DNA from: Staphylococcus phage S6
Direction: 5' to 3' (one strand)
Sequence record: LC680885.1
Length of the DNA: 64,000 nucleotides
The notes beneath the pieces are model-generated. The model did no database searches. It was not told the origin of the DNA and saw nothing but the letters and a program-made list of their open reading frames with translations. How positions within the stretch are numbered: the stretch's first letter is position 1; every line of letters begins with the position of its first letter. The translations under genes were made by a program, and so were the position numbers. This document shows, piece by piece, positions 1 through 64,000 of the stretch.

Positions 1-570
1 TATCTTGTTGTAATTGAACAAGGCGACCTGTAAATTTACCATATTCTTTAACTTTAATAAAGACTGAATCTTTAACACGTTCAAATAAGTTTTTATGACC
101 TTCAGAAATAGCGATATCATAATTTTCTGAAGCATCTTTAGGGAAGTATAATTTAAGTTCATATTCTTCATTAACTTCTAAATCAGAAGTAGGTAAACTT
201 AAGATTTCAGATTTAATATCTTTAGCAGTATAAGTTTTAACTACAGACTTATCTGAAAGTTTGATTAAGTCAAATTTTAATAATCCTAATACATCACGAG
301 CATCTACAGGATTAATATAGAAAGGTACATTAATAAACTTACCAGTTTCTCCTTCAGATTTGAAGTAAACTGTTCTTCTATCATATTTAATTTTACCAGT
401 TTCAGGAAGAGGTTGAACATCAGTAACAGTCCAACCAGCTTGTTTTAAGCTAGCTAGATCATTACTAGAAAGAATAACGTTTTCACGAGGTCCACGTTCA
501 CCTAATCCTAAAAATGGAATTAATTTTTCATCTAATAATTTTACTTTAAAGTAGTTAGTAGTAGCCATTC
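1..570 (-). CDS. hypothetical protein, 5' portion only (start ATG at 568-570 on the minus strand; the gene runs past the window edge)
   Basis: Open frame on the minus strand from 570 down to 1. AGGA-type RBS (gaaaggaaag) upstream of the ATG. Translation starts MATTNYFKVKLLDEKLIPFLGLGERGP... Confidence 0.5.
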
Positions 571-591
571 TTAGAATTCACTTTCCTTTCT

Positions 592-1140
592 TTATTTTTC
601 TAATAGTAAATCAATTAAATCTTGTTTACGAGCATTTTTATTATACTCAATTTCTTTAGAATCTAATTCTTCTTTAAGCTCAGCTACAGTGAATTCATTT
701 AAATCTTCTTCTGTAACTTCGACTTCTTCAGAACCTTGTTCTTCTACTTTTTCTTCGTTAGTAGGAGCTTCTTCAGAACTTTGTTCTTCTTTAGTTTCTT
801 CTTTTACTTCGTCTGATACTTCGCTATCTGTTCCTTCATCCACTTGCTTCTCTTCGCTGCTGCTTTCATCATTGCTCTGTTCCTCTTGTGATTGCGTATC
901 ATTTGATTCAGAAACTGCTTCATTTTTATCTTCACTCTTATTTTCTTTTTTATTTGATTTATCGCTTGGATATACATAGTCTTCATCAACAATTGTTACT
1001 TGTAAACCTAAACGTCTAAATAAACGAATTTGTGAACCTGAAGCACGGAAAGGTTTAACAAAAGGACCTTTACCTTTACCAGGCACAAATGCTTTTTCAT
1101 TAATAATAATGAAATTATTATCTTCATTGAAATTTAACAT
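592..1140 (-). CDS. acidic Ser/Glu-rich protein with N-terminal PGKGxGP..KP module
   Basis: 182-aa ORF. N-terminus FIIINEKAFVPGKGKGPFVKPF resembles the N-terminus of the 779-aa tail-fibre-like protein at 3195-5534. The rest is a low-complexity acidic S/E/K-rich region. Confidence 0.55.
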   Translation of the reverse strand: MLNFNEDNNFIIINEKAFVPGKGKGPFVKPFRASGSQIRLFRRLGLQVTIVDEDYVYPSDKSNKKENKSEDKNEAVSESNDTQSQEEQSNDESSSEEKQVDEGTDSEVSDEVKEETKEEQSSEEAPTNEEKVEEQGSEEVEVTEEDLNEFTVAELKEELDSKEIEYNKNARKQDLIDLLLEK

Positions 1141-1212
1141 AAATTAGTAATCTCCTTTACCATATTTTATTTTATAAATAAAAGTTAAGGAAGGATCTTA
1201 TAAAAATCCTTC

Positions 1213-1500
1213 TTAACTAAATGTTCCCCATGCGTTACCAATACGTTGTCCTTTACCATTTGATTTACCAATTGGCACGTATACATATTGTCCTTTAAAT
1301 TTACCTGAAACCCAGATAAGACCATCAAAGTCTTGGATTTCTTCGTATTTAATAGAGTCGCCTTTTTTCATGAATGGACCTGTAGGCCATCCAGTCCATG
1401 GACCATTTTTACGAGTAATAATTCCTGAAGCAACATTACATTTGAAAGTAGCTTTTTCAGTTTTCCATAGAATACCTGCTGAATTACGTTTCCATTTAGC
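1213..1500 (-). repeat. SH3b-encoding segment, copy 1 (about 85% nt identity to 2176-2465)
   Basis: Direct nucleotide comparison of the 3' ends of the two lysin genes. Confidence 0.8.
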
Positions 1501-2010
1501 AGATGTAACAGCTTTCTTAGGAGCTGCTTTCTTAACTACTTTTTTCTTAGGAGCTGCTTTCTTAGTAGTTGCTTTTTTAGTAGCTGTACTACTAAAGGCT
1601 GGACGAATTACTCCCCAAAATCCTGTATAATCATGGAATACTTTAGCTGCAGGTGAACCATTGCTACCTGCGTTAAACCAGTTCTGGTCAATTGAATAGA
1701 AATTGTTTAAGTTAGCTGAAGTGATAATACCTGTATGACCATAAACATCATATGGAGGATTAGCCCAAATAGCTATATCTCCTGGTTGAGGTAAGAATGA
1801 TGGAGTATTTTTAATAAGTTTCCATCCTGAAGGCATTGTATTACTTTTAAGATCTTTAGCGTTACCCCAAGGCCAGAATTTTCCATCAGTTAAATAATTA
1901 CAATAACCGATAGTCAAATCCATACATTGAGCTCCATAAGCTCCATCCATGTCAAGTCTACGACCAATACGATTATTAACCCAATTCAAAGCTTGAGTTT
2001 TAGTTTTCAT
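1213..2010 (-). CDS. endolysin, CHAP-domain peptidase with C-terminal SH3b (SH3_5) cell-wall-binding domain
   Basis: N-terminal CHAP signature (conserved Cys in GAQCMDL..., His in YGHTGII). Lys/Ala/Thr-rich linker. C-terminal about 95 aa nearly identical to the C-terminus of the neighbouring amidase (WKRNSAGILWKTEKATFKC...GKFKGQYVYVP...), typical of staphylococcal SH3b. Confidence 0.85.
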   Translation of the reverse strand: MKTKTQALNWVNNRIGRRLDMDGAYGAQCMDLTIGYCNYLTDGKFWPWGNAKDLKSNTMPSGWKLIKNTPSFLPQPGDIAIWANPPYDVYGHTGIITSANLNNFYSIDQNWFNAGSNGSPAAKVFHDYTGFWGVIRPAFSSTATKKATTKKAAPKKKVVKKAAPKKAVTSAKWKRNSAGILWKTEKATFKCNVASGIITRKNGPWTGWPTGPFMKKGDSIKYEEIQDFDGLIWVSGKFKGQYVYVPIGKSNGKGQRIGNAWGTFS

Positions 2011-2107
2011 ATTTTATTCAAACCCTTTCGATAAATTTTCTTTATTTCTTTATATTTAGTTGTTCTTTTATAAAAATAATATGTTTCATAATAGTATAAA
2101 AATAAAT

Positions 2108-2140
2108 ACCCTAACGAATCTTTAATATGATCGTTAGGGT
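2108..2140 (-). terminator. rho-independent terminator hairpin ACCCTAACGA/TCGTTAGGGT
   Basis: 10-bp perfect inverted repeat flanked by A/T runs, immediately downstream (minus-strand sense) of the amidase gene. Confidence 0.6.
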
Positions 2141-2175
2141 ATATAAAATTATAATTTAAATTATAGAATCATTTA

Positions 2176-2465
2176 TTAGCTAAATGTTCCCCATGCTGGA
2201 CCAATACGTTTACCGTTACCATTTGATTTACCTACTGGTACGTATACATATTGTCCCTTAAATTTACCTGAAACCCAAATATATCCGTTAAAATCTTGGA
2301 TTTCATCATATTTAATAGTATCACCTTTAGACATACGAGGACCTTGAGGCCATCCAGTCCATGGACCATTTTTACGAGTAATAATTCCTACAGATACACC
2401 ACATTTGAAAGTAGCTTTTTCAGTTTTCCATAGAATACCTGCTGAATTACGTTTCCAAGTAGTTG
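2176..2465 (-). repeat. SH3b-encoding segment, copy 2
   Basis: Direct nucleotide comparison with 1213-1500. Confidence 0.8.
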
Positions 2466-3126
2466 AAGTTTCAGTACTTGTTTTCTTAGGTTTAGCAGGT
2501 GCTTTAGTTTTAGTAGTAGATTTAGTTGCTGTTGAAGTTTTAGCTGTAGAAGTAGCACCATTTTTCATATAAGCTAGAACCTTTTTATCTACATTAGAAA
2601 CACTACGAGACATACCGCATGCAGCTAATAAGTTACCTGGATCTTGTTTGTCTGCTTGGATATCTTGATGCCCTGGCATATTTGTACTTGCATTAATTTT
2701 ATATTCTTTACATAAGAAAGCAAGAACACGACAATAGTTATCAAATGATTTTAATGAACGACTTCTATTAGAGAAGTAACATCCTTCAACACCAATAGCA
2801 CCATCATTAGCATCAATACCATACCAAGAATTATCAGTAGGTGTATTGTACATAACATGCCATGCTTTTTCATCTAAAGGAACACAGATAATACATTCTT
2901 TATCATCAACAAAGATATGAGCTGACGCTGTATAGTTCCAATCAATATTATATGTGTTACGGTAATAATCAACATTATTTTGAGCTGTTGTATTAGGGTT
3001 TCCTGTGTCATGAGCAACAATAAATTTAGGTCCGTTAAGCTTGTCTCCAGCTCTACGAGTACCTATTGGTAAAAAATCAGTATAAACAGGAACACCGTTC
3101 CATGTACCGATATGTTTTTTAGCCAT
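2176..3126 (-). CDS. endolysin, N-acetylmuramoyl-L-alanine amidase (Amidase_2/PGRP type) with C-terminal SH3b domain
   Basis: Amidase_2-like N-terminal domain (FIVAHDTGNPNTTAQNNVDYY...HIFVDD...). Thr/Lys-rich linker. C-terminal SH3b paralogous to that of 1213-2010. Confidence 0.85.
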   Translation of the reverse strand: MAKKHIGTWNGVPVYTDFLPIGTRRAGDKLNGPKFIVAHDTGNPNTTAQNNVDYYRNTYNIDWNYTASAHIFVDDKECIICVPLDEKAWHVMYNTPTDNSWYGIDANDGAIGVEGCYFSNRSRSLKSFDNYCRVLAFLCKEYKINASTNMPGHQDIQADKQDPGNLLAACGMSRSVSNVDKKVLAYMKNGATSTAKTSTATKSTTKTKAPAKPKKTSTETSTTWKRNSAGILWKTEKATFKCGVSVGIITRKNGPWTGWPQGPRMSKGDTIKYDEIQDFNGYIWVSGKFKGQYVYVPVGKSNGNGKRIGPAWGTFS

Positions 3127-3194
3127 AAAAAATTTCCTCCTTGATATTTATATTACTAATTAAAGTAATTTCTATATTTAAGTGTTCTATATTT

Positions 3195-5534
3195 TTAATA
3201 CTTGATTTCTGTAGATACGATTAATTTATTTTGGTATCTTCCACCTCTAGTGTAAACTTTACTATCAGTGTCACCTACATTAATACTATTTTCAGATCCA
3301 TAACCTATACATTCATCTAAGAATAAATTACTACCTGATGAAGCTTGGAAGTCTTTTCCTTGATAACTTTCAAATGCAATACAACCTAAATTCCATGATT
3401 GCGTGTCTGCATTTACATCAGCTACATTACCTCCATCATTTCTTCCATATATACCATTTATTCTAATGATTTTTAATCCATCATGAGTAGTTGATCCGTT
3501 ATTTGATTTAACACCATTCAATCCTTTATCGGTTCCATTATCCATACCTATACAATTAATTTCTATTATATTAGGTTTAGAACCATCGGCTCCAATATGA
3601 TAATTTAAACCATCAAAACTATTATAATTACCTTTACAGCTATCAAGAATAATATCTTTACCACCAACAATAGCAAGACCATTGTAACTTGAAGCGGAAT
3701 GATAAAAATTACATTTCTTAAAGAATGCACTGTTATTTGAAGTTAAATTCAATTCAACACAGTTTCTTCCACCATATATATTTAAATTTTCAAAATATAT
3801 ATTTGAAGCTAGACTTGTTAACTGTATATTTGAAGAAGATATTAAAGGTATTACATTACTATTTGAAGGTTTATTATCATTAATATTTGAATAAACTTTA
3901 GTGCCATCAGTAAACCATGAATTAGGCGTGTTTTCAACTTCATCAATACTATTTACTTTCTTTATATCAATACTATTATCTAGAGTTACAACTTTATCGG
4001 TAGAAGATCTACTAAATTCATAAGTTCTATTTTTATCAGAAGTTAGTGTCCATGAAGGTTCATCAGCCATAATAATATTCACATTATTACCTGTACCTAT
4101 TATATTAATGCTTTTATTAAAGGCTTTTGTAATTAATGCACCACCAATTCTAAAATAATTGCCATCAGCAACCATAATTGTATCATTATCATTGACTTTA
4201 GGTATTACTACTTTAAAAGATTTAAATGGGGTTTCTTTAGATAAACCATCATTAGAATCATTACCATTAACAGCATCTAAGTAGTAAGTAGTTCCTCCTG
4301 ATAATCTATTAGTAGTTATATCATATTTCACTCCAAAAGTACCTTTTCCATCAGTAACAATTCTATTTTTTAATATTTCATTACCATAATTGAAATCATT
4401 AGGTTTTCTAACTGTTATTGGAAGAGTAGGTGCATAATTACCATCAAGACCGGGTAAACCTTGTAGACCTTGAGTTCCAATCTTACCTGTATCACCTTTT
4501 AACCCATTTAATTGTTCTTCAGTAAAATCAGAGTACTCGAAAGGATCTCCTTTTTCACCTTTTAATAGATCTAATTGTTCTTGAGTGAAATCGGAATATT
4601 CAAAAGGGTCACCTTTTTCACCTTTTAACTCAGATAACTGTTCTTCAGTAAAATCAGAGTACTCGAAAGGATCTCCTTTTAATCCATTTAACTGCTCTTC
4701 AGTAAAATCAGAGTATTTGAAGGGGTCGCCTTTAGGACCTTGTATACCTGGATCACCTTCATACATTTCGGCATTTTCTATCATATAATTCTTAAGATTT
4801 TCTTTATAATCTAATAAATTATTTTCAAAATCATCTATTTTATTATTAAATGAATCTTGTGAAGTTTTTAATTCTTCAGATTTATCTTTTATAAGATTTA
4901 ATTTTTCTTCAACCTTAATTACATCATTTTCCATGTTCTTAACATAATTTGTAGTCTCACTAAGTTTTTCCATTTCATCATTAAGACTCATTGTATTGTT
5001 ATAATTACTATTGAATTGTTCTCTTACAGTTTCAAAATCAGTTAAAGTATCTTTCATACTACTTAATTTATTATTCATATCTTCTATTGTTGAAATTACA
5101 TCTTCTTTTTCAGATTGGAGGTCTAATTTTTTATCTTCAATACTATATTTAAAACTATCTAGCTCACTCAAATATGAATTAAGATTATCATCATCAATTA
5201 AATTTTCTTTAATTAAGTTAAGTTTTTCTTCCGCTTTTCCATTAATATTATCTATATCATTAGATATTATTTTTATCTGTTTAAAAGCTTCATTTACTTG
5301 AAGATACTTTTGTTTTATAAAATCTTCAATAGAGAAATAATCAGCTACGTCATATTCTCCATCTGAATTTAGATCAACATATTCATTTTTATTTACCTTT
5401 ACATATTGAATATTCATTAAATCATAATAATCTAATGTATTTCTATCAACATAATAAGGTTTATTTATAGGTCCCATACCTTTACCCGGAATATAAGTTT
5501 TTTGAGGAACTATAATTAGTACACTATCTTCCAT
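3195..5534 (-). CDS. tail fibre / receptor-binding protein with coiled-coil, collagen-like repeat region and C-terminal beta-helix (pectate-lyase-like, possible depolymerase)
   Basis: 779 aa. N-terminal PGKGMGP..KP module. Long coiled-coil-like N/K/E-rich stretch. Five tandem copies of KGDPFEYSDFTEEQLxxL followed by a GxY triplet run (KGDTGKIGTQGLQGLPGLDG). C-terminal Asn/Gly/Ser-rich part with repetitive beta-helix-like pattern (NIYGGRNCVELNLTSNNSAFFKKCNFYHS...). Confidence 0.6.
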   Translation of the reverse strand: MEDSVLIIVPQKTYIPGKGMGPINKPYYVDRNTLDYYDLMNIQYVKVNKNEYVDLNSDGEYDVADYFSIEDFIKQKYLQVNEAFKQIKIISNDIDNINGKAEEKLNLIKENLIDDDNLNSYLSELDSFKYSIEDKKLDLQSEKEDVISTIEDMNNKLSSMKDTLTDFETVREQFNSNYNNTMSLNDEMEKLSETTNYVKNMENDVIKVEEKLNLIKDKSEELKTSQDSFNNKIDDFENNLLDYKENLKNYMIENAEMYEGDPGIQGPKGDPFKYSDFTEEQLNGLKGDPFEYSDFTEEQLSELKGEKGDPFEYSDFTQEQLDLLKGEKGDPFEYSDFTEEQLNGLKGDTGKIGTQGLQGLPGLDGNYAPTLPITVRKPNDFNYGNEILKNRIVTDGKGTFGVKYDITTNRLSGGTTYYLDAVNGNDSNDGLSKETPFKSFKVVIPKVNDNDTIMVADGNYFRIGGALITKAFNKSINIIGTGNNVNIIMADEPSWTLTSDKNRTYEFSRSSTDKVVTLDNSIDIKKVNSIDEVENTPNSWFTDGTKVYSNINDNKPSNSNVIPLISSSNIQLTSLASNIYFENLNIYGGRNCVELNLTSNNSAFFKKCNFYHSASSYNGLAIVGGKDIILDSCKGNYNSFDGLNYHIGADGSKPNIIEINCIGMDNGTDKGLNGVKSNNGSTTHDGLKIIRINGIYGRNDGGNVADVNADTQSWNLGCIAFESYQGKDFQASSGSNLFLDECIGYGSENSINVGDTDSKVYTRGGRYQNKLIVSTEIKY
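4495..4745 (-). repeat. tandem repeat with 51-bp period, about 5 copies, inside the tail fibre gene
   Basis: Repeated ...ttcagtaaaatcagagtactcgaaaggatctcctttt... units visible in the nucleotide sequence. They encode the KGDPFEYSDFTEEQL repeats. Confidence 0.85.
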
Positions 5535-5713
5535 ACTATATTTCCACTCCTTTAAATTTGATCTGTAAAATCCCCCTAATATATTTTTAAATCGATGATT
5601 ATTCTATTCTTATAATTATTGGCTCATCGTTTAAAGTTATATATTAGGGGAACTAATTTTAGTCGAAAAAACTAACGAAAATTAATTTTTATTATATAAT
5701 AATGTTATAAATT

Positions 5714-7639
5714 TTAACCATTAATAATTTTAAAAATATTTTCGTTTAATAAATCTCTTTCTAATCTACTTTCTTCAGAAAGTTTTTCCATCAATTCTTC
5801 TTCTGTATATTCATCAAAAGATACAGAATTATATCCATTAATAGAAATAGAAGATTCATTAACTTGAATTGATTTATTTACATTTAGATCATTAATGCTT
5901 TCTTCTAAGAATTTTTTAAGGCGTGTTTCATCTCTATTAGGTACATTTTCATAGGCTTCAAACACTATATCTTCATAGTATTCTTCTAATGATTCTTCAA
6001 AACCTTCATAAAGTGAATCATCTTTATTTTTTAATTGGAAATTAATATCTTCTTCTAGCAATTCTAAATTAACTTCTTCAGATAATCTTTCTTTAACATC
6101 TTCGTTAACTTCATCTAAAGGATTAAGATAATTTTCTAATAAACCTGATTCTGATTCATTATTAACACGTTGAATTGTATTCATATTGAATTCTTTTTCT
6201 AAGTTTTCTAAAGTTATTTCATTATCTGTATAGAATTCTTTAAGAACTTTATTTACTTTAGGTTCAACTACAATAACTTTCTTAAATCCTAAACCGAAAT
6301 CAACTTTATCAACTAATAATGAAGAAGGATTATATACTTTAGGAACTTCATCCATATAAGATTCTTTACTAATAACGATATCAACACGTTTACCTAAAGA
6401 TTCAGATAAAGCATTTGTATATCTAATTAAGTCTTTAATTGTGTAAGTTTCATTAACTTCTTCTTCATTAATAACTTTAGTTTTAAATTCAATATCAGTA
6501 GATCCACAATTTTCACATACTAATTCATCTTCATTAACGTTAGGATCAACTGTTTCTTGAACTCCACATTCGTTACAAATTACTTCTCCAACTTCTTTAG
6601 AACCTTTTAAGGCTTCTTCAAGTTCTTCATTACAATTCTCACATACTAATTCATTTGATTCATTCATTGTTAGATTGCTTCCACAATTTTCACAAACAGC
6701 TTTTCCATTTTCAATTTTACCAGTTTCACTTAAAATACGTCTAACAGTTTCAATTGATTCATTAGTAACAAAAATCTGTTTTTCATTTTCGTTCTCTAAT
6801 TTAAATGTATTTAATAGAGTTTCATGAATTTTCTCTGCATGATTTTTAAAAGATTTAACTACAGCAAAATCAGAATCTTCTCTCATATATACATATGGGA
6901 AAGCTTGATTGTTTTTATCATCAACATAATTTTCATTAGCAATTATATTTTGTTTTTCAGTATTAACTTCTTTAGATTCTGGAGTACCAATAGCATATCC
7001 TACTTCAGCAGGAGTGTCTAATATTCCATTTTTTAAATCTACAAAAGTAAATTCAGGTGCTGGATCTTTATCGTATAAATAAGTTTCAGTAACTGCTCCT
7101 CCAACACTTGGAGAACCATTTGCAGCAGACAAACCTCCATCACTAACAGAACTTGCATTGGTATTTGCATTAGAAGTACTTACTGAATAAGTCGCATGTG
7201 GACCAAAAGTAGTAGGAACCATCATTTGAGAATCTAAGAATTTAGCTCTTAATTCAGAATATCCTGGTTGTTTCTTATCTTCATCATCGTCTTCTTTTTC
7301 ATCTTCGAATAAATAATCTTCTTCAACAGAAATTTCAGGATCTGAATTAGCTACATCAGTAATGATAACTTCATCTTTATCAGCCACGATTGGTTGATCG
7401 TAATCAGGATGATCCGAATCAATTACTTGAACATCGTCTTCATCTTCAGCATCTTCAATTTCATCAAGATCATCAGATTCCTCATCATCAATTTCTTCTT
7501 CATCTTCATTAATTATTTCGTTAAACATTTCTTCTAATTCTTCATCATCTTCAGGAATATCACGTTTTAATTCTTCATTTTCATCATCATTTAAATCATC
7601 TTCAAATAATAACATATCATTTTTATTTTCTTCAGACAT
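5714..7639 (-). CDS. highly acidic protein with two C4 zinc-ribbon motifs
   Basis: 641 aa. N-terminal about 120 aa almost entirely D/E. CENCGSNLTMNESNELVCENCN and CNECGVQ...VCENCG motifs. Confidence 0.6.
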   Translation of the reverse strand: MSEENKNDMLLFEDDLNDDENEELKRDIPEDDEELEEMFNEIINEDEEEIDDEESDDLDEIEDAEDEDDVQVIDSDHPDYDQPIVADKDEVIITDVANSDPEISVEEDYLFEDEKEDDDEDKKQPGYSELRAKFLDSQMMVPTTFGPHATYSVSTSNANTNASSVSDGGLSAANGSPSVGGAVTETYLYDKDPAPEFTFVDLKNGILDTPAEVGYAIGTPESKEVNTEKQNIIANENYVDDKNNQAFPYVYMREDSDFAVVKSFKNHAEKIHETLLNTFKLENENEKQIFVTNESIETVRRILSETGKIENGKAVCENCGSNLTMNESNELVCENCNEELEEALKGSKEVGEVICNECGVQETVDPNVNEDELVCENCGSTDIEFKTKVINEEEVNETYTIKDLIRYTNALSESLGKRVDIVISKESYMDEVPKVYNPSSLLVDKVDFGLGFKKVIVVEPKVNKVLKEFYTDNEITLENLEKEFNMNTIQRVNNESESGLLENYLNPLDEVNEDVKERLSEEVNLELLEEDINFQLKNKDDSLYEGFEESLEEYYEDIVFEAYENVPNRDETRLKKFLEESINDLNVNKSIQVNESSISINGYNSVSFDEYTEEELMEKLSEESRLERDLLNENIFKIING

Positions 7640-7659
7640 TTTTAAATATCCTCCTTAAA

Positions 7660-8928
7660 TTATTTTCTAAAAGTTCCTTCAATACTATCTTTAATAATAA
7701 ATAATATACACGGAAGTAATACATAATCTTCCATATTCATATCATATTTATCATCATAGTAATTAAACACTTTACTTAATATTTTTTCTTCTATCTTTTC
7801 ATCATTCATATACATTGAGATTAATTTATATCTATCATCAAAGTAAGTTAAACTTTTAGTGCCTTGATAGTCTTCATTAACTTCATTAATCTTAGTTAAA
7901 TTACTCAATTCTATAAAATCGTTTAATCCATCTAATACTTCAGTGTCTTCTATACTTTTATGAACGAAGCTTATTTCTTTATACTTCTCTCTAAACATTT
8001 TTAAGAAATTATCCTTAGTGTCATTAAGAGTAATAACATTAGGTAAAGTCTTTTTATCCTTTAATTTTTCATATAGAGAGAATTTATAATTCTTTTGATT
8101 TATTCTTTCATTCTTAGGATTTTTATCTTTATAAGGTAATATATTAGAAAGATAAGTACTAGATTTTACTAATAGATTATTGTCATAAATAAATCTGGAT
8201 AAATTCAAATCAATATATTTAGTTGATGCGACTGCACTAAATTCATCTTCATAGTAAATAAAAGTATTTAATGAAGAATTATAGAAATGATCAATAAATA
8301 TTTGTGAAAATTCATCAGCGTATTTAATGCTATGATTGACTTGATAGAAATCTTCTTCTAGTATCAATGATTTATTATCTGTTCCAATATTGGAAAATAC
8401 TGTTCTATATACGTTTGATACCTGATTTTCAATATCTTCTGTATTAACATTAAAATTCTGATATTGTATTTTATAGTAAGCGGAATTCTCTAATGAACTC
8501 ATTTCTACATTAGTTACACGATATATTCTACTAGTTGCATTTTCTTTAGACTGATATTGAAATACAATAAAATCATCTGGTAAAGGTTCAATAGTACCTG
8601 GCAATATAACTGCTTCAGATTCTAAATCTTTTTCAGTTCCCCATTCCTCATCCCATTCAATTGTAGGATTCATTTCAGCTACGTTATACAAAGGGAAGTC
8701 TTTTAATTTATTATATTTCAAAGGAGAATTATCTCCAATAATTTCTTCAACATTATCTAGTGAACGATCAGAGGTAGATTTCTCATGATCTTTACTATAG
8801 TATGTAACAAAACTAGGAGCACCTGCTTGAAACTTACTATATTTTTCTGTACCGGATAAATATGAGGATACGTAACTATTTACAATATCTTTTGGTTGTA
8901 ATTCATCATTTGATATAAATGTACCCAT
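7660..8928 (-). CDS. hypothetical protein
   Basis: 422-aa ORF lying 20 nt downstream of the 641-aa ORF on the same strand. Confidence 0.55.
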   Translation of the reverse strand: MGTFISNDELQPKDIVNSYVSSYLSGTEKYSKFQAGAPSFVTYYSKDHEKSTSDRSLDNVEEIIGDNSPLKYNKLKDFPLYNVAEMNPTIEWDEEWGTEKDLESEAVILPGTIEPLPDDFIVFQYQSKENATSRIYRVTNVEMSSLENSAYYKIQYQNFNVNTEDIENQVSNVYRTVFSNIGTDNKSLILEEDFYQVNHSIKYADEFSQIFIDHFYNSSLNTFIYYEDEFSAVASTKYIDLNLSRFIYDNNLLVKSSTYLSNILPYKDKNPKNERINQKNYKFSLYEKLKDKKTLPNVITLNDTKDNFLKMFREKYKEISFVHKSIEDTEVLDGLNDFIELSNLTKINEVNEDYQGTKSLTYFDDRYKLISMYMNDEKIEEKILSKVFNYYDDKYDMNMEDYVLLPCILFIIKDSIEGTFRK

Positions 8929-9007
8929 ATATTCTCATTATCCTCACTTTCTTTATTAAATTTCGTATATGGTATTGTTATCTTTGAATTTTGTTTTAAT
9001 ATAATAA

Positions 9008-9044
9008 TCCCAATACCTTAATATTATATTAATAGGTATTGGGA
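9008..9044 (-). terminator. terminator hairpin TCCCAATACCT/AGGTATTGGGA (CCCAATACCT family)
   Basis: 11-bp perfect inverted repeat with AT-rich flanks. The same stem sequence recurs at 38978 and 60793. Confidence 0.55.
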
Positions 9045-9063
9045 TAAAATATTTTATAAAAAA

Positions 9064-9573
9064 TTAAAGACCAAATTCTTTATCTAAAGATTCTTCTAAA
9101 GAACTAATATCTTCATTAGTTTGTTCTTCTTCTTTAACAGCTTCAAATAAGCTAAATAAAGCTTCTTCAACAGGACTTACAACTGAATCAATTTTATTTT
9201 CCATAGCTTCATTTAATTTAGTAGGTAATTTTTTGAATAGAGCAATGTATTTCTTTTCATTATTTCTAGCCCAAGCTTCTGCTTTTTTAGGACTTTGGAA
9301 AGCACATACTCGAATAAAACGATTTAAAATAGATGTTTTACCTTTAGCATCAATTACTCTGTAAGTAAATATAACTGTTCCATCTTCATGAGCATCTAAA
9401 GCAAATTCATTTTCATCAAATTTTTTACCTTTAGCGATAACTTTAGCTTTCTTTTTAGTAGCACGTGCTATGAATTTTTCCTCTGTATCTTTATCAGAAG
9501 GGTTTACCATTTTTCTTAATGTATCCTTCACATTAGCTTCATTTAATAATGTTTCTTGTAAAAAATCTTCCAT
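9064..9573 (-). CDS. hypothetical protein, paralog of the C-terminal domain of the 342-aa protein upstream
   Basis: 169 aa. Ends in SLEESLDKEFGL. Shares ...WARNNEKKYIALFKKLP... with ...WVQSNGNKFVSIFKKAP... of ORF 9615-10643. Confidence 0.55.
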   Translation of the reverse strand: MEDFLQETLLNEANVKDTLRKMVNPSDKDTEEKFIARATKKKAKVIAKGKKFDENEFALDAHEDGTVIFTYRVIDAKGKTSILNRFIRVCAFQSPKKAEAWARNNEKKYIALFKKLPTKLNEAMENKIDSVVSPVEEALFSLFEAVKEEEQTNEDISSLEESLDKEFGL

Positions 9574-9614
9574 AATTATAATTCCTACTTTCGTAATTTA
9601 TTTTTCTATATAAT

Positions 9615-10643
9615 TTAGTTTAGTTTAAATTCCTCATCTAATATTTTTTCTAAATTTTCAATAACTTTATCATCTTCATCAATTTCAGGTTTCTTATCAG
9701 GAGCTTTCTTGAAGATAGATACAAATTTATTTCCATTACTTTGAACCCATTTTTGTGCTTCTTTGAAACGATCTGCAACTATTCCAATAGGTATTCTTCG
9801 AATTTTATCTTTACCTTTATATTTAACAGGTACTTCTAAAGCAGCGTTTTTACCACCAGTACGTTTGGCTACTACTACAACATTACTTGAATCAATCCTA
9901 ATACCTTTACTTTTAGCTTTTATTTTAAAATTCATACAAGCTTTAGCAAAATCCGCTTCAAGCGTATCAGGCTCAACAATTCCTTCTTGAACTGCAACGT
10001 CTGAAGTATTACCACAATCTTCACATACTAATTGTCCTGATTCATTTGGAGACATTTTAGATCCACATTCTTCACAAATAGGTTCTTCTTTATCAGTATC
10101 AATATCTCTTTTTAATTCTTCATTTAATTTTTTCTTACTATTTTTCAATTTCTCTTTATATTCTGCAATCTTTCTTTTTTTCTCTTTTTTATCTTTAGTA
10201 TTTTTAATATCTTCAATATCTTTTCGAAGTTCTAATTTTAATTTATCCTTCTTAATTCTACTTTCAGCAGCTTTTTTAGCTTCATCTGAAGGTTTCATCT
10301 TTTTAAGTTCAGGAAAAACTAATGACTTATTTTTATTCATTATTCTTTCATACTGTCCACCTGAAGCAATAGTTCTATTAATTCTAACTACAGCAAAATC
10401 TCTTTCTGTATTTTCTCCACTAACTAGATTTTTACATTTTACTTCTAAGTTTATATTAGTTCCCATATAAACAAATTTAATAGGTTGGAAGTTAGCATAT
10501 CCTTGTTTTGTTAAACCATCTATCCCTTTTTGATATTGGTTTATGATAACACCTATCATGCTTTTAAAAAAATCTTGTTCTGGATCTTCATTAACTAAAT
10601 TAAATTCTTTGTCTAGAGATTCTTCTAAAGATTTCAAATCCAT
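9615..10643 (-). CDS. hypothetical protein with C4 zinc ribbon and terminal LEESLDKEF-type motifs
   Basis: 342 aa. N-terminus MDLKSLEESLDKEFNL, C-terminus ENLEKILDEEFKLN. CEECGSKMSPNESGQLVCEDCG resembles the ribbon in ORF 5714-7639. Confidence 0.55.
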   Translation of the reverse strand: MDLKSLEESLDKEFNLVNEDPEQDFFKSMIGVIINQYQKGIDGLTKQGYANFQPIKFVYMGTNINLEVKCKNLVSGENTERDFAVVRINRTIASGGQYERIMNKNKSLVFPELKKMKPSDEAKKAAESRIKKDKLKLELRKDIEDIKNTKDKKEKKRKIAEYKEKLKNSKKKLNEELKRDIDTDKEEPICEECGSKMSPNESGQLVCEDCGNTSDVAVQEGIVEPDTLEADFAKACMNFKIKAKSKGIRIDSSNVVVVAKRTGGKNAALEVPVKYKGKDKIRRIPIGIVADRFKEAQKWVQSNGNKFVSIFKKAPDKKPEIDEDDKVIENLEKILDEEFKLN

Positions 10644-10710
10644 TATATTTTCCTCATTTCTATTTATTTTATTAATATTAATGTGTTAAAATAATGATTT
10701 ATTAAAAATA

Positions 10711-10739
10711 ACCCTAACCAAAGTATAAATGGTTAGGGT
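10711..10739 (-). terminator. terminator hairpin ACCCTAACCA/TGGTTAGGGT
   Basis: 10-bp inverted repeat just downstream of the stop of the RNAP beta-like gene (minus sense), with an A-run on the plus strand before it. Confidence 0.55.
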
Positions 10740-10747
10740 ATATAATA

Positions 10748-13700
10748 TTAAAGCATATCTTTTACTTTACGTTTTAATTCTATTAAAGCTTTATTAGTTG
10801 CCAGCATTAAATAAATATCAGTAGTCATACGAGATACGATACTTAATGGAGAGAATATAGCTTCAATTTCTTCGTCAGGTCTATATTCTGCATAAGGAGA
10901 TTCATTAGGAGGAGTAACATCAGCAATAACTGTTTTACATGCACCGTAGAAACTGATCTTATCACCAATACTCATATCATCTTCATACTCTGTGAAGATT
11001 TCAATAAGCACTCCATCTACTTTCTCACCTTTAATTTTCTCACTATTAATTTTCTCTACAGCTGGAATATCTACATCTAATCCAGGTAATGTAGATTTAT
11101 TATCTTTAACTGCATTTTTGTATTCTCTATATTTACTTTTAGATTTATTAATATAACTATTAACTAATTTAGCTAATGTAGGAGACATATTTTCAATATC
11201 ATCATTATAATAGATATTTACTTTTTTAATTTCTCCAGTATATTTAGATCTAACAGCTCTATTAGAAATATCTTGTATTTCTTGTTCGAATTCAGAACCG
11301 ATTTTATCTAATAAAGAACCAATACCTTCATCATCAAATGAATTCTCAAATATCATTAATGGGTCTCCTGTACGTACATTTTGACCTTCTTTAACAATAT
11401 ATTGAATATTCGTACTAGAAGCTAAGTTGACTGTTTTCTTCATAGTAACTTTAGTTGACATTGCTTCAGACATACTATTAGAAATAATAGAACTATCTTC
11501 GTACGTGCCATAGCTTGAAGCAACTGCAACTTTAGATAATTTACCAGCAGCAAATTGAATATCATTATTACTGCCAGATCCTGCAAAGTAACTATCATTT
11601 TTAGCCAATACTTGTCCTTTATTAAATTTCTTACCTACTTCAAATTGTGGAGTAAGTTTATTATTTTGATAGAAACCACCATTAGAGTTTTTAGCAAGTT
11701 TTTCAGATATATCAATTACATCTTTATCTCCATTAATGTATTCAACAAGCATTAATCCTGTTTTCTCATTAACAGAAGTTACTTTCCCATCTTCTTTAGC
11801 TTTAAAAGCAAAAGTATCTGAAATTTGATAGGCTAAAGATTTATCTACACCAGATCCAACTAATGGACGGTCATTTGTTTTAGTAGCGATTAAATGTTTA
11901 GCTTGGGTACCTGTCATTCCTATTCTCGGACTATCTGCATGTCTACTAGTATATGGGTTCAATAATTCTAATGGAGTATATAAAGCTGTATCACTTACAT
12001 CTTTTTTACTACCATCAGTATATCCACGAGTAGATTTAATCTGTGTATCATATGAAAGTTGTCTAACTATACCTACTTTATTACTGTCAGGTGTGCTTAT
12101 TCCTAATATACCTTGCATACTTTCATCATAAGAACGAATATCAGGTTCATATGATTGTTCAGAGTTACGTCCAGCAGGACCTTTAAATGTAACAGAAGTC
12201 ATCTTATCTATTTCTAAGTTAGGGTTTAAATCAGATACTTCATCTACTGTAGGTTGTTCCATAATAGTTTTAATTAATTGATCTTGTTTAACTGAAATAT
12301 TCTTAGGATTTTTATTATTATAAGAATCTGAATATTCTTTATAAGCATTTGCCATCATTTTATACAATAATGCGTTAATTTGCTCTGGTCCACGTACACG
12401 ATAAATTCCCATATCATTATGATCTCTAGCCGATACATCTTCTAACATCGTATTAGCTAATAGTAATAATTCAACCATATTATCAGGAAGTTTTAAATCT
12501 CTTAATACTTCTTTAGTAATAGGATCCATTGCTAAATCCATAGTATTTTTAATACCTTTACCAACATTACGACTGTAGAATTTATCATTGAAATATTCTA
12601 AGTAAGGTGTTTCAGTTTCAAAATCACTGAAATTGTATTGTGAAGTAGGTAATACAGTTAATCCAGACATTAATAAATCAAATCTTAATTTATCAGTAGA
12701 GTATATTAAATAACCGTCTTGGAATTTAATCTTATTCTTTTTATCATGAATGCTAATTCTTTCATTCTCAGTAGTAAATTTATAATCAACTTCATAAAGA
12801 TCAAGAATATTAGTTAAACCTTTATAGAAACCTAATAATAGAATTGTAGGTACTAGTTTATTAGTAATTTTAACACGTGAAAATGCCATCGTCTTATTAG
12901 ATTGAATATTCTTACTGAATTTCTTATCAATAACTCCAAAGTCAACTTCATTATCTAGTTTATCAATAATGTAATCAAATATATTTACTTCCATAGATTT
13001 AATATTAGATTTACTACATTCATACATAACAGATTCTGTTTTATCTGCTAATATTAATTTAGATTTATTAATATTATAACCAATAGGGAAATATTTATCT
13101 TGATCATAATCAATCTTAGATAAACTAGCACTATCAGAAATCATACCTAATAAACTTCTTTGGTTGAATTCAAGTACATTAGTACCATCTTGGAAATTTA
13201 ATATATTTCTAGATAAACTATTATAGATAACTGAAGTTACATATTTATTATTGATTAAAGAAGCATTACCCTTTTTAACAGATAAGTTAGATTTATTTTC
13301 AATATAATCTATAACTTGATCATCTTCAATAACTTTCTTAATCCATTCAGTTTCAGCATTTTCTTTATAACCGAATTTTTCTATAATGAATTTATTATAG
13401 TTAGTTGTAATCCAAACAGTATCAGGTTTATATTTAACGATTGGCCACATCATTAATTGTTTAGTTAATACTTTTTTACCGCCATTAAGTTTCATATATT
13501 TGCCGTCAATAACTTTAGGAACATCAAATTTAACATTATGAGTTAAACCATCTGGACTTCTAAATTGGACTTTAACTGTATTTTTTAATGACTGACTATC
13601 TGAATTATCTTCAATATTCATTTTATTAATAAATACCGGAATATCTTCATTGTCATTAAAGCTTTTCATTATATCAATAAAGTCTTTATTAAATGTTTTT

Positions 13701-15001
13701 TGCATATAAGAGATATCAAAATCATTAGAAGCAATGTTATTAATAGTCTCTTCATTGATATTATTAATATTTTCATTAATTTCTCTATCGATTAATTTAT
13801 CTTCAGAAAAACTAAAATCTTCTAAATCATTAAGGTATTCATCTTGTTTCTTAGATAAAGCTAATATCTTTTTAGTATTTTTAAGAGCTTCATCACCAAT
13901 GCTAGATTTATTTTTAATATTTCTTTTAATTGATTTAAATGAATCATTCTTGTCTAATACATCTGAATATAAAGTTTCTGTATCAATATCAATTAAATCT
14001 TTATTATCATTTAATTCTTTTTCAATTATCATAGCTATATTATATTCATCATCAACATCCATTTCAGTATTGTCTAATGATCTAATATAACTTATTGTAG
14101 AATCTATTTTATTAGATATTTTTTCTAACTGTTCATCATTTTCATATTCAACTTCATCATTCTGAGCTTCGATAGGATCAATTGTTCCTACATTATCAAA
14201 TGCTTTCTTTTTAATTACTCCATCTACAGCTTCAGTATTATCATCATCTTCAACTTTACTAATTTCATCAGTATCCAATGCTTGTGTATTAGTGTCAATG
14301 ATTCTTCTTAATCTTTGTCTAAGTCTCATATTAAGTTTATTATAATCTTTGTAATCAAATTTAAACATTATTCCATTATCTAATGAGACAAATAATAAAT
14401 CAACATTTTGATTTTCACCATGAGGTAATTCTTCTTGATTCTTAATCATCATGAATAAGCTTGACATGAAATCTTTTGTATTAGGTCTAATAGCTTGTTG
14501 AGAAGGTTTATTATATCCATCAACATTAATTACATAAAGTAAATTATTATAATCTTCTGTATTATTTAAAGAGTTAAAAGTTGATTTAATTGAATTTAAT
14601 ACTGTATTAAAGTTTTTAGTCATTAATGATTTATCTTCTAAATCAATAAATTTAGTTGAATCAACAATATAGTTTCTACCTTTAAATAATTTCTCATTTC
14701 TTTCAACTCTATACTGTTTATAAGATTTAGATTTAATTTCTTTTTGATAATCTGTTATATTCGTTAATAATCTAGTTCTTCTATTTTGAGTTCTATACAA
14801 TCTTGGTGTATAGATATTCTTGAAATTCTGATGATATAATAATCCACTATTTAAGAAATCAGTAAATGAATTTTCTTTAAAACCTTTATAAATAACTAAC
14901 TGGTCTTTTTTCTTATCTTTGATTTCTTCATCAATAGCTTTAATTTTATATCCAGATATTGAATAGAATTTAAGATTTTTTAATCTATTAAGATATTTCA
15001 A
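10748..15001 (-). CDS. multisubunit RNA polymerase beta-like subunit (non-canonical, phiKZ/AR9-type split RNAP), carrying conserved regions D-H
   Basis: 1417 aa. GPAGRNSE...ISTPDSNKVGIVRQLS aligns to bacterial beta GPGGL...ETPEGPNIGLINSLS. ADSPRIGMTGTQAKHLI aligns to ANRALMGANMQRQAVP. SSYGTYEDS aligns to GYNFEDS. GDKISFYGACKTVIA...PYAEYRPDEEIEAIFSPLSIVSRM aligns to GDKMAGRHGNKGVIS...[22 protein letters not shown]. No GEME region I after this point. About 350 aa of extra N-terminal sequence. Confidence 0.7.
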   Translation of the reverse strand: MKYLNRLKNLKFYSISGYKIKAIDEEIKDKKKDQLVIYKGFKENSFTDFLNSGLLYHQNFKNIYTPRLYRTQNRRTRLLTNITDYQKEIKSKSYKQYRVERNEKLFKGRNYIVDSTKFIDLEDKSLMTKNFNTVLNSIKSTFNSLNNTEDYNNLLYVINVDGYNKPSQQAIRPNTKDFMSSLFMMIKNQEELPHGENQNVDLLFVSLDNGIMFKFDYKDYNKLNMRLRQRLRRIIDTNTQALDTDEISKVEDDDNTEAVDGVIKKKAFDNVGTIDPIEAQNDEVEYENDEQLEKISNKIDSTISYIRSLDNTEMDVDDEYNIAMIIEKELNDNKDLIDIDTETLYSDVLDKNDSFKSIKRNIKNKSSIGDEALKNTKKILALSKKQDEYLNDLEDFSFSEDKLIDREINENINNINEETINNIASNDFDISYMQKTFNKDFIDIMKSFNDNEDIPVFINKMNIEDNSDSQSLKNTVKVQFRSPDGLTHNVKFDVPKVIDGKYMKLNGGKKVLTKQLMMWPIVKYKPDTVWITTNYNKFIIEKFGYKENAETEWIKKVIEDDQVIDYIENKSNLSVKKGNASLINNKYVTSVIYNSLSRNILNFQDGTNVLEFNQRSLLGMISDSASLSKIDYDQDKYFPIGYNINKSKLILADKTESVMYECSKSNIKSMEVNIFDYIIDKLDNEVDFGVIDKKFSKNIQSNKTMAFSRVKITNKLVPTILLLGFYKGLTNILDLYEVDYKFTTENERISIHDKKNKIKFQDGYLIYSTDKLRFDLLMSGLTVLPTSQYNFSDFETETPYLEYFNDKFYSRNVGKGIKNTMDLAMDPITKEVLRDLKLPDNMVELLLLANTMLEDVSARDHNDMGIYRVRGPEQINALLYKMMANAYKEYSDSYNNKNPKNISVKQDQLIKTIMEQPTVDEVSDLNPNLEIDKMTSVTFKGPAGRNSEQSYEPDIRSYDESMQGILGISTPDSNKVGIVRQLSYDTQIKSTRGYTDGSKKDVSDTALYTPLELLNPYTSRHADSPRIGMTGTQAKHLIATKTNDRPLVGSGVDKSLAYQISDTFAFKAKEDGKVTSVNEKTGLMLVEYINGDKDVIDISEKLAKNSNGGFYQNNKLTPQFEVGKKFNKGQVLAKNDSYFAGSGSNNDIQFAAGKLSKVAVASSYGTYEDSSIISNSMSEAMSTKVTMKKTVNLASSTNIQYIVKEGQNVRTGDPLMIFENSFDDEGIGSLLDKIGSEFEQEIQDISNRAVRSKYTGEIKKVNIYYNDDIENMSPTLAKLVNSYINKSKSKYREYKNAVKDNKSTLPGLDVDIPAVEKINSEKIKGEKVDGVLIEIFTEYEDDMSIGDKISFYGACKTVIADVTPPNESPYAEYRPDEEIEAIFSPLSIVSRMTTDIYLMLATNKALIELKRKVKDML

Positions 15002-15461
15002 TTATGCCATTCCTTTCCGTATTTAATTTTATTGATTAATATATTTATATTACTTTTATTTTATAATATTATTCAATAAATTTCCTATATACAATAGTTT
15101 TGATTACTATCATTATGTATTTTAATTGGATTTATAAAAATAAAATAACGAACTATGTGAGTTATTTTTAAATACATTTTTATGAAATAAAAATGTGTAC
15201 TATCCCCTCATAATATTTTAATTTATATAAATATACTATAAGAATAGTATATTTATTATTATAATATTTTATTATAATATAATTATAATATTCCGGACAC
15301 TTTCAAATTTTTTATCACATAATGGTACAAATTTATAATTTTTTAAATAATTAATATAAAAATATTTATTAACTTCATACATATTGTTTAATTATATAAA
15401 AATTATAAAATACTCAGTAACATCTAAATATCAATAAAATAATGAAAGAAGTGAAAATAAA
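15002..15461. promoter_or_regulatory. AT-rich divergent intergenic region between the RNAP beta-like gene (minus) and the beta-prime-like gene (plus); presumed divergent promoters
   Basis: 460 bp with no ORF, over 85% AT, containing repeated attataat-type tracts. Genes diverge on both sides. Confidence 0.4.
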
Positions 15462-16688
15462 TTGGCTAATATGAATTATGAAAATAAAACACTTAATGAA
15501 AAAGAAGTATCGACATTATTAAGTGTTGGTAAAGATGACATTACATTAGACAAGTTAAAAGAATTATTTGCTTTTAGACAAAATACAGAACCAATGTATA
15601 ATCCAACGGATAAATTTACATTAAAGAAAGATCTAGTCTATAATAAAAAAGATGAAAAAACTACTGTAGGTAGATATATATTTAATAAATTTATTTTAGA
15701 TAATAAAATTGGACCGATTATAGGCTATATGAATCGTGATATGGGCGGTTCTGGAGTAGGTAAACTTCAATCTGATTTATCAAATTTATTACTTAATGAT
15801 ATTATTACTACACAAGAAATGTCAAATTATATCGATAAATTACAATGGTTAGGTTTCTCTATAGCCAGTTTTATTAATTCTAGTCTAACTACTACAATGA
15901 TGACTGCTACTGAAAAAGTTAAACAGAAAAAAGAAGAGTTATTAGTTAAATATGAAAAAGCATTGAATACTCCTGGAGAGGAATTAAATGCAATATCAGT
16001 TATTGAAAAAGAATTAATCAATTTAAGTAAAGAAGAATTAAAAGGTTTAGCTGATTTAGATATTTATGATAGTGGTTCACGTGGTTCATTCGGCAATAAC
16101 TATAAATTAACTGCATTAATTCGTGGAGCAAATAAAAACTTTGCTGATCCAAGTAAAATTAGAATTGCTAAAAGCTCACTAGCTGAAGGAATTGATCCTA
16201 ATGAACTTTATATGTTTGGAGATATTATGACTGCAGGTTCAGCTGGACGTGCACTAGGTACTCAAGAAGGAGGGTATCAGGCTAAGCAACTAATGTCGGC
16301 CTTCCAAACAACTGTTTTAGATAAAAAAGGTTCTGACTGTAGAACAAATCATTTCCTTAAATTAATATTAGATAAATCAAACGCATCATTAATGATGTAT
16401 AGATATTTTAAAGATAATAACGCAAGATCAGGTCAATTAGTTTTATTAACTCCTGAAAATGTAGATGATTACATGGGTAGAGTTTTAGAATTTAGAAGTC
16501 CTATGTATTGTGCAAGTGAAGATATTTGTAGTAAATGTGCAGGAGAATTACCATATAAATTAGGAATTGAAAATATTGGTCTATTAGTTAACCAAGTTGC
16601 TCAAGCAATCGTAACAAGTTCAATGAAATCTTTCCATGATATGACGATTAAACAAAATGAAATAGATATAGAAAGTTATATAGAATAA
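15462..16688 (+). CDS. multisubunit RNA polymerase beta-prime-like fragment (regions F-G, trigger-loop region), non-canonical split subunit
   Basis: 408 aa. KTTVGRYIF aligns to beta-prime DTTVGRAIL. IYDSGSRGS aligns to MMADSGARGS. LAEGIDPNELYMFGDIMTAGSAGRALGTQEGGYQAKQLMSAFQTTVLDKKGSDCRT aligns to [54 protein letters not shown]. The start may be TTG at 15462 or ATG at 15471. Confidence 0.65.
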   Translation: MANMNYENKTLNEKEVSTLLSVGKDDITLDKLKELFAFRQNTEPMYNPTDKFTLKKDLVYNKKDEKTTVGRYIFNKFILDNKIGPIIGYMNRDMGGSGVGKLQSDLSNLLLNDIITTQEMSNYIDKLQWLGFSIASFINSSLTTTMMTATEKVKQKKEELLVKYEKALNTPGEELNAISVIEKELINLSKEELKGLADLDIYDSGSRGSFGNNYKLTALIRGANKNFADPSKIRIAKSSLAEGIDPNELYMFGDIMTAGSAGRALGTQEGGYQAKQLMSAFQTTVLDKKGSDCRTNHFLKLILDKSNASLMMYRYFKDNNARSGQLVLLTPENVDDYMGRVLEFRSPMYCASEDICSKCAGELPYKLGIENIGLLVNQVAQAIVTSSMKSFHDMTIKQNEIDIESYIE

Positions 16689-16826
16689 CATAGATAGGAT
16701 AACAATCATTAAATTGATTGTTATCCTTATTTTATTGGATTAAATCGTTCTTTAAATTTATATTATAATTATGAGGTGAATGATGTGTATTAATGTGATA
16801 TACTTATAATTATAAAAATAAATTTA

Positions 16827-18920
16827 ATGGAGATGAAATGGATAATGTTAGGTAAAGAAATAATGAGAAGATCTGAAATAATTTACGATGATACGGATAT
16901 AAAAACTGTTTTAAATTTAGATCCGGATAAAGATTACATAAATGAAGAAGAGGATATCGAATATATCTGTCCTAAACATGGTAAACAAAAAAGAAAAATA
17001 AAACAACATTTAGAAAAGAAAGGTTGTTTCGAGTGTCAATACGATAATAAGTCTAAAAAGACTAAAGGTAAAGATTTATTAGGAGAGTTTTACAAAAGAT
17101 TTGGAGAAGATGTTTTTGATTATCCAGATATAGAAGAAGATCGTGTATATTCATCTAGAGAAAAAATAAAGATAGTTTGTTTTAAACATGGAGAGTTCAC
17201 TAGACAAATTAGAGAACATAATACAAAAGCTAAAATATGTGATAAATGTAAATTAGAGGATGGAGGAAAAGATTTTAAAAAGAAACAATTTAAAGAAAGA
17301 TTGAGAAATGAAAATTATGAAATGTATAAGATTACCGATTTTTCTGAGACTGTATTTGAAGGGTTAACTAATTTTATGTATGTTAGATGTAAAAAACATG
17401 ATACGATTAACAAAATACAACCTAGATCATTACTAAGTAAGAATAGTAATGGGTGTTCAAAATGTAGAAGTGAAAAACTATTAAAAAGTAGAAGATCTAA
17501 TAACAAGGTATATAACGTGGAAGATATTTTTAACATATATAAACAAAAAGGAAATCTTTTAAATACTGCGACTAAATATCTTGAAAATTTAAATCTCGAA
17601 CAAAGAAAAGAGTTATTCTTAATGATATCCAAACATAATTTTGGAAATAAGTATGACTATTCTTTAATAGAAAAAGAAAAAAATAATTTTAAATCTAGAG
17701 ATAAAGTAACACTAATATGTAAAGAACATAATGTCGAATTTAAACAAAATATATCACACCACTATAAAGGTAGGTTAGGTTGTGATAAGTGTAAAAAGGA
17801 TAATGTGTCTAAAAGTATATCTGACTCATACAGATTTTCTAAAAGAACAGATATAAAACCTGAAGAATTAATAAAAGAAGTGGATAATGAAAATTTCAAA
17901 GATAATGAGATAAGAAAAATAGTGAGATTAATGAATTTTGAAGATAAAGGAAAATATTACAGATTATTAGGGAAAAAGATTAAGGGAGATAAATATAACT
18001 ATGATAAATTAGTGTATAACGGTGATAGTGTTCAGGTAACTATAACATGTAAAAAACATGGAGATTTTAAACAGGTAATATACGATCACTTTTTCCAAGA
18101 TCATAATTGTAATAAATGTTCAAAGATCGTATCCAAACAAGAACTTAAATTAAGTAATGATTTGGAAAAATATTTTACAGTTAAAAATTCTTTAAGAAGA
18201 ATATTTGAGGATAAAAGAAAAGAAATTGATATATTTATCAAAGATATTAATTTAGGTATAGAGATAAATGGTCTAAGATGGCATTCAAATGATATAAAAA
18301 AGGAGGATGAAAATAATTTTGCAAGATACCATCAATTTAGTAAAATGAATGAATCTGAATGTTTAGGTATAAAATTATTAAACTTCTATGACGATGAAAT
18401 AAATATAAAGAAAAATGAAATTTCTTATTCTAAAATAATGAAAGAAATTTTATTATTTAATAATTCCTTTAATATTAAAAATATAGATTTAAAAGATTTA
18501 GAGATGAAAAAGATATCTTATAATTTCATAAAGAAATTTTATAAGAAACATTCACTAGAATTCTTTAATGAAGAAGATAAAAATTATAGAGGAATATTCT
18601 ATAAAGGTTATATAGTTTCCGTATTCTCATTTAATAATAAGAACGAATGTCATAACTATAGCACGAATTACAATTTAAATGAAGATATTGATTTAATATT
18701 AGATGCTTACCCTAATACCATTTTTAATATTAGATCAGATTCTTATAATAGATATAAATTTCAAGATTATGGGTTCATTACAATAAATAAAACTCTACCG
18801 CAATATAGAAATTTCAATAAAAAAGGTTTAACTAAAAATAGATATAAAAGATTAGAAAAGAGGGATACTAATAATCCTAATAGAATTTATGATTGTGGTA
18901 GAACTATCATGATTTACTAA
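16827..18920 (+). CDS. homing-endonuclease-like protein with five tandem CxxH...CxxC zinc modules and C-terminal Vsr/DUF559-like PD-(D/E)xK nuclease domain
   Basis: 697 aa. Modules ICPKHG...GCFECQ, VCFKHG...ICDKCK, RCKKHD...GCSKCR, ICKEHN...GCDKCK, TCKKHG...NCNKCS. C-terminus IDIFIKDINLGIEINGLRWHS...ECLGIKLLNFYDDEI resembles Vsr (FVVDEYRCVIFTHGCFWHH...ELGWRVLIVWECAL). The start may be the ATG at 16845. Confidence 0.55.
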   Translation: MEMKWIMLGKEIMRRSEIIYDDTDIKTVLNLDPDKDYINEEEDIEYICPKHGKQKRKIKQHLEKKGCFECQYDNKSKKTKGKDLLGEFYKRFGEDVFDYPDIEEDRVYSSREKIKIVCFKHGEFTRQIREHNTKAKICDKCKLEDGGKDFKKKQFKERLRNENYEMYKITDFSETVFEGLTNFMYVRCKKHDTINKIQPRSLLSKNSNGCSKCRSEKLLKSRRSNNKVYNVEDIFNIYKQKGNLLNTATKYLENLNLEQRKELFLMISKHNFGNKYDYSLIEKEKNNFKSRDKVTLICKEHNVEFKQNISHHYKGRLGCDKCKKDNVSKSISDSYRFSKRTDIKPEELIKEVDNENFKDNEIRKIVRLMNFEDKGKYYRLLGKKIKGDKYNYDKLVYNGDSVQVTITCKKHGDFKQVIYDHFFQDHNCNKCSKIVSKQELKLSNDLEKYFTVKNSLRRIFEDKRKEIDIFIKDINLGIEINGLRWHSNDIKKEDENNFARYHQFSKMNESECLGIKLLNFYDDEINIKKNEISYSKIMKEILLFNNSFNIKNIDLKDLEMKKISYNFIKKFYKKHSLEFFNEEDKNYRGIFYKGYIVSVFSFNNKNECHNYSTNYNLNEDIDLILDAYPNTIFNIRSDSYNRYKFQDYGFITINKTLPQYRNFNKKGLTKNRYKRLEKRDTNNPNRIYDCGRTIMIY

Positions 18921-19160
18921 TATAATACAGTGACATTAATTTGTCACTGTATTATAATTATTTTTTTTTTTATTTAGGATTTATAAATAACTATTTTAAT
19001 ATAGTAATAGATATATTTCTATTTACTATATTCGTAAATTCTTTTTCTTACTCAATCTCGTAATTTGTTTTGCGTCAAGCAGGTTACATGGGCCTCCTAC
19101 CCGTATAATATTGTACTACACCTAAGTGGATCATAGAAAATGGTCCACTTTGTTTATCAT

Positions 19161-19233
19161 TGTCCCATAGCTCAACGGTAGAGCGATCGGCTGTTAACCG
19201 GTTTGTTGAAAGTTCGAATCTTTCTGGGACAGC
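19161..19233 (+). tRNA. tRNA-Asn (anticodon GTT)
   Basis: Cloverleaf: acceptor TGTCCCA/TGGGACA, U8, D-arm GCTC-AACGGTA-GAGC with GG, anticodon stem ATCGG/CCGGT, loop CTGTTAA, T-arm GAAAG-TTCGAAT-CTTTC, discriminator G. No encoded CCA. Confidence 0.8.
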
Positions 19234-19237
19234 TTAT

Positions 19238-19308
19238 GTTCTTGTTGCTACTGGTTAAAGCATATCGAGTAAATCGGTATTTTGTGAGTTCGACTCTCAC
19301 CAAGAACA
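19238..19308 (+). tRNA. tRNA-like gene, non-canonical (anticodon loop AGTAAAT, nominal anticodon TAA, G at position 33, short variable arm)
   Basis: Acceptor GTTCTTG/CAAGAAC (7 bp). D-arm GCT-ctggtta-AGC. Anticodon stem TATCG/CGGTA. T-arm GTGAG-TTCGACT-CTCAC. Discriminator A. Lies 5 nt after tRNA-Asn. Confidence 0.5.
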
Positions 19309-19544
19309 CGCCAATAGGATTAATCATCCTTACACTAAGGCTGCAGACTTAGTGTGAATAAAATACAGTATGAGTTATATGCCACTCTTATACTGTTAGA
19401 TTCAACTAATGCTAAGGCATATCATTAGTTGTAAAAATTTAAAACTTATATCTAATTTACGTTTAGTTATTAGATTGTATTTTTGTTAAAGAGGACTTAT
19501 TTTACTTAATTGTAATAAGTATCTGACTTTAACTTAATTGGTTT

Positions 19545-28391: not shown

Positions 28392-29123
28392 TTATGATTT
28401 AATTCCATCAGATTCTCTTAATTTATCAATTAATTCTATAAATTCATTGTATTTCTTATCTACAATTTTAAGATAATTATATTGAGAATTAGAAGCAACT
28501 TCATCTTTTTTCTTTTCTTTTAATTCATCACGTTTTTGGTAGTGATTATTTTTACCTTTAATTTCTATTAATAAATTAAAATCAGGAAGATAAAAATCAG
28601 GCATGTAGAAATGTTTCTTATTAGCAAACGTATAAGGAATAGCTATATTAGAAGGAGATAATACATTATTAGATTTAAAATCCATTTGTTTATCTAAGAA
28701 TTCTAAGAAATCTTTTTCATAAGATCCAACATATTGAGTAGGTAAACCTTTACCAGAACTCCAATGATATTTACCTGAAATTCTTCTATTTTCTAACATT
28801 TTATTTTGCATTTCAGGGTCATTTAATAAAGTAGTCTTACCGTATTTTTTATTCATTCTATCTTTAAATTGTTGTCTATATTTATCTTTACATACTTTAT
28901 CATGTACACGTTCATACTTTTCAGTTTGTTCATTAAATTTAGTAGGTTTACCGCATATAATGCACGTACCATGTGTTTTCTTATTTCTGAAATTAAAATA
29001 TACATTAGCTGCAGATAATTCACCTAATTCTTTTTCATGAAATTTCTCCATATGATTATAAAGACCTTTTTTATCTACATATTTCTTTGTACAGAATGGA
29101 CATTTATGATATTTTGTAGCCAT
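28392..29123 (-). CDS. zinc-finger protein (C2H2-like HKCPFC...HMEKFH plus additional Cys/His pairs)
   Basis: 243 aa. N-terminal C2H2 motif, then a second CxxC...H...C cluster. Confidence 0.5.
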   Translation of the reverse strand: MATKYHKCPFCTKKYVDKKGLYNHMEKFHEKELGELSAANVYFNFRNKKTHGTCIICGKPTKFNEQTEKYERVHDKVCKDKYRQQFKDRMNKKYGKTTLLNDPEMQNKMLENRRISGKYHWSSGKGLPTQYVGSYEKDFLEFLDKQMDFKSNNVLSPSNIAIPYTFANKKHFYMPDFYLPDFNLLIEIKGKNNHYQKRDELKEKKKDEVASNSQYNYLKIVDKKYNEFIELIDKLRESDGIKS

Positions 29124-29302
29124 TATTAATTTTCACCGTTCTTTCATTATCATTATTTAAGTATAAATGCTTGTTTCTATTGTTTTGTTATAAAAAATTA
29201 AGAACGCATTTATTTATAAATATAATATTATATAGTACATTAATTGAAAGTTGGTGATAGCTAATCGCTAATAAAAAGAAACATTTTAGAAATGAAATAT
29301 TC

Positions 29303-29704
29303 ATGGCTCAAAATATCTATAATCGTCAACATATGTTAGAAGATATGGAAGCTATGGGTCAAACAATCCAGAATTTAATTATAATGAAAAAAGGAACTTA
29401 TCCTAATACTCCAAATTTAGGAGTAGGAATAGAAGATTATTTATTTGAAATACTAGATAACGAAACTATATCTGATATTACTAGTAATATTAATAATCAG
29501 ATAAGTCAATATATAGTATCTTCTTCTGTTAATATAGATGTTAAAGTAATACAATTAAAAAATAGTAATGCAAATTTAAATAGTTTAAAAATTGACGTTA
29601 CATTATCAGATACAATTGATATTTCTAACGTACAAAGTTTTTCTTATGTGTTTGCGGCTAATATGTTAACTAGGAAAATGGTAACTAAACTTGTCTTAAG
29701 CTAA
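29303..29704 (+). CDS. baseplate wedge protein, gp25/GPW-like
   Basis: KKGTYPNTPNLGVGIEDYLFE matches the T4 gp25 block KGSRPFDPEFGCDLSDQLFE. Size 133 aa. Confidence 0.6.
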   Translation: MAQNIYNRQHMLEDMEAMGQTIQNLIIMKKGTYPNTPNLGVGIEDYLFEILDNETISDITSNINNQISQYIVSSSVNIDVKVIQLKNSNANLNSLKIDVTLSDTIDISNVQSFSYVFAANMLTRKMVTKLVLS

Positions 29705-29746
29705 GACTTTAAAAATAATAAAAGAAAAGAATGGAGAAATAGATAA

Positions 29747-31258
29747 ATGGTAAAAAAAGCAGATAACAATGAACTTAATGATTTTATGTCTGAAGAAGAA
29801 TTAAATGAAGTTAGTCAAGGTTCTTCTAATAATGATGAGAAACAAGAACAGAAACAAAGTACTCAAAAACAACAACATAATAAAAATAATCAAGGTAATA
29901 AAAAGAAAAATAACAATCGCAGAAGAAATAATAATAAACATAATCAACAAGATAAGAAACAAAATCAAAATAGCAAATCAGCAATTCCAACTCAAAGAAA
30001 CAAAGACAATCAAACTATGATGAGTGCTAGTGTTGATAGTGATAATCAACAAGAACAAGCTAAAACAGATCATATTAATTTAGATGGTCCTCAACCAGGC
30101 GAAGGTTTTGTTGACTATGAAAACTTAACTTCATATGGATTTAATGAAGGAAAATCAAATGAAGATACTTCTAGCATGACATTATCTGATTTTGAAGAAC
30201 AACAAGAACAAAAAGCTAAAAAAGATTATGAAAATCAAAAAGCTATTAGTGAAATTGAAAGTATTAGCAGTGATGAAAGAGCTAATCTATTAAATAATAT
30301 TAATGTAGATTTAGATAATATTGAAATTATTTCTGACATTGATTATGATATTGATAAAGAAAACACTAATTTCGTATTAAATAGTAAAGCAACTCATCAA
30401 GTTGTATTACCACAATCAGCATACATTGCTCATATGGAAAGTTTACGTAACCAAGAGATTTTATCTATTGCTGAATCTATTGATGATGATTACAATGCAA
30501 TGTTAAAACGTTATCAATTATACTTCCATAAAATGAATACAAATTCATTAGGAATTAATAACTTCCAAGATTTCGCTAGATTAACTTCTGTATATGATGT
30601 TAGTACTATTGAATACGGATTATACAATATTTCATTCCCTGGTGAAACTAAATTTGATATTAGATGTGGTAGCTGTAAAGCTGAATTAAAAGACGTTAAA
30701 GTTTCTAATGATCAATTAATGTCATTTAAAGATGAAGATGCTTTCGATCATGTTACTAAAAATGTTAAGAATATCACTAGTGTTGATGAAAATAAAGAAC
30801 ACTCATTAATTTATACTGAACAACGTATTGCTTTAAGAGATTCTAAAATTATCTTTGAAATTGTAACACCTACTGTTGAAAAACACTTAAGAGTTTTAGG
30901 TAGTATCCATATGGACGGTTTAACTGAAGATGAATCAGAAAGATTTAAACAAAATGCCACAGCTTTAATGCATGTTAAAAATGTTTATATCCCTGACTTA
31001 AAAACACTTAAAGAAGGACAAAAACCTAAGTTCCGTAAATTAAGTGAAGATAACATGAAAGATAAAATGAAAATTATTGAAAATCTTTCTATTCGTGATG
31101 GACATCAATTAACTGATGCTATTTATGATCGTGTTAATAAACATGCTATTGAATATGCTATTAAAGGTGCAAACTGTCCTAATTGTGGAGAAGATTTAGG
31201 TAAAATTGATATTGACATGAGTGAAATGCTTTTTCGGGAAGCGCTGCATTTGGTTTAG
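29747..31258 (+). CDS. hypothetical protein with long Q/N/K-rich low-complexity N-terminus
   Basis: 503-aa ORF immediately after the gp25-like gene. Confidence 0.55.
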   Translation: MVKKADNNELNDFMSEEELNEVSQGSSNNDEKQEQKQSTQKQQHNKNNQGNKKKNNNRRRNNNKHNQQDKKQNQNSKSAIPTQRNKDNQTMMSASVDSDNQQEQAKTDHINLDGPQPGEGFVDYENLTSYGFNEGKSNEDTSSMTLSDFEEQQEQKAKKDYENQKAISEIESISSDERANLLNNINVDLDNIEIISDIDYDIDKENTNFVLNSKATHQVVLPQSAYIAHMESLRNQEILSIAESIDDDYNAMLKRYQLYFHKMNTNSLGINNFQDFARLTSVYDVSTIEYGLYNISFPGETKFDIRCGSCKAELKDVKVSNDQLMSFKDEDAFDHVTKNVKNITSVDENKEHSLIYTEQRIALRDSKIIFEIVTPTVEKHLRVLGSIHMDGLTEDESERFKQNATALMHVKNVYIPDLKTLKEGQKPKFRKLSEDNMKDKMKIIENLSIRDGHQLTDAIYDRVNKHAIEYAIKGANCPNCGEDLGKIDIDMSEMLFREALHLV

Positions 31259-31323
31259 TAACAACGACCAACTCCAAGCAGTATAGAAAAAAGGTCTTTG
31301 ATGATGCAGCGTATATAGCATAT

Positions 31324-31524
31324 TTGCTTGATTTATTTGAAGGACGTTTATCTTTTAATGAAATTCTTAATATGGAATTAAATATATTAAATTCTATGGT
31401 TAAAGCCAAAGAAAAAGAAATGAAAAATAAACGTATGCAACAACAAAAATTAGAATCTGCTCAAAGAAGAGATTTTAATAATGGAATGCCTAAAGTAGAA
31501 CTACCAAGACATTTAAATAATTAA
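31324..31524 (+). CDS. small ORF in the -1 frame relative to the end of 29747-31258; possible frameshift extension (open frame begins at about 31232)
   Basis: The frame is open from just after a TGA at about 31229 to 31524 but has no in-frame ATG. The first start-like codon is TTG at 31324 without an RBS. Confidence 0.3.
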   Translation: MLDLFEGRLSFNEILNMELNILNSMVKAKEKEMKNKRMQQQKLESAQRRDFNNGMPKVELPRHLNN

Positions 31525-31552
31525 AAAAGAAATGAAAGGAGCTGACTATTGA

Positions 31553-31846
31553 TTGGTTACTAATACTAAAGATAGTCAGAAAATCCTTCATATTTATGAT
31601 TCTCTTGTTGAAGATGATGATAATATTTTATCATCTCTATGTCATTCTAATAAAGGTTTAGTATTTGTAAATCTTTTATATGACCTAGATTATAAAATTA
31701 AAGAAGGATTTTCTAAGAACTATAATGAATTTGATTACATTATTTTGGAAACAGAAGATAAAGAAAAATTAAAAGAAAAAGTTTCATATATAAAAAATTT
31801 AAAATTTGAAGACAACAAGAATAGTATAAGAATTTCAATTGTATAA
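31553..31846 (+). CDS. hypothetical protein
   Basis: 97 aa. TTG start with AGGAG at -13. Confidence 0.45.
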   Translation: MVTNTKDSQKILHIYDSLVEDDDNILSSLCHSNKGLVFVNLLYDLDYKIKEGFSKNYNEFDYIILETEDKEKLKEKVSYIKNLKFEDNKNSIRISIV

Positions 31847-31863
31847 AGTGAGGTCTAAAAAGA

Positions 31864-33606
31864 ATGTTAGATAAGAATAAAGAAAAGAAGAAATTAGTTT
31901 CAAATATTGTAGATGAGGATTCATATAAAGATATAGCTGAATTAACTATTGATACTATTTCAAATACGTTAATGAAATCATTAGGTTATTTCGGATCTAC
32001 AACTATTTTTGATGATGGTATTAGTAGATATGTAACTAAAGACGGTTATAATATCCTAAAAAATATTAGATTTCAAGATACAATCGCTACAGCTATTTTG
32101 AATTTTATTAAAGAAGTATCGTTATCACTAGTTAAATCAGTGGGAGATGGATCAACTTCATCAGTAATTAACTCACAAGCTATGTTTAAAGAAATTAATA
32201 AAAGACTAAAAGAAAAAGATGATTTAGGTGGATATTCTCGTAAAGAAATTTCTGATTCATTAAATAATATGAAAGAATTAATTTCTAAAGAATTAACTTC
32301 AAAATCTACTAAAATTGATCAAGATAATTTCCATAAATTAAAAAATATCGCTACAGTATCTAATAATAATGATGAAAAATTAGGAGAAATGGTTTATGAA
32401 ATTTTCTCTAAAATTGGTAATAAAGGTTTTATATTCCCTGAAGTTTCTGATAATGAAGAAGACCATTATTCATTAACTAGAGGTATTGAAACACCACATG
32501 CATTATTAGATAATAAATTAATTAATAATAAAGATGATCATTCAGTTGATTTTAGTAAACCTTATGTAGTTGTTGTTAATGATAAACTAACTGAAGAAGA
32601 TATTGTATGGACATCAAATATTATTTCTAAAGTTAAACCGTTCTCAGGACAAGGATTAATATTCTTTGCTCCAGCTTTTTCTAAAGAGTTTAAAGATTAT
32701 ATTAAAAATAATTTACATGCTAATAGAAATAATGGTTCATTACAAGCAGTTGAAACTGACTTTGAATTATCTATTGGTTCTCATTATCATGATCCAGAAA
32801 AATTAGAAGATTTAGCTATATATACAGGTGGTTCTATTATTGATAAAACTATGGAAAAAGAAGATTTCTATAAACAAGTTGAGTCTATTGTAGAACTTCC
32901 TGAAAATGACCCAGAATGGTTATTATTTAAAGAAACTGTAATTGGTAGAGCTGAAAGAATTACTATTGATAATTTTAAAACACAAATTATTAATGGTTAT
33001 GGTAATGGTACTCAAAAACTTAAAGATAGAATTTCAGAAATTAATAATGAGATAACTTATTATACTGATATGAATTCAGATCAAGCTATTACAGCTATTA
33101 CTGATTTACAAAAACGAGCAAATTCTTTAAATAATGCTATTGCTAAATTATACGTTGGTGGTTCTTCTCAAGCAGAAAAAACTTCTAGACTATACTTAGT
33201 AGAGGATTCAGTGCATGCTTCTAAATCTGCTTTAGAATACGGTTATGTATCTGGAGGTAACTTATCAGTAAATAAAGTTATTAAAAATATCAATAGAGAC
33301 GTTTTAAGTGATTTAGATAATCTAACATTAGATTTAATTGATATATCTTCAAGAGAAGTTTATCATAAAGTATTAGAAAACTTTAATAGATTTAGTTCGG
33401 GAGAAATTGAATCTATCACTCAAACTTGTATAGATAAAGATGCTATATTGAATATTAAAAATAATGAATATGAAGATGATGTTAATACAGATATTATCAA
33501 CTCAGTAGAGACAGATATCAAAATATTAGAAACAACTATTAGTATTATAGGATTGATTTCACTAAGTAACCAATTCTTAACTAATTCAGTCATTATTCCA
33601 CAATAA
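31864..33606 (+). CDS. GroEL-like chaperonin (Cpn60 family)
   Basis: SLGYFGSTTIFDDGISRYVTKDGYNILKNIRFQD...VGDGSTSSVIN aligns with GroEL [35 protein letters not shown]...AGDGTTTATVLA. Length 580 aa. Confidence 0.7.
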   Translation: MLDKNKEKKKLVSNIVDEDSYKDIAELTIDTISNTLMKSLGYFGSTTIFDDGISRYVTKDGYNILKNIRFQDTIATAILNFIKEVSLSLVKSVGDGSTSSVINSQAMFKEINKRLKEKDDLGGYSRKEISDSLNNMKELISKELTSKSTKIDQDNFHKLKNIATVSNNNDEKLGEMVYEIFSKIGNKGFIFPEVSDNEEDHYSLTRGIETPHALLDNKLINNKDDHSVDFSKPYVVVVNDKLTEEDIVWTSNIISKVKPFSGQGLIFFAPAFSKEFKDYIKNNLHANRNNGSLQAVETDFELSIGSHYHDPEKLEDLAIYTGGSIIDKTMEKEDFYKQVESIVELPENDPEWLLFKETVIGRAERITIDNFKTQIINGYGNGTQKLKDRISEINNEITYYTDMNSDQAITAITDLQKRANSLNNAIAKLYVGGSSQAEKTSRLYLVEDSVHASKSALEYGYVSGGNLSVNKVIKNINRDVLSDLDNLTLDLIDISSREVYHKVLENFNRFSSGEIESITQTCIDKDAILNIKNNEYEDDVNTDIINSVETDIKILETTISIIGLISLSNQFLTNSVIIPQ

Positions 33607-33614
33607 AACTTATT

Positions 33615-33654
33615 GCCGAAACCATTTGAACATTAATGGTTTCGGCTTATTTTT
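33615..33654 (+). terminator. terminator hairpin GCCGAAACCATT/AATGGTTTCGGC plus T-run
   Basis: 12-bp perfect stem, 8-nt loop, followed by ttatttttgtg. Confidence 0.7.
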
Positions 33655-33775
33655 GTGAATATAATTATCTTAATAATCTTTTTTACAAAATTAGATTTTT
33701 ATGATTTTTTATTTGCTTTTTTGCTAATTTTTTGTTATAATTAAAAATATATTAAGTAGGAGGAATTATATAAAA

Positions 33776-34549
33776 TTGACTAATTTTACAGCTTCTCAAT
33801 TTCTCAAAAACCCTACAGGAAAAGGTTCAGCTACAGTAGCTAGACGTGATAGAATCATATTAGATATGAGAACTAGATTTTCTTATCTTTATAAAAAGAA
33901 TAGAAAGAATTTTAAATTAAAAATATTCTTATATCAAGATAAATACTATTTCTATTTCCAAATACCTTCAGAAGATTATTTTAAAGAGAATCTATCTTAT
34001 GATGTTATTATTGAATTTAGACCACCTAATGAAAGAGCAGCTAAAGCAAAAGATCTTAATAATTACTTAATAAGATTTATTAGTAATTCACCTAACTTTA
34101 TGTTTACATATGGTTATCTATATAATAAAGATGATTTACTAATAAGTTGGTTAAGTTATAAATTAGGACCTAAGGCTTTAAATCAACCTCCAGAAGTTAG
34201 AAACCCTAGACTTGAATACGGTTTTGAGAAATCAGTTTATTTTGCACTTCTGTATTTAGAGACTAACCCTAAAGCATTAAAAAATCCGCTTCATTTGACA
34301 TTACCTAACAGACAAAGAATTAAAAGTTCTTTCAAATCTTCAGAATTAAAATTACGTGAATACAATAAGATTAAAAAACAGAAAAATTCTTCTAAGAAAA
34401 ACTCATCAGGTATTAAAAGACAAATAAGTAATCGTGTCGATAAAAGAAATGAAGAAAAGAAAAGAGTAACTAAACCTATTAATAGAAAAGTTAAACCTAT
34501 AGGTAAGGTTAAAAAAGTTAAGAAGACTAACTCTATAAAACGAAAATGA
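33776..34549 (+). CDS. hypothetical protein with strongly basic C-terminal tail
   Basis: 257 aa. TTG start with AGGAGG at -12. The C-terminal 70 aa are K/R-rich. Confidence 0.5.
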   Translation: MTNFTASQFLKNPTGKGSATVARRDRIILDMRTRFSYLYKKNRKNFKLKIFLYQDKYYFYFQIPSEDYFKENLSYDVIIEFRPPNERAAKAKDLNNYLIRFISNSPNFMFTYGYLYNKDDLLISWLSYKLGPKALNQPPEVRNPRLEYGFEKSVYFALLYLETNPKALKNPLHLTLPNRQRIKSSFKSSELKLREYNKIKKQKNSSKKNSSGIKRQISNRVDKRNEEKKRVTKPINRKVKPIGKVKKVKKTNSIKRK

Positions 34550-34625
34550 TTTATTAAATATATATTATATAAATGATAAATAATACTTATTTATCATAAT
34601 TATTATTTAAGGAGAGTGCCTGATA

Positions 34626-36359
34626 TTGGATAAAGTTAAAGAATTAGAGTACAAAGAGGATTTAGATTTAAAAAAGATTGATGAATTAGTTAATAATGAC
34701 GTGGAAGTACCCCTATTATCTAGTAATGTCAATAAGCTTAAAAGAGTCTCTGGTAATTTTGAATTAACTAATGAATACATTAATTCTAAAGACTTAGATA
34801 CACTTGAAAGAAAAAATAAAAATGGTAAAATTGAATTGGAGTACATACAGAGAACAGATATTCTACCATTAGTTAAATTTATTGAAAGTGAAAAGAATGA
34901 TACTATATTTATAGATTTCAATAAGATATTAGAAACTGATAATCGTAAAGTACCTAAGGATGAAGAGTTTGATAATATATTTACTATTCAAATTAAACAA
35001 AGATCTTACAAGAGTATTTTAGATTATATTGTAAATGATATGAATTTTATAGTTAATGAGATTCCTCACATAATGATTAAAGGTGCTACTATATTAAGTA
35101 AGATAGCTAAATTAAGAGAGAATTATAAAGAAGAAGATTTCTTCAGAGATATTCAGAATATTATTGAAGATGAAGATTTAAGAAATGTTATTAGAAATAT
35201 TGTTGATAATAACTATACAATTAATTTAGATCAAACTAATGCTGAAGCTATGTTACAAAGTAAGAAAGTTATTAAGAGAGATTTACAAGTAACTGACCAA
35301 GTAAATAAATCATTCTTATCTACAGCTGTAATGCAAAGATTTATTATTCCGTTTATTAGTCAATATTATGTAACTACCAATAAGTATCATTGTGAAAATT
35401 CTGATGCAGATAAGGAAAGAACTAAAAATGGTTACTTTAAAGCATTTAATTATTGTATGTGTATTTCTTCATTCGATTATAATGTAAGTAATAATAATAA
35501 ACTTTATAAAATTGTAGAACCTAAAGTAATCAAAACAAAATACAATGATAGAGTTATCTGGAGATTCTTAGATTTACGTTCAATTGACCCTGACACTGTT
35601 ATTAATAAAATAATGGATAAAATCATTAGACAAATTGTATGTAAATTATTAGTAGATACTTCTGCAGTATCTTACTTTACGTCTGTTATTAAATTCTCAA
35701 TCGATTATGAATTTCAGTACAAATATCCAATTAAGTTTAGATCAATACGTTTATCTACAGATGATGACGATGATGAAGATAGCTTCGATAAATTCCAAAT
35801 GAATAACTTCCATAAAGTTAATGAACGTTTAGATTTAGCTAATAAAATCACTATTGATAGATTTATTAATGAACGTTTAGAAGAATTAAATATTAGTGAT
35901 GATTACATTAATCGTTTATATGATAAATTTGATTATATTAATGACTTACAATCTCATTTAATTAAAGTTTATTTTGCTGAATACTTTAACGTTAATACAA
36001 ATGATAGAAAGAGCATTGTTTCATTACTGGCTATTATGTCTAAAGAACTTATTGATAATAATATGGAAACTTTAGGAAAAATAGTAGCAAGTAAAGTTGT
36101 TTCAGGTACAAAAGCTAAAAATGTAGGTAAATTATCATTAGACGTAATTGCAGATAAATATTATATTGCTGCTTGGGATAAATATAGATTTATCAATGAT
36201 ATTACTGAAAAAGATAACTTTATCTTACGTATAGCATTAGTAAATGGATATTCATTTAACTTCACTCCTGAAGATAAAGAAGAAGATGAAGAAGTTATTG
36301 CTGATATTGATAAGAAATACTTTATCTCTGAAGTATCACAATTTATTTCTCAATACTAA
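34626..36359 (+). CDS. hypothetical protein
   Basis: 577 aa. TTG start with AGGAG at -10. Confidence 0.55.
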   Translation: MDKVKELEYKEDLDLKKIDELVNNDVEVPLLSSNVNKLKRVSGNFELTNEYINSKDLDTLERKNKNGKIELEYIQRTDILPLVKFIESEKNDTIFIDFNKILETDNRKVPKDEEFDNIFTIQIKQRSYKSILDYIVNDMNFIVNEIPHIMIKGATILSKIAKLRENYKEEDFFRDIQNIIEDEDLRNVIRNIVDNNYTINLDQTNAEAMLQSKKVIKRDLQVTDQVNKSFLSTAVMQRFIIPFISQYYVTTNKYHCENSDADKERTKNGYFKAFNYCMCISSFDYNVSNNNKLYKIVEPKVIKTKYNDRVIWRFLDLRSIDPDTVINKIMDKIIRQIVCKLLVDTSAVSYFTSVIKFSIDYEFQYKYPIKFRSIRLSTDDDDDEDSFDKFQMNNFHKVNERLDLANKITIDRFINERLEELNISDDYINRLYDKFDYINDLQSHLIKVYFAEYFNVNTNDRKSIVSLLAIMSKELIDNNMETLGKIVASKVVSGTKAKNVGKLSLDVIADKYYIAAWDKYRFINDITEKDNFILRIALVNGYSFNFTPEDKEEDEEVIADIDKKYFISEVSQFISQY

Positions 36360-36379
36360 AAAAAAAAATATTAAAAATT

Positions 36380-36412
36380 ACCCATACACTCTATATTAAT
36401 GAGTGTATGGGT
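36380..36412. terminator. bidirectional terminator hairpin ACCCATACACTC/GAGTGTATGGGT
   Basis: 12-bp inverted repeat between convergent genes with A-run before and T-run after. Confidence 0.65.
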
Positions 36413-36449
36413 ATATTATTTCTTTTTTTTTTTTGGATCATAGAAAATT

Positions 36450-37610
36450 TTACCGATTTAATTCTCCTTCAAATAAATAATCTATATTAATGTAAGTTCT
36501 TTCAAATATTTCTTCATTAAGTCTTTTAATCTCATTGGGATCATTAAAATCTATTATTTGAGAAGATAATATATTTTGAATTTTACTTCCATCAATTTCA
36601 TCAACTATATGAGGATGATTGAATAGTTTAAACCTTTTAATTAGTTCTTCTAACTTTTCTTCTTTTAATTCATTTTCAAATAGCTTTCTTAAAGATGATT
36701 CATTATTATATTCTTTTAGAGGAGATAATTTTAAATCAGATATCATTTTATCTAATAATTTTACAGTTGATACTGGACCATAGCTTGGTATTGATTTGTA
36801 TTCTTGATCTTTATGTTCCATAAATAAGTTATATAAGTCTAATATATTATAATCTATATTAACAAAATCGTTAATATCTTTTTTAGTACTAGAGCTAAAT
36901 AATTCGTCTTTAATATTCTCTTTAGTTATTACTTTACTCTTTTCTGATCCACGTAGTTCTAATAGTAATAATCTATCTTTATATTTTAATAACTGTCTAT
37001 ATATTTTATCGTTACTAACTATTAATGAATAATCATCATCATTTTCAATATTAGTTTTAGATAATATATAATAAGGTAATATAGTTGGTTCTATTTTATA
37101 AGTGTCTATAAAATATGCGTTAGGTATATATTTAACTATAGTTTTAACTAATTCTAAAGTTGATTTAATAGTCTTATTAGTATCTCTATAAGTTATATTG
37201 TCTTTATCCATCTTTTTATAATATTCTTTCTTATACCCTTCATCAATATTAGTATGATATATTGACTCTTTATCTGAATAGAATAGGAAGAATCTACTAT
37301 GCATATTTAATCTACTAGCGAAGAAATGTCTATAATGTCCTATTATATTAACTAATTCAACAACTAAATTCAATCTATCTTTAGTTTTTACATGTGTAAA
37401 ATTTTCAGCTATTTGAGGTGAATACAATTGTTTAATAACTGAATTTAAATCTACATATATAGTTACATTATCATTTTTAGTATTACTACCAAACCTACCT
37501 CCTTCTACATAAGGTCTAACTAACTCAGTCATTTTGTTATAATTTAATTTTTTAGAGTTTATTATACGTTCTATTATACTAATATCCATATGTATTCCAC
37601 ATCCTTTCAT
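36450..37610 (-). CDS. T4 RNase H-like / FEN-family 5'-3' exonuclease (flap endonuclease), tentative
   Basis: VTIYVDLNSVIKQLY aligns to T4 RNase H GICLIDFSQIALSTAL. FLFYSDKESIYHTNIDEGYKKEYYKK aligns to VLCIDNAKSGYWRRDFAYYYKK. AYFIDTYKIEPTILPYYIL aligns to YIVMDIDKYEADDHIAVL. LIVSNDKIYRQLL aligns to LIISSDGDFTQL. Confidence 0.5.
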   Translation of the reverse strand: MKGCGIHMDISIIERIINSKKLNYNKMTELVRPYVEGGRFGSNTKNDNVTIYVDLNSVIKQLYSPQIAENFTHVKTKDRLNLVVELVNIIGHYRHFFASRLNMHSRFFLFYSDKESIYHTNIDEGYKKEYYKKMDKDNITYRDTNKTIKSTLELVKTIVKYIPNAYFIDTYKIEPTILPYYILSKTNIENDDDYSLIVSNDKIYRQLLKYKDRLLLLELRGSEKSKVITKENIKDELFSSSTKKDINDFVNIDYNILDLYNLFMEHKDQEYKSIPSYGPVSTVKLLDKMISDLKLSPLKEYNNESSLRKLFENELKEEKLEELIKRFKLFNHPHIVDEIDGSKIQNILSSQIIDFNDPNEIKRLNEEIFERTYINIDYLFEGELNR

Positions 37611-37716
37611 TGTTATAATATATAATTATATATTAATTCGTAATTTTATAAAAATTGATATTACCTAGTAACATTCACTTATAATAATAAGTATCGGGAA
37701 GTCGGTGAATTAAAAA

Positions 37717-38991
37717 TTGATAGAAAGCTTGATTACTAAAAAAATATTTAATATAAAATTAATAGCATTGTATTCAGATGGAACTACTGATGATTTATCT
37801 CAATTTATTAAGAGATCTAGAATAGAAATGAACTTCCAAGAATATATTATGCCATACTATAGATTTATATTAAGATTGCCTAAAGAGACTATAATTAAGA
37901 TTAATAAAGATAGAGATAAAGTAGTATTTTCTTTTTCTTCAGATATGATTACTACTGATGCTGAAAGTGAAAGTTTATCTGTTCCTTTTTATGAAGAAAT
38001 AATATTAAAACCATTAATGGATTTAAGTAATCCAGTTAATTATGATGATAGAGTAACTAGAACTGATGAAGATCAAAAACATTTATTTGATAGATATGAA
38101 CTAGTTGCTATATCTGAAGAAACGTTGAAAACTAATAAACCTATAGTTTCAGGTATCTATAATAACTGTACTGTCAGTGAAGTAGTCACTGATCTATTAA
38201 GTAATTTAAAAAATAGAGAGATATACTTACACGAGATAGATAATAACAAAATATATGAACAGATTATCTTACTTCCTGCAAACGTATATGATAATATAAA
38301 ATTTATTGATGACGTATACGGTATATATAATAGGGAAATTAAGATGTTTAACCATGAAACAGGATTAAATATTTTACCAATGTCTGGATTTGATCCTAAT
38401 GAGATAGGTAAAGTTAAAGTAGAAATAAGATTTCCATCAAATCAAACTGATGAAGAAATCATAGAAGGATCTTACGAACAAATATCTGAAGAGGATGACT
38501 TAGTTAGAAATAAAAATATAGTAACAAGAATTAATAATGTATCTTTAGTAGATAATACAAGATTATTTAATGAATTAATTGGTTCAGAAATTAATTTATT
38601 TGGAATGGATAATGAGACAGAATACACTAAATTAAATACATATCGTAGAGATATGGAAGATAGAAATGGACCTATTAATAAAGTTAAAGTATATGACGAT
38701 ATTTATGATAATCCTTATAGTTTAGAAAAAGAATTTAATAACAGTAAAGATATAATATTAAAGATACAGTTAAATGATATTGATTTGACTATGGAAGATA
38801 CTTTCAAGCAATTTGATATAGAGTTCTTTAATGAATATTATAAACACTATAACGGTTTTTATGAATTATTATCTATTAATCAAGAATATAAAAATGCAAG
38901 TAAAGCTTTAGTCTTATCAAACTATGTTACATTAAGAAAGATAACTGATCATACATTTATTAAGAATGATAAAAATAATCCCAATACCTAA
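37717..38991 (+). CDS. hypothetical protein
   Basis: 424 aa. TTG start with weak RBS, so the start is uncertain. The last codons lie inside the terminator stem. Confidence 0.5.
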   Translation: MIESLITKKIFNIKLIALYSDGTTDDLSQFIKRSRIEMNFQEYIMPYYRFILRLPKETIIKINKDRDKVVFSFSSDMITTDAESESLSVPFYEEIILKPLMDLSNPVNYDDRVTRTDEDQKHLFDRYELVAISEETLKTNKPIVSGIYNNCTVSEVVTDLLSNLKNREIYLHEIDNNKIYEQIILLPANVYDNIKFIDDVYGIYNREIKMFNHETGLNILPMSGFDPNEIGKVKVEIRFPSNQTDEEIIEGSYEQISEEDDLVRNKNIVTRINNVSLVDNTRLFNELIGSEINLFGMDNETEYTKLNTYRRDMEDRNGPINKVKVYDDIYDNPYSLEKEFNNSKDIILKIQLNDIDLTMEDTFKQFDIEFFNEYYKHYNGFYELLSINQEYKNASKALVLSNYVTLRKITDHTFIKNDKNNPNT

Positions 38992-39012
38992 ATGAATTAT
39001 AGGTATTGGGAT
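38978..39012. terminator. bidirectional terminator hairpin ATCCCAATACCTA/TAGGTATTGGGAT (CCCAATACCT family), overlapping the stop codon of 37717-38991
   Basis: 13-bp perfect inverted repeat between convergent genes. Confidence 0.65.
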
Positions 39013-39018
39013 AAATTA

Positions 39019-39753
39019 TTAACCGATGTATTTTTGAACATCATTTAATACATCTACATGACTCTTCATAGCATTATTAATTACTTTTCTATAAAGTACA
39101 TTAAGTTTATTAAGATCATTAACCATTCGTTGGTTTTCTCTTATTTTTTCTTCTTCAATTTCTTTATTAGCAAATTTAATTGAAGTCTCTGAAGCGGATT
39201 TCATTGTATCTGCTGAAATCTTAAATGATTTAGCGAATGATTTAGCTTCATTGAATTGTTCAAAAGATTTATTAACGACATAATCTAAATCAATAGACAT
39301 TGTTAATGGTATTTCCAAGTAATGATCATTTTCTTCTAATTCTTTTTCAAAGTCATGGTATTTCATTGGGAAACTATCATGACCTGCATAATTTAAAGTA
39401 TTTTCATACTTTCTTAAATCGGCAGCTTTCCATATATTAAATACTGAAGCTGGACCTGAAAGTTTACTCATTACGTTATTTATTTGCTCTTTATTCTTTT
39501 TAATTTTCTTAAGTGTAGATTTAGTTTTAATTGTAACTCTGTTAAAATTAGTATTAAAGAATTTCATAAATTTAACTAATCCATTCTTAATTAATGATAG
39601 TATATTTAAGAAAAATTCTTTAACAGTTTGAAAGAAATCTTTAACAGGCGATTCGTTTAGAGTATTTAATTCATTATTAAACTTTAATGATTCATTTACA
39701 ATTTCAATTTCTTCCTTTAAGAATTCGTTATTATAATCTTTATTTTCTAACAA
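39019..39753 (-). CDS. hypothetical protein, paralog of 39841-40635
   Basis: 244 aa. Shares ...KEFF..I...I...F.KF..FF...FN... N-terminal architecture with the next gene. Confidence 0.55.
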   Translation of the reverse strand: MLENKDYNNEFLKEEIEIVNESLKFNNELNTLNESPVKDFFQTVKEFFLNILSLIKNGLVKFMKFFNTNFNRVTIKTKSTLKKIKKNKEQINNVMSKLSGPASVFNIWKAADLRKYENTLNYAGHDSFPMKYHDFEKELEENDHYLEIPLTMSIDLDYVVNKSFEQFNEAKSFAKSFKISADTMKSASETSIKFANKEIEEEKIRENQRMVNDLNKLNVLYRKVINNAMKSHVDVLNDVQKYIG

Positions 39754-39787
39754 GAAGAATCTTTCTCCTTTCTTTATTAAATAAAAA

Positions 39788-39820
39788 GACCTAATACCCT
39801 ATTATTAAGAGTATTAGGTC
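39788..39820 (-). terminator. hairpin GACCTAATAC/GTATTAGGTC between two same-strand genes
   Basis: 10-bp perfect inverted repeat with 13-nt loop. Confidence 0.5.
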
Positions 39821-39840
39821 CTATATATTATAGAAATTTA

Positions 39841-40635
39841 TTATTTTTTGGCAGCAGCTTTTTCTTCTTTTTTACCTGCACTATTAATAGCTTTAGCGGC
39901 AGTAAATGCTGTAGCTAATGTTTGGTTAGATAATTTAACAGCTTTAGATACAGCTGTACGAGCTAATGAATGTGCTTTAGAAGCATTTCCAGCAACACGT
40001 TTTTTCTCAGTGATAGCTTCTTTATCACCTTTAGCGGCAGCTGTTACGCCTTCTTTTGCAACACGTTGAGCTTCTTTATTAGTTTGGTCTACTACTTTAG
40101 CAGCAGCTTTAACTTCACGTACTGAACCTTCAGCAGCTTGAGCAGCTTTAGAAGCATCACTAATGTTAGAAATAGTTCCAGAAACTAAATTCTTTTCATC
40201 AGCAACACCTGATTTAGCTCTTTCGAAACCACGATCAAAGTTGTTACCATCTGGTTTAGCTAATTCGTTTAAGTTTTTCAAAGCAGAAGGTGCTAATAAA
40301 GAATAACTTTTAGCTTCTTCAAGTTTAGCAGAAGATTTAACTCCAGCGATATATTTTTTAACATTTAAAGTACGAGCTTGTAATTTGTTGAATGCTTCAA
40401 CGAAGAAAGCAGTGAATTTTTTGAATGCTTCAGCGATAGCTTTAGCGATTTTGATGAAGAATTCTTTAGCTTTTTGAGCATATTCTTTTAATTTGCTAGA
40501 ACCTTGTTCTTCACCTGCAACATCGTCTTCAGCTTCAGTAAGTACATTAACACTTTCTAGAACGAAAAGTTCTGTTTGAGTTGCTTCTAATTCCTCTTGT
40601 AGAGAAACAGTTTCGAATGATTGATTTTGTAACAT
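39841..40635 (-). CDS. Ala/Lys-rich hypothetical protein, GC-elevated paralog of 39019-39753
   Basis: 264 aa. About 25% Ala with runs like AAKVVDQTNKEAQRVAKEGVTAAAKGDKEA. Local GC is visibly higher than the surroundings. Confidence 0.55.
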   Translation of the reverse strand: MLQNQSFETVSLQEELEATQTELFVLESVNVLTEAEDDVAGEEQGSSKLKEYAQKAKEFFIKIAKAIAEAFKKFTAFFVEAFNKLQARTLNVKKYIAGVKSSAKLEEAKSYSLLAPSALKNLNELAKPDGNNFDRGFERAKSGVADEKNLVSGTISNISDASKAAQAAEGSVREVKAAAKVVDQTNKEAQRVAKEGVTAAAKGDKEAITEKKRVAGNASKAHSLARTAVSKAVKLSNQTLATAFTAAKAINSAGKKEEKAAAKK

Positions 40636-40679
40636 TATATAATTTCCTCCATTTATTTTATAATTTAAATTTTTTAATA

Positions 40680-41711
40680 TCAGAAACTAATATTAAAATC
40701 AGTTTCTAATTCTTTTCCTATTTCTGCATCTATTTGTTCTGATTCTGATTTACCTTGAACTTCAGCTACCCCAGAATCAATATCAATTTTATCAGCTAAT
40801 TTATTTAAACGTTCAGTAGCTTTATTTTGTTTCTCACGTGATCTATCTGATAAATCATTATTTTGTTCACCTTCAATGATTTTAACAGCTTCACGTAAAT
40901 ATTCAGCTATATCTGAACGAGTTTTAATTACTTTAATATAAGCTTGTTTTGTTAAATATAAAGCTAGCATAGAACCTGCAATAACCATTATAGAAATGCT
41001 GCCGTATTTAATAGTTTTTTCTGACATTTTTAAGTATTTATTATCTTTAGCTTTTTTAGCTAAATCTACTATATCATCAAAACTAAATTCTTCATTAGCA
41101 TTTACAAAAGAGCCATCAAATTTAAAAATTTCTTTAAGCTTTCCTGCTTTATACATTTTTAAAACATTTTCCAAAGTATTTACTTCTAAAGAATTTTTAT
41201 TTTTAAGTTTTTTACCATCAAATTGTAATTTACCATCTTCATTACTAAATCCTAAGAAGAATAATTGTGAAGTTAATAACATAACTGTTGATGCTAAAGT
41301 AGTATAAACGATTTGACCAACTTCATTACCATTATTAAAACATTTTTTAAAGTTATTTTTTTCTTTTTCAAGTAAGTTTACAGAATTCTCAATAGTATCA
41401 AAAACGGAAATAAGTTTAGGGTCAAAGCTATTAGATTTTTGACTTTTTATGTATTTAAAAGTCTTTTCAAAATCTTTATAAGCTTTAACCTTTTTAAAAT
41501 CGCCTTTACTAGAAAGGATCGATTTTAAATTTTTATTTCCAGATTTTTTCAACATTTTTTCAGATGTTTTAGAGATTGCAACCGAAAGAGCTTCCATCTT
41601 TTCTTCTGGTTCTAATCTTTTAAAAGGTCTGAATGGTAAAGAGAATTCCTGTAAAACTCTTTGTGTAATTGCATCTTCAGTTAGAAGATGTTTTCTTTCA
41701 AGAAGTTCCAC
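40680..41711 (-). CDS. hypothetical membrane protein (two hydrophobic segments)
   Basis: 343 aa. QIVYTTLASTVMLLTSQLFFLGF and YGSISIMVIAGSMLALYLTKQAYI hydrophobic stretches. Confidence 0.55.
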   Translation of the reverse strand: MELLERKHLLTEDAITQRVLQEFSLPFRPFKRLEPEEKMEALSVAISKTSEKMLKKSGNKNLKSILSSKGDFKKVKAYKDFEKTFKYIKSQKSNSFDPKLISVFDTIENSVNLLEKEKNNFKKCFNNGNEVGQIVYTTLASTVMLLTSQLFFLGFSNEDGKLQFDGKKLKNKNSLEVNTLENVLKMYKAGKLKEIFKFDGSFVNANEEFSFDDIVDLAKKAKDNKYLKMSEKTIKYGSISIMVIAGSMLALYLTKQAYIKVIKTRSDIAEYLREAVKIIEGEQNNDLSDRSREKQNKATERLNKLADKIDIDSGVAEVQGKSESEQIDAEIGKELETDFNISF

Positions 41712-41888
41712 AGGGAATCTCCACTTCCTTTCTAGGAGTTAATCCAAATATAATAAAATAATAAATGAAACCTACACGCTAATATAAATTTTCATTTTAT
41801 ATTTTATAAATTTTTGTTCTAAATATAATTTCATTAATTTATTCAAATTAAGAAATATATCTTATTATATAATAACTGTTTCTATTAA

Positions 41889-43358
41889 TTAACGTTTTAA
41901 TAATTTTTCAAGCATTTCTGAAGTTAAATCTTTTTGATTATTCTTAACTTTGTAAGCACCAAGTTTATTTTCTTTAATAACTTCAAATTTGTTATGATCT
42001 GGTAAATATTTATAAACTAATTCCCTAGTTTGGTCTAATATAATAAAATCTAATAAGAAGAATTCATTATAAATTTTCTTAGCAGCTCTACGGTCAGATA
42101 ATAAATCCACACCAGTTTTACGTTTAACTTCATTAGCTTCATCAATAGTAATCATTAAAGCTGTTGTTGGAATATAGTTAGCTTTAGCTGATTTAGCAAT
42201 TCCTGAAGCTTTATTAACAGAGTAGAGAGAATTTAATTTGTTCCAAATAGAACCAGAACGTCCTTTTTTAGAGTCTTGTGCAATTTTCTTAACTTTATCA
42301 GCGTCCAATAATAAATCTTTAACTAGACGTAATTCACCTGTAGTAAATTTAACTAATTTAGTTACTAAGTTTGAGCCACGAGATTTATCAGAAAGATAGA
42401 AAATGATGTCTTCAGTTTTAACAACATGAACTACTGTCTTAACACCGAATTTAGTATCCTTCTGAATATAATTTGAAGCTGGAAGAGGATTACCATTTTT
42501 ATCTGCAGGTACATAGTTAATTGTAGTTGTTATCGTAGTAGGTAAAGAAGCATTTATTTTTTCTTTATCTATAGTAACTTTTGCTCCAAAATTATCTCTT
42601 TCTGCATCTTTAATAGTAGTAGTAACTTGACCTTTATAATCTTCACTGAATTTTCTTTTTAATTCAGAATTTTTTTCTATAGTGTCGCCATTACTTGATT
42701 TTAATCTACCGTCAAATACTGAATTTATATTTCTATTAGAACTTTCTGACATATTATTAAATTTAAATTCTTTCTCTTTACCATCTTTAAATTCAAGTAT
42801 TTCTAAATTATAAGTTTTATTTGTATTCTTTGATAATTCAAAATCATTTATATCAAATCTAATATCATATTTTACACCATTGGCTTTTACTGCATAACCG
42901 CTATTTGATTCATTTAATAGTTCTTTCATTTCTTCTCTAGTGATAGTCATATCATTTAAAGAATTCATATTAAATTTTTCTTCAGGAGTTTCTAATAAAT
43001 AATCATTGGATCTTTTAATATCCTCTTTTGTACTTTCAGCTAAATTTACATTATTATGCAAATCAGACATAAATGAAGTAGGATCTTTTGGATCAAAAGT
43101 TTGTAACGGTGAATTCGTTAATACAAAATCAAACTCAAAAGCTCTCTCTAATTCTAATTGGTTTCTCATTAATTCAACTGTGTCTTGTTCTATAGTATCA
43201 GATGTAACTAAAGGAAACTGTAGTATAAAATCTCCAGATCTTTGCTTTAATGATCTTTTTCTTTTGTTATTATCTTTATAGTTTTTACTTATACTTGTAG
43301 GATTTAAATCTTTTAAAAGACCTATTACATCCGTAAATAAGTTTACTTTATTGGCCAA
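41889..43358 (-). CDS. hypothetical protein
   Basis: 489-aa ORF. Confidence 0.55.
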   Translation of the reverse strand: MANKVNLFTDVIGLLKDLNPTSISKNYKDNNKRKRSLKQRSGDFILQFPLVTSDTIEQDTVELMRNQLELERAFEFDFVLTNSPLQTFDPKDPTSFMSDLHNNVNLAESTKEDIKRSNDYLLETPEEKFNMNSLNDMTITREEMKELLNESNSGYAVKANGVKYDIRFDINDFELSKNTNKTYNLEILEFKDGKEKEFKFNNMSESSNRNINSVFDGRLKSSNGDTIEKNSELKRKFSEDYKGQVTTTIKDAERDNFGAKVTIDKEKINASLPTTITTTINYVPADKNGNPLPASNYIQKDTKFGVKTVVHVVKTEDIIFYLSDKSRGSNLVTKLVKFTTGELRLVKDLLLDADKVKKIAQDSKKGRSGSIWNKLNSLYSVNKASGIAKSAKANYIPTTALMITIDEANEVKRKTGVDLLSDRRAAKKIYNEFFLLDFIILDQTRELVYKYLPDHNKFEVIKENKLGAYKVKNNQKDLTSEMLEKLLKR

Positions 43359-43442
43359 TTTATATTTCCGCCTTTCTTTTTCTTATTATTTTTATAAAGA
43401 TATGTTTGATCATAAGAAACAATAAAAAAGTAAAAAAAAAAT

Positions 43443-43483
43443 AAATTTAGATATCGTATCAATTAAGACACGATATCTAAATT
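43443..43483 (-). terminator. terminator hairpin AAATTTAGATATCGT/ACGATATCTAAATTT with A10 run on the plus side
   Basis: 15-bp perfect inverted repeat preceded on plus by aaaaaaaaaataa, which is a T-run in minus sense. Confidence 0.6.
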
Positions 43484-43983
43484 TTTATGAGTGAGTTATT
43501 TTTGAATACCTATCATATTCGAGAAGTAATTCTTTATTTATAATTAGATAGTATATGTTCATTTATAAAGTTGTCTACTCCATAAAAATGCCCTTTATCA
43601 TCTATTTCTTTTATTCTATTCTCCAAATCTTTAATTCTTCTTTCTAAATAATCTTCATCTTTATTCAATTTTTGAATCTCTCCCCATTTATATTACTACT
43701 ATTTAATATATGACATAAATATGTGTGAACGGACTAGCCACCTTAAATATAATAGATATGACTGTTTTGATTATTGACCTAATGTCATTTGGTAATCTTT
43801 TTATTGTTTAACTCACTCTGTTCACATTTTGTTATTTTATACTTCCACTCATTCTAGTATAGGGGGATCTAAAACGAATCGGCATATTTATATATCTTAG
43901 TAGAATATAGTGTATTAATGAGAAGTTAATTTCTTAACTTCTCACCTTTATAATATATATTTAAAAATTATTTACAAAAAAAA

Positions 43984-44003
43984 AGAAGAATCTTGAGATT
44001 CTT
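43984..44003 (-). terminator. terminator hairpin GAAGAATC/GATTCTTC after the 176-aa gene
   Basis: 8-bp stem with 4-nt loop preceded on plus by A9, which is a T-run in minus sense. Lies just 3' of the stop at 44006. Confidence 0.6.
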
Positions 44004-44005
44004 CT

Positions 44006-44536
44006 TTATCTATAAAAATTTGGATTAGTCATACTTTCTCGTATTTGTTCTACAAACTCATCCTTCGAGTCACTAATGACACGAGCTTTTCCTTTTCTTT
44101 TATAAGGATTAGAAACAGAAATCGATACATCTTTTTCTTTAGCTTTGAAAGATATCATTGAGTTAGCTTCATAAAATAGTTTATTATGATTCATTCTATT
44201 TATATGTCCCCAACTATAACCATTTCTTTTTAAATAATATTTGGCTTTTTGATAGTCAGACATTACATCTTTATTAAATTGTTCTTTATCTAAACCTTCT
44301 TCTTTCATAAAATTATCTTTTTTATTTTTTAGTTCTTTTTCTTTTTCATTAATTTTACGAATTTCTTCTTTCTTTTTCTCTTCTTCTATTTTTATTTTTT
44401 GAATTCTTTCTCTTTCTATTTCTTCTGCTTTTTTAATTCTTATTCTTTCTCTTTCTATTTCTTCTTCAATTTTTCTTTGTTTTTTCATTTTTCTATCATT
44501 TCTGATTTCTTTAATTTTATTTAACATACTATCCAT
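44006..44536 (-). CDS. hypothetical protein with ER/K-rich charged helix, paralog of 45089-45541
   Basis: 176 aa. ...EEIERERIRIKKAEEIERERIQKIKIEEEKKKEE... plus C-terminal YQKAKYYLKRNGYSWGHINRMNHNKLFYEANSMISFKAKEKDV. Confidence 0.55.
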   Translation of the reverse strand: MDSMLNKIKEIRNDRKMKKQRKIEEEIERERIRIKKAEEIERERIQKIKIEEEKKKEEIRKINEKEKELKNKKDNFMKEEGLDKEQFNKDVMSDYQKAKYYLKRNGYSWGHINRMNHNKLFYEANSMISFKAKEKDVSISVSNPYKRKGKARVISDSKDEFVEQIRESMTNPNFYR

Positions 44537-44558
44537 CCTTTATTATTTTATTTATTAA

Positions 44559-45074
44559 TTAAACTAATAATCCTTTTGAAATAATTATTTCAAAATAAAT
44601 TCTATCAAATTCAGGTTCTCCTTTTTTATTATAAATTACAAATGGGTATTTAATATCTCTAATATATCCATTATCAAGTAAATAGCTATTTTCCAGTTTC
44701 ATCTTTTTAATTTTCTTTTCTAATTTATTTCTACTAAATTTTGTCAAATTTAAATCAAATTTATAAAATTGTGTGTTACCTGCTGTATAGTAAAGATTTT
44801 CATATTTATCTATTGCAAATAATTTTCCAGTAAATCCTACAACTTTCTTAGTTTTTGTTTTTACATCTTCAATATTTAAATATTCTAATTCTCTACCAAT
44901 GCAATTTAATTCTTTATCAGCTAAATCGTTAAAATCTTTAATATAATTATCTTTCTCTTGTTTTAAAATTTTATTTAAATCCATAAAGACATCAATTTTA
45001 AATTTTTCATCTTCAAAAAGTTTAAATTCTCTTACACTATTTTCTTTTTCAATTACAGTTATTCTTTTACTCAT
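44559..45074 (-). CDS. hypothetical protein
   Basis: 171-aa ORF sandwiched between the two paralogs. Confidence 0.5.
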   Translation of the reverse strand: MSKRITVIEKENSVREFKLFEDEKFKIDVFMDLNKILKQEKDNYIKDFNDLADKELNCIGRELEYLNIEDVKTKTKKVVGFTGKLFAIDKYENLYYTAGNTQFYKFDLNLTKFSRNKLEKKIKKMKLENSYLLDNGYIRDIKYPFVIYNKKGEPEFDRIYFEIIISKGLLV

Positions 45075-45088
45075 ATTAATCCATCCTT

Positions 45089-45541
45089 TTATTTTTTTAA
45101 TTTTTCTTCTAGTTCTTTTATTCGTTTATTTAAATACATAGCTTCTTTTATAGTTTCTATTTTTACATTTTCTTTCCTAGCTTTATATTCAACTAATGAA
45201 TTTGCTTCTAAAAATATCTTATAATTATTCATTCTTTTTAAATCGGACCAATTAAATCCATTTCTTAAAAGATATTGTTTAGCTTCTTGGTAATCAATAT
45301 TTTCAGATCTATCAAAATATGATTTAATTAGACCTTCTTTTTCTAAGAAAGCTTTTGTTGCTTTTTCTCTAGCTTTCCTTTCAGATTCAACTCTTTCATT
45401 AAATTTAAGAAGTTCTTCTTTTTCTCTCTCTTCTTCTTTAATTCTTATTCTTTCTCTTTCTTTTTCTTCTTTAATTCTTTTTTCTTTTGCTTCTTTTCTA
45501 TTTTGTCTAAATAATACAATTTCCTCTAATAACATTAACAT
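45089..45541 (-). CDS. hypothetical protein with ER/K-rich charged helix, paralog of 44006-44536
   Basis: 150 aa. KEEKERERIRIKEEEREKEE... plus C-terminal YQEAKQYLLRNGFNWSDLKRMNNYKIFLEANSLVEYKARKENV. Confidence 0.55.
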   Translation of the reverse strand: MLMLLEEIVLFRQNRKEAKEKRIKEEKERERIRIKEEEREKEELLKFNERVESERKAREKATKAFLEKEGLIKSYFDRSENIDYQEAKQYLLRNGFNWSDLKRMNNYKIFLEANSLVEYKARKENVKIETIKEAMYLNKRIKELEEKLKK

Positions 45542-45685
45542 TTTAAATACATCCTTTTTATTTAAATTAGTTGATTAATAATTATCAACTTCATAATTAT
45601 AATATAAATTTATAAATTAATTTATTACGGAAAATCTACTTTAACATAGCCTTATTAAAAATAACGATTGGTGGTGTAAAAGAGA

Positions 45686-46654
45686 TTGGCTGAAGATAAG
45701 AAAACTACGGAAGAAAAGTTTAAAAAAGCATTAAAAGAAGAAGGAGATATAAAAGAAATAAAATCCTTTAATCCATATAGAATGAAAGATAAAAACTCAG
45801 AGATATTTAATAAAGGATTACCTTTTATTTTCATAACAGCTCCTAGAATAAATCTAGTAGACGAAAATATAGGAAGAGAAAGTTTCTTTCTTTATTTAAA
45901 ATCAGTTAAACCTGATTTATTAAAAAGCTTAAATTTTAGTAATAATGGAGCCTTAAGCTCAGGTAGACCTTTCATCCCAATCCTTTCAAATAGATTTATG
46001 GGAATATCTATTCCCGATACACAAACAACAATGAAAGAATTTCATGAAACATTTTACGGTTATAAACAACATTTACCGGTAGGTACAGTTAATTCAGTTG
46101 CTGGTGGAGAAATAGCTGTAGATTTTGAAGAGAATAAAGAAATAGACGTTATACACTTAATTAAAGCCTGGAGTGATTATATAGAAGGTGTGACTAGAGG
46201 TTATCTATTCCCTTCAGATGATGCTAAAGATAAACGTTATATAGATTATACTAGTTCTATATATTATTTCTTATTAGACTTTGATGGTGAAACTGTATTA
46301 CATTATTCTAAGTATACTGGATGTTTCCCTATAAATGTACCTTACGATATATTCTCACAAAATATTGGTGATGATCCAGAAGTTCCTCACGTTTCTATTA
46401 ACTTTGCTTATTCATATAAAGAAGATATGAATCCCGATATATTAGTTGACTTTAATTCAGTTTCAACAATGTCTACTAGTATAGCTAATGCATCTGGAAC
46501 TGAACCTATTAGAGCTAATATTAATAATGCAACTATGGGTATAAAATTAAATTATGATGAAATGTATCCAGTTAATACAGGTAATCCTTATATCGTTGCA
46601 GGACAAAGAAAAGAAGACAAAGCTAAACCTAAATATAGATTAAGATTTTTATAA
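45686..46654 (+). CDS. hypothetical protein (possibly virion-associated)
   Basis: 322 aa. TTG start with GGTGGTG at -9. Confidence 0.5.
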   Translation: MAEDKKTTEEKFKKALKEEGDIKEIKSFNPYRMKDKNSEIFNKGLPFIFITAPRINLVDENIGRESFFLYLKSVKPDLLKSLNFSNNGALSSGRPFIPILSNRFMGISIPDTQTTMKEFHETFYGYKQHLPVGTVNSVAGGEIAVDFEENKEIDVIHLIKAWSDYIEGVTRGYLFPSDDAKDKRYIDYTSSIYYFLLDFDGETVLHYSKYTGCFPINVPYDIFSQNIGDDPEVPHVSINFAYSYKEDMNPDILVDFNSVSTMSTSIANASGTEPIRANINNATMGIKLNYDEMYPVNTGNPYIVAGQRKEDKAKPKYRLRFL

Positions 46655-46677
46655 AGAAAGAGAGTTGAAAATAGTAA

Positions 46678-49665
46678 ATGGCTATAACACAGTATTTCTC
46701 TAACGAACAAGAGAAAATAGATTTCCTTAATAATGCTAAAATAGATACTGAAAGCGTTATTAAGATAGGAAGTACTTCATACGATGTCAAAGATAAATGG
46801 TTCAATATGGCAACTAAGTTCTTTGAAATTGATACAGAAAATACTCCTATAGATGAAAATGAAGATGAAGATTTAATTTCATTATTAAAAGCTGGATTAT
46901 TTGGTTATATTAATGAAATTAATTCACATGAAGTTAAAAACGCTATATATCACAGAAATGTATTATACGATGAATTATTCTTGAATACAGCTTCTATTCC
47001 TATGTCTATATACAATTTTGCTAAGTTGTATAATGTACCTATTCAAATGGCTAAACCTGCTAATTTTAAAGTAGATTTTGTTATTAGAAAAGATGATGTA
47101 TTAAAATTACCTTCTAAAGAGATTGTATCTACTCAAGAAATAGATAAAAAGAAATCATTAAAAACTTATGAGATAAAATTATCTAAGGATCAAGATTTTA
47201 CAATAGGTAGTTTTAAATATTGTTTACCGTATGATGTATCAATGGTATTAAAACAATATCCAATAACTAGAGATGGAAAAGATGCAATAGATTATAAAAT
47301 TACAGCTAGATATGATATAGATAACGATCTATTTAAATTTTCTTCTATTTTAGATAATAATGTCAAAGTAACTAAGAATATAATAAATGGTGTAGATTAT
47401 ATGTATTTCTCTCTAGATCTATACCAAATAGAAAGAATTTCTAAAGAATTTAATATAACTAGCAATGATATTGCTGAAAATATTTACTTCAATGTTGGTT
47501 ATGAAAATCAATTAGCTGGTTTTAATGTATTCTATGAATACTTAGGTACAAGAACACCTATGGAAACTTATTTTAATAATACTTTTACTCCAGATACAGA
47601 TAATCCTTTCTGTTATTATAATTTCAAAGATGATAATTCATTAGAAATTTCATTCTCAAACATGGCTAATTCTTTTAGACCTAAAGCTAATAGCAAAGTT
47701 ATTGTAGAAACTTTAACTACTAAAGGTGAGAAAGGCAACTTTAGTTATAATGATAATTTAAATGTAGCGTTAGATTCTAATAACACATTTGAAAAAGTAC
47801 CAATAACTATTCTTCCTAAAGGTAATTCAGTTGATGGTCAGAATAGACCGGATGTTTATACTGAAAAAAGAAGAATAATTAATAAAGCTATTACTAGAGA
47901 TAATATTATTACTGACTTTGATATTAAAAACTATTTTAATGATGTTAATGACAATAATAATATTAATAATTCTTTTATTAACTTCATTAAAAAACGTAAT
48001 GATCTTTATACACGTATGTATAATGCTTTCTTATTATTAAGAGATAGTGATAGTAAGGTAATGCCTACAAATACTGCTCCTTATATAGAACTTCCTAAAC
48101 AGTATTTTGAGGGAAATACTTCATTAGGTAATGAAGAAGATGGTTATGTAATACCTGAGAACAGTTTATTCAAATATGATCAAGATAGTAAAAAATACGT
48201 TCACATTGAAAAAGGTTTAGATGATGCTGATGAGAAAGAAAAATTTGAAAAAGATAAAGATTCTTTATATTATGTAAATCCTTATTTAATTAAAATTAAT
48301 AAATATCCTTTCTTATCTACTAACTATTATAAACTTCATGTAAATGAACTATTTACTACTGAATATAAATACATTAATGAATTAATACCTAATAATATTA
48401 CAACTACCGATTTATATGTAGAAAAATTAAATGACTTCAAAAATACTTTGGAATCAGATACATTTAAATTTAGTTTAGAAATTGGTATGGACAGTTCACT
48501 TCAAGAAATGAAAGACTTATTAAAAGTTAGAGCTGTATTATTATCTCAAGAAACTGGTGAAAGATACGGTTATTTTGAATTAAATCCGGAAGAAAGTATT
48601 GAATCTGAAAATAATATTATTGATGAGTCAGATTCAACTGTAGATAAATCTTCTTTATATTCAGGAATGATATCTACTAATAGATCTTTCCATAATGGTA
48701 AATTATCTATAACGGATTCACTTTATAATGATAAAGGTATAGTACAAGATAATGTATTTATAGATGAAAAATTTGTAGTCAAAGTAGGATTACTATATAA
48801 AGATGAAGATATGAGATATTTCAATGATCTTGATATATCTGATGAAATGAATTTCTTTAAAGATGAATTCCCTAGTCATAGAGATGATGAAGTTAGAGAT
48901 TATACATTGGCTTGTTCTATGGAAACTTTTGAAGGAGTATCTATATACAAAGACATGTCACATGTAATGAATAGTACAGTATCTATGACTGATGACAGTT
49001 GTAAAGTAGAATTAGTTCCTTTATTCTCATTAGGATACTTTATGAATAATTATGAAGAAGTTTATAGCGTATTAGAAGGATATAAAGAAATATTAGAAGA
49101 TGCTATACCTAGATTACAAAATAACACTAGTATAGATATGAAGCTTTATAATACTAAAGGACCTTCTAATAATTATTATCTAGATACTGAATTAGACGAT
49201 GATAATTTAAATAATAAATATATCTCTAGAACGGATATACTATTGGATTTAAATATCACTCTATATGCACCTATTAATGATTTCTTAGATGGAGAAATTA
49301 AACGTTATATTTCTGATTTTGTAGAAGCATGTAATGAAAAAGGTGTATTACCTATATCTAACTTAATTAGATTATTAGAACAAAACTTCGATATAATCAA
49401 GTATATAGTATTTAATGGTATTTCTGGTAAGTATGCTGAAAAAGTAGACAACCATTATCAAAAACTACTTAATACTAATATAAACTATATGGATCTAAGT
49501 AAACAAGAAATTATTGAATACGTTCCTGAATTTATTAATATCAAAAAATCTCTTAAAGATAATAAGGTTGAAGTGAGTAATGAAGATTCAGAGGATGGAA
49601 CAACGGTTATTGATTTAGGTTTATCTTACGATGATGTAGTTAATATAACTTATTCAATCTCATAA
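46678..49665 (+). CDS. hypothetical large protein (possibly structural)
   Basis: 995-aa ORF, 24 nt after the previous gene. Confidence 0.55.
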   Translation: MAITQYFSNEQEKIDFLNNAKIDTESVIKIGSTSYDVKDKWFNMATKFFEIDTENTPIDENEDEDLISLLKAGLFGYINEINSHEVKNAIYHRNVLYDELFLNTASIPMSIYNFAKLYNVPIQMAKPANFKVDFVIRKDDVLKLPSKEIVSTQEIDKKKSLKTYEIKLSKDQDFTIGSFKYCLPYDVSMVLKQYPITRDGKDAIDYKITARYDIDNDLFKFSSILDNNVKVTKNIINGVDYMYFSLDLYQIERISKEFNITSNDIAENIYFNVGYENQLAGFNVFYEYLGTRTPMETYFNNTFTPDTDNPFCYYNFKDDNSLEISFSNMANSFRPKANSKVIVETLTTKGEKGNFSYNDNLNVALDSNNTFEKVPITILPKGNSVDGQNRPDVYTEKRRIINKAITRDNIITDFDIKNYFNDVNDNNNINNSFINFIKKRNDLYTRMYNAFLLLRDSDSKVMPTNTAPYIELPKQYFEGNTSLGNEEDGYVIPENSLFKYDQDSKKYVHIEKGLDDADEKEKFEKDKDSLYYVNPYLIKINKYPFLSTNYYKLHVNELFTTEYKYINELIPNNITTTDLYVEKLNDFKNTLESDTFKFSLEIGMDSSLQEMKDLLKVRAVLLSQETGERYGYFELNPEESIESENNIIDESDSTVDKSSLYSGMISTNRSFHNGKLSITDSLYNDKGIVQDNVFIDEKFVVKVGLLYKDEDMRYFNDLDISDEMNFFKDEFPSHRDDEVRDYTLACSMETFEGVSIYKDMSHVMNSTVSMTDDSCKVELVPLFSLGYFMNNYEEVYSVLEGYKEILEDAIPRLQNNTSIDMKLYNTKGPSNNYYLDTELDDDNLNNKYISRTDILLDLNITLYAPINDFLDGEIKRYISDFVEACNEKGVLPISNLIRLLEQNFDIIKYIVFNGISGKYAEKVDNHYQKLLNTNINYMDLSKQEIIEYVPEFINIKKSLKDNKVEVSNEDSEDGTTVIDLGLSYDDVVNITYSIS

Positions 49666-49703
49666 AAATAAAATTATAATATAAAGAAAGAGGTATAAAT
49701 ATA

Positions 49704-50684
49704 ATGGCTAAAACATTTATTTCTGATTACCGCAAAAAACAAGCTGGTTTAAATAGAAAAGCAGCTAATGCTTTAGAACAGAAAAAATACACTGATCAAA
49801 TTAATGAAGAATTAGAAGTTTCAAAAGAGAAAGATTTAATTGCAGGTAGAAATAATAAATTACGTGCAACTAACAAGAAAGCTATTGATAATGCTAAAAA
49901 TAAATCAGAAAGAGAATTAAAAGACTTAAATGCACAAACTATTATGACTACTTTATTCTCAGCATTAGTATTTAATACTTTCCCTAACAAAATTGCTGAC
50001 AAATCTAAATTACGTGAGAAAATTGTTTCTAAAAGTAGAATGTTCTTTAATGAAGCAATTAATGCAGAATTAGCTGACTATCAAGGTAGTGAAGTATTCT
50101 CTAACGCTAAATTTAATGCAGACGTGTACGCTAAAGATGCTCGTGGAGTTATTGATCCTAAAGACTCTATTAAAGGAGCTAAAGTAGTATACAAAAAAGG
50201 TAGAACTGAATTCGATTACCTAACAAATGTAGTCGCTAAGAAAATTGAATCAGCTGTAATTCGTGAATCTGAATTAGTTGATGTTCGTGAAAAATTAAAC
50301 GAAAGCTTAGCAGACACACATAAAAAGAACAATAAAACACTATTCCGTACTTTACATGAATCAGCTATTAATAATATTGTAAATGATGAAGCTTATCTTA
50401 ATGAAGAAATTTCAGCAGAAGAAGTTAACATGGATGCTTTAGTAGAAGCTACTTTAGATTATACTATTATGGAATTAATCCATACAGCTAAATTGAGCAC
50501 ATTCAATATGGGTGAAGTTCAAAAAGCTGTTAAGAATGGTACAATTAAAGTTAATACTAAACAAAATAGTAAAATAAAACCTGAAAATGGTTCTACTAAA
50601 CCTTCAGCTGATGGAGTTAAACCTAGAACTATTGAAAATGAAAATAAACCAAAATCAGGTTCTGTTAAGTTAAACGAAGAATAA
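49704..50684 (+). CDS. hypothetical protein
   Basis: 326-aa ORF. Confidence 0.55.
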   Translation: MAKTFISDYRKKQAGLNRKAANALEQKKYTDQINEELEVSKEKDLIAGRNNKLRATNKKAIDNAKNKSERELKDLNAQTIMTTLFSALVFNTFPNKIADKSKLREKIVSKSRMFFNEAINAELADYQGSEVFSNAKFNADVYAKDARGVIDPKDSIKGAKVVYKKGRTEFDYLTNVVAKKIESAVIRESELVDVREKLNESLADTHKKNNKTLFRTLHESAINNIVNDEAYLNEEISAEEVNMDALVEATLDYTIMELIHTAKLSTFNMGEVQKAVKNGTIKVNTKQNSKIKPENGSTKPSADGVKPRTIENENKPKSGSVKLNEE

Positions 50685-50700
50685 AAAAAAATAATATAAA

Positions 50701-50733
50701 TCCCCCTAATACTAAATTAATAGTATTAGGGGA
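50701..50733. terminator. bidirectional terminator hairpin TCCCCCTAATACTA/TAGTATTAGGGGA
   Basis: 13/14-bp inverted repeat between convergent genes with A-run before and T-run after. Confidence 0.65.
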
Positions 50734-50739
50734 TTATTT

Positions 50740-52494
50740 TTAAAAGTCATCAAATATTTGACCTGGTTCAAATGTTTTATCTTCTTGAGAAGGTGATTGA
50801 GCTAATGCACTTGACTTAAATTGATTAGCTATAGTTGACATTTTATTTTTAGCACGTTCAGAATCCATAGTATTTTCTAAATTAGAACCAATTGATTCTA
50901 CACCTTTAATTTCAGGCGTTCCTTCATCAACAGCAAGTTTAAATGAATTATCAAATGGTTGAGCGAAGTATTCAATTCTATCTTCACCCATTTTACCACG
51001 ACTAGCAATTAATTTAAATGATAAATGATCATCTTGAGATTCATCTCTACCATTTTCTCTATTTATAATCATACCATAGTCTAAGTTTTCTAATATCATT
51101 GCTGATTCTGCAATTTGACTTCTGTCTAATTGTTTAGCAATATCTGTTTTATTTTCAGATAAAGCTTTTTCTACATTTCTATATGCTTCTCTGTTTAATT
51201 GTGCCGCTGTTACTAATGGTATTTCTTTTTCTTTAGCAAATACCGTAAATTCGTTAGTGATTTCACCAAGTCTAATACGTAAATCTTCAATATGATCTGA
51301 AGCTCTAATACGTTTTAAATAGTCTTGTACCATCATAATCATTTGATATCCTTGATCTGCTAAATTCTCATATACTTCATACAAGTAGTCAGTTGATACT
51401 TCATTATTTTTCTTATATTCAACAACTAAACTAATTCCTGTTTTCTCATAAGTATATTTAATTAATTCATTTACACATTCTTGAGGTGTTTGATCTGACT
51501 CACTCATAGAATATCCAGTAATATATTCATACATACGATCTAATGATTCACTCATAGAGTTTTCCATAGTTAAATAATAAACTACTGGTTTTTTATTAGG
51601 ATCTAATGACTGTATATCACTTGCTTTATTAGCTAGTGTAACTGACATTAACATATTTAATAATGTACCTGATTTAAATGATTTTGGTGTCCCGAAGAAT
51701 GAATAAACACGACCATTCTCGAAACCTCCATTAATCATTTTATTCAACATCTTATAACCAGTTTTTAATTTATTAGATGGATTACGTAATTTTTCAATAG
51801 AATCTGCCATTACTTCTACAGCATTATCTACTTCTAAAAAGTTAATAAAGCTATTTTTAGCACTTCCCGCTCCATTAGAAGTTCTTTTAATAACTTTAGT
51901 AACATCTGATATTGGTTCTAAAACTTGTTTAAGTAAATCAGTTGGATTTAATCTATCCATAGTAATTTGATCATAAATATATTTAAATACATCTGCTTTT
52001 TGATAAAGTTCTAAAGTAGCAAATCTTTCTTTAATATACGTATTAATTTGATCAATTTCTCTATCTGACAATTGTTCTATTTCATTTTTATAATAATTAT
52101 CAATTGTTTTAAGAGTTTCATATAAATGACTTTCTGACATTTGATTTTTAAATTTATCGATTAAATGTTCAATTAATATTTCTGGTGATTCAATAGATTC
52201 TTCAATTCTTATCTTAACTAATTCTTTAAGAACTTTAATTGTATCTTTTTGATGTTGCTGCCCTTCATCATATACATACTCTTCATTAATGTTCTCTAAA
52301 AATTTATTTAACCTTTTTAAATTAGTTGCATTAATTAATCTATTTTCTGTAATAGTATATTTAACAATTTGTATTAATGTGTTATAAGGTATACTTATAT
52401 TAGCGTAATTTATAAGTTGATTATTTTCATTAATGTAAAAACTTTCGTTGTTTTTTCCTTTTGAATTGTCTAAAAATGCCATAATGTCAAACAC
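50740..52494 (-). CDS. DnaB-like replicative helicase (RecA-fold C-terminal domain)
   Basis: Walker-A-like FFGTPKSFKSGTL. IMMVQDYLKRI...ITNEFTVFAKEKEIPLVTAAQLNREAYR matches DnaB motifs H2-H4 (..VIDYLQL...ISRSLKALAKEL.VPVVALSQLNR). Confidence 0.6.
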   Translation of the reverse strand: MFDIMAFLDNSKGKNNESFYINENNQLINYANISIPYNTLIQIVKYTITENRLINATNLKRLNKFLENINEEYVYDEGQQHQKDTIKVLKELVKIRIEESIESPEILIEHLIDKFKNQMSESHLYETLKTIDNYYKNEIEQLSDREIDQINTYIKERFATLELYQKADVFKYIYDQITMDRLNPTDLLKQVLEPISDVTKVIKRTSNGAGSAKNSFINFLEVDNAVEVMADSIEKLRNPSNKLKTGYKMLNKMINGGFENGRVYSFFGTPKSFKSGTLLNMLMSVTLANKASDIQSLDPNKKPVVYYLTMENSMSESLDRMYEYITGYSMSESDQTPQECVNELIKYTYEKTGISLVVEYKKNNEVSTDYLYEVYENLADQGYQMIMMVQDYLKRIRASDHIEDLRIRLGEITNEFTVFAKEKEIPLVTAAQLNREAYRNVEKALSENKTDIAKQLDRSQIAESAMILENLDYGMIINRENGRDESQDDHLSFKLIASRGKMGEDRIEYFAQPFDNSFKLAVDEGTPEIKGVESIGSNLENTMDSERAKNKMSTIANQFKSSALAQSPSQEDKTFEPGQIFDDF

Positions 52495-52506
52495 TCTCCG
52501 TTACTA

Positions 52507-53658
52507 TTATTTTTCTTTTGTTAAGTTGATCAAGTCTTCAAAATCTGGATCAATAATATTTTTAACTTCTTTCAAATCTAATTCTTTATCATGTTTTATA
52601 GAATTAAATTTAACAATTGTTTCAGGTGTATCAAGTTCATCATCTAATATGAATTGATACTTTTCATCTACTTTTACTTCCTTGATATTTTTGTTGTTAA
52701 ATTGAACTTTGATATTTTTATCAGAACTTGAAATTTGCTTAATTATATCAACATCATCCTTAGAACTAGAAACAAATCTTACATAATCATTTTCTTGACG
52801 TAACTCATTGATTATTTCTAGTTTCTTTTGGTCTGTTAGCTCCTCATATTGATCCATATTTATAGTAACGTAAGTTGGTGCGTCTTCATTTTCAATTAAT
52901 TCTACATTGTAATTATCTGTATCAAGATCATTAGTTACGACTAAAAATCCTTTATCTTCAGTATCTTTAAATGAATATCTTGAATATGAACCAGTGTAAT
53001 ATACTTTATCTTTATATTCATGATAATCATGAATATGACCATATACAGAAACACCTTTAGTAACTCTCATTAATTCTTTTGCTTCTAATATTGGAGCTGA
53101 CTTAACAGGATTTTCTGAGTCATCTTCATCTGGTACAAATGTAACAAAATCAATCATTCCATGACCAAATATATTATCATACGTATTGTCTTCAACTGAA
53201 TATAGTAGCTCATTATAAAATTCTTTCTTATCATCTGGATATTCTTCAGGTATATATAGTACATTAACTTCTTTACCATTGTGCTTAATTAACTCTGATT
53301 CTAGTGAATTAATAATTTTAAAATTATCATATTCTAATTCGTTTTGGTTAAATACATCAAGTTGATTAAAATCATGTGTTTTAGTTCCTTTAATCAATCT
53401 GAGTAAGAAATTTTTATCTTTAGATAATTCAAACATTGTATCCATGAATTCTAGAACTTCTTTACCAGCAGGTTCATTAAATCTAATAACTCTATCAAAT
53501 AAATCACCTGAAATAACTACCATATCAATATCATCATTATCTTTTATATATTTTAAAAAGTATTTATCTAATTCTTCTGATAATTTCTTAGGATTCTTTT
53601 TACCATAGTGTATATCAGCTATTACAACTGTCTTAAATTCATTACTCATTTTCATCAT
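52507..53658 (-). CDS. calcineurin-like metallophosphoesterase, SbcD/Mre11 (T4 gp47)-like nuclease
   Basis: VVIADIHYG...VISGDLFDR phosphoesterase motifs I-III. Length 383 aa. Confidence 0.55.
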   Translation of the reverse strand: MMKMSNEFKTVVIADIHYGKKNPKKLSEELDKYFLKYIKDNDDIDMVVISGDLFDRVIRFNEPAGKEVLEFMDTMFELSKDKNFLLRLIKGTKTHDFNQLDVFNQNELEYDNFKIINSLESELIKHNGKEVNVLYIPEEYPDDKKEFYNELLYSVEDNTYDNIFGHGMIDFVTFVPDEDDSENPVKSAPILEAKELMRVTKGVSVYGHIHDYHEYKDKVYYTGSYSRYSFKDTEDKGFLVVTNDLDTDNYNVELIENEDAPTYVTINMDQYEELTDQKKLEIINELRQENDYVRFVSSSKDDVDIIKQISSSDKNIKVQFNNKNIKEVKVDEKYQFILDDELDTPETIVKFNSIKHDKELDLKEVKNIIDPDFEDLINLTKEK

Positions 53659-54025
53659 CCTTTGCTAAAAAGTCTATCATCTTCATAAGTGTTTCTTTTA
53701 CATAGTCTAAACTTTTATAAGTTGCTTTATCGTCTTTCATCATTAAATTGTTGAAATATATTTCTGGAGACAAATCATCTATTAAGTGACAACAATCAAA
53801 ACCAATTATTCCATTATTATCATACGTAATTCCACCATGAGAATAATATTCAACATCTTTATCATAATTATCTCCAACTTCAATATAGCCATTTAAAAAT
53901 CCTAAATCATGTCTGACTATAAATGCTTTATAACCTTTATATTCAAATTCATACTTATTCTTTCTAACTCCAAGTATTTTATCTTCTTTTTCTATAATAT
54001 GTTTAAGTGTATCAGCATCAATCAT
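53642..54025 (-). CDS. hypothetical protein
   Basis: 127 aa. Overlaps the previous gene by 17 nt. Confidence 0.45.
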   Translation of the reverse strand: MIDADTLKHIIEKEDKILGVRKNKYEFEYKGYKAFIVRHDLGFLNGYIEVGDNYDKDVEYYSHGGITYDNNGIIGFDCCHLIDDLSPEIYFNNLMMKDDKATYKSLDYVKETLMKMIDFLAKDDENE

Positions 54026-54030
54026 TTTGT

Positions 54031-54519
54031 TTATTCATCTCCATTATCTCGATTATCTATTTCCATTAATAGTTGCATTTTTCTATCAAATTCACCAGAT
54101 TCAATATTTTCTTTAATAGTTTCTTTTAATTTACTGTCAATATTTTCTCTATTAGTTTTAATGAATTCAAATACTGCTTTAGCTAATTCATCATCCATAC
54201 TAATTAAATTAGCTTCATTATTTTCATCAAAATCTAAGTAAGCAAAAGCTGTAGTTCCAAAACATGGTAACCCACCAAACATCATGAAATTAATATCTTC
54301 TGTTGTAAATCTGTCTTCTACTTTTCCAAAATAAGTAAATGAAACTACTGAATGCATTGGTGCTGGCATTACATCCATTGTTATATTCTCTACCGGTATA
54401 TCTAATTCTTCAGCCATAACTTCATACATATTTTCTTCTTCAAATTGGATTTTCTTTCTAGTATAATTATCCTCATTAGGTTTAATAAAAACAAAATTAA
54501 TTTCCATTATCCATTTCAT
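54031..54519 (-). CDS. hypothetical protein
   Basis: 162-aa ORF. Confidence 0.5.
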   Translation of the reverse strand: MKWIMEINFVFIKPNEDNYTRKKIQFEEENMYEVMAEELDIPVENITMDVMPAPMHSVVSFTYFGKVEDRFTTEDINFMMFGGLPCFGTTAFAYLDFDENNEANLISMDDELAKAVFEFIKTNRENIDSKLKETIKENIESGEFDRKMQLLMEIDNRDNGDE

Positions 54520-54843
54520 CTCCTATAAATTAGTATTTTATTATATTTATATATTAATTCACATTTCAAAATTTCTTAACCAAAATTTTTTAAAATTCAC
54601 ACATAATAATATAATATTAGGGGTTAGGGGTTAAGAATTAAAAATATATAAATATCAATAATTACTTTAATATAATATATATTTAATATATAAATTCATT
54701 TTTAATAAATATATTTATTAAAAATAATATTAATAAAAAATTAATTAATAAATATTAATGAAATTTATACATGTATAAGAAAATAATGAAAACTAATAAA
54801 AAATGACTATAACAATTAAATATTAAAATAAAAGACAGAAAAG
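54520..54843. promoter_or_regulatory. extremely AT-rich (about 90% AT) divergent intergenic region; candidate bidirectional promoter cluster or origin-like region
   Basis: About 320 bp without an ORF between divergent gene blocks. Contains tatatattt/aatatta iterations and a GGGGTTAGGGGTTAAG element. Confidence 0.35.
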
Positions 54844-55752
54844 GTGAAAATATTGAAAACTTATGGTTTAAATGAATCAGAATTATATAGACAATTAAAC
54901 TTAGATGTAAATAGATTTACTAAGCAAATTAAATCAGAACATTTAATGGGTCAAGACCAATTAGCAGATACATTTAGTATTATTAAAAACCGTATAAACC
55001 AAGCTTCTAAAAACGAAGTAATAGATAAATTAGAGAATGGAGATATTCTTCTACTTAATTCAAAAGAAGTTAAATTACCTAACTTTATGCCAGTATTAAA
55101 CATTCAAGGCAATAAAGCTTTAGTAAATATCACTCCATATATCAAATCTAATATGAGTATTAATCCAAATACATTATTCGGTTTATCTCAAGCAGGATTA
55201 ATTAATATTAAAGTTAAGAAAGATGCTAATAAAATTAGAAACAATGCTAAATTATTAATTTATTCTAGTCAAATTTATTCTAAATTAACTACTAAAGTAA
55301 TGGATAAACTTTATGCAACTAATATTAATAAAAAAGATTCTGACTTAATTTCATACATGTTTGCAAAGTTCTTTTTAGTTAGTATTATTGGTAGAACTAA
55401 CGATGATTCAACAGAACAGATTGCATATAAATCATGTCACAATAGAACAGATTTTGAAGTTATTAAAGATATGGAAAGTAAATTTGATGGTCAATCTTCA
55501 ATGTTAAACCTATTCAGTTTATTCAAAGAATTTAAAAAACATCCTAACTTTAATAAATTTTCATCAAGATCATTCATTGAGAACTTTACTAAAATGTACG
55601 GAGAAACTTCAATATTAGCTATTGATCATTTACCTTCATTCTTTACTATGATCTTTTCAGCTTATGTAAATGCAGGAATTAATAAAGAATTTATCATTCT
55701 TAATGCAATTAATGATAAAATTATTATCAACTGTTATAGAAGTTTCTTTTAA
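54844..55752 (+). CDS. hypothetical protein
   Basis: 302 aa. GTG at 54844 or TTG at 54853 (AAGGTG 7 nt upstream). Confidence 0.5.
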   Translation: MKILKTYGLNESELYRQLNLDVNRFTKQIKSEHLMGQDQLADTFSIIKNRINQASKNEVIDKLENGDILLLNSKEVKLPNFMPVLNIQGNKALVNITPYIKSNMSINPNTLFGLSQAGLINIKVKKDANKIRNNAKLLIYSSQIYSKLTTKVMDKLYATNINKKDSDLISYMFAKFFLVSIIGRTNDDSTEQIAYKSCHNRTDFEVIKDMESKFDGQSSMLNLFSLFKEFKKHPNFNKFSSRSFIENFTKMYGETSILAIDHLPSFFTMIFSAYVNAGINKEFIILNAINDKIIINCYRSFF

Positions 55753-55828
55753 TTAATTAGAGTCAATCAACTTAATCAATAATAGTTGATTGACTCATAT
55801 TTATGAAAGAAAGGAGAACTGAAGTAAT

Positions 55829-58800
55829 TTGAGTATTAAATTAAATAATGAATTGTATTATAATCTCAGAGATAAAACTAGACTAAGTAAAGTAGAAAAT
55901 ACTCAAGAATTAGTCACTGGTAGTTTTTATACATTTTATAATGATTTACTTTTAGAGATTAGATACGATAATAAAATATATGTGTATACAGGATATTCAA
56001 CTCAAGGAGACCATGTATTAGAATTAAGTTTCCTTAAAGAAGAATTAGATAATGATACTATAGAAGATGTATTTATGTACGATAATATACTTGTAATAAT
56101 TAGTGAAAAAGGTTATTACAGATGTTTTATGGATCAATTAACAGAAAACATTAATAACACTTCAGCTGAGGTTATTTATAGTTATAATTTCTATAGATCA
56201 AGTGAAGAATTAAATTATAGACCTTATTCTTTATTAGATGATATGATCTGTATTAAAGAAGCTAATGATACTTTAGTAATTAGAAGTATTAAAACAGATG
56301 CTTACACTAAAACAATTGTATTTAATAAGAATATTGAAGGTTTTAGTTTCTTATATGAAAATGGTTTAGCTATCAGCTTTTATGGAGAACCTTATCATAT
56401 TCATGTGTATGACTTTAAAGAAGAAAAATACACTCAAAAATTTACTATTAATGAGAATATCAATCAATATGAATATGATATACAACATCAAATAACTAGA
56501 ATATTTAAATTTAAAAATTCTTTATATTATGCTACTCGTTCAGGTAGAATATATAGAAGTGATATTAAAGATAAATTAATAAGCTCAATGTCTTACAGAT
56601 TTTATCAATCAGGTTCATCGATTGATTATATTAAATCTTATGGTAATTATATAACTTTCTCTAATAGAAGTAATAATATACTAATTTATAACACTGATTA
56701 TGATAGAAAAGAAATTCTTAAAAATGATTATCTAGTTAAATCATTAGCTATAAGTAATTTTATTATGGTAGTTTCTTTATATGATAGTATTGATGAAGAT
56801 TATAAGAAACGTATTATAGAAAGTGGAGTTATTCCTGAAGATATTAACTTAAACCCAGTTCATAAATATGTAATGTATAATCCTCCTAGTATAGAGGTTT
56901 TAAAAGAGAAATTAGAATATAGATTTGATAAACCTGAAGATCCATTGGTATATATTAATCTTAATATTAAATTAGCTGAAAATAAATTAAATAATTTCGA
57001 TAGAAGTCAATATCGTGTTAAATTAAATATTAGTCATTCAGATAATTCCAATGTAGTTGAAGAATCTGACGTTAAAATATATAAACAACAAGGTACAGTT
57101 AAAAACATGTACATTAAAATTGGTAGGAAATCTCAATGGGTTGATAATAATAAATTACTTTCTTTATTAGAAAATGGAGAATTATTATACAGATTCACTA
57201 TAGATAATATGGATAACTATGTAACTTTCTATAATATTAATTATCCTAATATAGGAAGCGATTTTTATAGACATTTAACTGACACTGAAGTATTTCCTGA
57301 TAGATCTCCTGAGAAGAGTCACTATGATGCTTTATCAGAAGAATTAAATATTAAGGATATATTTAACGGTGCTGAAGATGAAAAAGTTATTTCATTATTA
57401 TCTAATTTAGTAAATGAGAAAGTTATATATCCTTCATCTAATCTACGTATTGATTCCGAAGATATGTATTTGGATTATCCAGATTATGATCCAAGAAGAT
57501 ATATTGATTTAAGTAACGAATATCCTAACGGTCAATTAGATACTAATGTAATTAATTCAGATGTCTATTTTGATGGCCTTAAAATATTTAAAAATGATAT
57601 TCTTCAGAAAGATAATTTTGATGGATCAGTTAATGTATATCTAAATCATTTAGCTATGAAAAAATACATGAATGATAAGAATTATGAATATACTATTCAT
57701 GATAGAAAATTATCTAAACACGATAATTTCATTATATCAAATAAATCTAGAAGCTTGTATCAAACTGAAAAATTAATGGTTAAACATACAGTCACTAATG
57801 ATTATGAAAACCAAACATCATTACTGCCAACTAAAGGTATTTTATTACCTAATACTAGAGTTAATCAATTTAAGATTCAAAATATTAGAGTATATGTTAA
57901 AGTATACAATACTAGTGAAAATGGTAATGAATATTATCATAGATTAAATCCAAGAAACTTTAATCTTTGGATTGATAAGGAATATAATATGCTTAGAGTT
58001 GCTGTTTATGGTATACAAATTCCCGAAGGTTCTACATTAATGATTATGGATAATGGTTTAACTAATAATGTTATTCTATATGATAAACTTAATTACATTA
58101 AACGTGATATTGATAGTTTACCTATAGTTGAAGTTGGACCTAATGGAGAATTATTAACTGAATTAAGTAGAAGAACTGAAGATGTTGAAGTTATTGTAGA
58201 TGGATTAACTTTAATACCTGGTAGAGATTTCCATGTAATGAACACTCCTAATGATCCAGATATTCCTTCTTTAGTTGCTTTCAGAAATGTTATTCCTAAT
58301 ACAGCTAAAGTAGAAATTACATTACTAAATGAAAATTCATCTGACGTATATTACTTTAAACGTCCTGCAGTTGATACAACTAATGTATTTGTACTACCAG
58401 ATGATAAGAGAATATTTACTAATAATATCTATCAAAATGACCCATATAAAGATATTAACTTATTAAAAGATTCTGATGAAGATGTTATAACTAAGGAAAA
58501 TGTAGTTAAAGAATACGAATTGCTTGAACCATTAGAAAAAAATGTAGATTATACATTAACTATGAGAGGTCAATTACCTATTGATATTGATCATCTTAAT
58601 ATAACTTCTAATGGAACTACTAAATCTATTGCCGAAATTCAATCAAATTCTTATGATGAAGATACTAAAACTTATCAAGTTAAATTTAAACTAGAAGACT
58701 TAGGTGACGGTTATAATACCGGTTTAGTCATTAGAAAAACTCAAGAAAGTACTAGAGATGTTAAAATTGATTGGATTAAATTGAAGAAAGAATCTCATTC

Positions 58801-64000: not shown

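Follow-up and report, generated by a model that had tools for sequence, protein, structure and literature searches.

Two tandem lysin genes of Staphylococcus phage S6, their SH3b repeat and their place among staphylococcal lysis cassettes

Giant Staphylococcus phages have two endolysins which are "aligned tandemly" (PMC11498662), and since the gene pair has been published for PALS2, DC4, SA1 and S6 it is already known. For PALS2, the two proteins PALS2_239 and PALS2_240 were described with Pfam calls that match our own (Lee et al. 2021, PMC7982418), and DC4_0060/0061 is the corresponding pair in DC4 (PMC10638138). For SA1, lys210 and lys211 were each expressed alone and both were bactericidal (PMC9096886). 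S6_ORF93 is lytic on nine staphylococcal strains and its linker has been studied; lysis by whole enzymes was seen with staphylococci, whereas B. subtilis and E. coli were not lysed (PMC11498662). Since publications on PALS2, SA1, S6 and DC4 already cover the gene pair, the domains and the lysis by each enzyme, the scientific weight of the locus is small. Its practical value, which is also known already, lies in candidate anti-staphylococcal enzymes and natural bimodular designs.

We analyzed a stretch of 64,000 nucleotides from phage S6 (LC680885.1), which is called the window in this paper. The ORF listing places the lysin pair in tandem on the minus strand at 1213-2010 and 2176-3126, and the view of an earlier note on this DNA that these are two separate and complete lysin genes was confirmed. 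When we compared the locus with its published relatives, we found that PALS_2 is 97.7% identical to the window DNA and that both counterpart genes are annotated there as 'lysin'. PALS2_239 is 100% identical to the CHAP-SH3_5 protein, and PALS2_239 and PALS2_240 have Pfam architecture, order and spacing in common with the present pair (PMC7982418); PALS2 differs in a small number of substitutions, which affect the amidase protein and the flanks, and no record in the phage collection that was searched is identical to the window. The S6_ORF93 sequence, machine-read from S1 Fig, matches the CHAP-SH3_5 protein if reading errors are allowed for and is apparently identical with it (PMC11498662); it agrees equally well with PALS2_239. 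Orthologues of the amidase gene are PALS2_240, DC4_0061, SA1 lys211 and, if "aligned tandemly" is read in this sense, S6_ORF94. The most diverged member of the clade is vB_StaM_SA1 (about 85% protein identity). Its lys210 and lys211 show the same two-gene arrangement and domains, but its CHAP linker has 13 additional aa and its spacer measures only 139 nt. The two-lysin arrangement is conserved in 10 jumbo phages. We consider it highly probable that both proteins are endolysins of a jumbo phage from the PALS2/S6/MarsHill group of Staphylococcus phages, a group with kinship to Bacillus phage AR9, and that they act by the mechanism proposed in the following sections. The phage DNA contains uracil.

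Gene layout, domains and catalytic residues

The first gene of the pair (2176-3126, minus strand) encodes an Amidase_2-SH3_5 endolysin of 316 aa. Its Amidase_2 catalytic domain involves aa 33-165 (2632-3030; PF01510, E=1.8e-19) and scored 70.8 bits against a cut-off of 26. The domain is followed by a Thr/Lys/Ala-rich linker (aa 188-223; 2458-2565), which is variable and carries indels in the alignment of 10 orthologues, and a conserved Met187 is located just before this linker. The C-terminal part (aa 224-316 plus stop; 2176-2457) is encoded by copy A of an SH3_5 (SH3b) coding repeat. The second gene (1213-2010, minus strand) encodes a CHAP-SH3_5 endolysin of 265 aa. Here, the CHAP catalytic domain comprises aa 22-110 (1681-1947; PF05257, E=1.4e-12), the profile score was 48.3 bits against a cut-off of 26 and the PDB matches were 8h1i, 6ist and 4csh. 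A Lys-rich linker follows (aa 139-172; 1495-1596), the DNA of which is a 15/30-nt tandem repeat, and then copy C of the SH3b repeat (aa 173-265 plus stop; 1213-1494). Both repeat copies were detected by Pfam and blastn. The SH3_5 (SH3b_P1) profile (PF08460) occupies the C-terminal ~90 aa of both proteins, with hits at aa 184-247 of the CHAP protein (E=5e-15) and aa 235-298 of the amidase protein (E=4e-14) and scores of 55.8 and 52.8 bits against a cut-off of 22. Thus, all four domain scores exceed the Pfam cut-offs, and the CHAP, Amidase_2 and SH3_5 assignments of the earlier note held in the profile search. PDB matches of the SH3b domains were 7aqh, the ALE-1 domain and the lysostaphin SH3b. 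The lysin pair is flanked by genes of virion proteins, an Ig-like protein and a tail fibre.

Inspection of the catalytic domains indicated that C29, H91, D108 and N110 of the CHAP protein correspond in the alignment to the conserved C, H, E and N residues of 8h1i and that they are invariant in 10 phages. We take these residues to be catalytic from what is known of the family, and the assignment is putative. For the amidase protein, the alignment places H39, E114, H153 and D161 at positions conserved in PlyL/XlyA; these residues are also invariant in the 10 phages and are putative zinc ligands and catalytic residues. The Amidase_2 enzyme would thus be a zinc amidase cleaving the MurNAc-L-Ala bond, whereas the CHAP enzyme would hydrolyze a peptide bond of the stem or of the cross-bridge; both bond specificities are those expected from the families. 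Each enzyme may be held on the staphylococcal peptidoglycan by its own SH3_5 domain, which is a putative binding module. A hydrophobicity scan of the two ORFs did not reveal any hydrophobic 19-mer. Since both lysins lack a signal peptide and a membrane segment, they should accumulate in the cytoplasm.

Transcription signals, holin and virion proteins

The 165-nt spacer between the two genes carries a terminator-like structure (2096-2140, minus strand), which follows the amidase gene and consists of a hairpin (2108-2140; ACCCTAACGA / TCGTTAGGGT, then AUUUAUUUUUAU) and a U-tract (2096-2107). The hairpin had a folding energy of -20.8 kcal/mol (z = -4.2) and none of 200 shuffled sequences (0/200) folded as well. 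It is kept in ten related phages with compensatory changes at 3 stem pairs, and a terminator is annotated at this place in Madawaska, MarsHill and Machias. The SA1 copy of the hairpin is without a clear U-tract. The terminator-like hairpin which the earlier note had seen between the genes is therefore well supported. A second terminator-like hairpin (GAAGGATTTTTATAAGATCCTTC) with a T-rich tail follows the CHAP gene (1190-1212, minus strand), where a terminator is annotated in Madawaska and Machias.

The consensus AACA-N6-TA is the late-promoter consensus of Bacillus phage AR9 (PMC5312081). We found a match to this motif (AACACTTAAATA; 3175-3186, minus strand) upstream of the amidase ATG, which is conserved before the amidase gene in 10/10 phages. 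A second motif of this type (AACAACTAAATA; 2053-2064, minus strand) is located between the terminator and the CHAP gene. Its distance from the ATG is 41-43 nt in each of the 10 phages, and it is kept even where the remaining spacer has diverged. The exact 15-mer GAACANNTAAATATA occurs twice, and these are the only exact copies in the window. When all 44 genes of the window were considered, AACA-N6-TA was present upstream of 7, compared with 1.7 +/- 1.3 expected. The amidase gene has an AAGGAGG ribosome-binding site 9 nt before its ATG (3136-3142, minus strand), and a ribosome-binding site is annotated at this place in Madawaska. The CHAP gene is preceded by a Shine-Dalgarno-like GAAAGGG 12 nt before its ATG (2023-2029, minus strand), of which GAAAGG is conserved in the clade. 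A scan for sigma-70 promoters yielded 35 sites versus 34.3 in shuffled sequence and thus no excess, which is expected because the phage has its own RNA polymerases.

With a conserved AR9-type motif before both genes, the lysins look like two monocistronic late units, and by analogy to Bacillus phage AR9, in which the motif was defined, this would cover promoter use, transcript ends and timing. Each unit would consist of an AACA-N6-TA motif, a ribosome-binding site, the ORF and a hairpin terminator; the motifs and hairpins are present in the DNA, their functions are predicted, and the motif may be read by the non-virion RNA polymerase of the phage. The earlier note had suggested that the two genes could be expressed differently. 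Since both of them carry the same late-promoter motif, such a difference is unlikely at the promoter level. A late promoter was not found by MEME in MarsHill (Korn et al.). The conserved AR9-type late-promoter motif before both lysins is an addition of the present analysis and offers a route to mapping late promoters in this clade.

The anatomy of the spacer also bears on the question whether an intron, a frameshift or read-through might join the two ORFs into a single lysin. Lysin genes split by introns are frequent among staphylococcal myoviruses, and the equivalent CHAP gene of S2G3 has an HNH endonuclease insert. However, each ORF of the present pair comes with a separate ATG, ribosome-binding site, stop codon and wall-binding domain, the spacer holds a terminator and a promoter motif and did not match any Rfam intron, and the orthologues are active when expressed singly. 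Moreover, a fusion would have the order Amidase-SH3b-CHAP-SH3b, an architecture not seen here. The probability of a joined lysin is therefore close to nil, with joining by an intron or a frameshift ruled out by the anatomy and the Rfam scan of the spacer, and the statement of the earlier note that the ORFs are separate remains valid.

To reach the cell wall, two cytoplasmic endolysins would depend on a holin. In line with the earlier note, we did not find a holin next to the lysins: there was no free-standing ORF for a small membrane protein beside them, every candidate with two hydrophobic segments was nested in a larger gene, and neither the hydrophobicity scan (ORFs >=35 aa) nor tblastn with the SA11 holin detected a Phage_holin_1 homologue or another holin in the window. 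Two ORFs with two such segments (1370-1630 and 2405-2572, both plus strand) were rejected because they are artefacts that arise antisense to the Lys/Ala/Thr-rich linkers. The holin gene of the relatives is not adjacent either but lies more than 100 kb away. In DC4, it is located at 205370-205909, compared with 53361-55274 for the lysins, and in SA1 the holin ORF117 lies at ~92 kb and ORF210/211 at ~202 kb. The lysins may thus reach the wall once the membrane has been opened by a holin of the Phage_holin_1 type whose gene lies more than 100 kb from theirs.

The distance from the holin might also suggest that one of the enzymes is a virion-associated peptidoglycan hydrolase for entry and not an endolysin, and the DC4 orthologues of the flanking genes (UFVDC4_00059, UFVDC4_00062) have indeed been detected in virions. 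However, scattered lysis genes are a known trait of this clade and hence no argument against an endolysin function. From this locus, the 15 DC4 virion proteins comprise the products of the flanking genes 00059 and 00062, whereas 00060 and 00061 are absent, and SA1 ORF210 and ORF211 are without mass-spectrometry evidence in the virion proteome. As far as these data go, the lysins are not virion proteins, but the proteomes are shallow (15 and 52 proteins) and absence from them is weak evidence. In addition, both enzymes have a C-terminal wall-binding domain, which virion hydrolases commonly lack (DC4 paper), and a tail lysozyme and a tape-measure protein with an M23 domain are already present in the clade. 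We consider a role in entry very improbable and continue to regard both proteins as endolysins.

The SH3b repeat and its history

The SH3b-coding 3' ends had been described in the earlier note as near-identical over ~285 nt (~85%), and our measurements came close to these values. The gapless alignment of 1213-1494 with 2176-2457 extends over 282 nt with 86.5% identity (blastn, E=2e-95), and within the 64 kb window the repeat occurs in these 2 copies only. The encoded domains agree at 79 of 93 residues (85%, E=2e-55). The similarity begins abruptly at the Trp of WKRNSAG, and neither the linkers nor the 3' flanks are related. The assumption that the duplication is recent did not stand. Both copies are present in 10/10 clade members, they cluster by orthologue and six differences between them are fixed. 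Within the 93-aa domain, fixed differences are located at residues 20 (N/G), 23 (S in one copy and V in the other throughout the ten phages, next to a variable residue 22) and 83 (K/N). This distribution indicates that the SH3b duplication is older than the ten-phage clade and that the copies are old paralogues. When we searched the IMG/VR viral contigs for further relatives of the amidase gene, none was found.

At synonymous sites, the two SH3b copies of one genome resemble each other (3 of 720 pairings), which is a modest gene-conversion signal from a test of ten phages representing about six independent lineages. Occasional gene conversion has probably homogenized the copies in part, but the signal could partly be due to parallel synonymous changes. 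For non-synonymous differences, there was no within-genome excess similarity (102 of 720 pairings), which means that the likeness of the copies does not stem from a co-adaptation of the two domains to the host. This hint of gene conversion is a small and testable addition of the present analysis. As a tentative extension, which we regard as possible rather than probable, the copies may evolve in concert: conversion would homogenize neutral sites, selection would hold the few fixed amino acid differences, and intra-cassette recombination would keep the type of binding domain matched. If so, the two enzymes would differ slightly in targeting, and a new binding domain could spread from one lysin gene to its neighbor. 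Such a process would explain the matched pairs, SH3_5 in the jumbo phages and SH3b_P2 in Silviavirus and S2G3.

Comparison with podovirus, LysK-type and Silviavirus lysins

For the CHAP-SH3b protein, full-length alignments were obtained with 8h1i and 8xyf (E=5e-43), two structures of 250-aa endolysins with a CHAP-linker-SH3b layout, which we take to be derived from podoviruses. The podovirus endolysin gene ORF009 of phage 66 also matched over its full length (34.6% identity). However, identity with 8h1i/8xyf and the podovirus lysins is only about 35%, the podovirus linker is shorter and the enzyme is the sole endolysin there.

The three Pfam families and the host wall are also common to the present pair and to LysK, LysGH15 and PlyTW. 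The earlier note had regarded the locus as a LysK/Twort-type lysin cut in two, and a recent fission of such a CHAP-Amidase_2-SH3b gene, combined with a fresh SH3b duplication, would be in line with the identity of the three families and with the 86.5% DNA identity of the SH3b copies. Several observations contradict this scenario. LysK-type enzymes are single polypeptides with the order CHAP-Amidase_2-SH3b, and lysK carries an intron, whereas the present genes are two ORFs in reverse order with the amidase first. Kayvirus genomes match the CHAP (about 40% identity) and SH3b (about 39%) domains only; aa 1-190 of the amidase did not give any kayvirus match at E<=1e-5, nor any match to a LysK/LysGH15 amidase structure at E<=1. 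Instead, this amidase is 65-69% identical to the N-terminal amidases of SA11, IME-SA4 and phiSP119-2. The SH3b domains are closest to that of 2638A ORF007 (E about 1e-22, compared with about 1e-10 for the LysGH15 SH3b), and both copies are present, and orthologue-specific, in 10/10 phages. A LysK fission thus appears extremely improbable, and the earlier assignment had to be given up in favor of a relation to SA11.

Silviavirus lytic modules encode two muralytic proteins (PMC7150955), and our domain scans agree with this. The order in SA11 is holin (gp170), Amidase_2-SH3b_P2 (gp171) and CHAP-SH3b_P2 (gp172). As in our pair, the amidase precedes the CHAP gene, and each gene has its own copy of one type of binding domain. 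Over aa 6-188, the present amidase shares 69% identity with its N-terminal counterpart in SA11 gp171, and the value is 65% for the N-terminal amidase in the Amidase_2-CHAP-SH3b_T endolysin of IME-SA4. In contrast, the SA11 binding domains are SH3b_P2 (59% identical to each other) and not SH3_5, its CHAP domain is only 31% identical to ours, the holin is located immediately upstream, and the two lysin genes are 13 nt apart without a terminator. S2G3 shows the gene order of SA11 and paired binding domains, with the CHAP gene interrupted by the HNH endonuclease insert.

This recurrence is of relevance for the question whether the two enzymes are redundant. Korn et al. raised the possibility of a 'captured' second lysin, in which case either enzyme alone would be sufficient for lysis. 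Each SA1 enzyme kills cells alone, and the clade has a third protein with Amidase_2 and PG_binding domains. On the other hand, ten diverged phages have kept both genes together with the catalytic residues, promoters and terminators, and the pairing of amidase and CHAP recurs in Silviavirus, in S2G3 and inside most single-chain staphylococcal endolysins. This conservation and recurrence argue for selection on having both activities, and we consider redundancy unlikely. The pair fits the two-gene amidase plus CHAP cassette type of Silviavirus with SH3_5 in place of SH3b_P2. The kinship with the Silviavirus pair rather than with LysK is a small addition of the present analysis. In our reading, large staphylococcal myoviruses have a recurrent lysis cassette in which the amidase gene precedes the CHAP gene, and the lysin pair of phage S6 is one form of it.

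Two separate lysin genes

The minus strand carries two complete lysin ORFs, which encode an Amidase_2-SH3_5 protein of 316 aa (2176-3126) and a CHAP-SH3_5 protein of 265 aa (1213-2010). Pfam matches above the curated cut-off were obtained for Amidase_2 (aa 33-165) and SH3_5 (aa 235-298) in the amidase and for CHAP (aa 22-110) and SH3_5 (aa 184-247) in the CHAP protein, and both coordinates and matches agree with the earlier note, which had described two adjacent ORFs, each with its own SH3b domain. In our alignments, CHAP residues C29, H91, D108 and N110 matched conserved positions of the endolysin structure 8h1i, and amidase residues H39, E114, H153 and D161 matched those of PlyL/XlyA; all eight were unchanged in 10/10 phages of this Staphylococcus jumbo phage clade. 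The C-terminal 93 residues of the two proteins share 85% identity. At the DNA level, where about 85% had been proposed for the SH3b-coding 3' ends, blastn gave 86.5% identity between 1213-1494 and 2176-2457 (282 nt ungapped, E=2e-95), and this block exists in two copies only in the window. Similarity sets in sharply at the WKRNSAG Trp; neither the linkers (one Lys-rich, one Thr/Lys-rich) nor the 3' flanks are related. The original observation is correct in every particular.

Just before its linker, the amidase ORF contains a methionine (Met187, about 2566-2568, minus strand, in AYMK) that is kept in 10/10 amidase proteins and has a weak AAAGG 11 nt upstream. This codon is a candidate internal start, which would yield a free linker-SH3b product. 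Products of this type from internal starts are known in some other endolysins.

Each lysin ORF has its own ATG, stop codon and ribosome-binding site (minus strand; AAGGAGG at 3136-3142 for the amidase, GAAAGGG at 2023-2029 for CHAP), and the spacer between them comprises 165 nt. The terminator-like hairpin suggested for this spacer was confirmed: a stem-loop (2108-2140, minus strand), followed by a U-tract, folds with -20.8 kcal/mol (z = -4.2), a value reached by 0/200 shuffles. It is kept in 10/10 phages, three of its stem pairs show compensatory changes, and the Madawaska, MarsHill and Machias records annotate a terminator there. An Rfam scan detected no intron near the hairpin. Joining of the two ORFs by an intron is ruled out by the separate start, ribosome-binding and stop signals, the terminator-type spacer and the lack of an Rfam intron, and the ORFs are really separate. 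In MarsHill (locus L009, spacer between 5044 and 5211), the 13-nt hairpin loop is the exact reverse complement of that in the window, and the whole palindromic terminator element is inverted between the two lineages.

Neither lysin contains a hydrophobic segment. As originally noted, no free-standing small membrane ORF adjoins the lysins, and no Phage_holin_1 homologue was found in the 64-kb window. The annotated holin of relatives is located far from the lysins (205 kb vs 53-55 kb in DC4; ORF117 at 92 kb vs 201-203 kb in SA1; gp047 vs gp152/153 in MarsHill). ORFs antisense to the lysin linkers (1370-1630 and 2405-2572, plus strand), with two apparent membrane segments, were rejected as holins; they are hydrophobic as by-products of the Lys/Ala/Thr-rich coding sequence of the linkers. 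The genes on either side of the lysins encode virion proteins: in DC4, both products, DC4_00059 and DC4_00062 (tail fibre), were seen by mass spectrometry. Virions of DC4 and SA1 yielded neither lysin, which favours endolysins over entry enzymes, although the two proteomes are shallow.

Late-promoter motifs and neighbouring genes

The phage group of the window comprises relatives of the Bacillus phage AR9 with their own RNA polymerases (Korn et al., MarsHill), and the late-promoter consensus of AR9 is AACA-N6-T(A/G) (PMC5312081). On the minus strand, we found exact matches between the terminator and the CHAP gene (AACAACTAAATA, 2053-2064) and just upstream of the amidase gene (AACACTTAAATA, 3175-3186). 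Their longer common form, GAACANNTAAATATA, has two exact occurrences in 64 kb, both at these lysin motifs. The motif lies 41-43 nt from the CHAP ATG in 10/10 phages, and Machias, PB50 and AH12 keep it although their remaining spacer differs; it also precedes the amidase gene in 10/10 phages. Within the window, the consensus is present 15-75 nt upstream of 7/44 genes vs 1.7 +/- 1.3 in random windows, other examples being 7660-8928 (-), 9615-10643 (-), 15471-16688 (+), 21796-22479 (-) and 28392-29123 (-). From this motif, which was defined in another phage, we infer that each lysin gene may form a monocistronic late unit. Since MEME found no late promoter in MarsHill (Korn et al.), the assignment may be of minor use.

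The lysins are flanked by genes for an acidic protein of 182 aa with a C-terminal HeH/SAP-like domain (592-1140, minus strand) and a tail-fibre-like protein of 779 aa (3195-5534, minus strand). Both proteins share the motif (V/I)PGKG(K/M)GP(F/I)xKP about 20 residues from the N-terminus, and a six-frame translation of the window yielded no further PGKGxGP. Within the tail-fibre-like gene, a 63-nt tandem repeat (4492-4733) encodes units of the GDPFEYSDFTEEQL type. This gene encodes 760-1139 aa in PALS2, DC4, MarsHill and Madawaska, and four smaller genes take its place in SA1, Machias, AH12, PB50 and LY01, a pattern suggesting a variable host-recognition slot adjoining the lysins. Elsewhere, tRNA-Asn (GTT) (19161-19233, plus strand) was the sole Rfam or ARAGORN match in the window. 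The DC4 record has a 94-nt 'tRNA-Phe' that reaches into the very beginning of the window, where ARAGORN found no tRNA-Phe; the window start may cut the gene.

Age of the SH3b duplication

The likeness of the two SH3b copies had been taken as a sign of recent duplication or recombination; a recent duplication is contradicted by the comparison of the ten phages. Their SH3b segments group by orthologue, and six sites are fixed differences between CHAP-linked and amidase-linked copies, which indicates that the duplication predates the clade. At 33/107 variable sites, the same two alleles occur in both paralogue groups. We examined this signal with six lineage representatives and all 720 pairings of CHAP-linked with amidase-linked copies; every row and column enters each pairing once, so that lineage-specific rates cancel. 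Paralogue distances within genomes summed to 266 differences vs a mean of 288.5 over all pairings, and only 2/720 pairings were as low. This excess likeness was wholly synonymous (94 vs 112.7 codon differences; 3/720), and non-synonymous differences showed none (104 vs 106.5; 102/720). Such a pattern would be expected if gene conversion took place occasionally while selection kept the amino-acid differences, and these data, a small effect in a small sample, are suggestive of it only.

Relation to known lysins

Over its first 6 kb, the window shares 97.7% identity with PALS_2, a Staphylococcus jumbo phage, and 96.5% with vB_SauM-UFV_DC4, with Madawaska, MarsHill, LY01, AH12, PB50, SA1 and Machias as more distant relatives, and all ten phages have both lysin genes in one common order. 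PALS2_239 and the CHAP-SH3b protein of the window are 100% identical, and the latter also matches S6_ORF93, an endolysin of giant phage S6, when machine-reading errors in the supplementary PDF sequence are allowed for. Exactly these Pfam calls were given for PALS2_239 and PALS2_240 (Lee et al. 2021, PMC7982418), and the DC4 paper lists DC4_0060 as CHAP + SH3 and DC4_0061 as amidase_2 + SH3 (PMC10638138). Zhang et al. 2022, whose title has 'Two Lysins', expressed SA1 lys210 and lys211 separately and found both bactericidal (PMC9096886). Thus, identical or orthologous proteins have already been put through most of the proposed experiments, and the lysin pair, real and correctly described, is already known.

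The proposed splitting of a LysK-type lysin did not hold. The domain order of LysK, the kayvirus endolysin, is the reverse of the amidase-then-CHAP order found here. Kayvirus genomes match only the CHAP (~40% identity) and SH3b (~39%) domains; the amidase had no kayvirus match at E<=1e-5 and no LysK/LysGH15 amidase chain at E<=1. Reversed order and a non-kayvirus amidase argue that the pair did not arise by fission of a LysK-type gene. The amidase shares 69% identity with the N-terminal amidase of Silviavirus SA11 gp171 and 65-69% with those of IME-SA4 and phiSP119-2. The CHAP domain has no close match (<=44% identity to any other); the whole CHAP-SH3b protein resembles in layout the 250-aa endolysin structures 8h1i and 8xyf (E=5e-43) as well as podovirus endolysin genes (e.g. 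phage 66 ORF009). The presence of genes for two muralytic proteins in Silviavirus lytic modules was already noted (PMC7150955). In SA11, the order is holin gp170, gp171 (Amidase_2-SH3b_P2) and gp172 (CHAP-SH3b_P2), and the binding domains of gp171 and gp172 are 59% identical. This order recurs in S2G3, whose CHAP gene contains an endonuclease insert, and IME-SA4 carries amidase then CHAP in one chain plus two SH3b_T repeats. Taken together, the reversed order and the likeness to SA11, S2G3 and IME-SA4 suggest that the jumbo-phage pair is one form of a recurring amidase-then-CHAP cassette whose two genes have the same type of binding domain, SH3_5 in the jumbo phages and SH3b_P2 in the Silviavirus-type pair.

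Follow-up and report, generated by a model that had tools for sequence, protein, structure and literature searches.

Which subunit of which RNA polymerase (RNAP) is encoded at positions 10748..15001 (-) of Staphylococcus phage S6, and where is the C-terminal part of beta that its chain lacks? We examined this locus within a window of 64 kb, by which we mean the whole stretch of DNA analysed (64,000 nucleotides of record LC680885.1). With a probability of about 93 %, we conclude that the gene encodes the large beta-like subunit belonging to the virion RNA polymerase (vRNAP) of a DC4/MarsHill-type, AR9/PBS1-related Staphylococcus jumbo phage, with region I coming from a separate gene.

Annotations and publications on near-identical phages already cover this gene, which is ordinary for the phage group: the DC4 gene has been published (PMC10638138) and the MarsHill-like phages have been annotated (bioRxiv 10.1101/2020.12.14.422802). 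Earlier work had described the subunit as well as its N-terminal domain and the separate partner that carries region I, and we claim no new biology. The initial annotation overstated the case in calling the RNAP composition of such phages poorly characterised, as the layout is given in PMC5105663, PMC7598289 and PMC7824862, and that of DC4 in PMC10638138. Useful for annotation is the placement of the window in an AR9/PBS1-related Staphylococcus jumbo phage with two RNA polymerases of its own.

An intact gene of a jumbo-phage family

The ORF list and translation show a complete gene consisting of one uninterrupted ORF of 1417 aa on the minus strand, with its stop codon at 10748-10750 and a TTG start codon at 15001-14999 (-). 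A ribosome-binding site, GGAAAGGA, is visible in the sequence itself, 9 nt upstream of the TTG (15011..15018, -). The same start is annotated in DC4 and Madawaska, and the Madawaska annotation also has a ribosome-binding site at the same relative position. Scanning the 460-bp upstream region for promoter motifs returned one TATATTAT, 280 nt upstream, and no match to AACA-N6-TW on the strand of the gene; nothing there made a convincing promoter.

The divergently transcribed neighbour (15462..16688, +) is the vRNAP beta-prime middle subunit (408 aa; PHROG 2962, E 1.5e-75); its counterpart in Madawaska, CPT_161, is annotated as 'viral RNA polymerase beta-prime subunit, mid-domain'. The specificity subunit of the non-virion enzyme (nvRNAP) lies at 34626-36359. 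The phage therefore encodes both a vRNAP beta-prime fragment and a second, non-virion RNAP set, and a complete set of ten RNAP subunit genes is annotated in Madawaska.

DC4 UFVDC4_00067 is the same gene, with identical length (1417 aa), start, neighbours and orientation relative to the beta-prime middle subunit, and differs by only 5 amino acid substitutions (98.1 % nucleotide and 99.6 % amino acid identity). It is annotated as an RNAP beta subunit and was found by LC-MS, through a single peptide, in purified virions (PMC10638138). Orthologues are present in PALS_2, Madawaska (CPT_160), MarsHill, LY01, SA1, PB50, AH12 and Machias; the other eight Staphylococcus jumbo phage records matched are 83-98 % identical in nucleotides to the gene. 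Beyond the genus, the protein matches two PHROG families of RNAP beta subunits (14872 at E 5.9e-196 and 3148 at E 2.3e-189), and tblastn matched 313 phage records, including PBS1, phiKZ-like phages and SPN3US, so that homology to the jumbo-phage vRNAP large beta subunit extends over most of the protein length. The closest relative outside Staphylococcus phages is PBS1, of the same uracil-DNA phage group, whose genes 80/78 encode, like AR9 YP_009283093, the vRNAP beta of AR9-like phages; identity is 32 % over aa 3-946, N-terminal module included, and about 51 % over aa 1037-1413. SPN3US gp241 and phiKZ gp178 share the layout (about 1400-1450 aa, with about 400 aa of non-beta N-terminal domain ahead of a beta part that reaches to the barrel) but only 21-25 % identity, from aa 433. 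Together with the PHROG and profile matches, identities of 32-51 % to the PBS1 80/78 exons and of about 24 % to phiKZ-type gp178 homologues bear out the earlier view of a split, highly divergent RNAP beta-like subunit from a Staphylococcus jumbo phage of the phiKZ/AR9/PBS1 type.

From the N-terminal module to region H

A direct Pfam scan with the single sequence found no significant RpoB domain: PF04563, PF04561, PF04565, PF10385, PF00562 and PF04560 were all below gathering threshold, and of these only Rpb2_3 (PF04565) gave any signal (E 0.28; 11.8 bits, cut-off 21). When the PDB was searched with phmmer from the single sequence, the matches were no better than marginal (E ~1e-3). Profile and structure comparison was therefore needed, and it is on these that the beta homology rests. 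With hhalign, aa 923-1393 aligned to positions 402-940 of 1182 in six bacterial RpoB sequences (probability 99.55 %, E 2.1e-23); these bacterial RpoBs, the sole additions of a second homologue search with the family alignment, served as the comparison set and left the alignment no deeper. An hmmsearch of the PDB with a 14-sequence family profile matched Thermus 1iw7_C at E 1.1e-21, the match consisting of three colinear segments (beta 396-463, 526-696 and 822-880).

These alignments place beta conserved regions D to H, with the flap insert and the beta-type double-psi beta-barrel, at aa 923-1393 (10823..12235, -). Profile alignments and motifs locate region D, the rifampicin-pocket region in bacteria, at aa 923-982 (12056..12235, -), where it reads SDLNP...GPAGRNS...GISTPDSNKVGIVRQL, the SDLNP...GPAGRNS part covering aa 923-947. 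Hhalign and motifs likewise define region E, SRHADSPRIGMTGTQ (also given as RHADSPRIGMTGTQ; bacterial EHDDANRALMG), at aa 1019-1033 (11903..11947, -) and region F, GTYEDSSIIS (YEDSS; bacterial GYNFEDA/S), at aa 1165-1174 (11480..11509, -). The region H motif IGDKISFYGACKTV at aa 1345-1362 (10916..10969, -) has the form GDK(x7)K (bacterial GDKxxxRHGNKG) and carries the two conserved barrel lysines, both retained in 7/7 full-length family members. FSPLSIVSRMT at aa 1383-1393 (10823..10855, -) is the last beta-homologous element by profile alignments and motifs. The barrel and regions D-F are thus present, and the GDK(x7)K, ED and HxD motifs are kept across the family. The initial annotation, which had recovered regions D, E, F, G and H in order at the C-terminal end, is upheld by a highly significant RpoB-profile match over the C-terminal third, with one correction: region D begins at about aa 923, not after some 880 aa.

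The preceding part, aa 431-922 (12236..13711, -), corresponds, as judged by AF2 and Foldseek, to the protrusion and lobe that make up the N-terminal half of beta. The AF2 model of aa 431-930 (pLDDT 86, pTM 0.67) has as its best Foldseek match, in a PDB without a vRNAP structure, 7s00_c, the N-terminal beta subunit of AR9 nvRNAP (E 5.8e-9, TM 0.49/0.50), followed by 9rjs_E (E 5e-7) and then by E. coli and other bacterial beta subunits (E ~1e-6). Structure prediction and superposition on beta, the check proposed at the outset, thus gave a match to the N-terminal beta subunits of the AR9 and phiKZ nvRNAPs as well as to bacterial beta. Since the fold of aa 431-930 resembles that of beta's N-terminal half, the non-beta extension measures about 430 aa; the N-terminal excess noticed earlier is real, but the length of 350 aa given for it is not.

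Within this extension, a well-folded alpha/beta domain at aa 1-250 (14252..15001, -), which is vRNAP beta-specific and has no cellular beta counterpart, is followed by an acidic linker at aa 251-287 (14141..14251, -) that is predicted to be disordered (pLDDT <50 for aa 252-287), the net charge being -12 per 50 aa across aa 251-350. A helical subdomain at aa 288-393 (13823..14140, -; AF2 helices 287-393, pLDDT 74-87) and a low-confidence linker at aa 394-430 (13712..13822, -; pLDDT <50 for aa 396-416 and 424-430) lead into the beta-homologous part, and in phiKZ-type homologues similarity begins at about aa 433. An N-terminal domain of some 400 aa therefore lacks a cellular beta counterpart. Its fold recurs in the vRNAP beta of PBS1, of Photobacterium phage PDCC-1 (E 1.7e-5) and in the 1393-aa BFVD entry G4KK38; HMMER detected no sequence similarity of the module outside the Firmicute-phage group, so that the likeness is at fold level only. 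The alpha/beta domain also bears a faint likeness to P-loop kinase or zeta-toxin folds, with no Walker motif. In comparison with bacterial RpoB, the S6 subunit shares the colinear regions D-H, the flap insert, the barrel lysines, the ED and HxD motifs and the beta-like N-terminal fold, but lacks region I with the C-terminal clamp and has the extra module of about 430 aa.

It is highly unlikely that the gene encodes a subunit of the non-virion (middle/late) phage RNAP instead of the virion enzyme. Both enzymes are beta/beta-prime-like and highly divergent, and the nvRNAP subunits are the best matches of the aa 431-930 model, but among PDB entries that include no vRNAP. The beta of AR9/phiKZ nvRNAP (7s00 chain c and its C-terminal partner; 9rjs) has the same overall fold, on which aa 431-930 superposes, yet it is split before region D (about 500 + 650-700 aa), keeps region I and has no N-terminal module, whereas in S6 the N-terminal half and regions D-H form one chain that is split after region H. 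Moreover, nvRNAP beta has two genes of its own in these phages, CPT_001 (540 aa) and CPT_254 in Madawaska. The N-terminal module and the length of about 1400 aa are hallmarks of vRNAP beta (phiKZ gp178 homologue, 1451 aa; SPN3US gp241, 1401 aa), and the DC4 orthologue was detected in virions (PMC10638138).

The missing region I and its separate gene

Only 24 residues follow the region-H SRM motif before the vRNAP beta chain ends, where bacterial beta has about 240 more; they form a short, family-specific, helix-like C-terminal tail (...LIELKRKVKDML; aa 1394-1417, 10751..10822, -; family alignment). Since the chains of six full-length homologues stop at this alignment column too, region I is absent, as the initial annotation had stated and as hhalign agrees. 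Its suggestion to look for region I elsewhere gave a divided result. Within the 64-kb window, a regex search of ORFs of at least 100 aa found no GEME-like motif (the motif of this lineage being SNME), and tblastn with the Madawaska region-I gene gave no match. In relatives, region I, the last conserved stretch of beta, which forms the clamp and contacts beta-prime, is found on a separate gene, UFVDC4_00134 in DC4 and CPT_233 in Madawaska.

In the 677-aa UFVDC4_00134 protein, aa 471-640 align to E. coli beta 1156-1315, and the motif SNMEASALKAIGAQDILRELMGPRSDS aligns with the E. coli beta segment. All 13 of its 13 PDB matches are RNAP beta (E 0.001-0.012) and Pfam Rpb2_7 is matched at E 0.0034, with an hhalign probability of only 2-10 %. 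It is listed among the DC4 virion proteins (PMC10638138). The protein is kept in seven of nine Staphylococcus jumbo phage records, and an eighth, Machias, has a gene with the same annotation. Weak single-sequence statistics (E ~1e-3), the motif and the agreement with the literature together suggest that region I of S6 is supplied by a homologue of UFVDC4_00134/CPT_233 encoded outside the window, the large subunit ending after region H and region I residing on a separate virion protein. The same division is known from SPN3US, in which gp241 (1401 aa, with a non-beta N-terminal domain of about 400 aa) is complemented by gp218 (222 aa), a beta C-terminal fragment (PMC5105663); the partner here is longer, with a long N-terminal part. 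Iyer et al. also described an N-terminal region that is unique and a C-terminal extension that is separate (PMC7824862).

A true loss of region I, leaving an enzyme that works without the beta clamp module as minimal YonO-type polymerases do, would agree with its absence from the ORF and from the whole window, but is very improbable given a region-I-bearing protein encoded outside the window in those relatives, reported among DC4 virion proteins and corresponding to SPN3US gp218, the packaging of which depends on gp241. The 342-aa ORF directly downstream (9615-10643) had been another candidate for region I; it has a CxxC...CxxC zinc ribbon and no beta similarity, and was rejected because the real region-I gene was found elsewhere. 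An HD domain has been reported on the region-I subunit of Bacillus phages (PMC7598289); neither PBS1 gene 80 nor the region-I protein of the Staphylococcus phages showed one in our search. Two annotations should be amended: the 'C-terminal' and 'N-terminal' labels of the two Madawaska vRNAP beta genes are effectively swapped, and UFVDC4_00134, so far unannotated as such, should be labelled the region-I subunit.

That the gene is a pseudogene, or a host rpoB copy that was captured or has degraded, could be credited with only the weak direct Pfam signal (no RpoB domain at gathering threshold) and has a negligible probability. The existence of a conserved family of full-length phage proteins and the detection in virions already refute it. 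Against it stand also the 1417-codon ORF, intact in a genome of 25 % GC, catalytic motifs kept in distant homologues, about 2 % nucleotide divergence and 5 amino acid changes from DC4, and about 22 % identity to bacterial RpoB (hhalign) against 24-45 % to jumbo-phage homologues. Nor is there a canonical rpoB/rpoC pair, which the initial annotation had named as a sign of such a copy, in the window or in the fully annotated Madawaska, which has split subunits only.

Proposed role, and introns in relatives

The S6 polypeptide combines a vRNAP-specific N-terminal module, the equivalent of the N-terminal half of beta and beta regions D to H. By analogy with related phages, together with three beta-prime fragments, one of them from 15462-16688, it would assemble late in infection and be packed into the head; the vRNAP would then be injected with the DNA and transcribe early genes from AT-rich promoters without host RNAP. 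In AR9, the vRNAP genes belong to the late class, and the vRNAP performs early transcription (PMC5312081). For the N-terminal module, the most likely function would be in head targeting or in assembly; this was also the proposal for SPN3US gp241, in the absence of which no vRNAP subunit enters the head (PMC5105663). This phage group has no alpha, omega or sigma partners (PMC7598289). That the module (aa 1-430) does more and replaces a missing cellular factor of this sigma- and alpha-less polymerase is unlikely in our estimate; it could then act as an assembly platform, in promoter recognition or in an auto-inhibition that silences the vRNAP until injection.

DNA comparison shows that the allele is unbroken in S6, DC4 and SA1, and broken into 2-5 aligned pieces in the other six relatives. 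We mapped one intron site in Madawaska, three in Machias and five in LY01, falling after aa 528, 976/977, 1023, 1031 and 1165. In PBS1 and AR9 the same conserved motifs are the sites of interruption; PBS1 has three interruptions, and one of these carries an HNH endonuclease. Searched against Rfam, the intervening sequences of the relatives gave no group I intron match at gathering threshold, nor at E up to 1. Compared by eye with the classical group I intron consensus, they contain P/Q/R/S-like core motifs and are putatively mini group I introns. Homing endonucleases and introns of related phages could plausibly target the intron-free allele, and at the orthologous phiKZ gp178 gene an intron/homing endonuclease mechanism has been shown to mediate phage-phage competition. 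The region E motif (aa 1019-1033) is an intron hot-spot in the relatives, and the phiPA3/phiKZ equivalent of this site has been described (PMC11620839).

The large virion RNA polymerase beta gene

The beta-like gene of the virion-packaged RNA polymerase (vRNAP) is a single unbroken ORF of 1417 codons on the minus strand (10748..15001). Because stop codons are frequent at the ~25% G+C of this genome, a chance ORF of that length is not credible. Translation starts at a TTG at 15001, with GGAAAGGA ending 9 nt upstream, and the annotations of the related phages vB_SauM-UFV_DC4 (DC4) and Madawaska place the start identically. In a megablast search, nine Staphylococcus jumbo phage genomes carry the gene. 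DC4 is the closest (98.1% identity, 100% of the gene covered), and the window is colinear with Madawaska across most of its length. The DC4 protein, UFVDC4_00067, differs at five positions, start codon aside. The window protein belongs to a family that has already been described, and a 99.6% identical protein is in the literature. LC-MS of DC4 virions detected the orthologue with one peptide (PMC10638138), and the study of MarsHill, Madawaska and Machias annotated ten RNAP subunit genes in the clade, five for the virion enzyme and five for the non-virion one (bioRxiv 10.1101/2020.12.14.422802).

No domain is significant in a direct Pfam scan of the protein (Rpb2_3, E 0.28). Two PHROG families annotated as RNA polymerase beta subunit match it (E 6e-196 and 2e-189). 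The protein and 13 homologues were combined into a profile, which, searched against the PDB, finds bacterial RNAP beta chains, with Thermus 1iw7_C at E 1.1e-21 over three colinear segments (beta 396-463, 526-696 and 822-880). Aligned by hhalign with six bona fide bacterial RpoB sequences, each carrying all RpoB Pfam domains, the same profile places aa 923-1393 on beta 402-940 of 1182 (99.55% probability, E 2.1e-23). Conserved beta regions D to H lie in order at the C-terminal end, as initially proposed: the region D motif at aa 923-982, region E at aa 1019-1033 (RHADSPRIGMTGTQ), region F at aa 1165-1174 (containing YEDSS) and region H, GDK(x7)K, at aa 1345-1362, followed by the SPLSIVSRM motif at aa 1383-1393. 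The window protein and the other six full-length family members all keep the two barrel lysines and the acidic motifs.

The protein ends 24 residues past the SRM motif, where bacterial beta runs on for ~240 residues, the HARS...GEME block among them. Region I is therefore absent from the protein. Six full-length homologues terminate at the identical alignment column with the common tail ...LIELKRK.KDM, so that the truncation is a feature of the family and not a sequencing or assembly artefact. The initial observation of a beta-like subunit without region I is confirmed, and its interpretation as part of a split RNAP of the phiKZ and AR9/PBS1 type is supported.

The N-terminal half of beta and the N-terminal module

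An AlphaFold2 model of aa 431-930, built on a 13-sequence alignment, reaches a mean pLDDT of 86 and a pTM of 0.67. Searched against the PDB with Foldseek, it matches chain c of 7s00, the AR9 non-virion RNAP (nvRNAP) core (E 5.8e-9, TM 0.49/0.50), chain E of 9rjs, the phiKZ nvRNAP (E 5e-7), and numerous bacterial beta chains (E ~1e-6 to 1e-5). The Madawaska protein annotated 'non-viral RNA polymerase beta subunit, N-terminal' has chain c of 7s00 as its AR9 orthologue (E 8e-74), and this fold match identifies aa 431-922, as modelled, as the N-terminal half of beta. No solved virion RNAP structure came to light: in the PDB the profile matched only cellular-type RNAP beta chains, the fold matches to phage structures are to non-virion RNAPs, and a 2026 review mentions no such structure.

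An N-terminal extension is present as first described, its size being aa 1-430 rather than ~350 aa, since aa 431-922 folds as the N-half of beta. In the AlphaFold2 model of this module (mean pLDDT 77), the alpha/beta domain at aa 1-250 is well folded (pLDDT ~90) and is followed by an acidic linker predicted to be disordered (aa 252-287), a helical subdomain (aa 287-393) and a low-confidence linker. Among 1.84 billion cluster representatives searched with HMMER, only 10 clusters are related to the module, the long ones aligning N-terminus to N-terminus. The PBS1 protein aligns with the window protein from residue 3 at 32% identity. Against predicted viral structures, Foldseek places the module on the N-terminus of the same PBS1 protein (E 4e-16), on G4KK38 (1393 aa, E 7e-11) and on the 'RNA polymerase beta subunit' of Photobacterium phage PDCC-1 (1453 aa, E 1.7e-5). 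The module is therefore an old feature, common to the whole virion RNAP beta family. The phiKZ-type homologue has 1451 aa, and SPN3US gp241 has 1401 aa, of which a ~400-residue N-terminal domain without homology to prokaryotic beta precedes most of beta (PMC5105663). Iyer et al. likewise describe a unique N-terminal region in the barrel-containing vRNAP protein (PMC7824862).

A probable region I in a separate gene

No GEME-like motif occurs in window ORFs of at least 100 aa, and the region-I gene was not found in the window. The search for a separate region I yielded a candidate outside it. Madawaska CPT_233 (20947-23293 of L008, the Madawaska sequence) is a three-exon gene annotated as viral RNAP beta subunit, whose last exon reads ...SVSNMEASALKAIGAQDILRELMGPRSDS... 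Its intron-less version in DC4, UFVDC4_00134 (1501-3534 of L009, the DC4 sequence), encodes 677 aa annotated as hypothetical, lies ~80 kb away from the large subunit gene, and is a virion protein in the DC4 proteome table (PMC10638138). Its 13 PDB matches are all bacterial RNAP beta (E 0.001-0.012) and pair aa 471-640 with E. coli beta 1156-1315. Pfam Rpb2_7 is sub-threshold (E 0.0034), and hhalign, run on a single query sequence and hence at low probability, puts the block on beta 1039-1114. Statistically weak alone, the assignment agrees with the literature and the conserved motif, and UFVDC4_00134 probably carries region I. Towards its N-terminus the protein has a CxxC...CxxC zinc ribbon, and it also contains a long domain of unknown function. 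In the Madawaska annotation the large gene is the 'C-terminal' one and the region-I gene the 'N-terminal' one; by content the reverse holds, in line with SPN3US nomenclature.

In SPN3US, gp218 (222 aa) is a small C-terminal beta fragment, and heads without gp241 receive no vRNAP subunit (PMC5105663). The vRNAP C-terminal extension past the beta barrel is described as a separate protein (Iyer et al., PMC7824862), and the beta split sites of vRNAP and nvRNAP are not the same (Sokolova review, PMC7598289). We reproduce this difference here: vRNAP beta is split after region H, whereas nvRNAP beta is split at the boundary between the N-half and region D. In AR9, the vRNAP subunit genes are all late and early transcription needs no new protein synthesis (PMC5312081). 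By analogy with such homologues, the enzyme would be assembled late in infection, packaged, injected and put to use in early transcription.

Probable introns in relatives and the window neighbourhood

Several relatives of the large gene are interrupted, at sites given here in window protein numbering: Machias after residues 977, 1031 and 1165, LY01 after 528, 976, 1023, 1031 and 1165, Madawaska near 1027, and PBS1 near 946-950, 982 and 1036. Inserts lie at 4806-5017 and 5420-5599 of the Machias sequence (L010) and at 4879-5058, 5200-5572 and 5975-6162 of that of LY01 (L011); window codons 976/977, 1023, 1031 and 1165 correspond to about 12071, 11932, 11908 and 11506. The short inserts, probable mini-introns (180-212 nt, AT-rich), form one sequence family and sit precisely within the conserved motifs D, E and F of beta; in LY01 two of them flank a 24-nt mini-exon encoding SPRIGMTG. 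Their cores, AATTGCTGxGAAA, AATCAGCATC, GTTCAACGACTAAATA and GATATAGTCT, resemble classical group I P/Q/R/S elements. The short inserts escape Rfam (RF00028) at a cut-off as loose as E 1. No insert occurs in the window allele, and the 64-kb window nowhere contains the R-like element. The insertion site near residues 1023-1031 matches the conserved HDD motif, and cleavage of phiKZ gp178 at this HDD site by the phiPA3 intron endonuclease gp210 makes co-infecting phages compete (PMC11620839).

The divergent neighbour at 15462-16688 encodes the vRNAP beta-prime middle subunit (PHROG 2962, E 1.5e-75; Madawaska CPT_161). The 460-bp spacer between the two virion RNAP genes (15002-15461) has ~20% GC. 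An early-promoter-like TATATTAT occurs in it once, 280 nt before the beta gene, and a late-promoter-like AACA-N6-TW once, 43 nt before the beta-prime gene; with 33 and 132 copies in the window, respectively, both are too frequent to count as promoter evidence. The spacer yields no convincing promoter, and on the beta gene's strand it holds no late-promoter match.

Directly downstream of the polymerase gene, a 342-aa ORF (9615-10643, minus strand), conserved in Madawaska as the hypothetical CPT_158, has generic zinc ribbons as its only family or PDB matches; its two beta-rich halves are separated by a CxxC(x17)CxxC zinc ribbon, and it has lysine-rich linkers. Near the beta-prime middle subunit gene, two large HNH/homing-endonuclease-like genes (16827-18920 and 19794-21743, plus strand) enclose a tRNA-Asn (19161-19233, plus strand). 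The first (697 aa) is without a Madawaska counterpart; the alignment skips window 16688-18918, and this gene is therefore a free-standing mobile insertion, variable between isolates. A 577-aa homologue of the AR9 gp226-type nvRNAP specificity subunit is encoded at 34626-36359 on the plus strand (PHROG 25005, E 1.5e-53; Madawaska CPT_180), close to the GroEL-like gene. A 1651-aa ORF (55829-60784, plus strand) has no match in PHROG or Pfam. The corresponding Madawaska locus is occupied by CPT_198, a hypothetical gene of greater length (6084 nt), and the DNA alignment is broken at window 59398-59837 and 60337-60413, a pattern that suggests indels or another gene structure between isolates.

Follow-up and report, generated by a model that had tools for sequence, protein, structure and literature searches.

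The open reading frame (ORF) at positions 15462 to 16688 of the analyzed stretch of Staphylococcus phage S6 DNA (64,000 nucleotides of record LC680885.1, hereafter the window) is the ortholog of AR9 gp264. Its product is a piece of the virion RNA polymerase (vRNAP), namely the "middle" fragment of beta-prime, and not a subunit of the non-virion RNA polymerase (nvRNAP). The phage belongs to the AR9/PBS1 lineage and is a Staphylococcus jumbo phage similar to PALS_2 and DC4. Since the orthologs are late genes and virion proteins, neither the gene nor the three-way split of beta-prime is new, and such a gene is usual in this phage group. The new and unexpected item at the locus is a conserved structured element, DNA or RNA, between the polymerase genes, whose possible roles are taken up below. 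Identity as vRNAP beta-prime middle, combined with late, divergent promoters for the nvRNAP, is in our judgment very probably the correct explanation of the locus.

The 408-aa ORF encodes the middle fragment of virion RNA polymerase beta-prime

The gene is one of a divergent pair that is separated by a very AT-rich intergenic region, termed the hub.

10748-15001, minus strand: vRNAP beta-like subunit gene, 1417 aa, uninterrupted; divergent partner of the beta-prime middle gene
15002-15461: hub, 460 bp, 14.3% GC
15462-16688, plus strand: vRNAP beta-prime-like "middle" fragment gene, 408 aa, TTG start
16696-16727, plus strand: terminator-like hairpin, 13-bp stem and 6-nt loop followed by TATTTTATT; 8 nt past the stop codon of the 408-aa ORF
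16827-18920: homing-endonuclease-like ORF, 138 bp past the 408-aa ORF
34626-36359, plus strand: homolog of AR9 gp226, the nvRNAP promoter-specificity subunit (PDB 7S01_A, E = 3.2e-40; PHROG 25005)

A sequence-only reading of this DNA had called the 408-aa ORF beta-prime-like, divergent from a beta-like gene across 460 bp of AT-rich DNA, and both parts of that description are borne out. It had also proposed a check against the RpoC domains of Pfam: RNA_pol_Rpb1_4 and RNA_pol_Rpb1_5 (PF05000/PF04998) give no match to the ORF even at an E value of ≤1, and a Pfam scan of the ORF and its neighbors returned no RpoC domain. The relationship to RpoC was therefore shown with PHROGs, PDB family profiles, and fold. 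The ORF matches PHROG 2962 (E = 1.5e-75), phmmer against the PDB finds bacterial beta-prime (E = 1.7e-4), and a profile of the family aligns to beta-prime residues ~572 to 943 (E = 5e-16). An AlphaFold model of the protein (pLDDT of 81.6) is matched by Foldseek to bacterial beta-prime and to the AR9 nvRNAP beta-prime C chain (E of about 1e-12, TM of about 0.6). In the phmmer search of the PDB, the AR9 nvRNAP chains give no direct match.

Among the 305 homologs of the protein, nearly all are 393 to 425 aa long, and their alignment has 21 invariant columns. The length of ~400 aa and the same two ends are kept in more than 100 of them, as expected of an intact gene and not of a pseudogene. The protein is 99.8% identical to its counterparts in PALS_2 and DC4, and its best match in AR9 is gp264, which has the same ends and is 46% identical across 98% of the length. 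The annotation of AR9 gp264 is that of a virion RNAP subunit, and it also appears in the literature as "beta' subunit, middle-terminus"; the Machias ortholog carries the annotation "viral RNA polymerase beta-prime subunit, mid-domain". PALS2_228, the non-virion paralog, matches only distantly (E = 2.5e-6). MarsHill gp162, Machias gp171, DC4_00068, PALS2_249, and SA1 ORF222 are 75 to 99.8% identical to the 408-aa protein, and these five phages share the divergent arrangement with the vRNAP beta gene. The 1417-aa product of that gene matches PHROGs 14872 and 3148 (E < 1e-189), with weak PDB matches to beta, and its counterparts in MarsHill and Machias are annotated as "viral RNA polymerase beta subunit".

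Domain limits and the split of beta-prime

Within the 408-aa protein, we recognize a funnel/TTVGR segment, the bridge helix (residues ~246 to 281), a Cys-rich segment (C350, C356, and C359), and the N-terminal trigger helix with the catalytic histidine (H392). The start of the ORF had been placed "almost exactly" at KTTVGRYIF, which proves to be too far downstream: the motif spans residues 66 to 74, after a conserved and confidently modeled N-terminal part, and is itself ~180 residues ahead of the bridge helix. Likewise, the string GSAGRALGTQEGGYQAKQLMSAFQTTVL...DCRT, taken before for the trigger loop (region G), aligns with the bridge helix ([29 protein letters not shown]..DCGT) and thus belongs to region F; in the AlphaFold model, this helix is 36 residues long (246 to 281). 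The N-terminal arm of the trigger loop lies at residues ~372 to 392 (LLVNQVAQAIVTSSMKSFHD, aligned with IGEPGTQLTMRTFHTGG). The C terminus follows 16 residues past the trigger-loop histidine. The protein does stop before region H, as had been noticed.

The rest of the subunit is encoded elsewhere, in agreement with the earlier view that no N-terminal part lies nearby and that the catalytic subunit is distributed over distant genes. A DxDGD motif is absent from all six frames of the whole 64-kb window, and PHROG scans of 34 window ORFs returned no other RNAP gene except the gp226 homolog. In PALS_2, the vRNAP beta-prime N-terminal gene (GADFDGD) lies at 187314-188825, ~49 kb from the ortholog of the 408-aa ORF. 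A phmmer search for a third piece, using the non-virion beta-prime C protein against all PALS_2 ORFs, matched the middle fragment only. A split of vRNAP beta-prime over three genes has been described for this phage group (Korn et al.; Sokolova et al. 2020). By this scheme, three polypeptides (N-terminal, middle, and C-terminal) would make up vRNAP beta-prime here. The middle piece would contribute the first trigger helix, which bears the catalytic histidine, together with the bridge helix and the funnel segment; the DxDGD active-site piece would be encoded at a distance of ~49 kb, with the final conserved region on another small gene.

The two splits can be compared with those of other polymerases. 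The AR9 nvRNAP beta-prime C subunit gp154 (PDB 7S00/7S01 chain D) has the same fold (Foldseek E = 4e-12, TM of about 0.56 to 0.6), and its counterpart PALS2_228 is paralogous to the 408-aa protein from the bridge helix to the Cys-rich segment (E = 2.5e-6). With a length of ~630 aa, gp154 and PALS2_228 also include the second trigger helix and the last conserved region; their vRNAP counterpart ends after the first trigger helix, with the remainder on a separate small protein. At the other end, the RpoC1/RpoC2 split of cyanobacteria and plastids falls near the N-terminal limit of the 408-aa ORF, and in RpoC2 chains 8gzg_Z, 8syi_Z, and 8qma_B, the alignment with the family profile sets in close to the chain start. 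This coincidence of split sites was pointed out before (Sokolova et al. 2020). RpoC2 reaches the C terminus of beta-prime, whereas here a second split occurs at the tip of the trigger loop. In bacteria, the trigger-loop tip is a site of lineage-specific insertions such as SI3.

An ORF that ends inside the trigger loop might also be a remnant, either a pseudogene piece of a longer rpoC or a gene cut in two by insertion of the homing-endonuclease gene at 16827-18920, beyond which the rest of beta-prime would lie. The closeness of that endonuclease-like ORF would fit such an origin, as would the same arrangement of gp265 in AR9 and the mobile insertions found inside this gene in relatives: Machias, AH12, and LY01 carry ~345 bp between codons 266 and 273, in the bridge helix, and PB50 has a shorter insertion at about the same place. 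None of these insertions was recognized by Rfam as a group I or group II intron. The beta gene, too, is interrupted in PALS_2, MarsHill, and Machias, by an intron with an ORF, whereas both genes are uninterrupted here. A remnant is nonetheless very improbable. MarsHill, SA1, BpSp, and LPJP1 do not have the endonuclease gene, yet their proteins keep the same C terminus and length, and the same end point recurs in hundreds of homologs. The terminator-like hairpin stands directly after the stop codon, and downstream, in place of the rest of beta-prime, come only a tRNA, another endonuclease-like ORF, and unrelated genes. Finally, a three-piece split of this subunit is documented (Sokolova et al. 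2020).

Predicted late promoters in the hub

Two motifs resembling the late promoters of AR9 face outward from the hub, one toward each polymerase gene. By the AR9-type definition used here, a late promoter has AACA at positions -11 to -8, six further bases, T, and A or G at +1, and lies 20 to 60 nt upstream of a late gene. The type also includes template-strand deoxyuridine at -11/-10 and a gp226-type specificity subunit encoded by the phage.

15419-15430, plus strand: late (nvRNAP-type) promoter of the beta-prime middle gene, AACA-TCTAAA-TA; predicted start A15430, 32 nt before the TTG
15444-15454, plus strand: ribosome-binding site GAAAGAAGTGA, 7 nt before the TTG at 15462; invariant in 7 phages
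15088-15099, minus strand: probable late-promoter variant of the beta gene, AACT-ATTGTA-TA; predicted start 15088, 87-nt untranslated region (UTR)

The motif at 15419-15430 is the single exact occurrence of AACA-N6-T[AG] in the hub. In 7 phages, its TAACA and TAT do not vary, in contrast to the diverging flanks; BpSp, LPJP1, and L055 have the motif as well. The mapped AR9 promoter P264 has the same AACA-N6-TA motif and the same 32-nt UTR. Across the window, the AACA motif occurs at -60 to -20 of 11 of the 44 genes, compared to 2.3 in shuffled sequences, and the genes that bear it encode lysins and virion structural proteins. For this clade, for which deoxyuridine DNA is presumed, a MEME search had found no late motif (Korn et al.). 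That AACA-N6-TA is recognizable and enriched before late genes goes beyond the cited papers and provides a testable promoter map for the clade.

For the beta gene, AAC[T/A]-N6-TAT is found at the homologous place in five lineages, with a variable N6; the first four bases are AACT in PALS2, SA1, L055, and L054 and AACA in Machias/PB50/AH12. Start sites at AACT-N6-TA have been mapped in AR9 (g057, g202, and g246), which suggests that the variant may be used here too. This assignment is less certain than that of the beta-prime middle promoter, because T replaces the A at position -8, where substitutions in the AR9 late promoter abolished transcription in vitro. In addition, AACT-N6-TA is not enriched upstream of the window genes (3 compared to 2.7 expected). 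Host-type promoters were also considered for the locus and rejected, with σ70-like matches in 14900-16900 no higher than in shuffles (17 compared to 19.6 expected).

The phage encodes a gp226-type specificity subunit (the ORF at 34626-36359), whose MarsHill counterpart is annotated as "non-viral RNA polymerase subunit". We infer that the nvRNAP carrying this subunit transcribes both genes from two divergent late promoters, AACA-N6-TA with a start at 15430 driving the beta-prime middle gene and AACT-N6-TA with a start at 15088 driving the beta gene. The beta-prime middle transcript would be monocistronic, ending at the hairpin at 16696-16727.

Late expression of both polymerase genes is to be expected, since the vRNAP is a virion component. 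For this phage, virion location and late timing are extrapolated from orthologs in the literature. In AR9, the abundance of the g264 transcript is 1.7, 52, and 596 at 5, 20, and 40 min, respectively, and its late start site has been mapped, which gives a UTR of 32 nt. In SA1, the orthologs of both genes, ORF221 and ORF222 (as assigned with an inferred +1 shift in numbering), belong to the late RNA-seq class and yielded virion peptides in mass spectrometry, although the identification of the beta-prime middle fragment in virions is weak (score of 22, 11% coverage). The DC4 beta protein (DC4_00067) was found in virions.

The hub lacks an early promoter

If the two genes instead encoded nvRNAP subunits, as the sequence-only reading conditionally proposed, the hub would hold early promoters read by the packaged vRNAP and might reveal the consensus of that enzyme. 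The early consensus of the clade is, however, already known (TATATTAT core; Korn et al.). The AR9-type form is AAATATATATTAT-N6-G, and in the window it reads TTAAAT[A/T]TATATTAT-N6-G, with eight good sites at 16759, 19732, 22582, 34561, 37622, 43957, 45606, and 54679; the one at 34561 precedes the gp226 homolog. The extreme AT richness of the hub resembles that of early promoters, and a single degenerate TATATTAT core occurs there on the minus strand at 15281. This copy has the wrong flanks, without the upstream AAAT of the eight good sites and with A instead of G at +1, and the Machias clade does not retain it, while in AR9 one mismatch inactivates an early promoter. The hub (15002-15461) thus contains no proper match to the early consensus. 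Moreover, the non-virion set of PALS_2 (PALS2_067, 088, 089, and 228) is encoded away from this locus, and its SA1 orthologs are middle genes, whereas the orthologs of the pair studied here are virion proteins and late genes. On these grounds the early-promoter idea fails, and there is hardly any chance that the genes belong to the nvRNAP. The early consensus is obvious elsewhere in the window, whereas the hub has late-type motifs in its place. With late-type motifs and no early match, the hub cannot reveal the promoter consensus of the virion enzyme.

A conserved structured element between the predicted start sites

Between the two predicted start sites, the hub contains a conserved, multi-hairpin element.

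15172-15296, no strand assigned: structured element, ~125 nt
15172-15198: hairpin A
15206-15223 paired with 15281-15296: outer stem, enclosing hairpins B and C
15227-15256: hairpin B
15257-15279: hairpin C

CCCC (15204-15207) and ATATTCCGG are invariant in the element. Across three clades, the stems differ in sequence, but where they lie and how they are arranged with respect to CCCC is identical. Pairing is kept in 99.7% of 333 cells, compared to 36 to 51% when the partners are slid, and compensatory double changes occur in 11 of the 48 pairs; the observed values were reached in 0 of 500 shuffles. Between LY01 and PALS2, for instance, a C-G pair inside hairpin B is replaced by T-A. The element, which this covariation supports strongly, goes beyond the cited papers. 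As shown by blastn, each genome carries one copy, and a covariance model detected no second copy in the PALS_2, AR9, BpSp, or LPJP1 loci. Rfam 15 has no match at an E value of ≤5 in region 14950-15520, and its only match at gathering score in the window is one tRNA.

Very AT-rich DNA forms palindromes readily, and the hub hairpins could be chance products without function. The element has 14% GC with stems of nearly pure A/T, and its RNA folds are equally good on both strands, between which a single U-G wobble on the plus strand gives too little basis for a choice. Nor was the full element recovered farther afield: the hubs of the more distant relatives L054 and L055 have AT hairpins, and that of L054 also a CCCC...TTTCAATTTTTTAT frame, but no significant full-length match, and a pattern scan of IMG/VR gave 36 loci, of which 0 were confirmed by the covariance model. 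Still, we consider chance unlikely. The window contains 17 perfect hairpins whose stems reach 10 bp or more, whereas shuffles have about 1.5, and in the hub three of the 17 stand side by side; the DNA-fold z-score of the element is -5.7. Chance would also have to produce the same architecture around CCCC in three clades with different stems, the compensatory changes with their pairing values beyond all shuffles, and the double change in hairpin B of LY01.

The element may be a new cis-acting structure, specific to Staphylococcus jumbo phages and composed of one hairpin and a closed three-way unit outside both predicted transcripts; we regard this as possible rather than probable. It could be a cruciform or single-strand-forming DNA that helps the nvRNAP, which reads the template strand, to open, or co-regulate, the two promoters. 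Alternatively, it could mark the DNA for another transaction, or could be a small non-coding RNA with an unrecognized promoter. If the element acts on DNA, it would bear on how promoters are found by a polymerase that recognizes single-stranded template DNA.

A replication origin at the hub was considered as well, since the cumulative GC skew of the window reaches its minimum at ~15 kb. It was rejected because this is a local dip in the PALS_2 genome, whose whole skew curve rises almost monotonically, following gene orientation.

The surroundings of the gene in AR9 are similar on one side only. In both phages, it is followed by a gene for a Hef-like homing endonuclease, which has an early promoter of its own. 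Upstream, the divergent neighbor in AR9 is the small early gene g263 and not the beta gene as here, so that the pairing of beta with beta-prime middle and the structured hub element occur in the Staphylococcus clade only and are absent from AR9. The hub also contains small ORFs of 23 to 36 aa, which span regions with indels in relatives.

A beta-prime middle fragment

The gene to the right of the 460-bp divergent spacer (the hub, 15002-15461) was compared with sequence and structure databases.

15462-16688, + strand: beta-prime middle ORF, 408 aa, TTG start, GAAAGAAGTGA just 5' of the start

The ORF product is beta-prime-like. It matches PHROG 2962 "RNA polymerase beta subunit" (E=1.5e-75) and, by phmmer, bacterial beta-prime chains (E=1.7e-4). 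A profile built from 25 members of its family aligns with approximately residues 572-943 of a 1188-aa bacterial beta-prime (E=5e-16), and Foldseek searches with its AlphaFold model (pLDDT 81.6) recovered beta-prime chains of bacteria and, from the AR9 non-virion polymerase, the C-terminal beta-prime chain (E ~1e-12, TM ~0.6). The Pfam scan proposed as a check on RpoC domains returned no match, even at E<=1; the family profile and the fold do match.

The sequence-only reading of this ORF as a beta-prime fragment was therefore largely right on homology and fold, but residue-level alignments contradict its motif labels. The GSAGRALGTQEGGYQAKQLMSAFQTTVL..DCRT string, taken for the trigger loop (region G), is aligned by both phmmer and the profile with a bacterial string ending DCGT, the bridge helix of bacterial RNAP, and forms a 36-residue helix (246-281) in the AlphaFold model. 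The first trigger-loop helix spans residues ~372-392, where the alignment of MKSFHD with MRTFHTGG identifies H392 as the catalytic His. The chain continues for just 16 more residues, poorly modelled, so the protein ends at the trigger-loop tip, within region G and, as had been proposed, before region H. KTTVGRYIF, which was thought to mark almost exactly the ORF start, occupies residues 66-74, behind a conserved N-terminal part modelled with confidence. The ORF is no pseudogene remnant, since homologs keep its length and ends: 305 were scored, and nearly all among the matches listed are 393-425 aa with shared ends. A terminator-like hairpin (16696-16727) lies 3' of the stop codon.

A search of all frames across the whole 64-kb window found no DxDGD motif, in agreement with the suggestion that the catalytic piece lies on a distant gene. 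PALS_2 has two DxDGD genes, PALS2_089 (GADYDGD) and PALS2_198 (GADFDGD), the latter ~49 kb from the ortholog of the ORF. The SA1 ortholog of PALS2_089 is a middle gene, and that of PALS2_198 is late and virion-associated.

Both hub-flanking genes belong to the virion polymerase

The earlier reading considered the possibility that these are the non-virion RNAP genes; gp264 orthology, SA1 and DC4 virion data, and late timing point to the virion set instead. The best AR9 match of the ORF is gp264 (46% identity, 98% of length), annotated as a virion RNAP subunit and listed by the AR9 transcriptome tables as "beta' subunit, middle-terminus"; for the Machias ortholog the annotation reads "viral RNA polymerase beta-prime subunit, mid-domain". 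In MarsHill-like phages, Korn et al. report five genes for the virion polymerase, beta-prime N, middle, and C among them. According to Sokolova et al. (2020), the first beta-prime split falls at the same place as the cyanobacterial RpoC1/RpoC2 split, and the C-terminal-most region is carried by a small virion protein of its own, originally identified as SPN3US gp244. Virion mass spectrometry yielded peptides for SA1 ORF221 (beta) and ORF222 (beta-prime middle), orthologs of both hub genes, and the DC4 beta protein was detected in virions. SA1 RNA-seq classed "ORF222 and ORF223" as late; the RNase HI and lysin genes show that this paper numbers one above the genome paper, so the two late genes are those for beta and beta-prime middle. 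The AR9 g264 transcript likewise rises (1.7, 52, and 596 at 5, 20, and 40 min).

Both hub-flanking genes thus belong to the virion polymerase set, and the non-virion set is encoded elsewhere. The ORF itself is an already known representative of an established family, the virion RNAP beta-prime middle fragments. Besides the two hub-flanking genes, the window has a single RNAP gene, 34626-36359, a homolog of gp226, the promoter-specificity subunit of the AR9 non-virion enzyme (7S01_A, E=3.2e-40). It encodes 577 aa versus 464 aa in AR9, and its match begins at approximately residue 115, indicating an N-terminal extension of ~85-115 residues.

The N-terminal ~500 residues of the beta-like protein (10748-15001, - strand) form a long Asn/Asp/Lys-rich stretch without Pfam match. 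An HD domain is reported fused to the vRNAP (virion RNAP) beta-like subunit of Bacillus relatives; the Pfam scan detected none in that of the window. The DC4 paper names UFVDC4_00065, ortholog of 9064-9573 (- strand), "Sigma70 factor"; the window ORF has no PHROG match.

The hub carries predicted late promoters

The hub (460 bp, 14.3% GC) is the longest divergent intergenic region of the window and carries predicted late promoters for the non-virion enzyme.

15419-15430, + strand: predicted late promoter of the beta-prime middle gene, AACA-TCTAAA-TA, the sole exact late motif in the hub
15099-15088, - strand: candidate late promoter of the beta gene, AACT-ATTGTA-TA
16759, 19732, 22582, 34561, + strand: early promoters, TTAAAT[A/T]TATATTAT-N6-G
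37622, 43957, 45606, 54679, - strand: early promoters, same consensus

The exact motif lies 32 nt 5' of the start codon; the experimentally mapped AR9 P264 (AACA-ATAGAA-TA) also has a 32-nt UTR. In a seven-phage alignment its TAACA and TAT are invariant, and the six spacer bases and flanks vary. BpSp, LPJP1, and one metagenomic relative also have this motif before their orthologs. Within the window, 11 of 44 genes have it at -60 to -20 (shuffles: mean 2.3, maximum 8, n=2000), namely genes for lysins, virion structural proteins, and a late endonuclease.

No exact motif is present in the hub for the beta gene, and AACT-ATTGTA-TA is its probable late promoter. Five lineages retain AAC[T/A]-N6-TAT at the equivalent position with variable N6, Machias, PB50, and AH12 having AACA instead of AACT. 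AR9 start sites map to AACT-N6-TA at g057, g202, and g246; substitutions at -8 of the late motif abolished in vitro transcription. The AACT variant is not enriched within the window, and sigma-70-like matches showed no enrichment.

The early, virion-polymerase consensus has eight clear sites in the window and agrees with the AR9 consensus AAATATATATTAT-N6-G and with the published MarsHill core TATATTAT. The suggestion that the hub could reveal this enzyme's promoter, whose consensus is already published, fails: the hub holds late motifs and just one degenerate early core (15281, - strand), whose flanks do not fit, whose start position is A, and which is not retained in the Machias clade.

The predicted transcripts from early promoters 34561 and 43957 start within perfect 11-bp hairpins (34573-34597; 43919-43944). 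A second divergent AT-rich hub (54520-54843; 324 bp, 12% GC) contains early promoter 54679 (- strand), a late motif lying 22 nt 5' of gene 54844 (+ strand), and a perfect 12-bp hairpin (54698-54725).

A conserved multi-hairpin element between the start sites

A stretch of 341 bp separates the two predicted start sites, and midway between them three perfect hairpins adjoin one another in the hub element.

15172-15296: hub element, ~125-nt multi-hairpin stretch

The whole window contains 17 perfect hairpins of this class, versus ~1.5 in shuffles. Across three clades, hairpin positions relative to an invariant CCCC are identical and stem sequences differ. RNAalifold predicts one hairpin of 12 bp together with an outer stem enclosing two hairpins, with compensatory changes in 11 of 48 pairs; 99.7% of cells are paired, versus 36-51% with partners slid, and none of 500 shuffles reached the observed values.

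Fold z-scores are -5.7 as DNA and ~-4.1 as RNA of either strand. An Rfam search gave no match, and no conserved promoter able to transcribe the element was found, which makes action at the DNA level no less likely than action as an RNA. A replication origin at the hub is unsupported by whole-genome GC skew. The element is single-copy per genome and complete only in the nine sequenced Staphylococcus jumbo phages; in two metagenomic relatives that are more distant the resemblance is only partial, and an IMG/VR search found no relatives. It is the sole part left unexplained by existing descriptions.

Relatives, mobile elements, and other hairpins

The window has a GC content of 25%. Over 14702-15800 it matches two jumbo phages from the AR9/PBS1 lineage, PALS_2 at 100% identity and vB_SauM-UFV_DC4 at 99.8%. 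It differs from both records, lacking the ORF-containing insertion within the PALS_2 beta gene and the additional downstream endonuclease gene of DC4.

In Machias, LY01, and AH12 the beta-prime middle gene is interrupted by ~345 bp inserted between codons 266 and 273. PB50 has a shorter insertion in roughly that position, and the gene is uninterrupted in the window.

L005 3917-4261, L007 4140-4488, L008 3917-4262: insertions in loci of relatives, matching window ~16260-16277

The ~345-bp insertions sit in bridge-helix coding sequence, at invariant G271-Y272, and Rfam assigned none of the relatives' insertions to group I or II introns.

Close behind the beta-prime middle gene, two large homing-endonuclease-like ORFs (16827-18920 and 19794-21743), each preceded by its own early promoter and combining zinc-ribbon repeats with a DUF559/Vsr-like nuclease, flank a tRNA gene (19161-19232). 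Endonuclease-ORF presence varies among PALS_2, DC4, MarsHill, and the window, marking a mobile-element hotspot. Three similar perfect 12-bp hairpins with 6-nt AT loops (21750-21779, 26689-26718, and 50703-50732; [A/C]CCCTAA...TTAGGG[T/G]), each between convergent genes, look like a family of bidirectional terminators.

Follow-up and report, generated by a model that had tools for sequence, protein, structure and literature searches.

The closest well-described system to the one examined here is gp228 of Bacillus phage AR9, a single-ring heptamer that uses ATP to refold an endolysin and needs no co-chaperonin (PMC9598537). Two other phage-encoded, GroEL-like proteins, gp246 of Pseudomonas phage OBP (PDB 6tmt) and gp146 of phage EL (PDB 6hdd), are also reported to be co-chaperonin-independent (PMC9598537). 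The GroEL of Staphylococcus jumbo phages has itself been discussed (PMC10638138; bioRxiv 10.1101/2020.12.14.422802; PMC9414953), and in phage SA1 the ortholog is a late gene (PMC9414953). A preliminary description of a 64,000-nucleotide stretch of phage DNA, the whole of which we refer to as the window, had proposed a chaperonin of this kind. We conclude that the gene is real, was correctly interpreted and is already known; the finding is correct but ordinary, because the gene has already been annotated and published and because an orthologous chaperonin is described from AR9.

The coding sequence runs from an ATG through the stop codon at 31864..33606 on the plus strand and encodes 580 aa, as listed among the open reading frames. 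Reading the sequence directly, we found a Shine-Dalgarno motif, GAGG (31850..31853, plus strand), 10 nt 5' of the ATG, and the MarsHill annotation places a ribosome-binding site at the equivalent position; the stop codon of the preceding ORF lies at 31844-31846. Starting 8 nt past the chaperonin stop codon is an intrinsic-terminator-like hairpin (33615..33656, plus strand), with a 12-bp stem containing six G-C pairs and an 8-nt loop followed by TTATTTTTGT. The hairpin is palindromic, such that the minus strand also scores, and a terminator is annotated at the equivalent place in MarsHill. A scan for sigma-70-type promoters was uninformative (51 sites vs 61.7 expected), which is unsurprising because the phage uses its own RNA polymerases. 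The ORF is a complete, genuine gene that looks expressed, and not a chance reading frame. The two Cpn60-type motifs attributed to the 580-aa product of 31864-33606, TKDG and VGDGSTSSV, are both present, each exactly once.

Profile and sequence searches identified the product as a chaperonin. Pfam PF00118 (Cpn60_TCP1) matched with 60.1 bits (E=2.2e-16), against a gathering cutoff of 34.3 bits, in two stretches of which the best covers aa 32-247, and the same family is precomputed on all 46 of 46 database homologs. Coverage was broader with PHROG 5725, 'chaperonin groEL' (320 bits, E=4.6e-95; aa 11-575 on profile positions 3-534 of 540), with the NCBIfam GroEL models (aa 22-575, E=1e-41 to 1e-52) and with PDB GroEL chains (aa 26-569, E=4e-32). 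The resemblance to Cpn60/TCP-1 is thus not confined to the short motif noticed initially, since profile, PDB and fold matches span the full length. The canonical GroEL level was not reached in the same searches, either by the equivalog model TIGR02348 (161.1 bits vs a cutoff of 582.1) or by the best subfamily model, NF009487 (177.4 bits vs 352); across the NCBIfam GroEL models, scores of 142-177 bits compare with curated cutoffs of 352-582.

Two other origins were considered and rejected. An affinity to group II chaperonins (thermosome/CCT) fails on score, with 30.1 bits vs 450 for thermosome_alpha and 19.8 vs 587 for CCT zeta; both matches are confined to the N-terminal ~130 aa, and PDB CCT chains gave E values of 0.04 or worse. 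Recent capture of a host groEL is incompatible with ~20-22% identity to bacterial GroELs and with scores far under the NCBIfam cutoffs, and is also opposed by the DC4 peptides, which have no match in the host proteome (PMC10638138). We conclude that the protein is a phage-encoded GroEL-type chaperonin.

Structure prediction gave a concordant picture. The AlphaFold2 monomer model (pLDDT 86.7, pTM 0.80) returned 557 Foldseek matches in the PDB at E<=1e-3, with E values down to 2.8e-33 and ~570-580 aligned columns, and the best 50 of the 557 were all group I chaperonins. With TM values normalised by the length of the PDB chain, the model scored 0.74-0.81 against open, apo or single-ring states of GroEL and mtHsp60 (4ki8, 9shk, 2cgt_H) and lower, ~0.60-0.63, against GroES-capped subunits. 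No AR9-type chaperonin sequence turned up in the PDB copy searched. The model is therefore one of a three-domain chaperonin subunit, with predicted equatorial, intermediate and apical domains.

We then mapped residues onto E. coli GroEL with MAFFT, at 22% identity, and scored conservation in a family alignment of 36 sequences. The N-terminal part of the equatorial (ATPase) domain (31864..32307, plus strand; aa 1-148) corresponds to GroEL 1-133. Within it, SLGYFG (aa 39-44) aligns with GroEL T30-G35 and carries a tyrosine, Y42, in place of P33; TKDG (aa 58-61, nt 32035-32046) falls on K51-D52-G53. VGDGSTSSV (aa 93-101, nt 32140-32166), which the preliminary description had aligned with AGDGTTTATV, falls on G86-D87-G88-T89-T90-T91, the nucleotide-binding loop, including D87. 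Residues G41, G44, K59, D60, G61 and G94-T98 (GDGST) are invariant among the 36 sequences. The intermediate domain follows in two segments. Its N-terminal segment (32308..32478, plus strand; aa 149-205 = GroEL 134-190) contains a conserved ATVSNNND stretch (GroEL I150/S151), and its C-terminal segment (33142..33237, plus strand; aa 427-458 = GroEL 377-408) carries the catalytic aspartate D448, equivalent to D398, within VEDSVHA (nt 33199-33219), again invariant in the family alignment. In the C-terminal part of the equatorial domain (33238..33603, plus strand; aa 459-580), SGGN (aa 463-466) aligns with GroEL G414-G416, with asparagine replacing G416, and N530 aligns with N479; G464/G465 and N530 are invariant or nearly so across the 36 members. 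A further substitution, N546, replaces D495.

The equivalents of K51/D52, D87 and D398 are conserved, and the pocket for nucleotide binding and hydrolysis is intact, with three departures from GroEL: a tyrosine at P33 and asparagines at G416 and D495. Those three substitutions, which lie within the nucleotide pocket, could be taken to mean that the protein is a degenerate, ATPase-dead homolog serving solely as a passive holdase or scaffold, and a capacity to suppress aggregation in the absence of ATP has been reported for phage chaperonins (PMC9598537). We consider this very unlikely. The equivalents of D52, D87 and D398, the GDGxT loop and G414/G415 are invariant across 36 diverged homologs, which points to selection on the pocket, and AR9 gp228, an ATP-dependent refolding chaperonin (PMC9598537), also carries G416N and D495N. 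The third position does distinguish the two proteins, as AR9 gp228 keeps P33 where Y42 is found here.

The apical domain (32479..33141, plus strand; aa 206-426 = GroEL 191-376) is less like that of GroEL. In the alignment at 22% identity, where apical equivalences are possibly a few positions off, GroEL Y199, Y203, F204, L234, L237, L259, V263 and V264 correspond to L, K, L, S, I, K, K and N. Five of these eight GroES/substrate contacts of helices H and I are polar or charged, or six of nine when S201, replaced by D, is counted. The equatorial domain differs as well: the inter-ring contact segment E461-V464 is deleted in the aligned protein, which ends ...SNQFLTNSVIIPQ and has no C-terminal GGM-repeat tail.

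These features bear on whether the protein might instead cycle as a conventional double-ring GroEL with the GroES of S. aureus, boosting host chaperonin capacity during infection. The host does encode GroES, the catalytic residues are intact, and the nearest solved structures are bacterial GroELs (4e-32). Set against this are the scores of 142-177 bits relative to cutoffs of 352-582, 22% identity to E. coli GroEL, the polar or charged residues at six of nine helix H/I contacts, the missing 461-464 segment and GGM tail, and the single-ring, GroES-independent behavior of the AR9 ortholog (PMC9598537). Conventional cycling is accordingly improbable.

The apical domain also contains a low-confidence model loop (aa 290-299) and a clade-variable insertion at ~aa 329-352, near which the model places helices at aa 332-343 and 350-359. 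This inserted segment, which in the Staphylococcus subclade is long, varies among other AR9-type chaperonins or is missing from them. One role, which we regard as a long shot, would be that of a built-in partial lid or an extra substrate contact replacing GroES, analogous but not homologous to the helical protrusion found in group II chaperonins. If true, the partial-lid reading, together with the detection by LC-MS in virion preparations, would make the protein mechanistically distinct from AR9 gp228.

The preliminary description had also noted that phage chaperonins can act without GroES, and had left the presence of a co-chaperonin gene to be checked. A five-sequence GroES HMM, run against six-frame ORFs of at least 40 aa, found nothing better than E=0.44 in the window or E=1.9 in complete PALS_2; the same HMM recovered a Bacteroides-phage GroES at 5e-35, a control that was part of the profile's own training set. 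A phmmer search for GroES in the window likewise yielded no match (best E 1.8), and none of the 280 annotated features of PALS_2 (complete 268.7-kb genome) is a GroES. E. coli GroES had tblastn matches in 172 phage records, with Staphylococcus absent among the ten organism names listed. We conclude that the genome probably lacks a GroES-like partner gene, as no co-chaperonin gene was found in the window or in complete PALS_2. Action without GroES is consistent with these searches and with the co-chaperonin-free activity of the AR9 ortholog (PMC9598537).

A co-chaperonin without sequence similarity to GroES could escape such searches, and T4 gp31 is one that bears none. We therefore considered the adjoining upstream ORF of 97 aa (31553..31846) as an unrecognized, gp31-like partner. 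A small same-strand ORF lies directly 5' of the chaperonin gene in the window (97 aa) and likewise in AR9 (110 aa), and the ORF in the window shares both the operon position of groES and the length of GroES itself, 97 aa. But the two upstream ORFs have no detectable homology to one another (E=0.033), and the 97-aa product has no Pfam match, a weak match to a PHROG of unknown function, and homologs found only in Staphylococcus jumbo phages. Its predicted structure (pLDDT 75) combines four helices with four strands in a mixed alpha/beta fold and is no all-beta barrel; no fold in the PDB matched it at E<=1e-3, and neither GroES nor gp31 was among the 50 matches listed. AR9 gp228, moreover, is active alone in vitro (PMC9598537). 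The predicted fold largely refutes a co-chaperonin role for this ORF, which we rejected as a GroES/gp31-like candidate on sequence, homolog range and fold model. That the chaperonin works with an unrecognized phage-encoded co-chaperonin is extremely doubtful.

BLASTP aligned the chaperonin collinearly with AR9 gp228 (aa 13-573 vs 5-557) with 292 bits, E=5e-96 and 35% identity. A neighbor-joining tree built from the available sequences, with EL gp146, OBP gp246 and S. aureus GroEL left out, clusters the protein with AR9 gp228 and separates the two from E. coli GroEL and from a Bacteroides-phage GroEL linked to GroES. An eight-gene order around the chaperonin is common to the window, MarsHill and AR9: endonuclease, baseplate wedge, hypothetical, 66-aa ORF, small ORF, chaperonin, hypothetical and nvRNAP subunit. 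The matching genomes range from 224 to 275 kb. As judged by sequence and gene order, the protein is an ortholog of AR9 gp228 and a member of the AR9-type lineage.

The reading that we favor, with high confidence, is that of a phage GroEL-like (group I-type) chaperonin, orthologous to AR9 gp228, that would provide ATP-driven, co-chaperonin-free refolding late in infection as a single heptamer. By reference to the AR9 ortholog and to sister-phage data, the protein would be made late and would form a ring, most probably of seven subunits in a single layer. ATP binding and hydrolysis would drive the holding and refolding of phage proteins, for example endolysin, with virion or RNA-polymerase subunits as possible further substrates. 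Refolding would presumably occur in a cavity that stays open, with no co-chaperonin to cap it, and phage protein folding would thereby no longer depend on host GroES/GroEL. This proposal extrapolates the oligomeric state, the ATPase activity and the substrates from an AR9 ortholog of 35-37% identity.

Compared with its counterparts in Staphylococcus jumbo phages over the full 580 aa, the protein is 100% identical to UFVDC4_00086 ('groL5') of UFV_DC4, 99.8% to PALS2_266 of PALS_2, 98.6% to CPT_MarsHill_179 of MarsHill and to its Madawaska counterpart, 95.7% to that of LY01, 89% to SA1 ORF239 and 75% to that of Machias; the ortholog carries a GroEL annotation in MarsHill, Madawaska, Machias and SA1. 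The window DNA is identical to no single record, and is 98.8% identical to PALS_2 over 20 kb. The assignment to a jumbo phage stands, as the window is 93-99% identical to the 259-269 kb PALS_2, UFV_DC4, MarsHill, Madawaska and LY01, and the chaperonin gene confirms it as an AR9-like Staphylococcus jumbo phage.

LC-MS of purified DC4 virions detected five peptides, covering 11% of the identical protein (PMC10638138), and the chaperonin protein is therefore made. The same peptides raise the possibility that it is packaged, delivered with the genome and active at the start of infection. The DC4 authors caution that chaperones are carried along when virions are purified and that packaging is still to be confirmed (PMC10638138), an assembled ring of ~455 kDa would be expected to co-sediment with particles, and late transcription of the SA1 ortholog (PMC9414953) is compatible with either reading. 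We consider a packaged virion protein most unlikely.

Phage chaperonins are more widespread than the preliminary description allowed in calling them rare and known mainly from a handful of jumbo phages: of 50,697 phage records, 218 had tblastn matches, among them Cellulophaga and Maribacter phages of 72-77 kb, which are not jumbo. Approximately 40 metagenomic relatives, several on contigs >200 kb, indicate that the AR9-type lineage is broader than cultured phages suggest. The value of the present gene as a discovery is small, an identical protein being already deposited as GroEL. There is a practical opportunity, as the literature holds no Staphylococcus-phage chaperonin that has been purified or studied biochemically; recombinant characterization would bring a clinically relevant host into the small group of viral chaperonins characterized as co-chaperonin-independent.

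Compared with known systems, the protein shares with E. coli GroEL (22% identity) a three-domain fold and the conserved residues K51, D52, D87, D398 and G414/G415. Unlike bacterial GroEL, it has no adjacent or genomic groES, its GroES contacts are replaced, and it lacks both the inter-ring segment and the GGM tail; in Bacteroides phage DAC19, by contrast, a GroES-like gene is followed by a GroEL-like gene. OBP gp246 and EL gp146 are more distant in phmmer searches (62 bits, 4e-16, and 21 bits, 1e-3) than bacterial GroELs (93-115 bits), so that 'phage chaperonins' do not form a single tight family. The AR9 gp228 group, which also includes PBS1, vB_BpuM-BpSp, Goe21 and Internexus, and Listeria phage LPJP1 (39% identity, full-length collinear) share with it PHROG 5725, the pocket variants G416N and D495N, the lack of a GGM tail, a jumbo-phage context with multisubunit phage RNA polymerases and the same synteny block. 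Relative to AR9 gp228, whose oligomeric state and activity were measured, the Staphylococcus-phage protein is known here from sequence and model; it is 18 aa longer, mainly through the apical insertion and loops at aa 117-121 and 290-299, and has L214 and L219 where AR9 gp228 keeps Y199 and F204. With the GroELs of the Staphylococcus jumbo phages, finally, it is the same gene with the same neighbors, and nothing of substance differs.

A single 580-aa ORF occupies exactly window positions 31864..33606 on the + strand in the ORF list of the window, and it carries the chaperonin motifs TKDG (aa 58-61) and VGDGSTSSV (aa 93-101), just as the preliminary description had reported. A Shine-Dalgarno sequence, GAGG, lies on the same strand 10 nt 5' of the ATG. 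Starting 8 nt past the stop codon is a G+C-rich, perfectly palindromic hairpin (33615-33646) with a 12-bp stem, accompanied by a T-run. The hairpin scores as a terminator on either strand and, followed by a 130-nt untranslated gap, separates the gene from the next + strand gene. The G+C content of the gene, 25.4%, is in line with that of the window (22-32%). The gene is complete, with signals for translation and termination, and its product has a chaperonin fold.

The original reading of this product as a GroEL-like chaperonin is correct, as the Cpn60/TCP-1 match extends well beyond the short motif in profile, structure-database and fold searches alike. Pfam PF00118 scored 60.1 bits (gathering cutoff 34.3), PHROG 5725, 'chaperonin groEL', covered aa 11-575 (E=4.6e-95), and five NCBIfam GroEL models aligned nearly end to end (E=1e-41 to 1e-52). 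Using phmmer against PDB sequences, we matched 62 chaperonin chains, the top one being the bacterial 60 kDa chaperonin/GroEL 5da8 (4e-32, aa 26-569). An AlphaFold2 model built from a 36-sequence alignment had a mean pLDDT of 86.7 and a pTM of 0.80; the N-terminal 9 residues and the aa 290-299 loop were its only unreliable parts. Foldseek returned 557 PDB matches to this model at E<=1e-3, and all of the best 50 were group I chaperonins. TM-scores, normalised by PDB chain length, reached 0.74-0.81 against open, apo or single-ring subunits (4ki8, 9shk and 2cgt_H, the trans-ring chain of the gp31 complex), but only about 0.60-0.63 against GroES-capped cis subunits. The model therefore represents an open conformation.

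Across the 20 kb surrounding the gene, the window shares 98.8% identity with Staphylococcus phage PALS_2 (268.7 kb), 97.8% with vB_SauM-UFV_DC4, and 93-95% with Madawaska, MarsHill, and LY01. At the protein level, identity is 100% to the DC4 CDS 'groL5: 60 kDa chaperonin 5', 99.8% to the PALS_2 'heat shock protein 60 family chaperone GroEL', 98.6% to the 'molecular chaperone GroEL' of MarsHill and Madawaska, 89% to SA1, and 75% to Machias. The DC4 protein, listed as UFVDC4_00086 (GroEL, 580 aa), is made: five peptides (11% coverage) were found in purified virions, with the authors' warning that chaperones co-purify with virions (PMC10638138). The SA1 ortholog, ORF239, is transcribed as a late gene (PMC9414953), and a GroEL-like chaperonin was reported in all three of MarsHill, Madawaska, and Machias and tied to the AR9 protein (bioRxiv 10.1101/2020.12.14.422802). 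The gene is already annotated and published, and is a plain ortholog of a protein that has been characterised. A literature search found no biochemical or structural study of any Staphylococcus-phage chaperonin, and what value remains lies in that gap and in the apical insertion specific to the subclade of this protein.

Comparison with PALS_2 also revealed several features beyond the chaperonin gene. Window 11916-46658 corresponds to PALS_2 234019-268748 and window 46678-64000 to PALS_2 1-17323, with 19 nt (46659-46677) between the two record ends. The window crosses both ends of this linear record, so either the record was opened at an arbitrary point or the genome has circular permutation or terminal redundancy. 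About 460 bp (~10124-10585) have no PALS_2 counterpart, and the adjoining 1.3 kb (10585-11915) is 94.9% identical versus ~98-99% elsewhere; ~10124-11915 is an indel or a hypervariable spot in phages that are otherwise almost identical. The only tRNA in the window, a + strand tRNA-Asn (GTT) at 19161-19233, matches the one annotated in PALS_2. Two ~300-bp segments (1198-1494 and 2161-2457), ~85.6% identical to each other's PALS_2 counterparts, lie within PALS2_239/240, two neighbouring N-acetylmuramoyl-L-alanine amidase 'lysin' genes that encode paralogous lysins with a common domain. Outside the window, the annotation table gives PALS2_015 (PALS_2 24879-26381) as a 'retron-type RNA-directed DNA polymerase'; this jumbo-phage gene probably encodes a reverse transcriptase of the group II intron or retron-like kind.

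A database search with the chaperonin identified 46 proteins at E<=1e-10: a tight Staphylococcus subclade (67-100% identity), one protein at 45%, about 30 mostly metagenomic sequences at 31-39%, including Listeria phage LPJP1, and a few outliers at 23-27%. Contigs of 217-306 kb encode several of them. In an NJ tree the protein falls within the Staphylococcus subclade, itself inside an AR9/LPJP1-type clade, and a long branch separates it from E. coli GroEL and a GroES-linked GroEL from a Bacteroides phage. Phage chaperonins had been described as rare and known mainly from a handful of jumbo phages. They are indeed uncommon, with tblastn matching 218 of the 50,697 phage records, but they are more than a handful and are not confined to jumbo phages: Vibrio (74) and Flavobacterium (73) account for the largest groups, and Cellulophaga and Maribacter phages of only 72-77 kb are included.

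We mapped functional residues by MAFFT alignment with E. coli GroEL and gp228, the chaperonin of Bacillus phage AR9, and took conservation from 36 homologs. GroEL K51/D52 (K59/D60 in the phage protein), the loop G86-D87-G88-T89-T90 (G94-D95-G96-S97-T98), the catalytic D398 (D448), G414/G415 (G464/G465), and N479 (N530) are all conserved, and these positions are invariant in the homologs except for G465 and the nearly invariant N530. Judged by this conservation, the nucleotide pocket is under selection. GroEL P33 is replaced by Y42, whereas AR9 keeps the proline; G416 and D495 are replaced by N466 and N546, changes shared with AR9 and nearly invariant across the clade. Since AR9 gp228 depends on ATP, nucleotide use is unlikely to be lost through these clade-wide changes.

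Elsewhere the protein departs from GroEL. The apical helix H/I contacts read Y199L, S201D, Y203K, F204L, L234S, L237I, L259K, V263K, and V264N, equivalences that are approximate in an alignment at 22% identity. The stretch aligned to the inter-ring contact E461-V464 is deleted, and the C-terminus is without GGM repeats. By alignment, then, the GroEL features for association with GroES and a second ring are not conserved. The protein is longer than GroEL chiefly through loops at aa 117-121 and 290-299 and an apical insertion at ~aa 329-352, around which the model places helices at aa 332-343 and 350-359 (pLDDT 89-93 per 10-residue block). The Staphylococcus subclade has a long version of this insertion; in many AR9-type relatives it is short or missing.

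The preliminary description had also asked whether a co-chaperonin gene exists, and we found no GroES in the window or the complete PALS_2 genome. With E. coli GroES, tblastn found GroES-like genes in 172 phage records, and the ten organism names listed for them do not include Staphylococcus. A phmmer search of every six-frame ORF in the window with GroES produced nothing better than E=1.8. A GroES HMM of five sequences (E. coli, Listeria-type, Bacillus phage 0305phi8-36, Bacteroides phage DAC19, and Vibrio phage D82) reached at best E=1.9 against the 1,468 six-frame ORFs of PALS_2, with DAC19, itself in the training set, scoring 5e-35 as a control. The PALS_2 record has no GroES annotation, and neither the DC4 paper (PMC10638138) nor the MarsHill/Madawaska/Machias preprint (bioRxiv 10.1101/2020.12.14.422802) mentions one. 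A co-chaperonin of unrecognisable sequence encoded elsewhere in the genome is formally conceivable.

One candidate was attractive because it has the size and operon position of groES: a 97-aa ORF directly upstream (31553-31846, + strand; RBS AAGGAG, TTG start). It failed every test and we rejected it. It had no Pfam match and no real similarity to the small upstream ORF of AR9 (E=0.033), where a non-homologous 110-aa ORF fills the same slot, and its homologs occur only in Staphylococcus jumbo phages (79-98% identity). Its model, mixed alpha/beta with a pLDDT of 75, had no PDB neighbour at E<=1e-3, and neither GroES nor gp31 is among the 50 fold matches listed. By contrast, DAC19 and its relatives carry adjacent GroES-like (2001-2264) and GroEL-like (2278-3900; tblastn 1e-23) ORFs, both deposited as 'hypothetical protein' in DAC19, an under-annotated phage case with both partners.

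The closest characterised system is AR9 gp228, with which the protein is collinear at 35% identity (E=5e-96, aa 13-573 versus 5-557). The window, MarsHill, and AR9 share a gene order: a minus-strand Zn-finger endonuclease, a gp25-like baseplate wedge, a 400-500-aa hypothetical (PHROG 18873), a 66-aa ORF, a ~100-aa ORF, the chaperonin, a ~260-aa hypothetical (PHROG 20045), and a non-virion RNA polymerase subunit (PHROG 25005). The third gene (29747-31258, + strand) encodes 503 aa matching PHROG 18873, of unknown function, at 4.2e-80; its N-terminal third is long, low-complexity, and N/K/Q-rich, its C-terminal part is conserved, and its AR9 counterpart is a 398-aa hypothetical, syntenic between the baseplate wedge gene and the chaperonin. 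Two genes past the chaperonin, a 577-aa ORF (34626-36359, + strand) matches PHROG 25005, 'RNA polymerase' (1.5e-53), with no match in a Pfam search; its MarsHill and AR9 counterparts are annotated as non-virion RNA polymerase subunits, and such an ORF is characteristic of AR9-like phages that have split multisubunit RNAPs.

AR9 gp228 is a single-ring heptamer that remains open and refolds denatured endolysin ATP-dependently and without a co-chaperonin (PMC9598537). The S6 protein would likewise assemble into a ring, probably a single heptamer, and use ATP to bind and release non-native phage proteins in an open, lidless cavity, independently of the host GroES/GroEL system. Its substrates may include large late proteins and, plausibly by analogy with AR9, the phage amidase lysins. 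Chaperonin family and orthology to gp228, as indicated by similarity and synteny, are close to certain; a single-ring, co-chaperonin-free mechanism is fairly likely, and the overall reading, an AR9-type chaperonin working in this way, is highly probable.

No AR9-type sequence is present in the PDB copy searched with phmmer, since at ~35% identity it would outrank the bacterial match at 4e-32. The phage chaperonins that are there, OBP gp246 (6tmt, 62 bits) and EL gp146 (6hdd, 21 bits), score below bacterial GroELs (93-115 bits) and are much more distant from the S6 protein than bacterial GroEL is. 'Phage chaperonins' therefore comprise several lineages, and the S6 protein belongs to the AR9-type one.
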